Below are positions 1-52,356 of a stretch of 52,356 nt of DNA, in pieces (position 1 is the first letter of the stretch; each line of letters begins with the position of its first letter). The position numbers and the translations under genes were made by a program. Location of the stretch: positions 1 to 52,356 of the IMG/VR virus record IMGVR_UViG_3300021959_000062; one strand, given 5' to 3'. Below the pieces are notes generated by a model, which did no database searches, was not told the origin of the DNA, and worked only from the letters and a program-made list of their open reading frames with translations. Source of the stretch: a virus (taxonomy: Duplodnaviria; Caudoviricetes).

Positions 1-3000
1 CTATAATATCTCCAACACTAGATCCAGACTTTAAATCCTTCTCAATTAATTGTAATATACCATCAGCTACAGGTTTAAACTGTTTACTAATCTGATCAGC
101 TCTGACGCTATTTTGTTGGGCTATGGCATTAGCTCTAAAGTTAGAATCAAAGGATGCTCTCATATAAGCAAAGAAACCTTGAGATTCTAAAATTTGACTT
201 CTTTGTACAGAAGCTGTGTCTCCGCCAGACAGTAATACATCTAGTGCATTTGTCCAAAATAATTTAGCAGATTCATTTTGTATTTCTAGTCCTTTGGCAA
301 GAGAATCTCCTGCTTCTAATAACTTAGTTTCAATTGTATTTCTAATATTGATATTGCCAATATCTTTTTCTAATGCTTTGAAAGACTCAGTTACTTTTTC
401 TATAGCTCTTTCGCTATCTTTAAATGCTTTATCAATTTTAAATTGTCTAGCAGCATTGCTTGCGTCGATAAAAGCTTGTCCAACAGCTAGGGCTGCACTT
501 GCAGCTAAACCTACGCCAGCACCTAAAGCCTTAAACTTATCTGGAAGTAAATCAACAGCAGCTCCAGTAGCTATTTGTCCAGCACCGAAAGCTAAACCAC
601 CACCTTGTAATCCCGCATTAAATCCTGCTCCGCCTGCTGTGCTTGCTTCACTTAAAGATGCAGCAGCACTAGTTAATAAACTTACTCCTATACCTAATTG
701 ATTGGATATCTTACCTAATCCTCTACCAAAATCTCCGGGACCTTTAGCTCCTTGGCTTCGAGCTACTTGGTCAACAATCTTACGTCTTTCTGCAACTTCT
801 TGTTTTGCTATTCTTGTTGCATCTTTTAGTGATTTACCTTGTGCTCGAAGTTGATTCTTTCTCTCATTAATCTGGAACTTATCCATTTGATTAAGAGTTT
901 TACGATCTCTACTAGCTTGAGCTATGTATGCTTGTATATCTTTAGTTTCTATATCGCCAGATTTTGCTAAACTAGCGACACCACCTAAACCAGTTTTACT
1001 AGCAGCTTTACGCAGATCTTGACCACGATCTAATCTGTTAGAAAGATTTTGCAGTTGCTCACCTGATGCACCCTTAAGAGCACTAGAAACTTTTTGAGCA
1101 CCTGCTGCTTGTTTCTTAAGAGCTTTGATATTTGCATCTATAGATTTAGTACTAGCACCTATAGATTTAGCTCTAAACTTATCAGCTTCTAATGCTTCTA
1201 GGGCAGACTGATATGTAACCTGCTGTCCAGATTCTATCAGAGCCGCCGCCGAACTACTTGCTATACCAAGCTCTTGAATTTCATCACCGACTGCTGATAT
1301 CAATGTAAGATCATTTCTACTAATACCAATTGTATCCATAGTAGAACCTGGTCTTGCTGGTGCAGATCCGCCATTTGCAAACCCTACAAAACCACCACGA
1401 TTATATCCTTTGATTCTATCTGCATTGTTTAGTTTATTTAATGTTCTAGTGCCTAGCTTTGATGCCGAACTTTTATTAATTACAAACTCGCCGGGTGTGA
1501 GCATAGCAGGGACAGTGTCTTGAACATTGCCACCACTTGCATATCCTCTAATAAAACCTCCAAGAGCTCGATTGTTTAGCATCTCTCTTCTTCTATTACT
1601 TAATCTACGCCTACCAGATTTGCCATCTTTTGTATATGCAGATTCTTCTTCAAATCCAGATGTTAATTCTTTTGCATCTTTTTTGGTAAAAGTTTGTTTT
1701 ATAGCAGCTTTAAGTTTATTAGGCAAAGATCGGCTAACTTGACGGTCTGTATCAAAATTTTTAGTTCCAGCTATTTGATTAGCCAAATTTTGACTTAAAA
1801 GTTGTTCACCCTCTTGTAAAATATTGAACGCTTTTGATTGTGATCTTCCTTTAAAACCATAAACCTTAGATCCTTTACCAGATTTTAATAAAGTACCAAA
1901 AACACGATTATTTTTAATATAATTTGCAAGCGTCTTGCCATCAGCACCTTTACCGTCCTTTTGATTTCCACCACCTTTAGCCCAATTTAAATTCCAGTTA
2001 GCAGGCAGATCCAATCCCATATTGGTATAAACTTTTCTGAAACCCTTAGGTAGACCACTTGTGCTACCACTGTCTAGGTGTGTAAAATGAACACCTCCCT
2101 GTGGTGTAAGATTATCAAAATCTTTTTTCGTCTTTTTATTCTTACCACCATTACCAAACTTATTCATCTTGTGTAGACGTTTTGTTCCAAGGGTTGCTAC
2201 AGCTTTCTTGCGAATAACAAACTCTCCTGGTTGTAACATAGCAGGAACAGTATCTCCGCTACCTGTGCCGGGAACTACTCCACCTCTGGCAAATCTAGGA
2301 ATAGGTCCACCTTCAGATCTCTTAAATACTCCACCGAAACCTTTAGTAAATCCAGCTAAAGCACTAAGACCTTTCATAGCTCCTAATCCAGCTAATAAAG
2401 GAAGAACACCTTTTAGTGCATCTGCTACGCCGATAAATACTCTACTTAAATCTAAGCCTAAAGTTAATAAAGTTCTAAATCCTGTAGAATCAGATATACT
2501 TCTAACAAGAGCTGTAAATTCTTCACGAACTTTTTGTATCTGTACAGCTAACGCCAGCTGACCTTTTGCTGCGTCCTTACTTAATGAACCACTACCTCGT
2601 TGTGCAACATTAAGTGCTTGTTGTGCTGTGCCGAATTGCTGAATAAGTGGCAGAACCTTACCGATTTGACGAAAACCACCAAGTTCTTCTGCTATACCTG
2701 CAAATTTAAGATCTCTGGTATCTAGACTTCTTAAGCCTTCACTTAATAATTGTATAGCTTTGTAAGGACCAACAAACTTACCTTCAAGATCTGTAAGTGT
2801 AACACCAAACGCTTTAAGCGCATCAATAGTGTCTTGTCTTTGTAGACGAGTGAAGATCGTTCTCAAACCAGTAGCAATAGTTTCTGCGCTTTCACGAGAA
2901 GTAGCACGAACACTAGTAAAGACTGCTATAAATTCATTTAGAGCAGCTGTGCCTTGAGACACACCTTTACTAGCAGATGCAAACACACCACCAGTACGCT

Positions 3001-3850
3001 GAATAGCAGTAATAATATCACTAGCTTCAACAGCAAACTTACCTGCAACAGCATTGATACTACCTAAAGCACCTTCTAATTCTCCAGCAGAAATACTGAA
3101 CTGTCTCATAGCAGCAATTGCACCTTCAGTAGTATTAGTAAGACTAGCAAATGTTGGAGCTAATGCACTTTTTGCTAAAGCCTCAAGAGCTTTACGAGTA
3201 TCAGCAGCTTGTATACCAGCCTGAGATAATGTAACAGTAACGTTTGCAAGTTCTGTACTAGACACACCTAGCGATGTAGACAAAGCTGTTATGCTGTTAT
3301 CCAAACCTTTTAAAGAGGCTCGACTAGTATCTAACACCTGACTAACTCTAGTTAACTGTCTGTCATATTCTAGGAATGATTTTACGCTTGCAGTAATTGC
3401 ATTGTTAACAGCATATATAGCACCAGTAACCACACTAAATGCAGCAAACCTTTTGATGGCTAAACCACCTAGCTTACCGAACTCTTCAAATTCATTCTTA
3501 GCTTGTTGTACAGCTTTGGTCGTTGTAACAACAGACTTGGTTGTATTATTCATACCCGAAGCAATATTAGGAGAAATTTTAACATTTCCCACACTTCTCA
3601 TAGAAGCAGACAACTTATTAAATGCTGCTGTGGCATTACTGGCATTTTTAACAGTTGTTTGTAATGTTTTGTTAATTGCTGCAAGTCTAGTATTAGCTTG
3701 CTGCATACCTTGAATATTCTTTTTATTAATATTTATATTAAGGTTGGTATTAATTCCTTGCAGTTGTTTGCGTATACCACCAACAACCTGCCTAATGTTA
3801 GACGGTCCTCTAAGATTTAATTCAGCTGTAAGTTGGAATCCTTTTGCCAT
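1..3850 (-). CDS. Tail tape measure protein (TP901-like core), 3' truncated by window edge
   Basis: Missing from the ORF track, presumably because no stop lies in the window. ATG at 3850 follows a GAGG RBS, and the same frame is still coding at the edge (...KSGSSVGDII). It reads MAKGFQLTAELNLRGP, then an Ala/Leu-rich helical TMP core (ESAETIATGLRTIFTRLQR) and two DTVPAMLxPGEFVI motifs. It lies downstream of the tail tube and chaperone genes. Confidence 0.92.
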   Translation of the reverse strand, partial: MAKGFQLTAELNLRGPSNIRQVVGGIRKQLQGINTNLNININKKNIQGMQQANTRLAAINKTLQTTVKNASNATAAFNKLSASMRSVGNVKISPNIASGMNNTTKSVVTTTKAVQQAKNEFEEFGKLGGLAIKRFAAFSVVTGAIYAVNNAITASVKSFLEYDRQLTRVSQVLDTSRASLKGLDNSITALSTSLGVSSTELANVTVTLSQAGIQAADTRKALEALAKSALAPTFASLTNTTEGAIAAMRQFSISAGELEGALGSINAVAGKFAVEASDIITAIQRTGGVFASASKGVSQGTAALNEFIAVFTSVRATSRESAETIATGLRTIFTRLQRQDTIDALKAFGVTLTDLEGKFVGPYKAIQLLSEGLRSLDTRDLKFAGIAEELGGFRQIGKVLPLIQQFGTAQQALNVAQRGSGSLSKDAAKGQLALAVQIQKVREEFTALVRSISDSTGFRTLLTLGLDLSRVFIGVADALKGVLPLLAGLGAMKGLSALAGFTKGFGGVFKRSEGGPIPRFARGGVVPGTGSGDTVPAMLQPGEFVIRKKAVATLGTKRLHKMNKFGNGGKNKKTKKDFDNLTPQGGVHFTHLDSGSTSGLPKGFRKVYTNMGLDLPANWNLNWAKGGGNQKDGKGADGKTLANYIKNNRVFGTLLKSGKGSKVYGFKGRSQSKAFNILQEGEQLLSQNLANQIAGTKNFDTDRQVSRSLPNKLKAAIKQTFTKKDAKELTSGFEEESAYTKDGKSGRRRLSNRRREMLNNRALGGFIRGYASGGNVQDTVPAMLTPGEFVINKSSASKLGTRTLNKLNNADRIKGYNRGGFVGFANGGSAPARPGSTMDTIGISRNDLTLISAVGDEIQELGIASSSAAALIESGQQVTYQSALEALEADKFRAKSIGASTKSIDANIKALKKQAAGAQKVSSALKGASGEQLQNLSNRLDRGQDLRKAASKTGLGGVASLAKSGDIETKDIQAYIAQASRDRKTLNQMDKFQINERKNQLRAQGKSLKDATRIAKQEVAERRKIVDQVARSQGAKGPGDFGRGLGKISNQLGIGVSLLTSAAASLSEASTAGGAGFNAGLQGGGLAFGAGQIATGAAVDLLPDKFKALGAGVGLAASAALAVGQAFIDASNAARQFKIDKAFKDSERAIEKVTESFKALEKDIGNINIRNTIETKLLEAGDSLAKGLEIQNESAKLFWTNALDVLLSGGDTASVQRSQILESQGFFAYMRASFDSNFRANAIAQQNSVRADQISKQFKPVADGILQLIEKDLKSGSSVGDII

Positions 3851-3862
3851 TTATGTTACCTC

Positions 3863-3901
3863 AAAAAAATAACGCCATACCGTTATACAGCATAGCGTTA
3901 T
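3863..3901 (-). terminator. Rho-independent terminator-like hairpin directly upstream of the TMP RBS
   Basis: Minus strand ATAACGCTATGCTG-TATAA-CGGTATGGCGTTAT followed by a T run: 14 bp stem with G-U pairs. Confidence 0.8.
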
Positions 3902-3933
3902 CAAAAGAAATTATATTTATCAAAGAAAGAGTA

Positions 3934-4821
3934 TTACTCTGATGATTCAGTTTTGGAGTCTGCCTCCTTGTCCTTATCCTTGTCTTCAGATTTTGGTGCT
4001 TCATCTTCTTTAGTCTCTTTTTCTTCTTCAAGAACTACTGGTTTACCATCATCATCTAAAAACGGCTCAGCATCAACAACATATTCACCTTCTTTGTCGA
4101 CCGGATTTCCGTCTTTATCAACAAAACTGCCTTGTTCATCAATATATCGACCATCTTCATTAACCAAACGACCTTCGCTATCAATTGTTCTACCCTGCTT
4201 ATCAATGAACCTCAAATCGTCGTTTACAAATTTATATTTCTTCAAAAATTTATTTTCTGGTAAGCCTTTCTCAAAGTCATTATCCAGACCGTAAATAATA
4301 TTTGCCAATTTACTCGCACCAGCCAAAGCTACAGGATCATCCATCCTGTTCATGTAATCTTCCAAGTCTTTAAAATAAGGTTTATCATTCTCCTTATACA
4401 CCACACAAGAGCTAACTAAATAGTTAAATCTAGCATTATCTGCTTGACCTTCTGCACTATGATTATCCAAACTCGTTCTAACACTTATTAAGTCTCTAAT
4501 TTCTAATCTTACATCTCGCATCTTAAGAGCTAATTTCTTAGCGTCAATTAATGCGAAACCTCCCTTAGCCAACTTCTTTTCACCCTCTAAAAGTTCTTCT
4601 TGAAGCTTTTCGTACTTCTTTTGCTTCTCTTTATTCCATAATCCTTGGTCTTCAAGAACATCATCCATTTTAGCTCTAACCACACTATTGCTCTTGATGG
4701 CGTCTGTAAAAGCAGTATTATATGCTTTTTGCGCTTCTCTTTGATCCGTTAGGGATGGAGAACGCACTGTAAAAGTTTGTTCTTTTCCGTCTACCTCTAC
4801 TTTAATATCCTCAGTTTTCAT
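3934..4821 (-). CDS. Putative tail assembly chaperone (gpG-like) with 7-aa DxxG repeats and acidic tail
   Basis: 295 aa ORF between tail tube and TMP; helical N-terminal part; paralogous to 5149-6183 by manual alignment. Confidence 0.55.
   Translation of the reverse strand: MKTEDIKVEVDGKEQTFTVRSPSLTDQREAQKAYNTAFTDAIKSNSVVRAKMDDVLEDQGLWNKEKQKKYEKLQEELLEGEKKLAKGGFALIDAKKLALKMRDVRLEIRDLISVRTSLDNHSAEGQADNARFNYLVSSCVVYKENDKPYFKDLEDYMNRMDDPVALAGASKLANIIYGLDNDFEKGLPENKFLKKYKFVNDDLRFIDKQGRTIDSEGRLVNEDGRYIDEQGSFVDKDGNPVDKEGEYVVDAEPFLDDDGKPVVLEEEKETKEDEAPKSEDKDKDKEADSKTESSE
4078..4209 (-). repeat. Six tandem 7-aa repeats (I/V)(D/N)xxGxx in the 295 aa protein
   Basis: FIDKQGR-TIDSEGR-LVNEDGR-YIDEQGS-FVDKDGN-PVDKEGE. 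Confidence 0.85.
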
Positions 4822-5146
4822 AATCTGAACCTTTCTTATTTTTAGGATCTTCTATTTGTGTATGAAATTTAGTTTGCATTGTCAGTGGTATGGCTCCAGC
4901 CTGCCTGATATGATCAGCAGAATGCCTCATATAGTCCTGTTTTAAATTTCTAATCTCTTTATTGCCCTGATTTAATATAGAGTTGCGAGTGTCATCCCAC
5001 AAGTCTGCAAATGCTTCTTCTTGCTCTGTTAGTGGACCATCTTTAAAATGACCCCATAAATGTCCAAAACTATTTTCCATTTTAGATAATGCACCTATCA
5101 TGGTAGTCTGTACTCTTCTACAACTTTGTTCTAAAAATTTATCCAT
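4811..5146 (-). CDS. Hypothetical protein (tail module)
   Basis: 111 aa ORF; AGGA RBS; tightly coupled to both neighbours. Confidence 0.75.
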   Translation of the reverse strand: MDKFLEQSCRRVQTTMIGALSKMENSFGHLWGHFKDGPLTEQEEAFADLWDDTRNSILNQGNKEIRNLKQDYMRHSADHIRQAGAIPLTMQTKFHTQIEDPKNKKGSDYEN

Positions 5147-5148
5147 TG

Positions 5149-6183
5149 TTATTTCCTTTTATTTAGTTCTGCTATCTTATTACGCATTTCTGCTTGAGTA
5201 TCAGCAAATTCGCTATCTTTTTTTAGCTCTCCTGGTTTCAAATTACGACGAGCATTTATTTTACCCATCGCTTTTTGTGAATTTAATTCATTAATCTGAT
5301 CAAATTCTTCCTCATCTTTAGGCATAAGAAAAACTTCTTGAGCATTCTGTCCATACTTCCCTAATACATTATTTACACCCTTTTCTGATTTTTCCTTTGC
5401 ATTTTTCTTTTGTTGCTCTAACATCCATCCATCTAAAGCATCGTCATCTTCGATAATAGCATCATCAGGACATTCTGGATGTTCATAAATTTTAGTATAC
5501 ATTTGATTAATGCTTAATACAGCCTTTTGTTCTTCTGTATGTTCTGATGCAGATCGGTTGAATATATTTGTAGGATTAGAATTATAAAGTTTTCTCCAAA
5601 CATCACTCTTAACTATCTGTTTGTATTTATTAACAGGGATTATGTTTTGAGCAATCTCTTGTGCTATGTTGTTAAATAGTATATGATTTATATTTGGATA
5701 ATCCTCAAAGATCAAATTATTATTCTTGTCCATAAGAGTATTACATAAAATATACTCGTTTTTTATATTCTCACAATAATGTTCTAATGTTAAAAAGTCT
5801 AAATATTGTTTATCATTATATGCTTTATGCAAAAGAGCCTCTATGGATCTTATTTTTTTTTGATTTCTAGACCTGACAGACTTTTGAAAAAATTGCTTGT
5901 AATATTGTATTTTGGTATTTTCTAGAGTTTTTTCTGTGGTCTTTATTTGTTCATCTATATCTTTAGAAATCATATTGGTAGAAATCAAGAAATAGTGAAT
6001 ATCTTCCTTGTGGATAAAGTCAGAAAAAAGATTATCCTGATAAGTCTTATGATATAGATAATCAGCGGCCATCTTAAGGTCAACGGTCGGACTTATTAAT
6101 TTATATAAATTATTTTTTATCTCTATAAATTGATAGCCGCTAATTATTCTATTTATTAATGTATCCAGTTCGTGATCATTCAC
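5149..6183 (-). CDS. Putative tail assembly chaperone (gpGT-like paralog)
   Basis: 344 aa ORF right after the tail tube. Its N-half aligns with 3934-4821; its own C-half carries HPECPDDAIIEDDDALDGW. Confidence 0.5.
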   Translation of the reverse strand: MNDHELDTLINRIISGYQFIEIKNNLYKLISPTVDLKMAADYLYHKTYQDNLFSDFIHKEDIHYFLISTNMISKDIDEQIKTTEKTLENTKIQYYKQFFQKSVRSRNQKKIRSIEALLHKAYNDKQYLDFLTLEHYCENIKNEYILCNTLMDKNNNLIFEDYPNINHILFNNIAQEIAQNIIPVNKYKQIVKSDVWRKLYNSNPTNIFNRSASEHTEEQKAVLSINQMYTKIYEHPECPDDAIIEDDDALDGWMLEQQKKNAKEKSEKGVNNVLGKYGQNAQEVFLMPKDEEEFDQINELNSQKAMGKINARRNLKPGELKKDSEFADTQAEMRNKIAELNKRK

Positions 6184-6215
6184 ATCCGTCCTAACTGTCC
6201 CTGATTTTAACTAAA

Positions 6216-7310
6216 TTATGAAAACTTCTTTCTTCCATAATTATCAAGATCTACTTGTTCCATGTCGTCAAAGCCAACGGTGGTTACATCTGGATCATTA
6301 CTGACACCTGTATACTTAAACTCACTATAATTAATATAGCTGAACGTATATGTTACATTGTCACCACCAGCATCTCCACCACTTTGACTAACAGAATTAA
6401 GCTTGTTCTTAGTACCTAAGTCTAATGTCAGACCATCACACAACTTAAGCTTAATCTGTTTGTCTGCTAGAGCCTTTGGATTTTCGCAGTTGGTGTCGGT
6501 CTCAGTTGCACCTACTTGATCACCCTTAGCACTAATAAATTCAAACTCACTGTTAACTTCAACAGGGAAGTTGATATATCTGGTAAAAGGAAGTCTTTCA
6601 CCAAGCTGGAAGATTTCTTCACGACCAAGGTCAACACTAACACTAACACTTTGAAGTCTAAAGCCTGCTGGTAATGAACCACTTGCAAATCCACCACCAT
6701 TAGCTCCACCTGCACCAGTTGGGAATACTGAATTAGTGAGGTCAAACATCTGACGTCTTGCAATACCTGTTAGACTTGCATCTGGTGGGTCAGTATTGGT
6801 GACATTGTTGCTGGTTGACCATTGTTTACTATTAGCAACGATACTAACTTCTTCAGTAAATGCTCCATCAGAAGGGAAATTATAAGTAACACTACTAAGA
6901 TAAGCAGGCATCATTTCGCAAATTGCACTTGGAACTCCGGTAGCAGCATTAAAAGTCTGAGGATAAATTTGTAGTAAAACAGCACTACGAGCATCACTAA
7001 CCTCAGCAAGTGTCTTTGCTGTAGAGGCATTCATCATTCGTTCGTAAACAGTAGTGGTTCCATCTAGCTGTTTGGTAACACTAACTTCAACATCTGGTAC
7101 ATCTTCAAAAAGGTCACCAGGAGCTAAACGACCAAGCTGATAAACAGGGTCTAGATTGAAATTGGTAGTAATACCAACACTTTGAATACCATTGAGTGTT
7201 TTGTATGATTGAGAGGGGCTGCTGTCAGCTGATCCGGAGGATGCTCCGAATGATACTTTTTGACATGCATAGAATGTCCTAACAGATGCGGTATCAGAAT
7301 TTAATGTCAT
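6216..7310 (-). CDS. Major tail (tube) protein
   Basis: 364 aa beta-rich ORF with internal duplication (IQSVGITTNFNLDPVYQLG / LQSVSVSVDLGREEIFQLG); strong GGAGAAT RBS; lies between tail completion and chaperone genes. Confidence 0.75.
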   Translation of the reverse strand: MTLNSDTASVRTFYACQKVSFGASSGSADSSPSQSYKTLNGIQSVGITTNFNLDPVYQLGRLAPGDLFEDVPDVEVSVTKQLDGTTTVYERMMNASTAKTLAEVSDARSAVLLQIYPQTFNAATGVPSAICEMMPAYLSSVTYNFPSDGAFTEEVSIVANSKQWSTSNNVTNTDPPDASLTGIARRQMFDLTNSVFPTGAGGANGGGFASGSLPAGFRLQSVSVSVDLGREEIFQLGERLPFTRYINFPVEVNSEFEFISAKGDQVGATETDTNCENPKALADKQIKLKLCDGLTLDLGTKNKLNSVSQSGGDAGGDNVTYTFSYINYSEFKYTGVSNDPDVTTVGFDDMEQVDLDNYGRKKFS

Positions 7311-7348
7311 TGTGAATTCTCCGGATTGAAATTATAGAGGAAAATAAC

Positions 7349-8332
7349 TTATATAAGTGTTTCGGTCGTTAATCTTATTGTACACCAATAAATATTTTTA
7401 TTTCTACTTTCCATGTCTAGGAGGTCTAATTCCTTAATATAGAAATTTTTCCAAAAATAAGGGCTATTTCCGCTAGAAAGCTCATGATATGATGATCCGT
7501 TGGGATTGATAGAACCCTTATGGTCTAGAGGATAAACACCACTATCGACAACTTTATTTATGTCGTACATGTTGATTGTATTTTCTTTTTGTAGTCGTAA
7601 TATGTCTACGATTCTGTTTTTATGAGCACCATTCTCTGCAAATACATGCAGTAATATATCTTGACTAACCATAAAGTCATGACCACCAAGCTGAAATGGT
7701 TGAGAAAAGCTTCTGGCTATAGGTTCAATAATAATAGCAGGCATCTGGATACGATGGTTAGACGAGACGCTATAATCACCACTTTTGGCCTGATTTAATG
7801 ATGGAGAAGGTTTGTAGGTTAATTCTTGTAATTCTTTCCAGTGTGGATCAGTACTAGATTTATATATTTGGCACCATCTATATGCATGACTCAAACTAAC
7901 CTTGGAAGTCTTAGAAATAGCTTTATCGAAAACTATCTGTCCTTGTGGATAATTTATGTAATATCCTGTAGTTGCCACTCCTGTTGGACCTGATATAAAG
8001 TTATTATTTATAGTCACACCAGATATAGCATTCGCTGTATTATTGTCAAAATAACCATCATTCCAATAAAACCCACTTTGCCAAACCCAATCTTTTTTAG
8101 CACTTTGCCACACTTGACCGTCTTTATATCCAGGAATTGATGTAGTTTTTAGTTCGTGAAAAGTACCCCCATATAATCCACTAGTAGGGGTGTCTACATT
8201 GATATATCCTCCGATATTCAAAAAGCCCCAATCCAGATAAGCCTTGAGATTTTCTTCAAGCTCATCTATGAGTAGACTATCTCCTAGTCTGTCAACACCA
8301 TTAAATACTTTGTATGATGGTAAGAAAGTCAT
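7349..8332 (-). CDS. Putative tail terminator/completion protein
   Basis: 327 aa; IQMPAIIIE...QDILLHVFAE pattern resembles tail terminator folds; directly upstream of the tail tube. Confidence 0.55.
   Translation of the reverse strand: MTFLPSYKVFNGVDRLGDSLLIDELEENLKAYLDWGFLNIGGYINVDTPTSGLYGGTFHELKTTSIPGYKDGQVWQSAKKDWVWQSGFYWNDGYFDNNTANAISGVTINNNFISGPTGVATTGYYINYPQGQIVFDKAISKTSKVSLSHAYRWCQIYKSSTDPHWKELQELTYKPSPSLNQAKSGDYSVSSNHRIQMPAIIIEPIARSFSQPFQLGGHDFMVSQDILLHVFAENGAHKNRIVDILRLQKENTINMYDINKVVDSGVYPLDHKGSINPNGSSYHELSSGNSPYFWKNFYIKELDLLDMESRNKNIYWCTIRLTTETLI
7370..7386 (-). promoter_or_regulatory. Putative phage late promoter GGTGTA-N9-TA upstream of the tail tube gene
   Basis: GGTGTAcaataagatTA inside the 3' end of the upstream gene, about 70 nt before the ATG at 7310; the motif recurs before other module starts. 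Confidence 0.5.
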
Positions 8333-8973
8333 ATATTTTTCTCCAATGCTACTCGAATGATATTTTGCATTTTGGTGTCATCTAATCTACTAATAGCTCT
8401 ATACACCCAATTATTGCTTTCAGTTCCAGCAAACTTCGTTGGCATCCGATAGTTCTGCTTAGAACTAACCATAACAGCCATTCCTGTACGGGATCTTGGA
8501 TTAGGACCTATTAATATCTCATAGTCTTTTACTAGTATATCTCCACCTCTTAATAGTAGCCATTCCAGCCAAGGCACTAAAGAACCCGTATTACTGTCTT
8601 TTATTACTGAACCCGCTGACCCCAGAACATCTGAATAGTCACTTTTAATCATATCAATAGAAAATCCACCAGATAAAGAGTTGCCTTTAATAGTTACTTT
8701 TTTAGTATTTATACTTATACTATTAACCCAAATATCAACTATCCGATCAACTATACCTGGATTAGGAACACCAAGCTCATATTTTAATTGTCCTGAAATA
8801 AGAGACAAATACTCACCTTCTGCCTCTATAGATCTTTTAACAACAGCTTGCAGTTCTACAGAAGCATCCTTGCTAGCTTTACTTAATGCGGAATTTAATT
8901 GACTTGCTAATGCAGACAATATCTTATTTGTTATAGTTTTATCATTATCTAATAATTTAAAACTAAAATTCAT
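8329..8973 (-). CDS. Putative neck/tail completion protein
   Basis: ORF track starts at 8985 (GTG); ATG at 8973 gives an ATGA overlap with the upstream stop and is preferred. Function inferred from synteny. Confidence 0.5.
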   Translation of the reverse strand: MNFSFKLLDNDKTITNKILSALASQLNSALSKASKDASVELQAVVKRSIEAEGEYLSLISGQLKYELGVPNPGIVDRIVDIWVNSISINTKKVTIKGNSLSGGFSIDMIKSDYSDVLGSAGSVIKDSNTGSLVPWLEWLLLRGGDILVKDYEILIGPNPRSRTGMAVMVSSKQNYRMPTKFAGTESNNWVYRAISRLDDTKMQNIIRVALEKNI

Positions 8974-9488
8974 GATTTTTGCCACATACTAATAATATAA
9001 CTATTGGAGCCTAAGCCCACAGGAGTAGGTTCTCCAGCCAAACTATATCTATAATTATCGTAAGCAGATATACTGGTATCCATTATCATCTCTTTACAGT
9101 TACTAATTTTAGGCAGTGTGTCTATCTTAGATATGCTCTGAGCCATACCATCCGAAACCCTAGCTGATTTAGAATCCCAATTTAACCAATATTTGCTATC
9201 AAAAATAACAGCTAAATATATAGTTTCATCTGTGCTTGTTTCTATAAAACCAAAACCATTACAAACAGGACACATACTTTCTCTAGGAAAATTAATAGTC
9301 GGACTAGTTTTAGGTCTATTAGCAGATCTTTGTGTAATAGGATCGAACTCACAATTATAGCACAAATCCCTTTTACTATTCTCATATTTAAGAGTGCAAG
9401 GAACACTTAAGCCCTTCTGATCAATTAAGGTGTCTATTGAATCTGTAAAAAGTTTTTTAAATTCTGAACTAAGTAAGTTATCAAACAT
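8970..9488 (-). CDS. Putative head-closure (stopper) protein with zinc-finger insertion
   Basis: 172 aa; CYNC...CPVCNGFG; C-terminal YSLAGEPTPVGLG...YIISMW beta pattern; GAGG RBS; neck position. Confidence 0.55.
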   Translation of the reverse strand: MFDNLLSSEFKKLFTDSIDTLIDQKGLSVPCTLKYENSKRDLCYNCEFDPITQRSANRPKTSPTINFPRESMCPVCNGFGFIETSTDETIYLAVIFDSKYWLNWDSKSARVSDGMAQSISKIDTLPKISNCKEMIMDTSISAYDNYRYSLAGEPTPVGLGSNSYIISMWQKS

Positions 9489-9510
9489 TTTTTATACCTC
9501 TATTTTATTA

Positions 9511-12500
9511 TTAACCATAACCACCACCTCCTCCACCATCAGCAGATTGGTAAATGATAATAGTTTGAGTATCACTCACACTAGCAGAAGCAGAAACAGA
9601 ACTAGCTGTTACTGAAACAATAATGCTTTGATCTGTGTCTGTATCCAAGTCTGTTGTATTAAGTGTTACACTAGAACCTGTCGTACTAGATAAAGATACA
9701 CCTGTAGCAGATGTTACGCTCCAAGAATAAGTTACGTCTGTTGCCGTACCTGTAGGAGTAGCATTAAGGGTAACACTAGAACCACCGTTTGTCGTTGTTG
9801 CTGAGCTAATAATAACCGCAGTTAGTGTAGGAGCACTAGAGTCAGATGACTGAACTATAGTAATTGTTTTTGAGTCTGTTACACTAGTGGAAGCAGCCAA
9901 AGACGTTGCTGTCAAAGTAATATCAATAGTTTGATCAGCATCTTGATCTAAGTCGGTAGTATTCAGATTAATACTAGATCCCGTAGTGCTAGACAAACTA
10001 GCTCCTGTAGTAGTTGTTCCACTCCATGCATATGTCACATCTGTTGCTGTGCCTGCTTTACTAGATGTTAACTCTATTGATGATCCACCATTTACACTAC
10101 TTAAAGAACTAATAGTAGTACTAGTTAAAGTAGGAGTAGGACTAGTGCAAGTATTATCATAGATAAAGTTATCTTGTCCTCCCATATATCCATGATAATA
10201 ACACTCATAAGAAGTAGTCGTGAAGTTACCGATAAATATGCCAGTAACACTTCCATAATAGAAAGTATAAGTATTGCCATCTAGTGCTGTTTTAGTACCA
10301 ATAGATGTCGTTCCAGAGTATGCTATAGGCTTACCATTGTTATGAAAAGCTATAGGATGATTAGAAGGAACATTATTAAATACGTAAGTGCCAGTTGTTG
10401 CTTTGAATCTATGTGTATTACTAGAATTGCCATCAAAGACAAATCTATTACCATCTCCAGTATTGGCTATAGTAACATCTATACTACCATCTAAACACAC
10501 ATCTGTTTTACTAGGTGCTAAAGAATCGCAATCAAAACTACCATGATAATCTTCACTCAGGCCATTAGGCATCCAATACAAAACTCCTTGTACTGTATGC
10601 ATGTGAGCCTCGCCATTACCATTCGGATCTCTAATAGCATCATTTTCTGAAGCATATAATGGATAGTAACCTGCTAAACAAATAGGATCTTCTGAATGAT
10701 CTAATAAGAACGAGGAAGTAGCTGTTAGAGTGTTAAATGCAGAAAGAGATTGTGCAGTAAGATAAACATTTACTGTCTCATCATTTCTTTGTTGTACATT
10801 AGTAGAATCGATACGATAGAACCCACTGTTAGAACTAGTTACTCCATATGCATATGCACTGCCAATATTACTCCAAGAATAAATTACATCGGTTGCTGTT
10901 CCTTCTATAGCACTACCAAAAGTATGACCGCTGCCAGCCAACAATGAAGTAATACCAGAAACAATACTAAGACTAGTTAGACTAGCACCCGAGACGACAC
11001 TAAGACTAAATACTTTTTCAAAAAATCTATTAGTTTCATCAGTAGTTCTGATTCTTATGCTGTGTGTGGGTTGAATATCTGCGCTAAGAATAGAATTTAC
11101 TCTTAACTCATTGTTATAAATACTAAAATTACCATTATCATCAGCACTATCACCAGTGACTAAGCTGTAAATATGATTATCATTTGTGTTAGCATCAGTA
11201 GTTATCAGGGTTCCTATTATGGAACCAATCGTAGCTTTTTCACTAATTCTATTTTCCGACAAACTAATGTCTGTTGGAGCAGCAGGGTTGGTAGCATTAC
11301 CAACACCATCAGGTCTATAATACGTATTACCTAAAACAACCAAAGTTTCATATGTGCCATCTCCACCATTTAAAAGTCCATAATTTTCTGCAGAACTTGT
11401 TGATGTAAATAATGGGAAATATCCATCTACACTAATTGGTAATAAAGATGATTCTAAGTCTTGTTTAACTTTCTTATTTTTAGAAAAATTACCTATTATA
11501 TAGGGATATTTAGGTACTAATAAGCTGTCGCTAGTAAATGTTAAATAATAAGCATAAGTACCTTCTGGATATTCGGGCGTTATTGCATATCGACCATTGT
11601 ATTGATCTAAAATACCTGAACCCTCAGCATAATGAAAATCCTCTACAAAAGCACCAGCAGTTAAATTATATGCTACATCGTTAACACTTATGGAGTTAGT
11701 ATATTTCCAATTGTCTGGTCTATGACTATCTCCAGTTTTAGCAATATATGAGCTGGTCATTAATGAACATGGAGAAGTTGCATCGTCAGAATCACTATAT
11801 CCAAATGGTCCGTATACAGGATAGCCATCAAAACAAAAACCTAGCATTTTAGAATGTCCATTAGTATGTCTATAGTAATCACCATTATAATTACTTCCAC
11901 TATAATATGGATTATTATTATAAACTAAAGGATCATTCCAACATCTTGTTAAAAATTTACCATCATAGTATGCATATACTCGTTCAAAATTAACATAACC
12001 ACCACAATCGTCCATTTTAAAATGAGTAGCAAAATGAGATCTATTATAATGAAAACCTGTTGGAGGAGTATAGATACCAACCGATTCAGTACCTGCTCTT
12101 GGAGCAGCAAACATAACTCCGTTTGCAAGCATGCCATTAAATCCAGAAACAGCAGACTCGGATGAAGCTACATTTTTACCGCCTCTGTATCTAAAAGAAA
12201 AACTGTAATTTTGATCAGTGAGTTGGTAGGCATTGAAAAAGTCTGATCTAAGCGTAATGCCATCATTTGTTAAATTGTTACTGGCTTTAGCGGGAAAAGG
12301 ATCTCCGTCGGTACTGATAATAGCATTGAAACCAGAAAAATAAATTTCTGTCACACTAGGATAACTACCAGAGTCTAACGACACAGCAATACTTTCTGGA
12401 TCAAACCATTTGGATTTATCTAAATCAATTCTTTTCCAAAAATTCGTATCAGTACAGATATACATATGGTCGTCAGTATAATTAACATTACCAGCTAAAC

Positions 12501-13959
12501 CACGAGAGTAGGGACTGTGAAGTTCTCCACTTTTAAATGGTGTGAAAGTTTTATCTAAACTAAAAACTAAACTATTATAAGTAGAACTATAATCTAAATC
12601 TATGCCTTTTTCTGCAACGACATTAAATTTTTCATTCTGGCTCAAATTCATAGATATTCTAGGACTATCTGCATTTATTTTAGAGTCACCTATTACTAAA
12701 TTAACATCTCTATCTGTTGGAAAAACTATACTATCATTATCTACTTTAACATAAGGTAGTTGATTCCATCCTGAACTGTTGTTTCCAATCTTTATAAGAT
12801 TTGTATCTGTTTCAAAACCTGGCTCTCCTAAGCCTAATACAGGATTAGTTCCGCTCCAATTAACAGCAGTATCTCTACGCAATCTAATCCTAGCATGATT
12901 AGCATCATTAAAGGTATTAGAAGCTGTAGGAGCATCTGCCTTAGAAGGTTGTATAGCTATAGAATGAAGTGAATATGGACCTAAGCCTACACTGTTTTCT
13001 GCAGCAACTCTAAAAACATATAATTTATTGTTGCTAAGATTTTCTATCGTAAGGCTCGTACTATTAGAAATTCCAGCTAGTTGCCATTCAGTTAAAGAAG
13101 AATCATTTTCATCTGTTTGCACAGCATATTCTACTCTGTACTGTATGATAGCAGCTTCACCATCATCTAAAGGAATGTCCCATGTTAAATTAATAAGTTG
13201 ATAGCCAGGATCTCCAACAACATTTCTAGGCTCTAACGCAAGCACAGGATTATAGTTAAATCTTATGTATGACTCTTCTGTATCTATAACCAATGCTCCC
13301 ACATTACCAGTGGTAGGCACAACAGTAATAGCTAAGTTAAGTCCTGTATTCCAAAAAGATTGGTATGTAATGTCTTTGACAAAACTAGTAATATCTATAT
13401 TATTTAATCCATTGGTGATAGAACCAGATATATATCCAGGGTAAGAGTAAAGATTGGTTGTTTCATCAAGCACAGCAATACGATCTACGGTTAACAAAGC
13501 CATAAATGGATCATCACCATAGTTCGTATCTGCCTCAACACGTATCAAACTTTCTACTGTTGCACTATGATTAGAGATAGCATTTGCACGAAGATACAGT
13601 GTGGCAGAAATTACTGAACTATTATATAAACTATAGTCTGTAGGAATACTAGCTATTCCATATGTTCCGCTAACAAATGGTATTTTAGTATCGGATTTAT
13701 CAGTAGCCAAAACTAAACCATCGTGTTCTCCTAAAATAACATAGGGATGATCGGTATTTGGGAAACCTTCGCCATTTTCGGTTGGTTGTATCCTCTGTGA
13801 GTAGGTATCTCTTAGTATCGTGTCGTCATAAATGAGACTAGAAGTTGATACTATATTGTTCCTGGTAACTTCTCCATATAGATCGTTTATTATGCTTACG
13901 TCTTCACCAACTGGCGTCAGAATAGGATAGTAAAAATAAACACTTTTATTCAAACTCAT
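9511..13959 (-). CDS. Multidomain putative virion adhesin: FN3, internal Mtd_N-like, YHYH-like, cadherin-like, cupredoxin-like, PKD-like repeats
   Basis: Start reassigned to ATG 13959 (AGGAG RBS, ATGA overlap; 1482 aa). Motifs: LTWDIP...YVFRVAAENSVGLGPYS; IRLRRDTAVNW...GEPGFETDT...KIG; GFCFDGYPVYGPFGY...TPEYPEGTYAYY; PTDISLSENRISE; HPIAF...CYYHGYMGG; three GTATDVxYxWS units. Confidence 0.8.
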   Translation of the reverse strand: MSLNKSVYFYYPILTPVGEDVSIINDLYGEVTRNNIVSTSSLIYDDTILRDTYSQRIQPTENGEGFPNTDHPYVILGEHDGLVLATDKSDTKIPFVSGTYGIASIPTDYSLYNSSVISATLYLRANAISNHSATVESLIRVEADTNYGDDPFMALLTVDRIAVLDETTNLYSYPGYISGSITNGLNNIDITSFVKDITYQSFWNTGLNLAITVVPTTGNVGALVIDTEESYIRFNYNPVLALEPRNVVGDPGYQLINLTWDIPLDDGEAAIIQYRVEYAVQTDENDSSLTEWQLAGISNSTSLTIENLSNNKLYVFRVAAENSVGLGPYSLHSIAIQPSKADAPTASNTFNDANHARIRLRRDTAVNWSGTNPVLGLGEPGFETDTNLIKIGNNSSGWNQLPYVKVDNDSIVFPTDRDVNLVIGDSKINADSPRISMNLSQNEKFNVVAEKGIDLDYSSTYNSLVFSLDKTFTPFKSGELHSPYSRGLAGNVNYTDDHMYICTDTNFWKRIDLDKSKWFDPESIAVSLDSGSYPSVTEIYFSGFNAIISTDGDPFPAKASNNLTNDGITLRSDFFNAYQLTDQNYSFSFRYRGGKNVASSESAVSGFNGMLANGVMFAAPRAGTESVGIYTPPTGFHYNRSHFATHFKMDDCGGYVNFERVYAYYDGKFLTRCWNDPLVYNNNPYYSGSNYNGDYYRHTNGHSKMLGFCFDGYPVYGPFGYSDSDDATSPCSLMTSSYIAKTGDSHRPDNWKYTNSISVNDVAYNLTAGAFVEDFHYAEGSGILDQYNGRYAITPEYPEGTYAYYLTFTSDSLLVPKYPYIIGNFSKNKKVKQDLESSLLPISVDGYFPLFTSTSSAENYGLLNGGDGTYETLVVLGNTYYRPDGVGNATNPAAPTDISLSENRISEKATIGSIIGTLITTDANTNDNHIYSLVTGDSADDNGNFSIYNNELRVNSILSADIQPTHSIRIRTTDETNRFFEKVFSLSVVSGASLTSLSIVSGITSLLAGSGHTFGSAIEGTATDVIYSWSNIGSAYAYGVTSSNSGFYRIDSTNVQQRNDETVNVYLTAQSLSAFNTLTATSSFLLDHSEDPICLAGYYPLYASENDAIRDPNGNGEAHMHTVQGVLYWMPNGLSEDYHGSFDCDSLAPSKTDVCLDGSIDVTIANTGDGNRFVFDGNSSNTHRFKATTGTYVFNNVPSNHPIAFHNNGKPIAYSGTTSIGTKTALDGNTYTFYYGSVTGIFIGNFTTTSYECYYHGYMGGQDNFIYDNTCTSPTPTLTSTTISSLSSVNGGSSIELTSSKAGTATDVTYAWSGTTTTGASLSSTTGSSINLNTTDLDQDADQTIDITLTATSLAASTSVTDSKTITIVQSSDSSAPTLTAVIISSATTTNGGSSVTLNATPTGTATDVTYSWSVTSATGVSLSSTTGSSVTLNTTDLDTDTDQSIIVSVTASSVSASASVSDTQTIIIYQSADGGGGGGYG

Positions 13960-16900
13960 GTTTTTCGAACTCCTAAAATTAGTCCTGATGGATCTGCTAT
14001 TAGTCCTGTTGTCCAAGGCTGATCTGTTTCTGGATTATTAAACACAAAAAATTCTCGTGTTTTTCCATATCTAGTTTTAGTTAAATCTATGTTTTCACTT
14101 AAATCTATATATGATTCTTTGTCAATAAAAAATCCTGTTGTTGGTATGTCGAAACCATCTCTGTATCTAGTTCTGGTTACACCATCCTGTACCTGAGCAC
14201 TACCTTGTGTCAATCTGTACTGCCCCATGATATTGTTGCCTCCAATAAACGTTGGCAAAATCTTTGAATTATTAAAATTACCTCCATCTGTCACATATCT
14301 GTTTGAATACCTGCCAAAAGAATCGTACTTCAAACCTCCTTGTTGATAGTGATAAAACGGTCCAATTCCTGTTGGACTAGCTACATATAGCTGTTTTATA
14401 TTAACTGTTGACAACGCAGTATAAGTATTCGGATTGCGTCTAATCCCTATATTGTCTCCAGAATTTACGTAGATTTGAGCCCATTTATTCTGGTAGCTTT
14501 CCCTCGTAGTACTACTAGATTGCTGATTTCCTAGTACAGGAATCATTTCGGAAGAGCCACCTATAGTAAATTGCTTTATATTATTTCTGTAAATTTCAAA
14601 TGTATGATAGTTATTGACTAAAACAGCATCCATATTTAGTACTAAAAATCCTGTGTCATCTACAGTAAATGAAATAAGATCTTCACTAAAAGAAGAAGTC
14701 GAACTCCCTAGAGTTATAACACCTGTCGCAGGATTATTAAGCGTTCCTGAACCTACTAAAGCACCTGATGGCGAAGATAAATTCAATAGCATATTTTTAT
14801 CTATATTGAAATCTCCACTAGGATACAAATCTCCTCCTAGAATACCACTAGTTCTACTCGTAGGAAATATATCATACCTAAAATTAAAAGAAGGGAACAG
14901 ACTAGTATCCCAATTCCTGGTAGATGAAGATAAAACATATTTAGAATTTCTCACACCATTAAGAAAACTGTAGATTGGCCAAGCACTATCAGTTGATTCT
15001 CCCGCCCCCACATAATCTTGTACGAATACAACATGATGCCATTGTTCAGTAGCTGCTGTTTCATTGAATAATAACTTAACGTTTTGAGTATGGACATAAG
15101 TAAGAGTATCTCCGCTATTACTCATGCTGTATGTTATACCTTCTGGATCACAAGATATGTTGATATTTTGAGTTCTAGTTGGAACACCATACTCATAACC
15201 CGTAGGAGGAAATGTGCTGTAAAGATCAATAGGTTCTGATCCAGTAAAGTACACCCAGCTTTCTATCACAAATCTATTATCATCAACCAGATTATAACTA
15301 TTTTGATACAAATGACTATTATCGTAAGCGCTACCATTGAACAACTCATCTTGAGATTCAATAAAAGGTACCACAAAATGTGAACCATGCATATCAACAC
15401 CTGAGCCAAATTTGCTGATAGGTGTTAATGCCGGTATTGATTCAACAGGACTAAAACTTATGGTTTCTTTCTTGAGAGCATCTATTAGACCACCACTTGG
15501 TCTTATCAATATTGATGTTTTATTAGCAAAAAATTTATCTAGTTCTCCTGTTTTTATCACAGGAACAAAGGAGCTATCTAAAAATTCTTTTTTGGCAGCT
15601 GTATATATTTTCATGCCCCCAACAGCATCTTGTATTTCTCGTCTCCAATTGTCTGTTGCTTGAATACCCTCTATGTTTCCGCTACCAAAAGGAATAGCCG
15701 TCATTTGTCCAGCAGTAGCGCTACTAATTTTACCAGTATCTCCATCTAAATTCTTTAAAGCTGCTCTGTGACTAGTAGTATTAGTTGTCCACTCTCTATA
15801 AGGATCTGGAACTACTCCTCCATCCGTAACATCAGCTGTATACTGGCCTCGGACACCAGGAGTAAAAGGAATAATCTTAGCAGTTTTTCCTAAAAATGTA
15901 TTGGCTGTACCACTACCATCATTTAAGATGATATCATCTAGAAGTGTATTAGCTCCTCTTTCATAATAGTTGGACTCTACATCCTCCATATGATTAGAAT
16001 AAGTAGTATTACCACCATAGCTATAATATGTAGTATAAGCTATCGGAATAGAAGCATTGTAAGTTCTATTAAAAAATCTAATATTATCATAATTAAATCC
16101 ACTTATACTTATTTTATCATCCCATAAATCTTTATCTGTAATAGTATCATCTGTTGGTATAGTTAGTAGATCAATATTATCTAATTTTACTTTAATCTCT
16201 GGAGTAACTCCTGTCTGAATAATGCCAAATGTAAAATGACACCATCTGCTCTGTGGTATATATGGAGAAGTAGTATTTCTATCTGCTACAGGCATTAATA
16301 TTCTGCCACCGAGATCGCTCAAATCAGCAGCTTGTGCTGTTCCACTATGGTAAGAAGCTGAACCTCTTGAATATAATGATCTGATGTTATAGTCGGCTAA
16401 ATCATTAGCAATATTAAGATCAAAAGATCCACTAACACCTGCTAGTTGTTCAACCTCTAGACCTATTGTCATCTTAGTATTTTCTACTGTCTCAAGCTGA
16501 TTGCCTGTAACTTTAACTATATTAAAAATTAGTCCTGTAGTATTTCCACTACAAAATGCTACCAGCGGATGTTTTGCACCAAACCTTCCAGCCTCATCAC
16601 TACTATGATAGTTACTATCTTTAGTTTCTATCCCATGTATTCTAAAATTTAAAAAGCTCTCACCACTTTGAGGTAAAGAAAAACCACTAACCTGCAAATA
16701 AGTTAACGGAGCAAGCAGACTAGAGTCGCTAATATCTAAATTATTTAATGCTAAAAATCCGAAAGGAGTTCCGAAAGCAGGATAAGTAGTAGCAGCCCCA
16801 CCAATGGTAGTCGCTCCTACATATTTACTAGTAGGTAGATGTCCATTATTAGGACTATAAGCATAATAATTATTATTGTTATTATAGTCATTTTGAGTAT

Positions 16901-17033
16901 GATCGTAGCTATATCCTCCAAATGCATATTTTTCATATTCTACTGGAACTTGTGGTTGAAAACTCCAGTAATTTCTATCTAGTTGTTTTGTGATCGTACA
17001 ACGGTCAAAACCGTCGAAGAATAAAATGGCCAT
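13956..17033 (-). CDS. Putative virion appendage protein with LamG/concanavalin-A-like domain
   Basis: 1025 aa; starts MAILFFDGFD; FVIESWVY...QWHHVVFV...FLNGV is LamG-like; ends NPETDQPWT...LILGV; AGGAG RBS. Confidence 0.7.
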   Translation of the reverse strand: MAILFFDGFDRCTITKQLDRNYWSFQPQVPVEYEKYAFGGYSYDHTQNDYNNNNNYYAYSPNNGHLPTSKYVGATTIGGAATTYPAFGTPFGFLALNNLDISDSSLLAPLTYLQVSGFSLPQSGESFLNFRIHGIETKDSNYHSSDEAGRFGAKHPLVAFCSGNTTGLIFNIVKVTGNQLETVENTKMTIGLEVEQLAGVSGSFDLNIANDLADYNIRSLYSRGSASYHSGTAQAADLSDLGGRILMPVADRNTTSPYIPQSRWCHFTFGIIQTGVTPEIKVKLDNIDLLTIPTDDTITDKDLWDDKISISGFNYDNIRFFNRTYNASIPIAYTTYYSYGGNTTYSNHMEDVESNYYERGANTLLDDIILNDGSGTANTFLGKTAKIIPFTPGVRGQYTADVTDGGVVPDPYREWTTNTTSHRAALKNLDGDTGKISSATAGQMTAIPFGSGNIEGIQATDNWRREIQDAVGGMKIYTAAKKEFLDSSFVPVIKTGELDKFFANKTSILIRPSGGLIDALKKETISFSPVESIPALTPISKFGSGVDMHGSHFVVPFIESQDELFNGSAYDNSHLYQNSYNLVDDNRFVIESWVYFTGSEPIDLYSTFPPTGYEYGVPTRTQNINISCDPEGITYSMSNSGDTLTYVHTQNVKLLFNETAATEQWHHVVFVQDYVGAGESTDSAWPIYSFLNGVRNSKYVLSSSTRNWDTSLFPSFNFRYDIFPTSRTSGILGGDLYPSGDFNIDKNMLLNLSSPSGALVGSGTLNNPATGVITLGSSTSSFSEDLISFTVDDTGFLVLNMDAVLVNNYHTFEIYRNNIKQFTIGGSSEMIPVLGNQQSSSTTRESYQNKWAQIYVNSGDNIGIRRNPNTYTALSTVNIKQLYVASPTGIGPFYHYQQGGLKYDSFGRYSNRYVTDGGNFNNSKILPTFIGGNNIMGQYRLTQGSAQVQDGVTRTRYRDGFDIPTTGFFIDKESYIDLSENIDLTKTRYGKTREFFVFNNPETDQPWTTGLIADPSGLILGVRKT

Positions 17034-17046
17034 ATTTTCTCCTGAT

Positions 17047-17063
17047 TATATAGTATATACCCC
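17047..17063 (-). promoter_or_regulatory. Putative phage late promoter (variant GGGGTA-N9-TA)
   Basis: Intergenic GGGGTAtatactataTA just before the AGGAG RBS of the gene starting at 17033. Confidence 0.45.
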
Positions 17064-17064
17064 T

Positions 17065-18753
17065 TTATGGAATAAATTCATCCGAAACAGTTGCTAAAGT
17101 AGCTGCGACAGCATATCCTCCACATCCATTGCAGTCTGCGGGGTTCTCATATTTTTCTGGAACAAAATTAGTCTTTGCAAATCGAGCACTATCACTGATC
17201 ATAATATCGTCAATATATCCAATGTATTGAGTACCAGCTTGTATTGCTCCTCTGCCAATACCAAATGTGTCTGAAATATCATATGTTACACCTTGATTAC
17301 CACCAATGATAAGATTGCCAGCACCTGTAATAGCAATATTTTTATCAAATTCTTTTTTATCTTTTAGCTCCCCATTAATATATAGTCTAGCAATATTATT
17401 AAATCTACTAATTGCAATATTTGTATATTCACCAGTAGGTAAAACTCCCGTATAATTTAAGTTTAATGTGCCATAATTATATATAGGTTCACCATATTCT
17501 CCTGTTTCATCAGTCAACTCACTAACAACTGCTCGGAAAGTTAAAACAGTACTAGTTCTAAATAATCTCCAATAATTAGAATTGTCATCATTTTCTCCAG
17601 ACTCATCAGCATGTTGAGTATAAGCAGAAATCAGCGTATCACTGCGACTAGAACTACTAGGTCTAGCCCACATCTCTATAGTAAAATCTCCTCGTAAAGA
17701 CCAATCATCTGCTGTAGTAATAAAATTATCATTCACTCTTAGATGTGGATATGTTCCAGGATTAGGGAAAGAGTCATATACTCCATTAAAGTATAAGCCA
17801 CCAGGACCAAATTTAGACTGCGTACTAACTTCAACAGCAGCAAGTTGATTTATAGTTTTTTCTCTACAAGAGTAATCAAGCAAGGATGACTCGACATCTG
17901 TTATACTATTAGGCTGCATAAACAATTTAATATCACAGTATTTATGCCTCGGGCCAATAGGAGTAAGAATGCCTGTAGTAGAAAATTCTCCAGTGCCTAC
18001 TGCATTAACAGCAGCAATTCTAAATATATGTGGTTGATCATTAACTAAATCTTGTACTAAAATACTATTTAAATTACCTATTCCACTAGATTGTTCAGTA
18101 ATGAACAGCTGTGTATTTACCTGTAATCTGTCTTTATTTTCTATCAAGACCTTTCTGCGATCATATTCTTGGAATGTGCAGTTAGTTCGATAATTATCTG
18201 AAATTAGATTATCGCTAACGGTACCATCAAACATTAAATTATAATCATCCTCGGTAATTACTTGATTATCAGATTCAGTAAAACAAAGACCAAAGCTTAC
18301 AGCTGTAAGATTATTATTATCTTCAGTCAAAATATCACTTAAAAAACAATCTGTATATTGTAATATATATTCTGTAATAGGTGATCTATTATCGTATGGT
18401 ATACTCCAGGAGAATTCTATTTCACTGTCTCCAATAATATTACTTAAAAAGCTTGTTAGGAGTGGAGGCTCTGGTGGAGGGTCATAAGTACAAATATCTA
18501 TTGCTTCATATGTGAGATTTATTCCATCTAATAATTTAGGCAAAGACAGAGCATCAGCAGCTAAATAAGTTAGAGAAGACAATGATTTAGGAGTGTCAAA
18601 GTCTGCAATATCTGCCGCATAATATGTAAGCGAAGATATAGCTTTTGGATCGAGAAAGCTAAATATGTCAGCAACTAAATAATCTACACTAACTTGTTTG
18701 ACATCATCTTCATCATAAACTGTATTGACGCCAAAAAATGGTGGTAATATCAT
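17065..18753 (-). CDS. Putative virion appendage protein: ~19-aa repeats, split FN3 domain, C-terminal LamG
   Basis: 562 aa; FSWSIPYDNRSPITEY...[insert]...FRIAAVNAVGTGEFS; GDFTIEMW...RLYING...YIGYIDDIMISDSARF. Confidence 0.75.
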   Translation of the reverse strand: MILPPFFGVNTVYDEDDVKQVSVDYLVADIFSFLDPKAISSLTYYAADIADFDTPKSLSSLTYLAADALSLPKLLDGINLTYEAIDICTYDPPPEPPLLTSFLSNIIGDSEIEFSWSIPYDNRSPITEYILQYTDCFLSDILTEDNNNLTAVSFGLCFTESDNQVITEDDYNLMFDGTVSDNLISDNYRTNCTFQEYDRRKVLIENKDRLQVNTQLFITEQSSGIGNLNSILVQDLVNDQPHIFRIAAVNAVGTGEFSTTGILTPIGPRHKYCDIKLFMQPNSITDVESSLLDYSCREKTINQLAAVEVSTQSKFGPGGLYFNGVYDSFPNPGTYPHLRVNDNFITTADDWSLRGDFTIEMWARPSSSSRSDTLISAYTQHADESGENDDNSNYWRLFRTSTVLTFRAVVSELTDETGEYGEPIYNYGTLNLNYTGVLPTGEYTNIAISRFNNIARLYINGELKDKKEFDKNIAITGAGNLIIGGNQGVTYDISDTFGIGRGAIQAGTQYIGYIDDIMISDSARFAKTNFVPEKYENPADCNGCGGYAVAATLATVSDEFIP

Positions 18754-18764
18754 AATCTTTTATC

Positions 18765-19901
18765 CTATGGTCCAGAGTTGGCATCTGTGGTATCTCCAGA
18801 CAGTATAACAAGAGAAGGCGACTCGGTAATCTTAACAAGAGTAGCTATAGAATATTGACCAACTAATTTTGTGTGATTATATCTATTTTGTATAGAACCA
18901 CTCATACGAACCTGTCCACTTCCTAATTGCACAATTAAACAATTAAAACCTGCATTTATCGTGCTGTCCATTGATACAGACACGGAGTCAAGATCATAAT
19001 CAAATGTGATAGTCTTACCATTATCTGATTGCACTATTTGATATGTCTGTGATGTTTGACTATTGATAGATGCTGAAAATCTATTAATAGCCCCGTCACC
19101 AAATGATTGTTCTCCAACAAAAGCATTACCTCTACGAGTACTTGCATACTCACCAGAATTATATGTAGAGATAGTACCTAGTCCTAATGTAGTTCTTTGT
19201 TCTGCTGCACTAACATCATTTAAAAATTCTTTAGTAGTATTGGATAAAGTAATTAATTCAAAATCACTATCATCATTTGTATAAAGCAATTGTCCAGATG
19301 TCGTGGTTAAGTTTGCAATATCTTGTAGATTACTATTAAATGCTTGTACATCTGAACCAATAGTCAATCCTGTTACCGCAATCGTCAAAGTATTATCGTC
19401 AGGATCTTGATAAGACAAACTAATATTATTACCTTCTATTAATAATCCTGCTACTTCATCATCTACAGCTTCATTGAAATTAGTAATATCTGAAGACATA
19501 TGTTGATGTCCTACTAGAGTATTAGTAATAGTAATAGAATTGTTAGAATCACTAACAGATAAAGCCGTACCTGCTCCAGCTAGAAAATTTACAGTGGAAT
19601 TAGAGTCATCTACCAAGAAAGTGTCTGTATTATCACCAAAAGTTATAGAACTAACACCGGAGCCAGTTAAACCTCTAACTCCTGATGGTCCAATATCTCC
19701 TTGAGGGCCGGTCGGTCCTTGTGGTCCGGTTGGGCCTGGTAATCCTGAACCAGGAGGACCTTCTGGCCCTTGAACACCTACTGCTATAGAAAGTTCAGCA
19801 GCAGCTGCAGGAGATGAAATAATATTTACAGTGTCACCAGTTCCTTGAGAAACAGAAACTGCTTGTGCTGGAGATGTTGGTTTAATATGTAAGGTTGCCA
19901 T
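18765..19901 (-). CDS. Collagen-repeat fibre protein
   Basis: 378 aa; G-X-Y run (GPTGPQGPTGPQGDIGPSG); fibre motifs QRTTLGLGT and SDNGKTI...GFNCLIVQLGSGQV. Confidence 0.8.
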   Translation of the reverse strand: MATLHIKPTSPAQAVSVSQGTGDTVNIISSPAAAAELSIAVGVQGPEGPPGSGLPGPTGPQGPTGPQGDIGPSGVRGLTGSGVSSITFGDNTDTFLVDDSNSTVNFLAGAGTALSVSDSNNSITITNTLVGHQHMSSDITNFNEAVDDEVAGLLIEGNNISLSYQDPDDNTLTIAVTGLTIGSDVQAFNSNLQDIANLTTTSGQLLYTNDDSDFELITLSNTTKEFLNDVSAAEQRTTLGLGTISTYNSGEYASTRRGNAFVGEQSFGDGAINRFSASINSQTSQTYQIVQSDNGKTITFDYDLDSVSVSMDSTINAGFNCLIVQLGSGQVRMSGSIQNRYNHTKLVGQYSIATLVKITESPSLVILSGDTTDANSGP

Positions 19902-19911
19902 AGTTATTTAT

Positions 19912-22900
19912 CTAGTAGGTATAAGTATATTCGTCGGTACCTGTTTCATCTGAAATCTTAATCTTAATCTGACTATATGTACTCCAATCAATTCCGTATT
20001 GAGGATCTAAATTAAAACTAATATTAAGTCTATCATTAACACTGTCGTATTCATCTATAAGAATATCTGGATTAATACTATTTCTTAAAAATCCACAATA
20101 ACTGTAATCATTAGTCCCAGCAGCTAGTTGAACATCTGGAGCATAATTAGCAATAGGTCTTTTGCCTCCTAAAGTACTAAATGTCAATGTATTACCTGTC
20201 TTGTTTACTGTTCCAGTAACAATACTTATAGGCTTATTGACATACAATGGATAATTTTGGAAATGTTTTTTGTAAGTAATTCCAACATGAGGATACGTAG
20301 CATTATCAAAAATAGGTTGACCAGAATTTTCTGCAGTGCATATCTTATAAACTAAATCTTCATTTTCTCTCACATTTGATCGACCTGTAATTTGAAAACC
20401 ATACTTACCTTCAGTAATGAATGTAGTATTATATGGCATAATTTTAATATTATCATTTATATTTAAATAAACGTCTACAAAATCTCCAGAGGCAAAACTA
20501 TCTGTCCAATCGCTTTCTTGATTACTATTTTCTAGTAAGAAATGAGTTGTCGAACCCGAAGCCACACTAATAACTCCTGCGTTATCTAAAGATGCTAGTT
20601 CTGTAGATACATAACTATTCTTATCTATACCTGCTAAATCACCACTTTGTATAGATAAATTATTGTGTCTAACAAGAATACCAGTAGTTGTTACTTCTTC
20701 TACTACACTCTTGAATGTGATATCACTTGTCAAATTATTTCTGGTAGTAGTACCTAAGTCTTTGGTATAAATTAAGCGACTAGAACTATTAAGATTACTA
20801 CTACCTACAACCAACTGGTGACTATCAAATAGATCTGAACCATTAAACAACTTAATAGATACGACATTGTCTTCTATAACTCCAGTTGTTTGAATTACAA
20901 TTTGATTAGTATCTCCTGCATAACTAGCGTTTACATTATTAATTGGAGAAGTCATTAAAGATTTTTGAATAACTCCAGATATCTTTGGTAAAAAGTCTTC
21001 CGTACTCCAAGTACCAGAAACACTAACTGTTCCAGAATGGTTGTAAGGTATTGCCTGTCCTATTCCAGCATCATCTGGAATATATCCACCGTAAGCTATA
21101 CCTATGATGGGATCCATTACTACTCCATTAGGATCTAAATCAGTTAAGCTATTAGTCACAGAAATACTATCAAAGCCAGCTGTGGTTATTGGAGGAAAAC
21201 TATTTTGTGTAGGTATTGTAGTTAAATTATCACCCTTGTGAACCCATATATATTCATTGTTGTCATCAGGCAATGCAGAGTGATCGTAGGTTGGAAAGTC
21301 ATCAGACTCATGTTCTATGAAAAGTTTGTAAATGGCACCAGAAGATGTTGTCAATGTTTCTGTGTCAAAACTATTACCACCACCAACACTTCCGCTTTGA
21401 ATAATAGTATTAGATGTTAAATTAGTTAAGCTATATTTTAAAGTACCGTTTCGTTCATTGTCCGGTATTAGTCTTTGTACCTCGTTATCACCAAAAGCTA
21501 ATCTTGTAGCAAGAGCGAACCTCGCACCATTAAACGAAAAGAAATAATCTTGTGCCGGAGGAGGGTCAACAATTTCTGCATGAATAGGCGGAACTATAAT
21601 TCCACTAATATATAAATTCCCTGTTTGCCAGCAATCAGACCAAGATGCTTTAGAAATGATATCTGTCTCACTATTTACTCTATCAAATTTTAAACCGCTG
21701 TATCGTATATTATTATTGGCAAAAGGAATTGTTCCTGTTATACTGGTCTTGAAACTAGGTACTAAAATTCCTCTAAGACCAAGTTCTGTACTACTTCCTC
21801 CATTAGATGTTAATTTTGTTCCAACTTTACCACCCCCAATTAAACATGTGCTTACATTACTAACAAGATTCCCCTCAAAGAAATCATTAAAATTAGATAA
21901 GTTAATATTTTTATGCTCACCCTTAATAACTTGGGCTGTTCCTGTAGTTTGTATTGTTAAGCTAAGACCAGCATCTATATATTTGCCTGTATCATTACTT
22001 TGAACTACATAAAATCCGTTTAGGTCATCATTATTTACGTCTGGTATTTTTAGATATATCTCATCATCAACAGACAAATCGTTAGCACTGTCATCATCTG
22101 CTGGTTCTATAATATAAACTTTTGTGTCTGCGCTTAAAGTACCAGAATACACAACATCTAAAACACCACATCTATTATGAGGTAATATACTATTGCAAAC
22201 AATTGTTTGCTCTATAGGTGGAGGTCTCCAATTGCTAGAAGATCCTTTAACTAAACCGCTTCCTCCTTCAGGAGATAGAATAGCATCTTCTGTTTTGAAG
22301 TAAACTGCTATTCCTACGTCGGGGTCATTTGGCACAGAGGTATCAACAAAAGTAAATGTTCGTTGAGCCTCTAAGCCTCTAGCGTCTTCGATTTTTAGTG
22401 TCAGTTCTTCAGAATAAGCTCCTCCGTTAGCAAATTCTGTTGGAACACCCTGTATTAATATATGTCCACTACCTATATTAGAATAAGGCTCTCTTGGAAA
22501 ATTTGTTTCTTCTGGAAAGTATATACTATAACTCAACCCAGATGGCAATGAACCACTTACAGAATAATTTCTAATTCCTGTAGGACCAATACAAAGAGGT
22601 GGAACTGTAGGTCCAAAATCATATTGTTTTTTGTATAAAACATTACCACAGAATGGTTTCATTACACCCATATTTTCATATAAAATACTGTTTACAATTT
22701 GTGGAGGGGTGCCAGTAAAGTTTCCTTCTATATAGTTATATCTATGATCAACACTATCTGTATCTGGCAAATATGGACTAGCAGGCAATAATCCTGTATT
22801 AGTATCTACGGCAAAGATATTTATATCTTTCAATCCTACTAAAGTACAAGAAGGCAATCCAGAGAAGTGATAACTCCATGATCCTCCTCTGTCATTTGGA

Positions 22901-25900
22901 TTCCATAAAGGAGGGGTAATAAGACATTGCATTTGAGTATCAATCAATGGATCAAAACCTGAACAAGCTGTTGGCATATCAGTTAATCTAATAGTAGGAG
23001 GATAATTAGCGTGAGCTAAACCACCTATAGTCTTAAATTGTAACTCCCATGCTTCCTCTCCTTGTCTTACCTCCTGTCCTGAACCATTAGGACCAGTATA
23101 TCCAACTATGCCGGTAATAGTCAAAGGTAATCCTTGCAGTTCATTGCTTTCTATTTCTATAGTATCAAACTTCGCAACTGCTATAATTTTATCTTTACCT
23201 ATGCCTTTACATTCAATAGCTAATTGACTACCGTTAGTATTTAATCTAACATCAAATTTATCTGTCATTTTGTTACCAATATAGGAATTTTGCCATAATT
23301 TTAAATCTCTATCATATTTTCTAACAGGGCTACTTAAGGAAATACTACCTTCTTTCAGACTGCTAGGAAAACTTATATCATTACTAGATTGCTCATTTAA
23401 ATCAATACTATCTACTTTAGTGAAAAATTCATTATTGGGAGTACCATAAACATCAGCAGAAATATTCTTCATTATCTTTTTGTCATTGTATTGTATAACA
23501 TAAGAATCGTTAGAGGTACTACTGGTTAAATCATCTTCTATATAAATATCAATTGGATATAATCCAGTATTATCGACATAATTTCCAAACATATCTTTAC
23601 TAGAAATAATTTGCACTTTCCATTTTCTTAATGTACTATCATATTCATAAGTTGTATCATACTCTATAGGATTACCTTGGTACAAACCTATATTTGGAGT
23701 ATTGAAAACTCTTGCATTTGGTCTGTTAACGGCATCATGCTCAGTAACTCCACTAGCAATATAAAAATCCATTGTCCAAGGATTATCTACTGTGAAGGGT
23801 ATTACACCTGGATTAATGATCTTTTCGAATTGAACAGGTTTGTAGAAAACGAGATTAAAACCAAAACTGTCTGTGTAAGTTTGGTAACTATGGGCACCAT
23901 ACTCGTCATAAACAGCTTGCTTTATAGAAATAGATACCGATTGATTAACGAACTTAGCAGAATTTTCGTAATAGTTGGTGTTTCCAGTATTCTGAGGAGT
24001 AGCTATAATCTCAAATCTTTTTGTGTTACTATTATATAAAGAAGAAGAGAGTATTAAATTATAATCACTATTAGTATTAAAAGTAATATTAAGATTATTA
24101 GTTACTTCCGTGGATACAGGACCTAATAAAGCAGGAATCTGAAACTTAATCTTGTCTTCATCTTCTATATTTAAATAATAAGTAGTTGATAAATTATTTA
24201 ATTGTAAATCATAAGTCGGCCTATCAGAAAGGTGAGGCACCACAACTATTGCTCCTGTGCCGGAAGCTAAGGTAGTATAAGGACTAGTAGTGATGTCTTT
24301 CAAAACTAATTGAGGATTAAAAGTTCCTGTAGTAGAACCCCCTCCACCAGAATAAACAACTGAATTAGCATCTGTATTCTTAATATTTACTTGACTAGGC
24401 TCTGGTGTGTCAGTAATATCAAAAGCAATTCTACCTTGAGTAAAGAGAGTATTTACATCTATATTTGATATATCAAAAGTCAACTCCCAATTATTAGTAC
24501 CAGCAACAACATAACCAGTATAGGCAGGACTGATTTCTGGAACTAAGTACTTAGAAATATTCAAAAGTTTATCTGTTGAACCAGTAAAATCTGATACTCG
24601 TATAGTCATATCTCTATTGCTAAAGTTTTCGGCAGGAGGTTGCCACTCAACGCCAATCGTCCAGCCATTGCCATGCCATCCATAATGCGCTGGTTCTTCC
24701 AATTCTGTTTTATAATAACCAATGCCTGACAATGCAACTCTAGGAGTAGAAAAAGTATCAGAATTAAATAAGTTTTGATCTCCTTGTAAAGTAATAATTT
24801 TAAATTTAACTTCTGTAATATTGCTGGGCACTGTTAACGATGTTCCAGTAAGTGTTGTAAAAACAGGATCTATTGCATCGAATGAGTATTGTATTCCTGA
24901 TATCTCAATTTTATTAGGATTTAACGATAAAAATTTAGTATCCGTATCATTTAATTCTATATCATATCCACTATAAGCTATTTGATCATTCTTCAAATGT
25001 ATAGTATGCTTCCATCTTTTAGAATCTCTGTCATAATAGTTAAATATTTTTTTGTCTTGCTGGTTAAGGTCTGACAATGAACCCTGAGATACGATAAAAT
25101 CATTATCTAGGTTAGGGTTAAGATTTGCTTTGATATTTTGATCACTATCAATAATATAAACTAAGCCTGATTTACCAACGTGGTTAGAATTGTAAGGAAC
25201 ATTAATAGATATAATATTTGGTTCGATCAGATCTTCTATGTAATAATCATCACTAATAGCAGCGAAGTCATCCTTAAAATCAAAATACATTTTCTTATTA
25301 ACACCAAATGGTCTGATACGACCTTTAACTCCATTAACGTCAATATTATTAGGCAGCTCTCCAAAAGTTCTTCTGTCTCGTATATCTGGTATGCCACTAA
25401 ATGCACTAATGTTATATGCTGAAATTCTAACGCACAAAGTTCCTGATTCACAAAGCTTGTCATTGTGCGAGACGGTATAGATACCTGTTTGTGGAGTACT
25501 TACAAGCTTACCATTAATATCTAATGGATAATTAGAAGTGGTGCCACCGTAAGTGTGGTAATGGATATTGTTATAATCATATAGATTAAACTGTCCGGAT
25601 GTCGATTTAATTAAACTTATATCTCCTCTATTATTCAGCAGCTCGTTGTGCGAAAAGCCAAGATTAAGATTAAATCTTTGAGCATTTTGGAACATTAAAG
25701 CATGTGGTACACCCGATGTTTTAGGAGGTATTGATCTGCTCCCTTGAATAGAAATACCACTAATTACAGAATTTTCATTAGTAGGATTAAACTTATGAAC
25801 AAATTTTGTAACACCTGTACTGCTAATCGCTGTGTCGTTCCATGATAATATTTCTAGTTCATCATCTTTAGATAGATATGTCTTACCACTATCAAACTGA

Positions 25901-28900
25901 TTAATCTTCAGTATATTTCCATTAAACCATAATTGTTTGTTTTTATCGTATGTAACACCACAATATTTATTGTTAGTTCTAATAATAGGCAAGACATGAT
26001 AATCGTGTTTTGCTAATGTAGAATATCCTGGATTTCTTTCTGGAATGTACTGAGGTAAATTCGTGGTACAGTCTATGCAATCGTTAGCGTCTAGAGTAGG
26101 TACTGGGGTATAAATTAAATCTGGTGGATTAGGATTAATGTAAGGTAAGTAATCTGTGCCAGTATTTAATATAGTTTCACTTTCTAAAATATATGGCTTA
26201 ATATTTACTGGGTTATCAACATTTGTTGTAAAGTTAAAATTAGCAGTTGTATTATTCTCAGTATTATCAATTTCAATACGTATAATATCAAAACGCTTAA
26301 GATTAGATATATTTACATTAATGTCCTGTATCCATTCACTATATCTAGGAGCTTGAGGTTCTGATACGATAAATCTATCTGTTATGTCAATTGCATTACT
26401 GCTAAAAGTATGAGTTGAGCTAGTAATCAAAGGATTTTGGGAGTCTGTCGTAGTTTTATATTGCACATGAGATTGACCTCTGTGTGTACTGAGAGCACCA
26501 CCAAAATTCATGTATCCAGCGTCCCATGTTTGTTGACCATCACCAACATAATATGTCCAACCATATCCGAAAGCACTTCCTGGACCACCAGCAATTGTTT
26601 CAATTCTTATTCCAGTAATATTTGCTGGAGTATTAAAATATGATGTTCGACCATTACTATGAAAATCTGTATCTACATAGATCTGATCATGGGGTACAGT
26701 GTAGTCTGAACGCTGATAAGCAACACTTGAAGAAAATGATGGAGGAGCTAGTCCACCGAGTTGATTTCTGTAATTTTGTGTTTGTGTCTCTAAAGTAATT
26801 TTATAAATTTTTAATTTGGGAGCAACACGATCAGTTGATCCTGAAGATAGATATCTGCCAGCAATTGTTAAATCATTAATGTTTTGACCGAGATACAAAA
26901 ATTCTAAATATTTAACACCACTAGTCTTATTTTCAAAATTATAACTATAAGGATTACTACTAGAACCAACACCTGTAAGATCTGATGGTTGTAAATTGGT
27001 TGTGCTGTCACTATCTGTTAAATAGTACTCTGAAAATCCTATATCGCTAGATGTAGTTTGTCTAAGCAGTCTAGTTCCACTATAAAAGAAATTGCTGCCT
27101 GTTGCAAAAACAGAGGATTTACCGATATGTTCATCTAGTATTAAAGTACTAATATTTGTAGATAAAACATTATTATTTTTAGGTATAACACCAGTAAAAC
27201 TAAAACCTGATACAAATGAGCTCATCTCGTAACCATTAATAAGACTACCAGAATGATTTAATAATAATCCAGACTGCAGTCGGTTGGGAAGATTATAGTC
27301 TATGAAGCAAGTACCATTTATGTCAAATTCAACATTGTCCAACATGCCCGTTATACGAACTTGTTCGAGTCCTGCATTTGGATCGACACTGGTAGAAGTC
27401 TCTAATAGAACTGAGTCTTTATTTGGTTCTAGATCTGTTAAGCTTGATGAAGTAAGGAAATTTTCTTTAGTAACTAAAGAGTGAAGGACATTATCACTGT
27501 AATTATAACCTTCAGGGAAAGTAATAATAAGCTCATCATACTCTTTCACTGTTCCAGATGGTAATATGAATGAAATTATCTTACTACTAATATCATATTC
27601 AAATGCTACAAAGTTTTTATTCAATATATTAGTATCATTATATCTAACATCATATATTCTGCTATCATTATGAAAGAAAGATCCACTAAATGCTATACCA
27701 TTTGTTATGTACTTGCCTTTAAGAGCTTGATCAAAATAATCTTGTCTGTTATCTTCTTTTAATAAATAATTTGCATCATCTCTGACAGTAATTTTATTAC
27801 CATTTATACTATCAATATCAAATACATAGTCTTTAGGTCGGTTTCCACTAACTGTAGTGACACCACTTAATGTAGTAATAGAGTTGGTAAATTCTATAGG
27901 CAGTCTATTAATTATAGTACTAGCTTCTTCTATATAATTATGTTTTTTATCAAAATTAGCCGTAAATGTACCATTCCCATTAATTCCAGAGTCTGGTAAG
28001 TAAAAATAGTTTTTTAGTTTAATAGAATCTGCATCAACAATTTCAATATCAGAATATTGCGTAGCTATTGGTAAATCAAGTGAATTATTATTAGACGCCA
28101 CTGTATGAAGATTCACGCTATTACTATATCTACTATCTAAATTTATATCTCTTAAAGTATTAATAGTGATTTCACCTGTACCAGCTTGTGTATAAAATTC
28201 TACAACACCGGTTGCATATTCTGCGTTATAATTATTTTCTTGAGAAGCAAATCCTTTTATTGCTGCGATACCTACATCGATAGGACAATCACCAGATTGA
28301 ATAGTATGAGTATATGTTTTTAATCCACTAATTCTATAGTTACTAGCTTGTGGAATAGTTTGATTATATCTAATAGTCTTAGTTGAATTACTTCCACTAT
28401 ATGTCTTATTAGTTTTAACAAAAAACTTATCATTTGTAAATGTAAATGGTATTAGTTTACCCCAATTGTAATAATAATTAAAGACACTATCGGACATATC
28501 TACAGCGTCAGGATAAGTAAGTACGATATCTCCTTTTCTGGATCCTGGGAATGATAAGCATGCGTCTCCTGATTTAGCAGCAATAGCGTAATCGTGAACT
28601 AAGAAATCACCATTTTCTTGCATTATATTATCAAATGTATTAAATTTAAGTTTACCGTTATCTTTGGTAACATGATAGCTTTGAAAAATTTCGTAAGTAT
28701 CATTTAATTCAATTCTAGTACCATGATGATTTTCATTATTTGACACAATATCATCTGAGTCTTCACTAGTAATCAAATTATTGTCTTCAGACAGCAATGT
28801 ACATAAGTCGCCAGAACCTATGCCATAGAGAGCTAGAACAGGATTTTGTACAGTATTTCTAAAATTAAATCTGTCACTACCATATTTGATATTTGATCGT

Positions 28901-31900
28901 TTAAGACCAGATTGAGGTGAAGGGTTGAAATTATCTAAATTGCCAGTTGTGTCAATTATAATAGAATAATCTCTTGATCTGCTAGTAAAAGACAATAAGT
29001 CATGAACTAACAAATTAGCATCCGGATATCCTGGATATCCACTAGCCCAAAAAATATTTTCGGTTAATTTACCCAAGCTTAATGTAAATAAAGGTTCTTC
29101 TGTTGTACTACCACTAGCTTCAGATCTAAAAAATTCATTTTCTTCTGTAAAAAGTGAAACATCTCTAATATTAGAATCTCTAGTTAAAATTTGATTACCT
29201 GCTTCAGTCAATATTTCTTCAGGAAATAATAAGTCTTTTTCTGTTGTCAAAACTTCTCTACCACCGACAAAAATTGAATAATCATTAAATGATTCAACAG
29301 TAAAAAAGCTACTTAGTTTATCAGTCGCTGAGTTAAAGATTTGCAAACCACTAAATACATGTTGACTATTATCTCTATAAGCATTTATAAGATGTAATCG
29401 ACCATCAATTAACCCTGGAGTACCAGAAATAGTAAATGGGGTGTAAGCAGCTTCTAATCTACAATCATCTGGTAAAGCACTATTTTCTAATAGCCCACTT
29501 ATAGGAATTTGAGATAAGTCTCCAGAAATTGTTGCGGTAGGGTGTTCATGAATAATAGGAGTAACTTCAAACAAGTCTTTACCATTAACTAAATTTGCTT
29601 TAAAATTATTTTGTGCTGTAGAAAATGTAAAATAAGGATCATAAGATCCTACTCCACTAATTTGACCTACAATAGTTCCACTAGGAGAATTTTCATTTAT
29701 GTTAGATGATAGTAATTGTATGTCAGTAATGTCTTTATGATTAGATCGTTCAGCATCAAAAATCTGCACTGCATTATCTGTTACAGTTAAAAAGAAATCA
29801 TTAAAGATACCACTAAAATTATTATTAGCAAACACTCTGATATTATAAATACCTAGATCATAACCAGATGGAGTGCCAGTAAAAACTCTAGTTGATGTAT
29901 TAAAAGACAACCAAGAAGGCAATGCGGAACCACTTTGTTGTATGGCATCAAATGTCAAAACACCTTCATTTTCTTCTTCGTTAAAAAGATCGGATGGTAC
30001 GGTATAAGAGAACGTTTCACTTATATCAATTGTTTGATCAGGAATAGAATAGTGCCTATATGGGGCTCTGGTGTCATTTACTGTAATTGTAAAGTTTTTT
30101 TCTTTTGATGTATTATTTAGTCTGTCCTGTGCTTTAATTCTTACAGAGTATATGTTTTTAGATTCGTAATTTAAAGGATCTTTAGCTTTCAGAAAAAATT
30201 GATCATTAATATTATCTACTTCAAAAATACTATTATCATCATCTTTATATCCTGTACATAATTCATAAGACAATGGGGTGTGAGGCAATACAATTTCGTT
30301 ATTTAATCCTGTACCATAGATATCCAAAGACATTATGCCATCATGTGTTTTACGTCGAGTATATATTCCCTTCGTCTTCTTAAATTTTGTAGAAGCTGAA
30401 TTAAAAGTACCAGATATATCATGTTTATGCGAAACAAATACAGATCCAGAATTAGAAGCAAGTGGTATTAATGTGACTTCAAGTCCAGAAGGATAAGATA
30501 ATTTTTTAGGTACTGGAATAGTATCTATAGATAATGAAGCCGATCCGTCGTAATCGTTTTCATTGTGTTTAATGCCGTTGCTAAATATTTGTACTCCTTC
30601 AGGACCAGTAGTATATATTTTTGTAGCAATATTCAACAAATCACTGACATATTCTAATCCAGCAGCTCCATCATCAACACCTACACTATCTAAGTTAATA
30701 ATTAATTTTGCATAATCTATTGTGGAACTACCCTCATAATATGACAAGAAACCAGTATACATTGGTCTCTCCACAAAGAAGGTGTTACTATCTATAACAC
30801 TATATGCTTTATATGCACGATCATCAAGACTGTAGCTACTATTGTGTTTAAAGGATAAGTCAACAAAAGAATTTGTCGTGACACCATGATTTTTAGATGT
30901 TATCTTAATACCTCTGTTTGTGTCATCAGTAAAAAATGTTCCTGAATACAAAGGTTCATGTATATCTAAAATTAAATTACCATCGTTAGTTTTCCTATAA
31001 GTACCACTTGCTGCTTTATGAATTTTAGTATATCTATAATTACTCTTTACATTTTGTGTAGTAATATCATTGTTTTGCAAAGGAGGTGCGTTTACCTTTA
31101 CATCTTGTAAAGTTCTTTGCTCATTAGTGTGGTCAAAAGTATGATAGTGATTTTTAATTTGTGAATTATTAAAAAGTTCATTTTTCTTGGGAATTTGCGG
31201 ATGAGTAGTTTTGTTGATAATCTCTACTATATTGTTAGAATTTCTAAAAGTTGCATTTTTGAAAACTCCACTTTCCAACTTAAAATGAGCAACACCTGTT
31301 CCGAACGCTTTAGTTACCAATACTTCTGCTTGATACGCTAAAGTCTTATTATTTGGAATTTGTATAGTAGGACTTAAACTAGTCCATGTGTCACCAACTT
31401 CTGTGCCTTGTAAATGCATATTAACAGAAGTATATTGTCCATGTTCTAATCTTAATCCACTCGCATCATTAACATTAAATGCTCCTACAGCAATTTGATT
31501 GGGTAAAGATGTAATACCATAATTACCCATCGATATAGAATTAAGTCCACCAGCTGTAGAATTATTTCCCAAAGCCACAGAATTATTAGTATTGACAGTA
31601 TGGCCTTGACCAACTGCTAAAGAATCATTGCTAGTAATAGTATTAGGGCCAATACTAATAGACCTATTAGCATTTAATAAATTACCAGTACCCATAGACA
31701 AATTATTAGGACTATCTACAACAATATCATTGTTAGAGTCCTGTTGTATTACAGTGCTATCTATACGTCCTGCAGGATCATTGACCGTGTCATTAAATTT
31801 AGATAAATAATTGTGAGTTCCTTGAATGTGATCAAAAGTTACATTATCATAAGAAAATGCTCCTGTCATTTGAGCAGCATCTCTGTAGTCTGTTCCATGT

Positions 31901-33591
31901 TTGCCATCTAATAGATCTGCATTTAAGCTTATGACTACATTCGTATTTCCATAAAGTTCTAAAGGTGATTCGCTTATTCCTAAATTTGGAGAGATATTAA
32001 CTTTACCCTTAACAGTAATACCATCAGCAAATGTTTTAAGTCCATTGATAGTTTCATCTGTCGTTTTCTTAACATATAAAGTATCAGCAATATTTTTTAA
32101 TAAAATTGTAGATTGATCGCCATCAAGATTTTGTAAGACAAAGACAGATTCTGCACTACCTCCATTTATATCATCTTGATAATCACTATCTCCATCACCA
32201 TCTATATCTGCACCTGAAGCAAATACATTGGTAACAAGTTTTAGCTCATCAGCTGCAGGATAATATGCAATCAAACCTGTTTTATTAGAAAATGCTCCAC
32301 CGTAAACAAAACTAACACCTCTCGGTGTGTCTGGTAATAAATTAGGACTATTAGTAGCAAATAATGGCAAATTATCAAAAACAGAAAGCTGACCATTAAT
32401 CGTCACATCGTTTTGTAAAGTAGTATCACCATAAATAGTTTTTGTTCCAGTATCAGGAACAGGTGTGTATCCTAAAGAATTAACTATATCTGTTTTATCT
32501 GCATACAATACAGTGGTAACTAATCCGTTAGAATCAACGCCTACTTTTGTGTATTGTCCAGGAACTACGGCTGATGGCAGAACCGAAGTATTTATCGTTC
32601 CTGTCAAATTAGAAGCATCACTATAATAAGAGCCCTCTTGATTATCTAGCCTGTCAGCATCTAAAAGAGATCCAGGTCCAGAATTACCAAGATGAAAAGG
32701 AGTATAGCCTAATATAGAGACAATATCTGATTCAGATAGGGACTCACCAGATACTACTCTACCTTTAGAGTCAGTAGTGACTTTAGAATATGTACCTGCG
32801 GTTCCTGTTACACTCAGATTTATGTTATTATCTTCTACAAGAATATCTGATGATGATGGTATATTAATAACTACAGAACCATTAGGAATCTCTAAAGCAC
32901 CACCACCAACTAATCCTGAACCTGCTACAATATCTACGTTCACACCACTAAATACAAAATTACCTGTAGCAATTGGAAAAGATTTTATCTTAGAACCATC
33001 GTAGTATACTAGTTGATTTTGAGTATAGAAATTATTATTAGTACCACCTTTACTAATGGGTACTTGTCCGTCAATTGCTCCCAGGTCTAACTCTGCAACT
33101 CTAGCTATTGTACTATCAATCTTAATTTCATTTGAATTACTAATTTCAAGTCCTTCACCCAACTCAACATTAACAGTAACGTTATTTGTTCCATCTGTTT
33201 TAGATAATCCAGAACCAACTAAAACTCCTGTAACAGCATTAGATGCAACTGTTGCATCATTTATAATATCTTGAATAGAGTGACTTGAAGAAGATAATTT
33301 TTGACCATCAAAGAATATAATATTTCCACTAGAATATGTTGTATTATTTGTTCCACCACTAGATATAGACAGTACTTCAAACTGATTAGCATTCTGGCCT
33401 GCAGCACCCTGATCGCCAGCCTCTCCCTTAATTCCTTGAGGCCCTTGAGATATGTTAACTACTTTTATTTGATTGGTATTTTCATCAGAAATAACAACAC
33501 GAGAAGTGATTATTGTATCATTTTCATCTTGTCTAGAAATTATCAAATATTGATTAGTTTGAAATTGTTGATCTACTGTAACTTTTGTCAT
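19912..33591 (-). CDS. Giant (~4559 aa) fibre/adhesin-like putative virion protein
   Basis: ATG at 33591 overlaps the upstream stop (ATGA). The N-terminal ~800 aa is trimeric-fibre-like (short collagen, ISxGGTNN x2, YxKVxxDSxG x2, LGYTP x2, DADxLD/NADLLD, YadA-like NSVALG repeats). Cadherin/dystroglycan-type Ig motifs follow (LNYESKNIYSVRIKA; LPSWLSFNTSTRVFTGTP), then long beta-rich regions. Confidence 0.85.
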   Translation of the reverse strand: MTKVTVDQQFQTNQYLIISRQDENDTIITSRVVISDENTNQIKVVNISQGPQGIKGEAGDQGAAGQNANQFEVLSISSGGTNNTTYSSGNIIFFDGQKLSSSSHSIQDIINDATVASNAVTGVLVGSGLSKTDGTNNVTVNVELGEGLEISNSNEIKIDSTIARVAELDLGAIDGQVPISKGGTNNNFYTQNQLVYYDGSKIKSFPIATGNFVFSGVNVDIVAGSGLVGGGALEIPNGSVVINIPSSSDILVEDNNINLSVTGTAGTYSKVTTDSKGRVVSGESLSESDIVSILGYTPFHLGNSGPGSLLDADRLDNQEGSYYSDASNLTGTINTSVLPSAVVPGQYTKVGVDSNGLVTTVLYADKTDIVNSLGYTPVPDTGTKTIYGDTTLQNDVTINGQLSVFDNLPLFATNSPNLLPDTPRGVSFVYGGAFSNKTGLIAYYPAADELKLVTNVFASGADIDGDGDSDYQDDINGGSAESVFVLQNLDGDQSTILLKNIADTLYVKKTTDETINGLKTFADGITVKGKVNISPNLGISESPLELYGNTNVVISLNADLLDGKHGTDYRDAAQMTGAFSYDNVTFDHIQGTHNYLSKFNDTVNDPAGRIDSTVIQQDSNNDIVVDSPNNLSMGTGNLLNANRSISIGPNTITSNDSLAVGQGHTVNTNNSVALGNNSTAGGLNSISMGNYGITSLPNQIAVGAFNVNDASGLRLEHGQYTSVNMHLQGTEVGDTWTSLSPTIQIPNNKTLAYQAEVLVTKAFGTGVAHFKLESGVFKNATFRNSNNIVEIINKTTHPQIPKKNELFNNSQIKNHYHTFDHTNEQRTLQDVKVNAPPLQNNDITTQNVKSNYRYTKIHKAASGTYRKTNDGNLILDIHEPLYSGTFFTDDTNRGIKITSKNHGVTTNSFVDLSFKHNSSYSLDDRAYKAYSVIDSNTFFVERPMYTGFLSYYEGSSTIDYAKLIINLDSVGVDDGAAGLEYVSDLLNIATKIYTTGPEGVQIFSNGIKHNENDYDGSASLSIDTIPVPKKLSYPSGLEVTLIPLASNSGSVFVSHKHDISGTFNSASTKFKKTKGIYTRRKTHDGIMSLDIYGTGLNNEIVLPHTPLSYELCTGYKDDDNSIFEVDNINDQFFLKAKDPLNYESKNIYSVRIKAQDRLNNTSKEKNFTITVNDTRAPYRHYSIPDQTIDISETFSYTVPSDLFNEEENEGVLTFDAIQQSGSALPSWLSFNTSTRVFTGTPSGYDLGIYNIRVFANNNFSGIFNDFFLTVTDNAVQIFDAERSNHKDITDIQLLSSNINENSPSGTIVGQISGVGSYDPYFTFSTAQNNFKANLVNGKDLFEVTPIIHEHPTATISGDLSQIPISGLLENSALPDDCRLEAAYTPFTISGTPGLIDGRLHLINAYRDNSQHVFSGLQIFNSATDKLSSFFTVESFNDYSIFVGGREVLTTEKDLLFPEEILTEAGNQILTRDSNIRDVSLFTEENEFFRSEASGSTTEEPLFTLSLGKLTENIFWASGYPGYPDANLLVHDLLSFTSRSRDYSIIIDTTGNLDNFNPSPQSGLKRSNIKYGSDRFNFRNTVQNPVLALYGIGSGDLCTLLSEDNNLITSEDSDDIVSNNENHHGTRIELNDTYEIFQSYHVTKDNGKLKFNTFDNIMQENGDFLVHDYAIAAKSGDACLSFPGSRKGDIVLTYPDAVDMSDSVFNYYYNWGKLIPFTFTNDKFFVKTNKTYSGSNSTKTIRYNQTIPQASNYRISGLKTYTHTIQSGDCPIDVGIAAIKGFASQENNYNAEYATGVVEFYTQAGTGEITINTLRDINLDSRYSNSVNLHTVASNNNSLDLPIATQYSDIEIVDADSIKLKNYFYLPDSGINGNGTFTANFDKKHNYIEEASTIINRLPIEFTNSITTLSGVTTVSGNRPKDYVFDIDSINGNKITVRDDANYLLKEDNRQDYFDQALKGKYITNGIAFSGSFFHNDSRIYDVRYNDTNILNKNFVAFEYDISSKIISFILPSGTVKEYDELIITFPEGYNYSDNVLHSLVTKENFLTSSSLTDLEPNKDSVLLETSTSVDPNAGLEQVRITGMLDNVEFDINGTCFIDYNLPNRLQSGLLLNHSGSLINGYEMSSFVSGFSFTGVIPKNNNVLSTNISTLILDEHIGKSSVFATGSNFFYSGTRLLRQTTSSDIGFSEYYLTDSDSTTNLQPSDLTGVGSSSNPYSYNFENKTSGVKYLEFLYLGQNINDLTIAGRYLSSGSTDRVAPKLKIYKITLETQTQNYRNQLGGLAPPSFSSSVAYQRSDYTVPHDQIYVDTDFHSNGRTSYFNTPANITGIRIETIAGGPGSAFGYGWTYYVGDGQQTWDAGYMNFGGALSTHRGQSHVQYKTTTDSQNPLITSSTHTFSSNAIDITDRFIVSEPQAPRYSEWIQDINVNISNLKRFDIIRIEIDNTENNTTANFNFTTNVDNPVNIKPYILESETILNTGTDYLPYINPNPPDLIYTPVPTLDANDCIDCTTNLPQYIPERNPGYSTLAKHDYHVLPIIRTNNKYCGVTYDKNKQLWFNGNILKINQFDSGKTYLSKDDELEILSWNDTAISSTGVTKFVHKFNPTNENSVISGISIQGSRSIPPKTSGVPHALMFQNAQRFNLNLGFSHNELLNNRGDISLIKSTSGQFNLYDYNNIHYHTYGGTTSNYPLDINGKLVSTPQTGIYTVSHNDKLCESGTLCVRISAYNISAFSGIPDIRDRRTFGELPNNIDVNGVKGRIRPFGVNKKMYFDFKDDFAAISDDYYIEDLIEPNIISINVPYNSNHVGKSGLVYIIDSDQNIKANLNPNLDNDFIVSQGSLSDLNQQDKKIFNYYDRDSKRWKHTIHLKNDQIAYSGYDIELNDTDTKFLSLNPNKIEISGIQYSFDAIDPVFTTLTGTSLTVPSNITEVKFKIITLQGDQNLFNSDTFSTPRVALSGIGYYKTELEEPAHYGWHGNGWTIGVEWQPPAENFSNRDMTIRVSDFTGSTDKLLNISKYLVPEISPAYTGYVVAGTNNWELTFDISNIDVNTLFTQGRIAFDITDTPEPSQVNIKNTDANSVVYSGGGGSTTGTFNPQLVLKDITTSPYTTLASGTGAIVVVPHLSDRPTYDLQLNNLSTTYYLNIEDEDKIKFQIPALLGPVSTEVTNNLNITFNTNSDYNLILSSSLYNSNTKRFEIIATPQNTGNTNYYENSAKFVNQSVSISIKQAVYDEYGAHSYQTYTDSFGFNLVFYKPVQFEKIINPGVIPFTVDNPWTMDFYIASGVTEHDAVNRPNARVFNTPNIGLYQGNPIEYDTTYEYDSTLRKWKVQIISSKDMFGNYVDNTGLYPIDIYIEDDLTSSTSNDSYVIQYNDKKIMKNISADVYGTPNNEFFTKVDSIDLNEQSSNDISFPSSLKEGSISLSSPVRKYDRDLKLWQNSYIGNKMTDKFDVRLNTNGSQLAIECKGIGKDKIIAVAKFDTIEIESNELQGLPLTITGIVGYTGPNGSGQEVRQGEEAWELQFKTIGGLAHANYPPTIRLTDMPTACSGFDPLIDTQMQCLITPPLWNPNDRGGSWSYHFSGLPSCTLVGLKDINIFAVDTNTGLLPASPYLPDTDSVDHRYNYIEGNFTGTPPQIVNSILYENMGVMKPFCGNVLYKKQYDFGPTVPPLCIGPTGIRNYSVSGSLPSGLSYSIYFPEETNFPREPYSNIGSGHILIQGVPTEFANGGAYSEELTLKIEDARGLEAQRTFTFVDTSVPNDPDVGIAVYFKTEDAILSPEGGSGLVKGSSSNWRPPPIEQTIVCNSILPHNRCGVLDVVYSGTLSADTKVYIIEPADDDSANDLSVDDEIYLKIPDVNNDDLNGFYVVQSNDTGKYIDAGLSLTIQTTGTAQVIKGEHKNINLSNFNDFFEGNLVSNVSTCLIGGGKVGTKLTSNGGSSTELGLRGILVPSFKTSITGTIPFANNNIRYSGLKFDRVNSETDIISKASWSDCWQTGNLYISGIIVPPIHAEIVDPPPAQDYFFSFNGARFALATRLAFGDNEVQRLIPDNERNGTLKYSLTNLTSNTIIQSGSVGGGNSFDTETLTTSSGAIYKLFIEHESDDFPTYDHSALPDDNNEYIWVHKGDNLTTIPTQNSFPPITTAGFDSISVTNSLTDLDPNGVVMDPIIGIAYGGYIPDDAGIGQAIPYNHSGTVSVSGTWSTEDFLPKISGVIQKSLMTSPINNVNASYAGDTNQIVIQTTGVIEDNVVSIKLFNGSDLFDSHQLVVGSSNLNSSSRLIYTKDLGTTTRNNLTSDITFKSVVEEVTTTGILVRHNNLSIQSGDLAGIDKNSYVSTELASLDNAGVISVASGSTTHFLLENSNQESDWTDSFASGDFVDVYLNINDNIKIMPYNTTFITEGKYGFQITGRSNVRENEDLVYKICTAENSGQPIFDNATYPHVGITYKKHFQNYPLYVNKPISIVTGTVNKTGNTLTFSTLGGKRPIANYAPDVQLAAGTNDYSYCGFLRNSINPDILIDEYDSVNDRLNISFNLDPQYGIDWSTYSQIKIKISDETGTDEYTYTY

Positions 33592-34019
33592 GTGCAAGTT
33601 CCGCAGTTGTCCTGAACGTCAAATGTTCCAGAAAATGCGTTTGTATCTGGAACATTCCTAGATTGAACAGTAACCGTACCTCCTAAAATTCTAAAGACTT
33701 TTTTGCCACCACCACTATATAAATCATTAGGTTCTTGTAGTTCTAAGTCATAAGCTGCACTTGTAAACGTATAAGCCGCTGTTTGTGAAGCTGGTATCTT
33801 AAGACTTAATTTACCTTCTGCTGGAACTAACACAAATTCATAAGTAGAATTTCTAGTGTCTGTGATAAAAGTAGAAATATTACTTTCGTTATCTTTCCAT
33901 CTAAGTCTAGCGACCCAGTTAGTTAAATCAATAATATTTTCATTATTGTCTTTATACTCAAAACTAATAACAAAAGCAGTACCTTTTTCTATAGTAAAAT
34001 TATAACTTGCTGCTGGCAT
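33588..34019 (-). CDS. Small beta-sandwich adaptor protein (BppU-N-like), paralog 2
   Basis: 143 aa; YNFTIEKGTAF...IIDLTNWVARLRW...AAYDLELQ...RILGGTVTV; clear paralog of 40849-41250. Confidence 0.6.
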   Translation of the reverse strand: MPAASYNFTIEKGTAFVISFEYKDNNENIIDLTNWVARLRWKDNESNISTFITDTRNSTYEFVLVPAEGKLSLKIPASQTAAYTFTSAAYDLELQEPNDLYSGGGKKVFRILGGTVTVQSRNVPDTNAFSGTFDVQDNCGTCT

Positions 34020-34043
34020 AATTATATCCTCTAAATTAAATTG

Positions 34044-34565
34044 TTAAGAATAAAAATCTCTAGATCTGTCTGAACTATCTTGTAAATATCTAGGATCAAA
34101 TTTGTTACCAACAAAAGGACTGAGAATAGCATGAAGGGCCTGTACATTACCAATCTGATGATCTTCTAATAACTTCTTATACATCGCGCAAGGACCCTGG
34201 TTTAAAATTACCTCATAACCTCTCAACCCTCCACCCACAGCAAGCTGTGCGGGTCCCAGGGCAGCTTTAATACCTTCTGTGGCAGCCTTGGTTCTGAGAG
34301 AACTTTGATCTAGAATACAAGCAGCCTTTAGAGAAGTTAGACTAATAAAATCTAAATCTTTATCTTCTGCAAGTACAGGGTCAGGAGTGATGTCAGGATT
34401 GACAATATTAATTGTATAATCTACTGTTAAGTCTACTTCTTTTATTACATATTGAGCTGCTACAACAATTAGCTGTTGAACTCTCTCATCGCTATAAGTA
34501 GGTGTGTCTGAAAGATCATTAATCCACGACCTCACAATTAGAGGTATTTCTACATTCCATGACAT
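34044..34565 (-). CDS. Putative head-tail adaptor/connector
   Basis: 173 aa helical protein; VRSWINDLSDTPTYSDERVQQLI resembles the N-terminus of SPP1 gp15/HK97 gp6-type adaptors. Confidence 0.55.
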   Translation of the reverse strand: MSWNVEIPLIVRSWINDLSDTPTYSDERVQQLIVVAAQYVIKEVDLTVDYTINIVNPDITPDPVLAEDKDLDFISLTSLKAACILDQSSLRTKAATEGIKAALGPAQLAVGGGLRGYEVILNQGPCAMYKKLLEDHQIGNVQALHAILSPFVGNKFDPRYLQDSSDRSRDFYS

Positions 34566-34609
34566 AATTTAGGCCCATTTCTAAAGTGATATTTGCAAAT
34601 ATAGAATTC

Positions 34610-34626
34610 TACTGATTCTATACACC
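34610..34626 (-). promoter_or_regulatory. Putative phage late promoter GGTGTA-N9-TA
   Basis: Intergenic GGTGTAtagaatcagTA upstream of 34565. Confidence 0.55.
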
Positions 34627-34635
34627 TAAGCCTAA

Positions 34636-34944
34636 TTAAGACGATATAATATCCTGTTGTTGACCGAGCTTAGTGACATAAGCTATCAATGAACCCATAG
34701 CTGCTGCTAAGTCAGGGTCTGTAGCTGATTCTTCTAACATATTTTCTATTCTAATCCATTGACCACCATCAGGTTCTAGCTCTGCAACGCCATCAAACAT
34801 ACCATATTTATGTAATTTGACTTCTCCAGATATTTCACCATTAGGATCTGGACCCTTAATAGCAATTTCTTCTACCCATACTCTGTCATATGCTTTTGCA
34901 GGTATAGTGGTTGGTGATGCTGCTGGTAAAACTGGTAAACTCAT
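34636..34944 (-). CDS. Hypothetical protein, possibly a fibre chaperone or tip protein
   Basis: 102 aa; AAGGAG RBS; directly after the 1505 aa fibre. Confidence 0.7.
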   Translation of the reverse strand: MSLPVLPAASPTTIPAKAYDRVWVEEIAIKGPDPNGEISGEVKLHKYGMFDGVAELEPDGGQWIRIENMLEESATDPDLAAAMGSLIAYVTKLGQQQDIISS

Positions 34945-34955
34945 TTTACTCTCCT

Positions 34956-37900
34956 TTATGGTATCAGTTCATTATTTGTATTAGAAAATATATTAGCTTC
35001 TCTATAGGCTGATGTTTCATTTAATCCACCAACTTCTAGTAGATCAACTTTAGCTACCCAGTGAACATTAGTAGATGCTGCTCCTTTACATTGTACGAGC
35101 AAGAAATCTGTTTGACCAGAACCAGCTCCAGCAAATGCCAATTGAGCATCCCAGGCACTATTAGATTCAGCTATCACAGTTTTTGTAACCGAACCAACTA
35201 CAGCCGTACCATATGCATCATTGTGTAAACAGGCTTTGAGTTGATATGCTGCATGTTGTCTTCCTGCTGCTGTATTTCCAGTATTTGTTCTACGTCCTAC
35301 AATATTTACGTCAGCAAAAAATGTTTTATTAGAAGGTAATCTAACTCCACTATACATACCATTATTCATTTCGAGGCTAGTAAAAGTAGCATTAGTGGTT
35401 TCACCTGTTAATAAATTCATGCTGTTTTGAGCATTTCCAGGAAACTCACCCCAAGCTGCTTCTGTGGAATGTACAATTGTACCACTTTGATGTAGTAATC
35501 CACTGACTCCTACGTTCAGTCCTGTAGTAGCTGTGATACCTTTTGTACTTACTGTGTCAGATAAATCAATATTAATTTCAGTATTAGGAGTTTCTGTAAC
35601 AGCAAAATTAGAAGCAAGATCTAAAGTAACAATATCTGCTCCACCAACTTGAGTGCCATTAGCTTTAACGGTTGTCATACTACCACCGCCGCCACCAGCA
35701 TTTGCGTCAACATAAGCTTTAATAGATTGCTGTGTAGCTAAGTGTGTAGCACTATCGGAAGCCATATTATCTTCATCTTTTACAGGAACAACAAAATCAA
35801 GTGTTCCATCTCCATCTTCATAAGTAACAGTAATAAAAGTTTCAGTATTTCCTGTAACCATACCTCCAACAAAATCTTCAACTTGTTCTTCAGTAAGACT
35901 ACTTCCACTTCCACCATCAGCAGCCCAGGAGACAGCACCATTACCATCAGTTTTTAAGATCTGATTTGCAGAACCATCTGCTGTAGGGAAAGTGAATGCA
36001 CCATTGATATTTAGTTTGCCAATTTGCACAGTGTCTTCACTACCATCAACAAACAACAAGTCAATATCTGTGTCACCTTCAACTCTAAAATCAACAGCTG
36101 CTCCACCTTCATTAAATACAGCCGCTCCTCTAACATCTAATGTTCCACCAAAGTAATTCTTGGCATCGGTAGAAACTTGATAAACACCATATTCATTGGT
36201 TACAGTTGTGTTTCCTCCACCAGCATCACTTAAATATAAGCCGTAATGATTTGTAACAGTATTATTCGTTCCTTGTAAAGAAGGAATAGTCTTAATGTCA
36301 AATGCATTTGTGACAGTAACATTAGAAGCAGCACTATTAATAGACATGTTTGCTCTAACGGCTGTTAACTCAGCTAAGGTATTCGTACCATCTGGAGAAT
36401 AAATAACAGGAACAGCATTAACTCCTATGGCATATCCACCATCAGTAGTTGATGCACTTAAATATTTTTCTGCTCTACTATTAAGCCCTATATGAAAATA
36501 TGATCCATCAGTAGTAGAATAGGCCCTACCTAGAACGTTAATGGTTCTAGAATATGTACTATTTGTTTTGTTTGCCTCATAAACATGTAGTTTAGAATTA
36601 ATGCTTCCGTCGGTGCTGTTCCCAATTAGCACAGAGTCTTTACTTGCGTCTAAAAATAGTAGATTTGCATCAGTATCACCCTCTACTCTAAAATCAATAT
36701 TAGCTCCACCTTCGTTAAATACTGTGACAGAATTTCCAATTACAGCTTGATTGGTGGAAGCGTTTATAGTAACATTTTGATCAAAAGTAGTAGCAGAAGC
36801 TCCGAATGTTGCTTTAGTGGAATTGTCTACCGAAATTTGAAGAGAAGAAGTGCCAACAGCATCACCTTCATCAACAGCTATAACACTAGCGGTATTACCA
36901 TTATAAAATCTAGTTTTTAGTGCAGAACTTGTGTCTTCTATGGTAATGTGTCCACCGTCTGAATATTCACCTTTAACATGAAGTATGCCTGCTGGACTAT
37001 TAGTCCCAATACCTACTTTATCTGCACTTCCATCTACAAAAAGAAGGTTCTGATTAGTATCTCCTTCTACTCTAAAATCAACAGAAGCCCCAGCTTCATT
37101 AAAGATAAAATCCCCATCATTATTTATTATAGCTCTTTCACTACCAGCTGTAATAAATCTCATATTAATGGCACCACTAGTACCAATGTTAAAACTAGAA
37201 GTAGAGACTCCAAAACCAGCATAACCACCAGATTCGTCATAAGCTCGTAAATATCCTAAAGATGCTACATTTCCATCTAATGCTTTATCAGGATACTCCC
37301 AACGAAGCAAATCTGTTAAAGCACCAATCTTAGCAGAAGTAACTCCATCGTCTTTAATTCTTAAGGTATCACTATTAATTTCTATAGTACTATCATCAAC
37401 GCTAACAGCAAATGTTCTATTGGCACTAATATCCCCACCACCAGTAAGGCCATCACCAGCAGTTAAAGTAACACTTGTATGATCTATATGTTCATTGGCT
37501 ACAAAATTATTGGCTGCATCATGATCTACTACAAACTCTAAATTACCATTAGTATCATCATAAGTAACAGAAATGCCTGTTTCTGTGTCATCAACCATTC
37601 CTCCTACTATATCTTGAACTTGTTCAGTTGTTAGTGCAGGAACGATGGTTGCATCTACGTAAGCCTTTACTGATTGTTGAGTAGGAACCTTAGTATCTGA
37701 ATCAGAGGACATATTATCTTCATCTACAACAAAACTCATTCCAGCGGTAGTGCTATCACTGTTCATTACAGCACCAGCAGCATTAACATTAGTTGCATCA
37801 GTTACATCTGCTGAAGCCTCAATAGCGTCTAACTTAGTTTTATCTCCGTTAGCAAACGCACCTTCTGATGGCTTGACTTGTAAGGTAGAAATAGTAACGC

Positions 37901-39473
37901 CTTTAACACCTGCAAGGTCAGTTAATTCACTGTCCATCAACGCACCGGCGCTAGTAACGTTTGCAGTATCGGTCACATCCGCGCTACTCTCTACTGAATC
38001 TAATTTAGTTTCCTGAGCATCTGTCATAAATCTTTTATTAGATGCATCTGTCATATTTGTAGTGACGAGATTAGGCGAAGCTCCAGCTATTACTGATTGG
38101 TCTAGTGCTTTAACATCAGTAATACTTGCTAATTCGCTATCCATTAATGCACCAGCAGCGGTGACATTAGCAGCGTCTGTGACATCTGCACTTGCCTCGA
38201 TACCATCAAGCTTAGTTTTATCTCCATTAGCAAAAGCTCCCTCAGACGGGGGCTGTTGAGCACTATCAGCTTTTGTTCCTTGTGCTGCTGTTGCATAATC
38301 TGAGGAATCAAATGCCTTAACTTCAGACAGATTTGTTACCTCTGAATCCATTAACGCACCGGCCGAGGTTACATTAGCTGTATCTGTTACGTCTGCAGAA
38401 GCCTCAATTGCATCTAGCTTTGTCTTGTCTCCATCGGCAAAAGCACCCTCTGAAGGTTTAACTTGCAATGTAGAAATTGTAACACCTTTAACGCCTGCCA
38501 GATCTGTCAATTCGCTATCCATTAAAGCACCAGCAGAGGTGACATTAGCTGTGTCAGTAACGTCAGCAGATGCTTCGATGCCATCTAGCTTAGTCTTGTC
38601 ACCATTGGCAAAAGCTCCTTCTGACGGTGGCTGTTGTGCGCTATCGGCCTTAGTTCCTTGAGCAGCTGTAGCATAATCTGAGGAGTCAAATGCCTTGACC
38701 TGCGACAAGTTTGTAACTTCTGAGTCCATTAATGCCCCAGCTGAAGTCACATTGGCCGTGTCTGTAACATCTGCAGAGGCTTCAATGCCGTCTAATTTGC
38801 TATGATCTGCCGTTGTAAAGTTTTCATCTGTTTGACTAGCTACTACAAAGTCTATGGTTCCATCATCATCTTGATATGTAACAGTAATCCCTGTCTCTGT
38901 ATTTCCTGTAACCATGCCGCCAACGAAGTCTTCTACTTGTTCTTCTGTCAGTTGTGTATCTGTAGTAGAATATGTGCTAGTATCAACACTCCCATCAGCT
39001 TTTAAGAACTGACTAGAAGTCCCAGCGGTTTTAACAAAACTATTGGCCTCAACTTTTGCACTAAAATGACCTGAGCCAGTTATGTCTATGTGGCCAGTAC
39101 CTGTAAGATTTTTAGAATTAAGATCCAAATTACCACCTAGTTGTGGTGTTGTATCTTCTACTACGCTGCCAATACCTCCACCACCACCCTCACTTGCAGT
39201 AGCGACTGTTATAGCAGTAACATGTCCGTTACTGTCAAGAGTAATATCTTGTATAAAAGTATTACCACTATTATCAGAAGAACTTGCAGCACTAATAGTA
39301 GGATGATCTGTATTATTAACAGCAGCTAAAGAATTCCAAGCTGTAGTTCCATCTCCTATTTTTAAAATATTATTAGTAGTATCAAATCCTGGTTCACCCT
39401 GAGCAAGAGTTGGATTACTACTCCAATCAGATGCAGTCCCTCTTCTAAGTTTAATTAAATTATTTACAGCCAT
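34956..39473 (-). CDS. Long fibre protein with N-terminal Mtd_N-like domain and modular repeats
   Basis: 1505 aa; IKLRRGTASDW...GEPGFDTTNNILKIGDGTTAWNSL; six KLDxxExSADVTD units; three DFRVEGDT units; three EQVxDxVGGMV units; two DEDNMxSDS...TQQSxKAYVDA units. Confidence 0.88.
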   Translation of the reverse strand: MAVNNLIKLRRGTASDWSSNPTLAQGEPGFDTTNNILKIGDGTTAWNSLAAVNNTDHPTISAASSSDNSGNTFIQDITLDSNGHVTAITVATASEGGGGGIGSVVEDTTPQLGGNLDLNSKNLTGTGHIDITGSGHFSAKVEANSFVKTAGTSSQFLKADGSVDTSTYSTTDTQLTEEQVEDFVGGMVTGNTETGITVTYQDDDGTIDFVVASQTDENFTTADHSKLDGIEASADVTDTANVTSAGALMDSEVTNLSQVKAFDSSDYATAAQGTKADSAQQPPSEGAFANGDKTKLDGIEASADVTDTANVTSAGALMDSELTDLAGVKGVTISTLQVKPSEGAFADGDKTKLDAIEASADVTDTANVTSAGALMDSEVTNLSEVKAFDSSDYATAAQGTKADSAQQPPSEGAFANGDKTKLDGIEASADVTDAANVTAAGALMDSELASITDVKALDQSVIAGASPNLVTTNMTDASNKRFMTDAQETKLDSVESSADVTDTANVTSAGALMDSELTDLAGVKGVTISTLQVKPSEGAFANGDKTKLDAIEASADVTDATNVNAAGAVMNSDSTTAGMSFVVDEDNMSSDSDTKVPTQQSVKAYVDATIVPALTTEQVQDIVGGMVDDTETGISVTYDDTNGNLEFVVDHDAANNFVANEHIDHTSVTLTAGDGLTGGGDISANRTFAVSVDDSTIEINSDTLRIKDDGVTSAKIGALTDLLRWEYPDKALDGNVASLGYLRAYDESGGYAGFGVSTSSFNIGTSGAINMRFITAGSERAIINNDGDFIFNEAGASVDFRVEGDTNQNLLFVDGSADKVGIGTNSPAGILHVKGEYSDGGHITIEDTSSALKTRFYNGNTASVIAVDEGDAVGTSSLQISVDNSTKATFGASATTFDQNVTINASTNQAVIGNSVTVFNEGGANIDFRVEGDTDANLLFLDASKDSVLIGNSTDGSINSKLHVYEANKTNSTYSRTINVLGRAYSTTDGSYFHIGLNSRAEKYLSASTTDGGYAIGVNAVPVIYSPDGTNTLAELTAVRANMSINSAASNVTVTNAFDIKTIPSLQGTNNTVTNHYGLYLSDAGGGNTTVTNEYGVYQVSTDAKNYFGGTLDVRGAAVFNEGGAAVDFRVEGDTDIDLLFVDGSEDTVQIGKLNINGAFTFPTADGSANQILKTDGNGAVSWAADGGSGSSLTEEQVEDFVGGMVTGNTETFITVTYEDGDGTLDFVVPVKDEDNMASDSATHLATQQSIKAYVDANAGGGGGSMTTVKANGTQVGGADIVTLDLASNFAVTETPNTEINIDLSDTVSTKGITATTGLNVGVSGLLHQSGTIVHSTEAAWGEFPGNAQNSMNLLTGETTNATFTSLEMNNGMYSGVRLPSNKTFFADVNIVGRRTNTGNTAAGRQHAAYQLKACLHNDAYGTAVVGSVTKTVIAESNSAWDAQLAFAGAGSGQTDFLLVQCKGAASTNVHWVAKVDLLEVGGLNETSAYREANIFSNTNNELIP
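37755..38810 (-). repeat. Six-copy intragenic repeat array with alternating linkers
   Basis: Core KLDGIEASADVTDTANVTSAGALMDSE; linkers in order A,B,A,C,B. Confidence 0.92.
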
Positions 39474-39499
39474 GTTTTATTATATCCTATAAATTTATA

Positions 39500-40606
39500 T
39501 TATGGTGATCCACCATCTATGCTTGCATAAGAAATTACTACAGGACTACCTGCATTAGTTCCAGCAAAAATAGCCATGCCACTTACACTCGTACTACTAT
39601 TACCTAGCGTAATTGCGGTAGTTCCCACAGTAACATTACTAGCAGCTAATTTACTAACAGCAATAGCGGCACTAGCATTAATATGAGTATTGGTAATATC
39701 TACATTAGCAAGATTACTAAAATCTACAGTAGCATCAAGTTCACCCTTAGTTCCTCCAAACACTTCACTAGTATTGGTCGCATCAGGAATAAATGTAAAT
39801 TTGCCTGTACTATCATCATATCCAAAAAATCCAGATTTAGCAACTGATCCGTCATGATATAAAAATTCAACACCCCGATCCTTATTGTCATCACTACCAG
39901 GAACCGTATCTCCTCCGACTCTAATGACAGGATCATCAACACTAACAACCGTAGAATTAACAGTAGTCGTTGTGCCATTAACTGTTAAATCTCCATCAAC
40001 CGTTAGATTTCTTAATCCTGTTAAATCTTTATCACTATCTACAACAACTGCTTTACTAGCCGATACAGTGCCTCCTGTAACTCCATCCAAAACATTTACC
40101 TCTGAAGCACTTGCTGTAACATCTGTCACTTTATCTAAATTAATTCCTACGACGCCAATGTCTATTGTATTGTCTGAGTCTCTATAATTTAAACCCAATC
40201 CACTAGCAGCATTAAGACCTGTTCCAATAATATCTTGTACATCTTCTGCACTTACTGAAGAAGTTGCAGTGCTATTAATAGTAATTTGTCCACCAGCATT
40301 ACTTAAAGTAATATTATTACCAGCCACAATATTAGCACTAAAAGAAATACCTGTAACTTGACTATTACTATCTGTGACCTTGGTAATGCTAACCCCACTA
40401 CCACCAGCAGTATGTATATCGTCAAAAGCTATACTTAAAAATTCTAAACTGTTCCAAGCAGTAGTACCATCACCAATTTTAACTCTATCTGTGGTAGTAT
40501 CTAAACCTATTTCACCAGCACCTAATACTGCTCCATTACCGCCATTGGCTGTGGACCAATCGCTTGATGAGCCTCTTCTAACTTGTAGTAATGTGTTAAC
40601 TGGCAT
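39500..40606 (-). CDS. Short fibre protein: N-terminal Mtd_N-like domain, C-terminal IDGGSP
   Basis: 368 aa; LQVRRGSSSDW...GEIGLDTTTDRVKIGDGTTAWNSL; LTVDGDLTVNGTTTTVNST...DDNKDRGVEF fibre motif; GGAGAAT RBS. Confidence 0.85.
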   Translation of the reverse strand: MPVNTLLQVRRGSSSDWSTANGGNGAVLGAGEIGLDTTTDRVKIGDGTTAWNSLEFLSIAFDDIHTAGGSGVSITKVTDSNSQVTGISFSANIVAGNNITLSNAGGQITINSTATSSVSAEDVQDIIGTGLNAASGLGLNYRDSDNTIDIGVVGINLDKVTDVTASASEVNVLDGVTGGTVSASKAVVVDSDKDLTGLRNLTVDGDLTVNGTTTTVNSTVVSVDDPVIRVGGDTVPGSDDNKDRGVEFLYHDGSVAKSGFFGYDDSTGKFTFIPDATNTSEVFGGTKGELDATVDFSNLANVDITNTHINASAAIAVSKLAASNVTVGTTAITLGNSSTSVSGMAIFAGTNAGSPVVISYASIDGGSP

Positions 40607-40621
40607 TATGTATTCTCCGTA

Positions 40622-40849
40622 TTATGGTGTGCCACAATCTATATTGTAGCTGTCTATAAAATTTGTTAGGTAATTATCTAAACCGACTACTTCACTAGCA
40701 TAAACAATAGTTGCAGCAAAACCAGTACTAATTTCTACCGTATCTGTAACTGTGCTAGTAGCTTCTACGGTTTGAGTATTATCATCTGTAGATATCTCAA
40801 TATCCAATGTACTAACTGTATCAGATATTTCTAAAGTAAAATCACTCAT
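40622..40849 (-). CDS. Small acidic linker-like protein ending IDCGTP
   Basis: ATG at 40849 preferred (TAATG overlap, GGAG RBS; 75 aa); rich in Thr/Val beta-strand segments. Confidence 0.7.
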   Translation of the reverse strand: MSDFTLEISDTVSTLDIEISTDDNTQTVEATSTVTDTVEISTGFAATIVYASEVVGLDNYLTNFIDSYNIDCGTP

Positions 40850-41250
40850 TAAGGACACTCCAATGCTGTGGTAGATTTACTAAATCTCTTCTGTATGTTT
40901 ACAGTACCAAAAAGTAGTCTTGTCACATACCTACCGCCTTCAGTATAATGAAGTTCATCTGACTGTAATTCTAAATCATACTTAGCATTATTAAAATCAA
41001 ATCCATTAGTAGTACCAGCAGCAAATAATAAATTAATTTTACCTAAAGTTCCTTCTATATTAAAATCATAAATGCTTTTATCTGTATTACTACTAGAAAA
41101 GGTCTGTGTAGCATTTGAACTGGTCCGCCATGTTAATCTAGCGCACCATCCTGAAATATCAATAGGATCTCCATTTGAATCTTTATATATTAAAGACATC
41201 TTAAATGAGGAACCTTGTTCAATAGTAAAATCGTACTGACTTGCACCCAT
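40849..41250 (-). CDS. Small beta-sandwich adaptor protein (BppU-N-like), paralog 1
   Basis: 133 aa; YDFTIEQGSSF...PIDISGWCARLTW...AKYDLELQ...RLLFGTVNI; GAGG RBS. Confidence 0.6.
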   Translation of the reverse strand: MGASQYDFTIEQGSSFKMSLIYKDSNGDPIDISGWCARLTWRTSSNATQTFSSSNTDKSIYDFNIEGTLGKINLLFAAGTTNGFDFNNAKYDLELQSDELHYTEGGRYVTRLLFGTVNIQKRFSKSTTALECP

Positions 41251-41270
41251 ATTAATACCTCTATAGTGTT

Positions 41271-41287
41271 ATATTTATTAGTACACC
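41271..41287 (-). promoter_or_regulatory. Putative phage late promoter GGTGTA-N8-TA
   Basis: GGTGTActaataaaTA lies between the capsid terminator and the next gene, where re-initiation would be needed. Confidence 0.6.
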
Positions 41288-41301
41288 AGACATCAGCTTA
41301 T

Positions 41302-41328
41302 AAAAAAAGCCGCACAAGTGTGCGGCTT
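41302..41328 (-). terminator. Rho-independent terminator after the major capsid gene
   Basis: Minus strand AAGCCGCAC-ACTT-GTGCGGCTT followed by further Ts. Confidence 0.92.
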
Positions 41329-41355
41329 CCCTTAGTTAACATCTATAAAGATAGA

Positions 41356-42369
41356 TTAAACAGCGCCAAGGATGACTCTTCTGTTATCAAGAACAGCAAA
41401 GCCTTGCTCAGCCCAGCCATAGAAACCAGCTCTCTTCTGACGATGAAGTGTATCATCTTCGTAGATCTGTACTGGCTCACGAACTGGCATGATGAAACTA
41501 TCTCTCTTGCGAAGATCAAGTCCAACTACCAATTCAGTTGTATGACCTGTTGGCATGGAAGCACTTAGGGTGCTCTCATAGAACAACTGATATTCTTGGC
41601 CATCACCAAGCTCATCAAGGTCATGAAGGTTGACACCGAAGATTCTATTGACAGAACCATCAGCTGCAGTGTAAATCTCACGACGAGTTACCTCATCAAC
41701 CTGATCAACACCCCAATTACGAATGTCTTCCATAGCTTCTGGAGAGACATAAAGATCAGTCAACATTCCACGATTGTTGGAAGCTGAATTGCCACCGCCA
41801 TTACGACGCATGACGGTCTTTAGAAGAGAAACAAGTCTCTTGCTGAACTGACCTTCTGTAGCATCACTATCATAAACGACGATGTTACGATCTACACCGG
41901 CAGCAAGAATGGTGTGCCAACCGTCATCATTCATCTTTTTAACGAATGAAGCTTCAAGAACTTCCATAGCGCGACCGACAACGTCCCAACGGGCATCACG
42001 GGCATACTTTAAGAGATAATCAATGCTAGCACCGATATCAAAAGTAGGAACCATGACGTAATCGCCTTCGACGTGACGCTCTGGAATATAGCCATGATTA
42101 GGAACAGTATAAGCAACAAAGTCCTTTTCTGTACCTGGGGCTAAGAAATCAAGCGGAAATTCTGGAGTAGCACTCTGGGCCAATTGAATTGGCTCAAAGA
42201 TACCATCAAGAATGTTACCGCTAAGTACACCTTGACGGAGAGGCTGCTCTAGAGCTTTCGCAAATTCTGCAGTAGCAGCTAGAGAGGTCTCTCTGTGCTG
42301 CGAACCAGACTTAACTAAAAGATCAGTTAATTCTGGAGTTGGTTGAAATGCTTTAGTTTCTGCTGACAT
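41356..42369 (-). CDS. Major capsid protein (HK97 fold expected)
   Basis: 337 aa; follows protease/scaffold and decoration genes; strong GGGAGAAT RBS; terminator downstream; LYVSPEAMEDIRNW and GFYGWAEQGFAVLDNRRVI motifs. Confidence 0.88.
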   Translation of the reverse strand: MSAETKAFQPTPELTDLLVKSGSQHRETSLAATAEFAKALEQPLRQGVLSGNILDGIFEPIQLAQSATPEFPLDFLAPGTEKDFVAYTVPNHGYIPERHVEGDYVMVPTFDIGASIDYLLKYARDARWDVVGRAMEVLEASFVKKMNDDGWHTILAAGVDRNIVVYDSDATEGQFSKRLVSLLKTVMRRNGGGNSASNNRGMLTDLYVSPEAMEDIRNWGVDQVDEVTRREIYTAADGSVNRIFGVNLHDLDELGDGQEYQLFYESTLSASMPTGHTTELVVGLDLRKRDSFIMPVREPVQIYEDDTLHRQKRAGFYGWAEQGFAVLDNRRVILGAV

Positions 42370-42390
42370 GTTTTTATTCTCCCTTTTTAT

Positions 42391-42873
42391 TTAGGCAATG
42401 TTGACTGCTACTTTGACATAACCATCGGAATCTCTAGAACTCAAGAATCTACCCACGCGATAGTTCTCGTCTTCAGTGGTACCATCTGCAGGTGCAGATG
42501 CACTGAATAGACCACTTGCACCGACATAGGCTGAATCACCAGCAGCAACTGTGCCAGTAACCTTATCAGTTGTGACCTGACCAACTTGTAGCAAAGTAAC
42601 TTTGCCACCACCCTGAACCTCATCCTTATGCCAGTTAATATGCTGACGGGTGAGATCAATATTTACAACATCATTTAACAACACACCAACAGGCTTTGCG
42701 CCACTAGTGGCTGTAGCATAAGCAACAACTGCACTGGAGTCATCCATAGCAGCGCCAGTACCGCCGGTACTAACAGATGCTACTCCACCACGTACAATAG
42801 TGCTTGCTGTAGCGTTGTTCATGAAAAATGAAACATCAGTTTGAGTTTCGATACGATCTGGTTTTAAAGCCAT
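42391..42873 (-). CDS. Capsid decoration/cement protein
   Basis: Start reassigned to ATG 42873 (AAGGGAG RBS; MALKPDR, 160 aa); Gly/Ala/Val-rich beta protein directly upstream of the capsid gene. Confidence 0.65.
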   Translation of the reverse strand: MALKPDRIETQTDVSFFMNNATASTIVRGGVASVSTGGTGAAMDDSSAVVAYATATSGAKPVGVLLNDVVNIDLTRQHINWHKDEVQGGGKVTLLQVGQVTTDKVTGTVAAGDSAYVGASGLFSASAPADGTTEDENYRVGRFLSSRDSDGYVKVAVNIA

Positions 42874-42886
42874 GTTTAATTCTCCC

Positions 42887-43705
42887 TTATTTTGAGGTAT
42901 TACCGAGTCTAGCACTTACAAATTCAACAAGTTCACTACGAACACTAGCTTCTGCTGATTCAGTTTCTGACTCGTCGTTTCCAACGCTCAGATCAACGGT
43001 TTCTTCAGCTTCTACTTCTTCCAAAGCAGATTCAGCTTCTTCAAGTTCGGAAGCTTTCTCTTTCTCTTCCTTCTTTTTCTTTTCTAAAGCTTCTTTAAGA
43101 GCTGGTGGCATTGCTGCCTCAGTATCTTCTTCAGCTTCAACTGTTTCTTCAGCCTGTGCAGGCTTCATAGTAGCAAGAATAGAAGTCATAGCATCGAATG
43201 CTTCGTCATCGAGACTTTCAAATTTCTCAACAGCAGCGGAAGCAGCATCGTCTTCAAGACCCGCTTCAACCAAATTTGCTTTTCTGCTCTCCATTTTTTC
43301 TTTCTTGGCCATTTCTTCTTCCTTCATCTTGTAACCAGCGATAACTTCGTTGGCTTCTTCAAGAGAGGTCTGTGCGGCCTTGAGAGCTTCTTCGAGTTCT
43401 GTTTTACTAGCGACTACTTCTTCGAGTTCAGATTTAGCCTTATCTTCTTTTTTCTTCATTTCGGCCATTTCTAAATCTTTTTTAGCTTTTTCTTCTTCAA
43501 CCTTTGTGGCTAAAGATTCTAACTCTTCTGATTTTGCTTCAAGCATTTCATCTTTTTCTTTCATAGTAGCCTCTAATGTTTGATTGGTTTGTTCTAGTTC
43601 TGAAGCAGTTGCTTTCGCTTCTGCCACCTGATCTGCACAATTTACAGAAACAGAGTCTAATTTATCATTAATTTCTGCAACTTGTTTTTCGATATTTTCA
43701 CTCAT
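42887..43705 (-). CDS. Nested in-frame scaffolding protein (internal start MSENIEKQ)
   Basis: TACGGAGAATAtcgttATG at 43705 shares an 11-mer with the RBS of gene 40606 and sits exactly at the protease/coiled-coil boundary. Confidence 0.65.
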   Translation of the reverse strand: MSENIEKQVAEINDKLDSVSVNCADQVAEAKATASELEQTNQTLEATMKEKDEMLEAKSEELESLATKVEEEKAKKDLEMAEMKKKEDKAKSELEEVVASKTELEEALKAAQTSLEEANEVIAGYKMKEEEMAKKEKMESRKANLVEAGLEDDAASAAVEKFESLDDEAFDAMTSILATMKPAQAEETVEAEEDTEAAMPPALKEALEKKKKEEKEKASELEEAESALEEVEAEETVDLSVGNDESETESAEASVRSELVEFVSARLGNTSK

Positions 43706-44527
43706 AACGATATTCTCCGTATCTGTATTGATTGTGGGCTTATTTTCTATTACACCTGATTTTAATAAATTGTCATTTTTTTTATCCAATAAATCTTCAA
43801 TTACTCTTTTATTAAAAATAATGCTATCAGGATTGGCTGGTTTGTCAACAAATCCTTTACCACTAAAAGTAATACTTCTTAAAACTCTGCCTATCTTATA
43901 ATTCTCGTGTTCGCCCTGTCCACCATAGGCTCTTAAGTACTTTGTTAAATATGCCGTACTATCATTTCTTGCTAATACTTTATATTCTCCATTAACCTTA
44001 TCTGTCAATCCATAATCAAAACCCTTAAAATAACACTCCATACTGACATATTTTGTGCCATCCTCGATTTCAGCAATTAATTTTTCTGCTCGTTCCTTTA
44101 ACTCTGGTGAACTAAATGCTTTATAGATAACTGATCCAGTAACTATGTGAAATTTCTCTGGTAGTTCATTCATCTCAATATCATCAGCAATAGCTTTACC
44201 TTCATTGTCAATTGGCCAGTTTGATGTAATATGGCCAATAATTGTATTTTCATCGTGTTCTAAATTTGTGGGTTTGTCTTCAGGCGTCTTGCGAGCAGCC
44301 CAAACTTCAGCTCTATCGAAAACGTCATCATTTCTATTCCAAGATGAACTAACCAATATAGACTGAACATAATATAAATCAGCATCATCGACAGCAGCCA
44401 ATGTTTTTGTTCTAATCTGATTCTGCTCAACCTCACACGGTTCAACAATAGACGCATAAGAGATCTTAGTAGAAGCAGTTATTTTTGCTGCTAAACCATC
44501 ATCAGTCTCTTGTGGATAAATTATCAT
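42887..44527 (-). CDS. Prohead protease fused to a C-terminal coiled-coil scaffold
   Basis: 546 aa; NRNDDVF...NLEHD...IIGH...VSMECY...FSGKGFVDKPAN protease-like N-half; Glu/Lys/Ala coiled-coil C-half; between portal and capsid. Confidence 0.8.
   Translation of the reverse strand: MIIYPQETDDGLAAKITASTKISYASIVEPCEVEQNQIRTKTLAAVDDADLYYVQSILVSSSWNRNDDVFDRAEVWAARKTPEDKPTNLEHDENTIIGHITSNWPIDNEGKAIADDIEMNELPEKFHIVTGSVIYKAFSSPELKERAEKLIAEIEDGTKYVSMECYFKGFDYGLTDKVNGEYKVLARNDSTAYLTKYLRAYGGQGEHENYKIGRVLRSITFSGKGFVDKPANPDSIIFNKRVIEDLLDKKNDNLLKSGVIENKPTINTDTENIVMSENIEKQVAEINDKLDSVSVNCADQVAEAKATASELEQTNQTLEATMKEKDEMLEAKSEELESLATKVEEEKAKKDLEMAEMKKKEDKAKSELEEVVASKTELEEALKAAQTSLEEANEVIAGYKMKEEEMAKKEKMESRKANLVEAGLEDDAASAAVEKFESLDDEAFDAMTSILATMKPAQAEETVEAEEDTEAAMPPALKEALEKKKKEEKEKASELEEAESALEEVEAEETVDLSVGNDESETESAEASVRSELVEFVSARLGNTSK
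43740..43756 (-). promoter_or_regulatory. Putative intragenic late promoter for scaffold-decoration-capsid
   Basis: GGTGTAatagaaaaTA about 45 nt upstream of the internal start at 43705. Confidence 0.55.
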
Positions 44528-44538
44528 ATGTTTTACCT

Positions 44539-46704
44539 CTAATTTTTAAGTAGACAATAAAAAGAAGCTTTAGCCTGTTTTTGATCATCAACAGTAAGAT
44601 CTTTATTTAATTCGGAAGCCAACTGTCTTAACCATACACTATAAGTCGTCAAGTGTTGATTATCTAAATTATTTAATTTCTCATGCACATATTGTTTATT
44701 GATTGTGCAAAATGGTGTGCTATTGAAAAGTATACTGCTTTTAATATTTTCAAGCTCTTTAGATTGATCACTACCTAAACTCCTGAGATTTCTTTTCCCA
44801 TAGAAATCAAGCAATATTGGGTTGATAATTTCGCTAATTGTGTCCTGCGCAGCTGATGCCCAGAGTTGTAAAGACGCTCCTGTTTGTGGTTTGAAAGTGC
44901 GTTCTTTTCGCTGTTCTTTGTCTTTAGAGTTTTTAGGTCTACCTTGCTGCGGTTCACCAGGCAAAGACTCTGGCGAGTCTTTTGCCAACTTTGTTGGTTT
45001 AAAGGCTTGCCGCATTTCGAGTGAACTTTTTTCTCCATCTTTCTTTGGATCTAATTCTAGTCCAACTTCGCTCGGAGTAGCTACTCCGCTTTGTAAAGCT
45101 ATTTTCTTGAGAGAGTTTTCTGGCTGTGGATCATGATAAGGGCTAGATTTAGCTATCATTCTATCCGACTTCCTTTCTCTCTTTTCTCTGTTGAGTCTAA
45201 TCTTTTCCATGTCTGGATCAAAGCCGAATCGTTTTTGTAATAATTCATCTGAGATAAGACTTCTGTCAGCTAACTGTATAAGTAATGATTTCTCACTTTC
45301 CTCATTACTAAGATCCATTCTGTCAAATTCAATCTTTGCTGGTTTTTGAAAACCCATAGCTTTTTGTACTAATCTTATTTCTTCATTCCAAAATTCAATC
45401 AATACATCTCTGCCATATTGAAGTCTTTGTGTAAGTGTCTTGAGACTGATAAAGTTATTGGTAGTTCCAGAAGCTCCAAATGTTCCGGTTAGAGTCGGAG
45501 GAATACCTAAGCCAGCATAAACGCTATTTAAATGAGGAGTGTATTTACCCTCACCTAAGAATTGATGTACACTAGTTCTACTTTCTAATAACTCAATGTC
45601 TGGACCCCAAACTAAATCCATTGTTCCTCCACCTACATTATTTCCAAGGATACCTGCTAGCTTTGCAGCCGCTGCTTTGGTTGGAGCTATCTTGTGTTCG
45701 AGACTACCTAATTTAAAAATTCTAATATTAGAAATAGCACCATCTAGTGCTGCCATATCTGCAAGTTTTAATTTTTCGATTACGGTGATATCATCCATAA
45801 TAGAATAGATCATTGGAAAAGCCCATCTTTGCCAATCGTCTTTCTTATAGTGGAATACTCTAACCTTTTGTGGATTAAGAGGATAATTCTTTCTGCTTTT
45901 AGCTGCCTCTAAAATCTCATCAGGTAGTTGAGCTACTACTTCTTTTTCTGCATCACTTTTAGGAGAATTAATAGTCTTGCGTAAGGCTGCTGGTAAAATT
46001 AATTCATATCGTTTATCTACAACAAAAGAAGATAATGAACCTGCGGAAACTTCGACATATACAGGATCAATAAAAGTATATTTCCAAGGAATTTCTCTTT
46101 TATCTACATCTGTATTGTCAAGCGTATCAATAAGCAAATCTGCATTAGCACTAGTCTTATACATTTTTTCTGCTGTTTTTAAAGTCAACTTACCTGTTTG
46201 ACGATTAACAACAACATTACCACTCTTGTAAAGATTATTAAGAAATCTTTCGCTTCTTTCTTTGCCTCCACACTTCTCAAACCATTTTCTATAAAAGCGT
46301 TCAATTCTTTTATTTTGATGAACAATACGGATACCTTGTGCTCCAAAGTCTCCCATCAAATCAATAACATTTTTTACCAACCCTACTCTTTGATAAATAT
46401 CCTCAGCTTTTTTAAGAATAGCCTTAGCTTTTCTAGGTACAGCTTCGTCAGGTCTAAAAAAGTCATAATCAAGCTTGGTTAAGCCTGGACGACCAGATGT
46501 GTTAGTGTCTAGATTAGAATAGTCTAAACCTCGTCGTCTTGAACCTTGAGAATGCTCGATAGCAGTATATTCAGACATAGATTCTGAAGATTTACTTAAA
46601 GCCTCTTGCTTAGAAGATAGGTCATCACCCCATGTAACATAGGCTTCTTCGCCTTCTAGAGATTGATCTGGAATGGCGTCACTTTTTGGATATTTTTTTG
46701 TCAT
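44539..46704 (-). CDS. Portal protein
   Basis: 721 aa directly after TerL; GLVKNVIDLMGDFG, VFHYKKDDWQRWAFP, GLGIPPTLTG motifs; C-terminal GRPKN extension. Confidence 0.85.
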   Translation of the reverse strand: MTKKYPKSDAIPDQSLEGEEAYVTWGDDLSSKQEALSKSSESMSEYTAIEHSQGSRRRGLDYSNLDTNTSGRPGLTKLDYDFFRPDEAVPRKAKAILKKAEDIYQRVGLVKNVIDLMGDFGAQGIRIVHQNKRIERFYRKWFEKCGGKERSERFLNNLYKSGNVVVNRQTGKLTLKTAEKMYKTSANADLLIDTLDNTDVDKREIPWKYTFIDPVYVEVSAGSLSSFVVDKRYELILPAALRKTINSPKSDAEKEVVAQLPDEILEAAKSRKNYPLNPQKVRVFHYKKDDWQRWAFPMIYSIMDDITVIEKLKLADMAALDGAISNIRIFKLGSLEHKIAPTKAAAAKLAGILGNNVGGGTMDLVWGPDIELLESRTSVHQFLGEGKYTPHLNSVYAGLGIPPTLTGTFGASGTTNNFISLKTLTQRLQYGRDVLIEFWNEEIRLVQKAMGFQKPAKIEFDRMDLSNEESEKSLLIQLADRSLISDELLQKRFGFDPDMEKIRLNREKRERKSDRMIAKSSPYHDPQPENSLKKIALQSGVATPSEVGLELDPKKDGEKSSLEMRQAFKPTKLAKDSPESLPGEPQQGRPKNSKDKEQRKERTFKPQTGASLQLWASAAQDTISEIINPILLDFYGKRNLRSLGSDQSKELENIKSSILFNSTPFCTINKQYVHEKLNNLDNQHLTTYSVWLRQLASELNKDLTVDDQKQAKASFYCLLKN

Positions 46705-46738
46705 ATTATATTTTAACCGTAATAGGATTGCAATGCTA

Positions 46739-46755
46739 TTAGTTTATAATACACT
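46739..46755 (-). promoter_or_regulatory. Putative phage late promoter AGTGTA-N8-TA upstream of portal
   Basis: Intergenic AGTGTAttataaacTA. Confidence 0.55.
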
Positions 46756-46757
46756 TT

Positions 46758-48791
46758 TTATCTGTAAATGCCAGTATAAAAATCATCGTTAGCATCATTT
46801 GTAAACCATTCTGGTCCTTTATACATATCTCCCTCTTGTTTTATAATGTCTTGTCTATTACCTCCAATAACATCATAGTTAGGAGCCGCTAATTTTTGCC
46901 TTGTTTGACGAGCAAGCATATTAGCTATTACTAAAGAACTATATCTATCTTTTCTTAATCTGCCCTTTTTACCATTATGCATTTTTACTTCTGGAGTATC
47001 CCATCTATCCCTAGCTCCTGCTCCAGTACTAGTCTGACTCATTACTACTGTGGTAAGCTCATTCTTAAGATCTTCTAGTTCTAATATACATTCACTTAGA
47101 TTATCATATAATGGAGTTAAGTCTACTTCCATAATATCCTTGCCTTCTTTATCTAGAGCTAAACCTAGTGTTAATTGATCAAATCTAGGAAACAATAATA
47201 CTCTATCTTCAAAGTCTTTTCTTAATCCATGATTGGCTTGTGCTGTCCAATCTGCCTTAGCAAACTGAATAAGTTCTAAAATATGTAGTCCTACTTGAGA
47301 ATCTGTATCTTTAGTTTTATCGTAATTAATTGTAGGCCAGATTAGGTGTTCTCCACTTTCTAAATTTCTAGGGTCATGTAAAGCCTCTTCAATAGCTACG
47401 CCACCACCCTGAGCATCCATGCCAATTACCTTTGGAGGAAAGGTTTTCATTAGATTACGGATCTTCCTTGCACAAAAACCATAGAAATCATGCTCATTAA
47501 CTAATCCTGTTTTTTGTCTTTCTTTAAAATTACTTCGATTAGTAGTCCACGAATAAACTATTCTACTATGATCTTCATGTAATTCTAGAATTATAATACT
47601 GAAATTATCTTTTTCTGAAGCTGGATCGATTCCATATATATATTGATGATTAGGATTCCCTGCGATAACAGCATCGAAGATAATTGGTTTATCATTAATA
47701 ACCACTGGGTTATCCTCTTTAACAACACAAGACTCTATGAGACTGCGTTTAAAGAATCCATCGCTGTCTTTTGTGAAACATGCAGCATATTCCATATTGT
47801 ATATACCGGTATGAATTGTAGCTTTAGCTCTAGCCACCTGCTTATCATCCATGAAACCTTTGGGAATTAATTCATATGGAACTCTGATAATACTGTAATC
47901 ATCCCAGTTAAAATTATCAGGAACTTCTCCTTTGAATAATTCTTCTAATTTATGCTTGTCGCCCTGACTCTCTATAATCCCTTTATATCTCCTCCAATAC
48001 TGAGCAAAGTGTTTAAAGCTATAATCTGCTGTGCCCGTTATAATAGCCTGATTACCCATTTTCTTTTCTAGGGTATCAAACTGCTCATTCCATAAACCAG
48101 CATCCTTCAGAGCCTTCTTACGAGCTTCCTCCTTGACATTCTGAATAGGACTAGCAGATACCGCAGCAAAACCAGCAACAACTGTTTCATATATATCAGG
48201 AGATATTGATGCGAATTCGTCAGCGATAATAATATGTGCTCTAAGACCTCGGATCTTGCTGCCATCACCCATAGGAACCGCAATGGTCCAACTATCACCA
48301 AGTCGTATCGTACACCTATCTACATCTCTTCTCGGCCCATCTTCGTTCCCTGTAAAGATGCTCCTTAAGATCGGACTGTTCCTCCATATTGTTTCCATAT
48401 ATTCAAAGATAATCTTACTCTGTCTGAATGCAGCACCTACAATTACGATTTTCGTACCTGGAGTAAAAGTACATTTTAATATGGCATATAAAGCCATAAG
48501 AAAGGATTTACCCCAACCACGAGAAGCTATATACATAGGGAAGGGTCGGTGCCAAAATTCTTGTAATATAACACACTGCATAGGATGTAGTTCTATATTA
48601 AATAATAGCTTGCAAGTCGCCCCCACATTATGAGGATCTCTTAATAGCTTCATCAGATGCATATCTGGATTTTCAATTTCTTCCTCGGTCCTATTAATCA
48701 TAGGATTATTTGGAATTACAATTTTTGATAAATCACCTAGACCTAGCCAGGCATCATCAAACGTCTGATTTGGGTTGTCCGTATAACTCAT
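46758..48791 (-). CDS. terL: Terminase large subunit
   Basis: Walker A ASRGWGKS; IRGLRA; Walker B IIIADE; nuclease motifs YGIDPA, IGMDAQGGG and KDRYSS. Confidence 0.95.
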   Translation of the reverse strand: MSYTDNPNQTFDDAWLGLGDLSKIVIPNNPMINRTEEEIENPDMHLMKLLRDPHNVGATCKLLFNIELHPMQCVILQEFWHRPFPMYIASRGWGKSFLMALYAILKCTFTPGTKIVIVGAAFRQSKIIFEYMETIWRNSPILRSIFTGNEDGPRRDVDRCTIRLGDSWTIAVPMGDGSKIRGLRAHIIIADEFASISPDIYETVVAGFAAVSASPIQNVKEEARKKALKDAGLWNEQFDTLEKKMGNQAIITGTADYSFKHFAQYWRRYKGIIESQGDKHKLEELFKGEVPDNFNWDDYSIIRVPYELIPKGFMDDKQVARAKATIHTGIYNMEYAACFTKDSDGFFKRSLIESCVVKEDNPVVINDKPIIFDAVIAGNPNHQYIYGIDPASEKDNFSIIILELHEDHSRIVYSWTTNRSNFKERQKTGLVNEHDFYGFCARKIRNLMKTFPPKVIGMDAQGGGVAIEEALHDPRNLESGEHLIWPTINYDKTKDTDSQVGLHILELIQFAKADWTAQANHGLRKDFEDRVLLFPRFDQLTLGLALDKEGKDIMEVDLTPLYDNLSECILELEDLKNELTTVVMSQTSTGAGARDRWDTPEVKMHNGKKGRLRKDRYSSLVIANMLARQTRQKLAAPNYDVIGGNRQDIIKQEGDMYKGPEWFTNDANDDFYTGIYR

Positions 48792-49236
48792 ACATCTTTC
48801 TCATAAGTGCTAAGGCCATCTTCTCTGCGTTGGCAGCATCACCGCAGAATAATATTTTAACGTTGTGCAGTAGCTGGAGCTCATTTAGGTGTTTGAGAAT
48901 AAATTTAGGAGATATTCTTAATTTACTCCACATACGTTTGGGTACTGTAGATCCTACTGGATATCTTAATATGTCTTCTAGGTTAAATTCAAATAGTAAG
49001 AAGGCATGTTGTACTTTAGATAGTCTTTCTACTACGTCTTTAAAGCGCTTTTCGGTTATATTATTAGCAAACTCACTAACGCTGCCTTTTCGTTCAATGC
49101 AGAAGAATTCTTGTAAACCCTCTAGGGAATAGTCACCTGTATCTAATTTAGCTACAGTTTTCTCCATTTTATTGAATTCCCACGGTTGCTGTTCTCTCGT
49201 GTCTACTATTATTTTAAAATTACTGAAGTCTATCAT
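48757..49236 (-). CDS. ERCC4/XPF-family nuclease
   Basis: IIVDTREQ...GDYS...CIERKG signature (VDxRE, GD, ERK). Confidence 0.88.
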   Translation of the reverse strand: MIDFSNFKIIVDTREQQPWEFNKMEKTVAKLDTGDYSLEGLQEFFCIERKGSVSEFANNITEKRFKDVVERLSKVQHAFLLFEFNLEDILRYPVGSTVPKRMWSKLRISPKFILKHLNELQLLHNVKILFCGDAANAEKMALALMRKMYELYGQPKSDV

Positions 49237-49492
49237 GGGCTAGTATTTTGAGAAATACAGCTTCATAATTGTCTTCCATACCTTGGATTTGTTTATGGTG
49301 TCGTCTGCAAAGAGTTATGCCGTTATTAGGGTCAAATCTTAATCCGGGGTAATGGGCCCATGTTTTAATGTGGTGAGCATTCAAGCCTCCTCTGGCTCTA
49401 CAGTTAGGCCATCGACATTTGAAACCATCTCTCTTGTATACTTCTTTTCTCCATTTCTTGTAATTTGGGTCTTGGAAGTTTCGTTGTGCCAT
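49220..49492 (-). CDS. Small HNH endonuclease (terminase-associated, HK97 gp74-like position)
   Basis: RDGFKCRWPNC...AHHI...NNGITLCRRHH; 90 aa. Confidence 0.9.
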   Translation of the reverse strand: MAQRNFQDPNYKKWRKEVYKRDGFKCRWPNCRARGGLNAHHIKTWAHYPGLRFDPNNGITLCRRHHKQIQGMEDNYEAVFLKILAHDRLQ

Positions 49493-49495
49493 TTC

Positions 49496-50476
49496 TTAAC
49501 TTTCTAACATATCTTGTATTAAGCCTTCAAAAGTCACCTGTGGATACCAGCCTAAATTGTTATTAGCCAATGTTGGATCTCCACATAGATACTCAACTTC
49601 TGCGGGTCTAAATAAATCAGGATCAATCTCTACATGATCCTCTGGGTTTAAATGTACACTTTTAAATGCTAAATGTAAAAATTCTTGTACGCTATGTGTT
49701 TCACCAGTTGCGATGACATAATCCTTCGGGGTTTCTTGTTGAAGCATCATCCACATGGCTCGGACGTAATCCTTGGCATGTCCCCAATCTCGATGAGCTG
49801 CTAAGTTACCTAGTTTTAGTTTAGGAAAGTCTGGTGACTTGCCACTAGCTATATAGTCTTTAATCCATTTCACAATCTTCTGGGTTACAAAGTTTTCACC
49901 TCTTCGGGGGCTTTCATGATTAAATAATATACCACAACAAGCAAACATATCATAAGCACTACGGTATATTTCTATCATATTATGAGCTGCTAGTTTAGCG
50001 ATTCCGTAGGGACTTTGTGGCAACATTTCAGTTTGTTCATTCTGATATTGTTTACCATTTTTTTGAGTAGAATAATTACGACCAAACATTTCACTGGTAC
50101 TAGCTTGATAGAGTTTAGTATGTGGGGAATAATGTCTAATGCCTTCTAAGATATTTGTAACACCAATAGTATTAATTTCAAAGGTAGTAGACGGTTGTTT
50201 AAAACTGGTGCCAACATGGGATTGTGCAGCAAGATTATAGAATTCATCTGGTTGGTATTTTTGTATAGTTTGATAAACTCCACTGGGATCAGTTAGGTCA
50301 AATTCTGTAAGTATAAAATTAGGATCGTCTAATAGGTGAGATACTCTTTCTAGATTATTAGTGGATGAACGGCGCCTACATGCTATTACGGTATAATTAG
50401 ATTGTAATAATAATTCACTTAAGTATGATCCATCTTGTCCTGTGATACCTGTTACAATAGCAGTCTGTTTACTCAT
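49496..50476 (-). CDS. gmd: GDP-mannose 4,6-dehydratase
   Basis: TGITGQDGSYL, YNLAAQSHV, YQASTSEMFG, SPYGIAK (YxxxK), GILFNHESPRRGENFVT, RDWGHAKDYV. Confidence 0.96.
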   Translation of the reverse strand: MSKQTAIVTGITGQDGSYLSELLLQSNYTVIACRRRSSTNNLERVSHLLDDPNFILTEFDLTDPSGVYQTIQKYQPDEFYNLAAQSHVGTSFKQPSTTFEINTIGVTNILEGIRHYSPHTKLYQASTSEMFGRNYSTQKNGKQYQNEQTEMLPQSPYGIAKLAAHNMIEIYRSAYDMFACCGILFNHESPRRGENFVTQKIVKWIKDYIASGKSPDFPKLKLGNLAAHRDWGHAKDYVRAMWMMLQQETPKDYVIATGETHSVQEFLHLAFKSVHLNPEDHVEIDPDLFRPAEVEYLCGDPTLANNNLGWYPQVTFEGLIQDMLES

Positions 50477-51311
50477 CTGTCTTTTCCTTAACTGTTTCTG
50501 GGGTTAGTAGTGGAGTGTCTACTTCTCCATCTTGATAGGTATGATATTCACTAAGATTTTTGACCTGTTGTTCCACAGCCATGTTCATAATTTCCATCTC
50601 TCGTCCTTCTTTTTCTCTGATCTCTTCGTCTTCTAGCATACGAATCAATCCGATCCAACTGCTTTTACCATCCTCGATACGTTTAATACGCTGTTCTCTG
50701 GTTGCTTTTAAATCTTTACTGATCTTTTGTTGCTCGTTTAAAAGCTTTGTATATTCATTGGTATAATTGGCTATACTATTACGAGCGAAGCTCAATTGAG
50801 TTTCTAGGTTGGCTAATTTGGGTCCGTCTCGTACGTCTTCTGGTAATTTATATTCTCTATCTACTTCTTCTTGTAATTTTTCAGTGTCAGCTATGTGGCG
50901 TTTCCGTTCCTTCATAGATCTATTGATAAGAATATCTATAGTTATAAATTGTTTAATTTGTAATTCTTCTGCTGGTAATACGTCTTCTCTGAATTGCTTA
51001 ACCAAACCAATCCATGTATCTTCAAAGTATTGTAGTTCTCCTGTGGATTCATCAAACTGCTTTGTTATTTCTATCCAGAAAGTTTTAGCATGTAATTTTT
51101 GTCGTAATGTTCTATCATTTTCTTGTTCGTCTTTAGATTGTATACCTATTTTAGATTCAGTTACGTATCTTTGTACGGGCTTAACAGTTCTATTTAAAGC
51201 CTCTGCTATTTGTTCTATGGATAGAGTTCCTATGTTGTCTCTAATAAATTCTTGTTCCTCTAGTCCTAATTGTCCACGTTTGCGTGGTGCCTTTTTAGAA
51301 GTCATAGCCAT
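50469..51311 (-). CDS. Putative terminase small subunit (N-terminal HTH plus coiled coil)
   Basis: EEQEFIRDN...IEQIAEALNRT HTH; long coiled coil; same operon upstream of TerL. Function inferred from position. Confidence 0.5.
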   Translation of the reverse strand: MAMTSKKAPRKRGQLGLEEQEFIRDNIGTLSIEQIAEALNRTVKPVQRYVTESKIGIQSKDEQENDRTLRQKLHAKTFWIEITKQFDESTGELQYFEDTWIGLVKQFREDVLPAEELQIKQFITIDILINRSMKERKRHIADTEKLQEEVDREYKLPEDVRDGPKLANLETQLSFARNSIANYTNEYTKLLNEQQKISKDLKATREQRIKRIEDGKSSWIGLIRMLEDEEIREKEGREMEIMNMAVEQQVKNLSEYHTYQDGEVDTPLLTPETVKEKTDE

Positions 51312-51963
51312 GTTCTTTCAGTATGGTTTTAATACATTCTAGTAATTTGTTAAGATGATTTTTATAAATCTTATCTCCATATTTTAATTTAAGATATGTT
51401 GGTCTAAATTGTGCAGGAATGTTTTCATCAAGTATTTTTAAAACTTGTTTGTTGGATACTATTTCTAATATTGAGTCATGGCTGGCTAATTTGGATATAC
51501 TGACATTTTGTTCTTTAAGGTCTTCTATTCCTACGGGTTTCATAATATTCTTTTTATTGGTATTACGATTATTCCATGTATGATATTCTTCGCAATTAGT
51601 TTTGTCATCATATTCATTACATTGATTTGTGGATGTAGCACAATGAGCATCATAAAAAACACAAGATAGACAAGGTTTGTCGGGTCTTTGATAATTATCA
51701 CGCTTATAATTAAATAATCTATTTCTTACATGTGTCCAAAGAAAATTTTCTAATGGACGTTTGTTATCATATTTTTCTAGTCCTTCTAATGCAAAAATAG
51801 CAGCTTGCTGCTTCATGTCTTCATAACTATGATATCCGAATTTAAATTTATGTCCAAGTCTCTTGCTTATGTTTTCTAATACTACTAAAAATTCTTGTTC
51901 TGATACTCCGTTAGCTAGCGTCGTCGTCTTCTTTTTGTGTTTCGTGATTTTCTTTTTGCTCAT
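51295..51963 (-). CDS. Phage-encoded short RNA polymerase sigma factor (region 2) with Cys-rich insertion
   Basis: YEDMKQQAAIFALEGLEKYDNKRPLENFLWTHVRNRLFNYKRD fits sigma70 region 2; C-x2-C-x6-C-x6-C-x8-C follows. Confidence 0.75.
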   Translation of the reverse strand: MSKKKITKHKKKTTTLANGVSEQEFLVVLENISKRLGHKFKFGYHSYEDMKQQAAIFALEGLEKYDNKRPLENFLWTHVRNRLFNYKRDNYQRPDKPCLSCVFYDAHCATSTNQCNEYDDKTNCEEYHTWNNRNTNKKNIMKPVGIEDLKEQNVSISKLASHDSILEIVSNKQVLKILDENIPAQFRPTYLKLKYGDKIYKNHLNKLLECIKTILKEHGYDF

Positions 51964-52075
51964 GTAATAATTCAGCGATAGCCTTGCCCTCTGGTTTGTT
52001 TAAATCATCCGTGACGTCTATGGATCCTGAAGCCTTAACTTCCAGAATGGAATCAATGTTTTTTATATCAGTCAT
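51911..52075 (-). CDS. Small acidic hypothetical protein (54 aa; not in the ORF track)
   Basis: MTDIKNIDSILEVKASGSIDVTDDLNKPEGKAIAELLHEQKENHETQKEDDDAS*; GAGG RBS; first ORF after the sigma70 promoter; overlaps the sigma gene start. Confidence 0.65.
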   Translation of the reverse strand: MTDIKNIDSILEVKASGSIDVTDDLNKPEGKAIAELLHEQKENHETQKEDDDAS

Positions 52076-52108
52076 TTTTATCTTGCCTCAATTGTAAAAA
52101 TTTCTATT

Positions 52109-52136
52109 ATTATATTAAAGATACACGATTTGTCAA
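52109..52136 (-). promoter_or_regulatory. Consensus sigma70 promoter TTGACA-N16-TATAAT
   Basis: Minus strand TTGACAaatcgtgtatctttaaTATAAT, 34 nt upstream of ATG 52075; the spacer contains a GTGTA box. Confidence 0.85.
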
Positions 52137-52152
52137 CTTTAAAGGCATAAAT

Positions 52153-52356
52153 ATGAGAATATACAAGAAATGGAGCAGTCAAGAGCTGTGTTTTATAGCG
52201 GAAAACTGTAATAAGATGAAAGATAAGGAATTAGCAGTATTGTTAAGTGAAAAATCTGATTGTAAAGTTACAGTAGATATGTTACGCAGACAAAGAAGGA
52301 AATTACAGATCAGGAAAAAGCGAGGGAGACCTTTTAAAGGAGAAGAAACATGCCTA
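52153..52356 (+). CDS. Small basic HTH-like DNA-binding protein with AT-hook; runs to window edge
   Basis: MRIYKKWSSQELCFIAENCNKMKDKELAVLLSEK...LRRQRRKLQIRKKRGRPFKGEETCL; divergent from the structural operon. Confidence 0.65.
   Translation, partial: MRIYKKWSSQELCFIAENCNKMKDKELAVLLSEKSDCKVTVDMLRRQRRKLQIRKKRGRPFKGEETCL

What the first reader, a model, noticed from the sequence alone, without database searches (positions are those of the whole stretch)
34956..41250. Candidate plug-and-socket daisy chain: C-terminal ID(C/G)GxP plugs and N-terminal Mtd_N-like sockets
Seen in gene order: adaptor (133 aa), then a 75 aa protein ending NIDCGTP, then a 368 aa protein starting with an Mtd_N-like domain and ending SIDGGSP, then a 1505 aa protein starting with a very similar domain (KIGDGTTAWNSL in both). 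Each plug-bearing gene is followed directly by a socket-bearing gene, and the last fibre has no plug. Established: Mtd_N is the N-terminal region of the Bordetella phage BPP-1 tropism protein, which sits at fibre ends. Inference: a modular fibre-extension code that lets segments be added or swapped gene by gene.
Basis: partly seen in the sequence, partly recalled or inferred. Interest (0 to 1): 0.78.

Follow-up and report, generated by a model that had tools for sequence, protein, structure and literature searches.

The report
Plug-and-socket joints linking phage fibre proteins
In this uncultivated phage, three neighbouring genes appear to build one long fibre, each protein's short tail (…IDCGTP, …IDGGSP) docking on the Mtd_N-type head domain of the next, and the same pairing recurs in many unrelated phages, so fibre build-up may be readable from gene order.

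Summary
On the minus strand the order is capsid gene, a 133 aa protein, a 75 aa protein ending NIDCGTP, a 368 aa protein (Pfam Mtd_N at 8-49) ending SIDGGSP, and a 1505 aa protein (Mtd_N at 7-44) with no such end.

- **Complex model:** three copies each of the 75 aa protein and the 368 aa N-terminus scored 0.79, best of 3 controls 0.00. Only residues 65-75 of the small protein touch the socket.
- **Conservation:** 87 of 87 relatives of the 75 aa protein keep the end (IDCG[TS]P 82, IDGGSP 4, INCGTP 1).
- **Segment loss:** 9 of 19 related loci lack the middle gene. Their small protein carries the middle protein's tail instead.
- **Other phages:** 9 of 11 junctions before Mtd_N genes in 10 cultured phages carry a [ILF]DGG end, against 0 of 15 other ends.
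- **Known relatives:** BPP-1 (…DLGGIA before Mtd) and T4 gp36 to gp37 (…DFGYY) look like relatives.

Serial fibre joints are known from T4, and the Mtd β-prism is already presumed to attach to the fibre. I found no description of the plug motif, its two dialects or the removable segment. Verdict: new variant of a known kind.

The parts
40849..41250 (-). 133 aa protein, the likely fibre-anchoring collar protein (LtfC-like); family phrog_1084
   Evidence: phrog_1084, E 3.6e-15. AlphaFold model: pLDDT 86.2, all-β. The best Foldseek PDB hits are 137-140-residue chains of the DT57C and T5 tail tips, E 8e-7, TM 0.60. Many Ig V domains score nearly as well.
40622..40849 (-). 75 aa base protein that carries plug 1
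   Evidence: ORF. 87 relatives found, none longer than 132 aa. No Pfam or PHROG family.
40625..40660 (-). Plug 1: the last 12 residues, FIDSYNIDCGTP
   Evidence: F64, D66, I70, D71, C72, G73 and P75 are invariant in 12 sequences. End hexapeptide in 87 relatives: IDCG[TS]P 82, IDGGSP 4, INCGTP 1. Residues 65-75 are the only part of the protein at the modelled interface.
39500..40606 (-). 368 aa middle fibre segment, with socket 1 at its start and plug 2 at its end
   Evidence: The central part (about residues 180-340) is shared with cyanophage fibre and structural proteins. The gene is absent in 9 of 19 related loci.
40460..40585 (-). Socket 1: the Mtd_N domain of the 368 aa protein (residues 8-49)
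   Evidence: Pfam 41.5 bits. Residues 1-12, 16-17, 20, 25-26, 32, 34 and 51 touch the plug in the model.
39503..39601 (-). Plug 2: the last ~33 residues, ending ...SGMAIFAGTNAGSPVVISYASIDGGSP
   Evidence: IDGGSP is invariant in 13 tails. The same tail replaces plug 1 on the 96-100 aa hybrid proteins of loci that lack the middle gene.
34956..39473 (-). 1505 aa distal fibre; socket 2 at its start, no plug at its end
   Evidence: Tail fibre PHROGs 24456 and 892. Ends ...NNELIP.
39342..39455 (-). Socket 2: the Mtd_N domain of the 1505 aa protein
   Evidence: Pfam 62.7 bits; 68.1 bits.
33588..34019 (-). 143 aa paralogue of the 133 aa protein, placed directly before the 4561 aa gene (a second fibre module)
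   Evidence: phrog_1084, E 4e-19. Weak match to phrog_3304 'L-shaped tail fiber protein assembly', E 2.1e-4. 40% identical to the 133 aa protein.

Best explanation
The four genes after the capsid gene encode one serially assembled lateral fibre.

- The 133 aa protein is an LtfC-like β-sandwich that anchors the fibre on the tail. This step is inferred.
- The 75 aa protein is a small base piece. Its variable N-terminal half is proposed to sit in that anchor (inferred).
- Its invariant last ~11 residues (...DSYNIDCGTP) lie as added strands along the first strand (LLQVRRG) of the trimeric Mtd_N domain that opens the 368 aa protein. This step is modelled.
- The 368 aa protein ends in a second tail (...IDGGSP). 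That tail docks in the same way on the Mtd_N domain of the 1505 aa protein, which carries the distal, presumably receptor-binding, end. This step is inferred from conservation and from the swap variant.

Each joint would be three tails on three heads, with both chains running in the same direction. Gene order therefore equals physical order.

Because the joint is short and self-contained, a whole segment (socket, body and plug) can be inserted or lost without breaking the chain. The residues after the GG match the type of socket.
For: **Complex model.** The job held 3 copies of residues 1-115 of the 368 aa protein and 3 copies of the 75 aa protein, each with a 12-row alignment.
- The score was 0.79 (runs 0.78, 0.79, 0.79), and the best of 3 controls scored 0.00.
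- The tool's mark was reached by 58 of 80 solved complexes and 2 of 110 mismatched pairs.
- The runs agree in at least 94% of contacts. The partner's pLDDT is at least 54.
- The interface is residues 65-75 in all three copies. The lowest-error pairs are socket 6-12 with plug 69-75, in register.

**No solved look-alike by sequence.**
- The socket profile hits only phage hyaluronidases solved alone.
- The 75 aa profile found nothing relevant.
- T4 gp36 matched no PDB chain, and the gp37-type N-terminal (A5) profile matched none that is relevant.

**Conservation.**
- The plug is the most conserved part of a protein that otherwise diverges to 42% identity.
- Of 39 loci fetched by the plug-2 peptide, 38 have a gene starting with Mtd_N directly after it. 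The other is cut by the contig end.

**Segment loss.** 9 of 19 loci have a 96-100 aa protein made of the first ~63 residues of the 75 aa protein plus the ~33-residue tail of the middle protein. It is followed directly by the long fibre. The rest of the locus is syntenic.

**Unrelated carriers.**
- In 10 cultured phages chosen by socket alone, 9 of 11 junctions have [ILF]DGG plus 2-4 residues, against 0 of 15 other C-termini in the same stretches (Fisher p 1.8e-5).
- The carriers are unrelated proteins: 66-70 aa proteins, a collagen-like minor tail protein, an endopeptidase.
- Arthrobacter phage Pureglobe5 has the same three-gene chain (gp41 ...LIDGGTP, gp42 Mtd_N...TIDGGTP, gp43 Mtd_N).

**Covariation.** Before Mtd_N-type sockets, which carry a Trp, 54 of 74 tails end in P, 20 in other residues and 0 have an aromatic after the GG. 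Before gp37-type sockets, which have no Trp, 21 of 21 have an aromatic. In the model, plug residues 74-75 touch socket residues 16-17 (D, W).

**Known biology.** Mtd sits at the distal tips of BPP-1 fibres (PMC3240598, passage seen). The gene before mtd is the putative tail fibre, ending ...ADLGGIA. T4 gp36 binds the N-terminal region of gp37 (PMC3004832, passage seen).
Against: - Nothing is measured. There is no virion proteomics, no binding assay and no structure.
- Only the first joint was modelled. The second rests on analogy.
- The complex score is the model's own confidence.
- The loci are related to each other, and part of them were fetched by the motif, so the large p-values overstate independence.
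- The pairing is not universal. No plug is seen before the Mtd_N gene in Synechococcus phage ACG-2014b or Gordonia phage Gibbles. Seven Saccharibacteria loci have ...SDYIETDN instead. In 8 of 29 socket clusters neither a plug nor a near variant predominates upstream.
- Mtd_N also occurs inside the 1501 aa protein of this window with no plug before it, so the domain does not need a plug to exist.
- A few proteins end in the plug with no socket gene directly after. In the L022-type 483-486 aa proteins a socket gene follows one small gene later. For L023 and L034 no socket gene was seen directly after the plug gene.
- The anchor role of the 133 aa protein rests on a TM 0.60 fold match that generic Ig domains nearly equal, and on an E 2e-4 PHROG match of its paralogue.
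Confidence: 0.65

Rival explanations
1. The C-terminal motif and the Mtd_N domain are two independent standard parts of fibre genes. The motif would be a trimer cap, a folding nucleus or a processing signal of its own protein. It lies next to Mtd_N only because fibre genes cluster and duplicate in tandem. There is no direct contact.
For: Several proteins end in the motif with no socket gene directly after (L022-type 483-486 aa, L023, L034). Mtd_N occurs internally with no plug before it. Some Mtd_N genes have no plug upstream.
Against: The motif sits on unrelated, non-fibre carriers exactly at the junction: 66-75 aa proteins and an endopeptidase. It is absent from 15 of 15 other C-termini in the same stretches. 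The tail type tracks the socket type, with 0 of 74 against 21 of 21 aromatic. When the middle gene is missing, the small protein changes its tail to the one matching the next socket. The complex model places the motif on the socket while the controls score 0.00.
Confidence: 0.12
2. The 75 aa protein is an assembly factor rather than a virion part. It would bind the N-terminal domain of the 368 aa protein transiently, to help trimerisation or attachment, and then leave.
For: It is very small, has no family match, and the partner's pLDDT in the model is only 54-56. No proteomics is available.
Against: Known fibre chaperones act on C-terminal parts and are usually encoded after the fibre gene (recalled, not tested). 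The same tail also sits on large structural proteins: the 368 aa protein here, and minor tail proteins and the BPP-1 fibre elsewhere. The hybrid 96 aa form keeps the N-terminal half, which implies that half has its own conserved partner.
Confidence: 0.1
3. The joints exist, but the assembly is not a linear tail fibre on an LtfC-like collar. The genes lie between the capsid gene and the connector and tail genes, so the chain could hang from the head or neck. Alternatively, the 368 and 1505 aa proteins could be alternative partners rather than consecutive ones.
For: The module directly follows the capsid and cement genes, and the tape measure gene is 30 kb further on. In Microbacterium phage Roman the plug-socket pair also follows the capsid gene. 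The LtfC likeness is weak.
Against: The two plugs differ (IDCGTP against IDGGSP plus a ~30-residue tail) and keep to their own downstream socket in every related locus where both ends could be read. This fits a fixed order. The paralogue of the 133 aa protein matches the T5 fibre-assembly PHROG.
Confidence: 0.13

Closest known systems
T4 long tail fibre, distal half: gp36 trimer joined to the N-terminal region of gp37
   Same: Separate trimeric proteins are encoded in the order in which they are joined. Trimeric gp36 binds the N-terminal region of gp37 (PMC3004832, passage seen). gp36 ends ...SVQDFGYY and gp37 begins with an IQFKRS...GELAIN domain. That domain matches the gp37-type N-terminal profile at 97.5% (E 5.6e-12). 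The profile in turn matches the Mtd_N profile at 95% (E 3.5e-8).
   Different: gp36 has its own Pfam domain (Phage_T4_gp36), which the window's proteins lack. gp37's N-terminus does not reach Pfam Mtd_N and matches my Mtd_N profile only at 68%. The gp36 end is a variant (DFGYY, not ΦDGG). T4 also has a monomeric knee, gp35. I found no account of the residues that make this joint, and no PDB chain of gp36.
Bordetella phage BPP-1: tail fibre (Bbp9) carrying the Mtd trimer
   Same: Mtd is the founding member of Mtd_N (Pfam 60.6 bits). It sits at the distal tips of the tail fibres (PMC3240598). Its β-prism is presumed to attach to the fibre protein (PMC10743442). The putative fibre gene lies directly upstream and ends ...ADLGGIA.
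   Different: There is one joint, not a chain. The end is DLGG, not ΦDGG. The partner-side motif is not described in the passages I read.
T5 / DT57C lateral fibre attachment: LtfC collar with LtfA
   Same: LtfC is a ~140-residue single β-domain protein that anchors the fibre by accepting added β-strands from the fibre's N-terminus (PMC10713586, passages seen). It is the best fold match of the 133 aa protein, and the paralogue weakly matches the corresponding PHROG.
   Different: No sequence-level membership for the 133 aa protein itself. The ring form and location are untested. In DT57C the fibre's own N-terminus enters the collar, whereas here a separate 75 aa protein is proposed to do so.
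Streptococcal prophage hyaluronidases (HylP family)
   Same: They are the only solved proteins whose N-terminus matches the socket profile (6x3m E 8e-10; 2yvv, 2c3f, 3eka, 2dp5). In phage Javan527 the preceding tail endopeptidase ends ...IILDGGKK.
   Different: They were solved alone, so the joint is not seen. The body is an enzyme, not a long fibre.
Anchor-and-branch receptor-binding proteins of Klebsiella phages
   Same: The principle is the same: a short conserved docking element lets separately encoded receptor-binding proteins be exchanged (PMC6872550, of which I saw only the search listing and the start of the abstract; the rest is recalled).
   Different: The domains differ (a T4 gp10-like branching domain; recalled) and the geometry is branching rather than end to end. 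This was not tested here.

Membership tests
Pfam PF18454 Mtd_N | Match over the curated cut-off of 26.3 bits | tested here: met
   368 aa protein 41.5 bits; 1505 aa protein 62.7 bits; 1501 aa protein 47.0 bits, internal.
Pfam PF18454 Mtd_N | Trimeric β-prism at the N-terminus of a fibre-end protein | tested here: inconclusive
   The N-terminal position is met for two of the three copies. In the 3+3 model the socket chains have pLDDT 89-90. I could not inspect the fold, and the trimer state is assumed.
T4 gp36-gp37 type joint | The distal protein starts with a gp37-type N-terminal domain | tested here: inconclusive
   gp37-type profile against Mtd_N profile: 95%, E 3.5e-8 over 36 columns. T4 gp37 against Mtd_N profile: only 68%, E 4.7e-5.
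T4 gp36-gp37 type joint | The proximal protein carries the Phage_T4_gp36 domain (PF03903) | tested here: not met
   No Pfam match for the 75 aa protein, and only Mtd_N for the 368 aa protein. T4 gp36 itself scores 178 bits.
T4 gp36-gp37 type joint | Physical binding of the proximal trimer to the N-terminal region of the distal trimer | not testable with these tools
   Only a model: 0.79 against 0.00 for the best of 3 controls.
LtfC / T5 collar protein (phrog_3304) | Sequence membership | tested here: not met
   The 133 aa protein matches only phrog_1084 (unknown function). The 143 aa paralogue matches phrog_3304 weakly, E 2.1e-4.
LtfC / T5 collar protein (phrog_3304) | Single ~140-residue β-domain fold | tested here: inconclusive
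   Model pLDDT 86.2. The top Foldseek hits are 8hqz_Q/T and 7qg9_J/L (TM 0.58-0.60, E about 1e-6), but Ig V domains follow at E about 5e-6. That these chains are LtfC / the T5 collar protein is inferred from their length.
LtfC / T5 collar protein (phrog_3304) | Dodecameric ring around the tail that accepts fibre strands | not testable with these tools

The most novel reading that the evidence does not exclude
A short C-terminal plug (hydrophobic-D-G/C-G plus 1-4 residues) and the Mtd_N/gp37-type N-terminal β-prism would form a general head-to-tail connector of tailed phages. It would be used in hosts from at least five phyla, and would include the still unsolved T4 gp36-gp37 joint, the BPP-1 fibre-Mtd joint and the attachment of streptococcal prophage hyaluronidases. 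It would come in at least two matched dialects: a P-type tail with a Trp-bearing socket, and an aromatic tail with a Trp-less socket. These dialects would decide which protein joins which. Fibre architecture, including multi-segment chains and minimal 74 aa link units, could then be read from gene order and end motifs.
Probability: 0.45. Interest if true: 0.85.

Novelty: new variant of a known kind. Interest (0 to 1): 0.72.

Why it matters
If the joint is real, it gives a simple sequence rule for three things:
- which neighbouring 'hypothetical' and 'minor tail' proteins form one fibre;
- in what order they join;
- where a segment can be added or lost.

That would improve annotation of the many small ORFs next to fibre genes. 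It would explain how fibre length and tips are reshuffled in nature, as the middle-segment indel here shows. It would also point to the residues of the long-studied but structurally unresolved T4 gp36-gp37 joint, and of the Mtd attachment, making both directly testable.

Tried and rejected
- a paper search for 'Mtd_N' was swamped by 'mtDNA' and was useless.
- the diverse Mtd_N alignment A4 was too variable for a genome scan. A single 60 aa query was used instead, which reaches close relatives only.
- there is no cultured relative of this phage. The capsid protein is 21% identical to that of Bacillus phage G, and the 75 aa protein has no match.
- the gp37-type socket of L022 has no tblastn match among cultured phages.
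- the 75 aa protein and the N-terminus of the 4561 aa protein show no similarity (E 1.3). The idea that both modules share a base piece is not supported.
- no longer (fused) homologues of the 75 aa protein were found. The tool itself rates this as weak evidence.
- **Papers:** Term look-ups inside papers were. None gave a description of the plug. PF18454 is named in 0 papers of the library.
- **Strict universality of the pairing:** considered and rejected, because of the misses.
Full report
**What is there.**

The window is a whole virus record of 52,356 bases, about 35% complete by CheckV. Every gene discussed here lies on the minus strand.

In transcription order the genes are:
- large terminase (46758-48791) and portal (44539-46704);
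- a 546 aa protein;
- a cement-like protein (Pfam Phage_cement 26.9 bits, just under its 27-bit cut-off);
- the capsid protein (41356-42369);
- the four genes of the finding;
- proteins of 102 aa and 173 aa;
- a 143 aa paralogue of the 133 aa protein;
- a 4561 aa protein;
- further fibre-like proteins;
- a tape measure protein at the window's end.

No cultured phage is close. The capsid protein is 21% identical to that of Bacillus phage G, and the 75 aa protein has no match.

**The arrangement is conserved, and the plug is its most conserved part.**

All 19 IMG/VR loci found with the 75 aa protein show the order capsid gene, 133/134 aa gene, small gene, gene starting with Mtd_N.
- In 10 of them the small protein has 75-77 aa and ends IDCG[TS]P.
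- In the 5 of those 10 where the next gene is complete, it ends IDGGSP and is followed by a second Mtd_N gene.
- More distant loci (41-47% identity to the 368 aa protein) keep the same order.

In an alignment of 12 small proteins the invariant columns crowd into the last 12 residues: F64, D66, I70, D71, C72, G73 and P75.

Among 87 cluster representatives from the 5.8-billion-protein set, down to 42% identity, the last six residues are:

| End | Count |
|---|---|
| IDCGTP | 73 |
| IDCGSP | 9 |
| IDGGSP | 4 |
| INCGTP | 1 |

A scan for the plug-2 peptide gave 39 confirmed loci, several on contigs already seen. Of these, 38 have an Mtd_N gene directly after, and one is cut 51 nt after the plug gene. 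Ten further pattern matches did not pass the tool's tblastn filter and were not examined.

**A natural deletion or insertion of one segment.**

In 9 of the 19 loci the middle gene is missing. A protein of 96-100 aa stands directly before the long fibre.
- Its first ~63 residues are the small protein (59-67% identity).
- Its last ~33 residues align with the tail of the middle protein (...LSGM.SIAG....SP......IDGGSP).
- The long fibre and the genes after it are the same as in the window (L089 and L096).

So the unit 'plug 1, socket 1, body' is present or absent as a block, and the tail that remains is the one that matches the next socket. This is what a modular joint predicts.

**Model of the first joint.**

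The one complex job held three copies of residues 1-115 of the 368 aa protein and three copies of the 75 aa protein, each with a 12-row alignment.
- The verdict was 'the model supports binding; it does not show it'.
- The score was 0.79, and the best of 3 controls scored 0.00.
- The mark was reached by 58 of 80 solved complexes and by 2 of 110 mismatched pairs. The tool notes that these counts hold only roughly for a job of this kind.
- The runs agree in at least 94% of contacts, and the partner's pLDDT is at least 54.
- Only residues 65-75 of the small protein are at the interface. They face socket residues 1-12, 16-17, 20, 25-26, 32, 34 and 51.
- The best-defined pairs run in register (socket 6-12 with plug 69-75). 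I read this as a parallel added strand; that reading is my inference.

A pass from memory is unlikely.
- By sequence, the PDB holds the socket only in phage hyaluronidases solved alone.
- It holds nothing like the small protein.
- It holds no T4 gp36 chain and no relevant match to the gp37-type N-terminal profile.

**Beyond this clade.**

A tblastn search with the first 60 residues of the 1505 aa protein found 423 phage records. I picked 10 from different host genera and read the annotated genes.

| Phage | Protein before the Mtd_N gene | Its end |
|---|---|---|
| Arthrobacter Pureglobe5 | gp41 (70 aa) | ...LIDGGTP |
| Arthrobacter Pureglobe5 | gp42 (itself starts with Mtd_N; next is gp43, Mtd_N) | ...TIDGGTP |
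| Microbacterium Roman | gp39 (directly after the capsid gene) | ...GLDGGTP |
| Gordonia Schmidt | gp24 | ...EFDGGVL |
| Gordonia Vendetta | gp26 | ...DFDGGEL |
| Cellulophaga phiST | 163 aa virion protein | ...NLDGGNSNS |
| Cyanophage PSS2 | 210 aa protein | ...SIDGGGSCD |
| Arthrobacter Ryan | gp31 (66 aa) | ...NFDGGSAA |
| Streptococcus Javan527 | tail endopeptidase (before the hyaluronate lyase) | ...IILDGGKK |
| Synechococcus ACG-2014b | 72 aa protein | no motif |
| Gordonia Gibbles | gp34 | no motif |

That is 9 of 11 junctions, against 0 of 15 other complete C-termini in the same stretches (Fisher p 1.8e-5).

In BPP-1 the putative tail fibre gene directly before mtd ends ...ADLGGIA.

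In 19 bacterial-genome loci found by the socket alone:
- 4 have the strict motif; one of these is a contig of this clade, and one lies 190 nt upstream;
- 5 have near variants (INCGGA, LNGGNA, IDGNGA, LSGGSASS, IDGQVEL);
- 7 Saccharibacteria loci share a different end (...SDYIETDN);
- 3 are negative or unreadable.

**A second dialect, and T4.**

Other loci already held carry proteins ending ...[IVL]DGG[TS][YF]. These are followed by genes that start MA.TI.IKRS...P...GELA.
- This N-terminus does not reach Pfam Mtd_N.
- Its profile matches the Mtd_N profile at 95% probability, E 3.5e-8.
- T4 gp37 begins with this domain (97.5%, E 5.6e-12), and T4 gp36 ends ...SVQDFGYY.
- Chains occur here too: L022 (79 aa, then 483 aa), L063 (134, 384 and 358 aa), and L017.
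- In L017 a 74 aa protein consists of just an Mtd_N domain (Pfam E 4e-15) and a plug (...TIDGGTY). It lies before an Mtd-like gene.

With HMMs of both socket types run over everything held, I found 121 unique N-terminal sockets. Of these, 85 have a strict plug upstream. At 55% single linkage they fall into 29 clusters: in 14 a strict plug predominates, in 7 a near variant, and in 8 neither.

The tail tracks the socket type.
- Before Mtd_N-type sockets, 54 tails end in P, 20 end in other residues and 0 are aromatic.
- Before gp37-type sockets, 21 of 21 are aromatic.
- Trp is present in 90 of 92 sockets of the first type and in 0 of 29 of the second.

These counts are not independent events, because the sequences are related and the sample was gathered by similarity.

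**The base of the chain.**

The 133 aa protein belongs to phrog_1084, of unknown function. Its 143 aa paralogue stands before the 4561 aa gene and weakly matches the T5 'L-shaped tail fiber protein assembly' PHROG.

An AlphaFold model (pLDDT 86.2, pTM 0.75) is an all-β domain. Its best PDB matches are 137-140-residue chains of the DT57C and T5 tail tips (E about 1e-6, TM 0.58-0.60). Antibody-type domains follow closely behind.

In DT57C, LtfC is a 140-residue protein that forms a dodecameric collar. The fibre is held by strands that it adds to the LtfC sheets (PMC10713586, passages seen). That the matched chains are LtfC is inferred from their length.

I therefore read the 133 aa protein as a likely fibre anchor, and the strand-rich N-terminal half of the 75 aa protein as the part it holds. 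This part is inference, at roughly even odds.

**Comparison with what is known.**

Two points are already in the literature.
- Separately encoded trimers are joined in gene order in T4, and gp36 binds the N-terminal region of gp37 (PMC3004832). A 2026 preprint shows the gp37 N-terminus only as a map.
- The Mtd β-prism presumably attaches to the fibre (PMC10743442).

I did not find the following in nine paper searches and the passages read (listed under Tried and rejected):
- the plug motif on the proximal partner;
- the link between Mtd_N and the gp37-type domain;
- the matched dialects;
- multi-level chains with a removable segment.

The library lacks most subscription journals, and supplements were closed.

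**Verdict.**

This is a new variant of a known kind, with a fair chance of being a general connector.

Noticed in passing
window 19912-33597 (-), with 33588-34019 (-): A 4561 aa protein with a collagen-like start, a cadherin-like stretch (just under Pfam's cut-off) and a He_PIG Ig domain. It is preceded by, and overlaps by 10 nt, a 143 aa paralogue of the 133 aa protein. This looks like a second fibre module that uses no plug, no socket and no small base protein. Its N-terminus is not similar to the 75 aa protein.
   Followed up: partly
window 9511-14016 (-), Mtd_N at 12781-12888: A 1501 aa protein with an internal Mtd_N domain (residues 377-412) after an fn3 domain, followed by a YHYH domain and cadherin-like repeats. 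No plug motif precedes the domain, so Mtd_N can also be a link inside one chain.
   Followed up: partly
window 34956-34990 (-) and related loci L089, L096, L110, L113, L121: The long distal fibres often end in a second recurring motif: hydrophobic-I-P (...NNELIP...PELIP...PEIIP...YNFIP...IDFIP). Others end ...SQVSYGTP (L003, L119). Its meaning is unknown.
   Followed up: no
L156 (genome contigs) = same length as the contig of L001/L081: A 15,640-base contig 95% identical to the window in these genes is binned in a Flavobacteriales metagenome-assembled genome. This is a weak hint at the host group.
   Followed up: no
L154, L155, L158-L162 (Saccharibacteria genome contigs): Seven loci have a ~350 aa protein ending ...SDY[IV]E[TV]DN directly abutting an Mtd_N gene (gaps -4 to 6 nt). 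This is a conserved end of another kind, possibly a third plug dialect.
   Followed up: no
L017 15072-15296: A 74 aa protein that is only an Mtd_N domain plus a ...TIDGGTY tail, followed by a BPP-1-Mtd-like gene. It would be the smallest conceivable link unit.
   Followed up: partly
L022, L037, L040, L041, L043: A 483-486 aa protein ends ...AIDGGSY, but the next socket gene comes only after an intervening 134 aa ORF. The partner genes need not be strictly adjacent.
   Followed up: no
window 48757-51963 (-): Upstream of the terminase lie an ERCC4-type nuclease, an HNH endonuclease, a nucleotide-sugar epimerase (phrog_540, E 4e-73), a D5-like regulator and a weak sigma-factor match.
   Followed up: no
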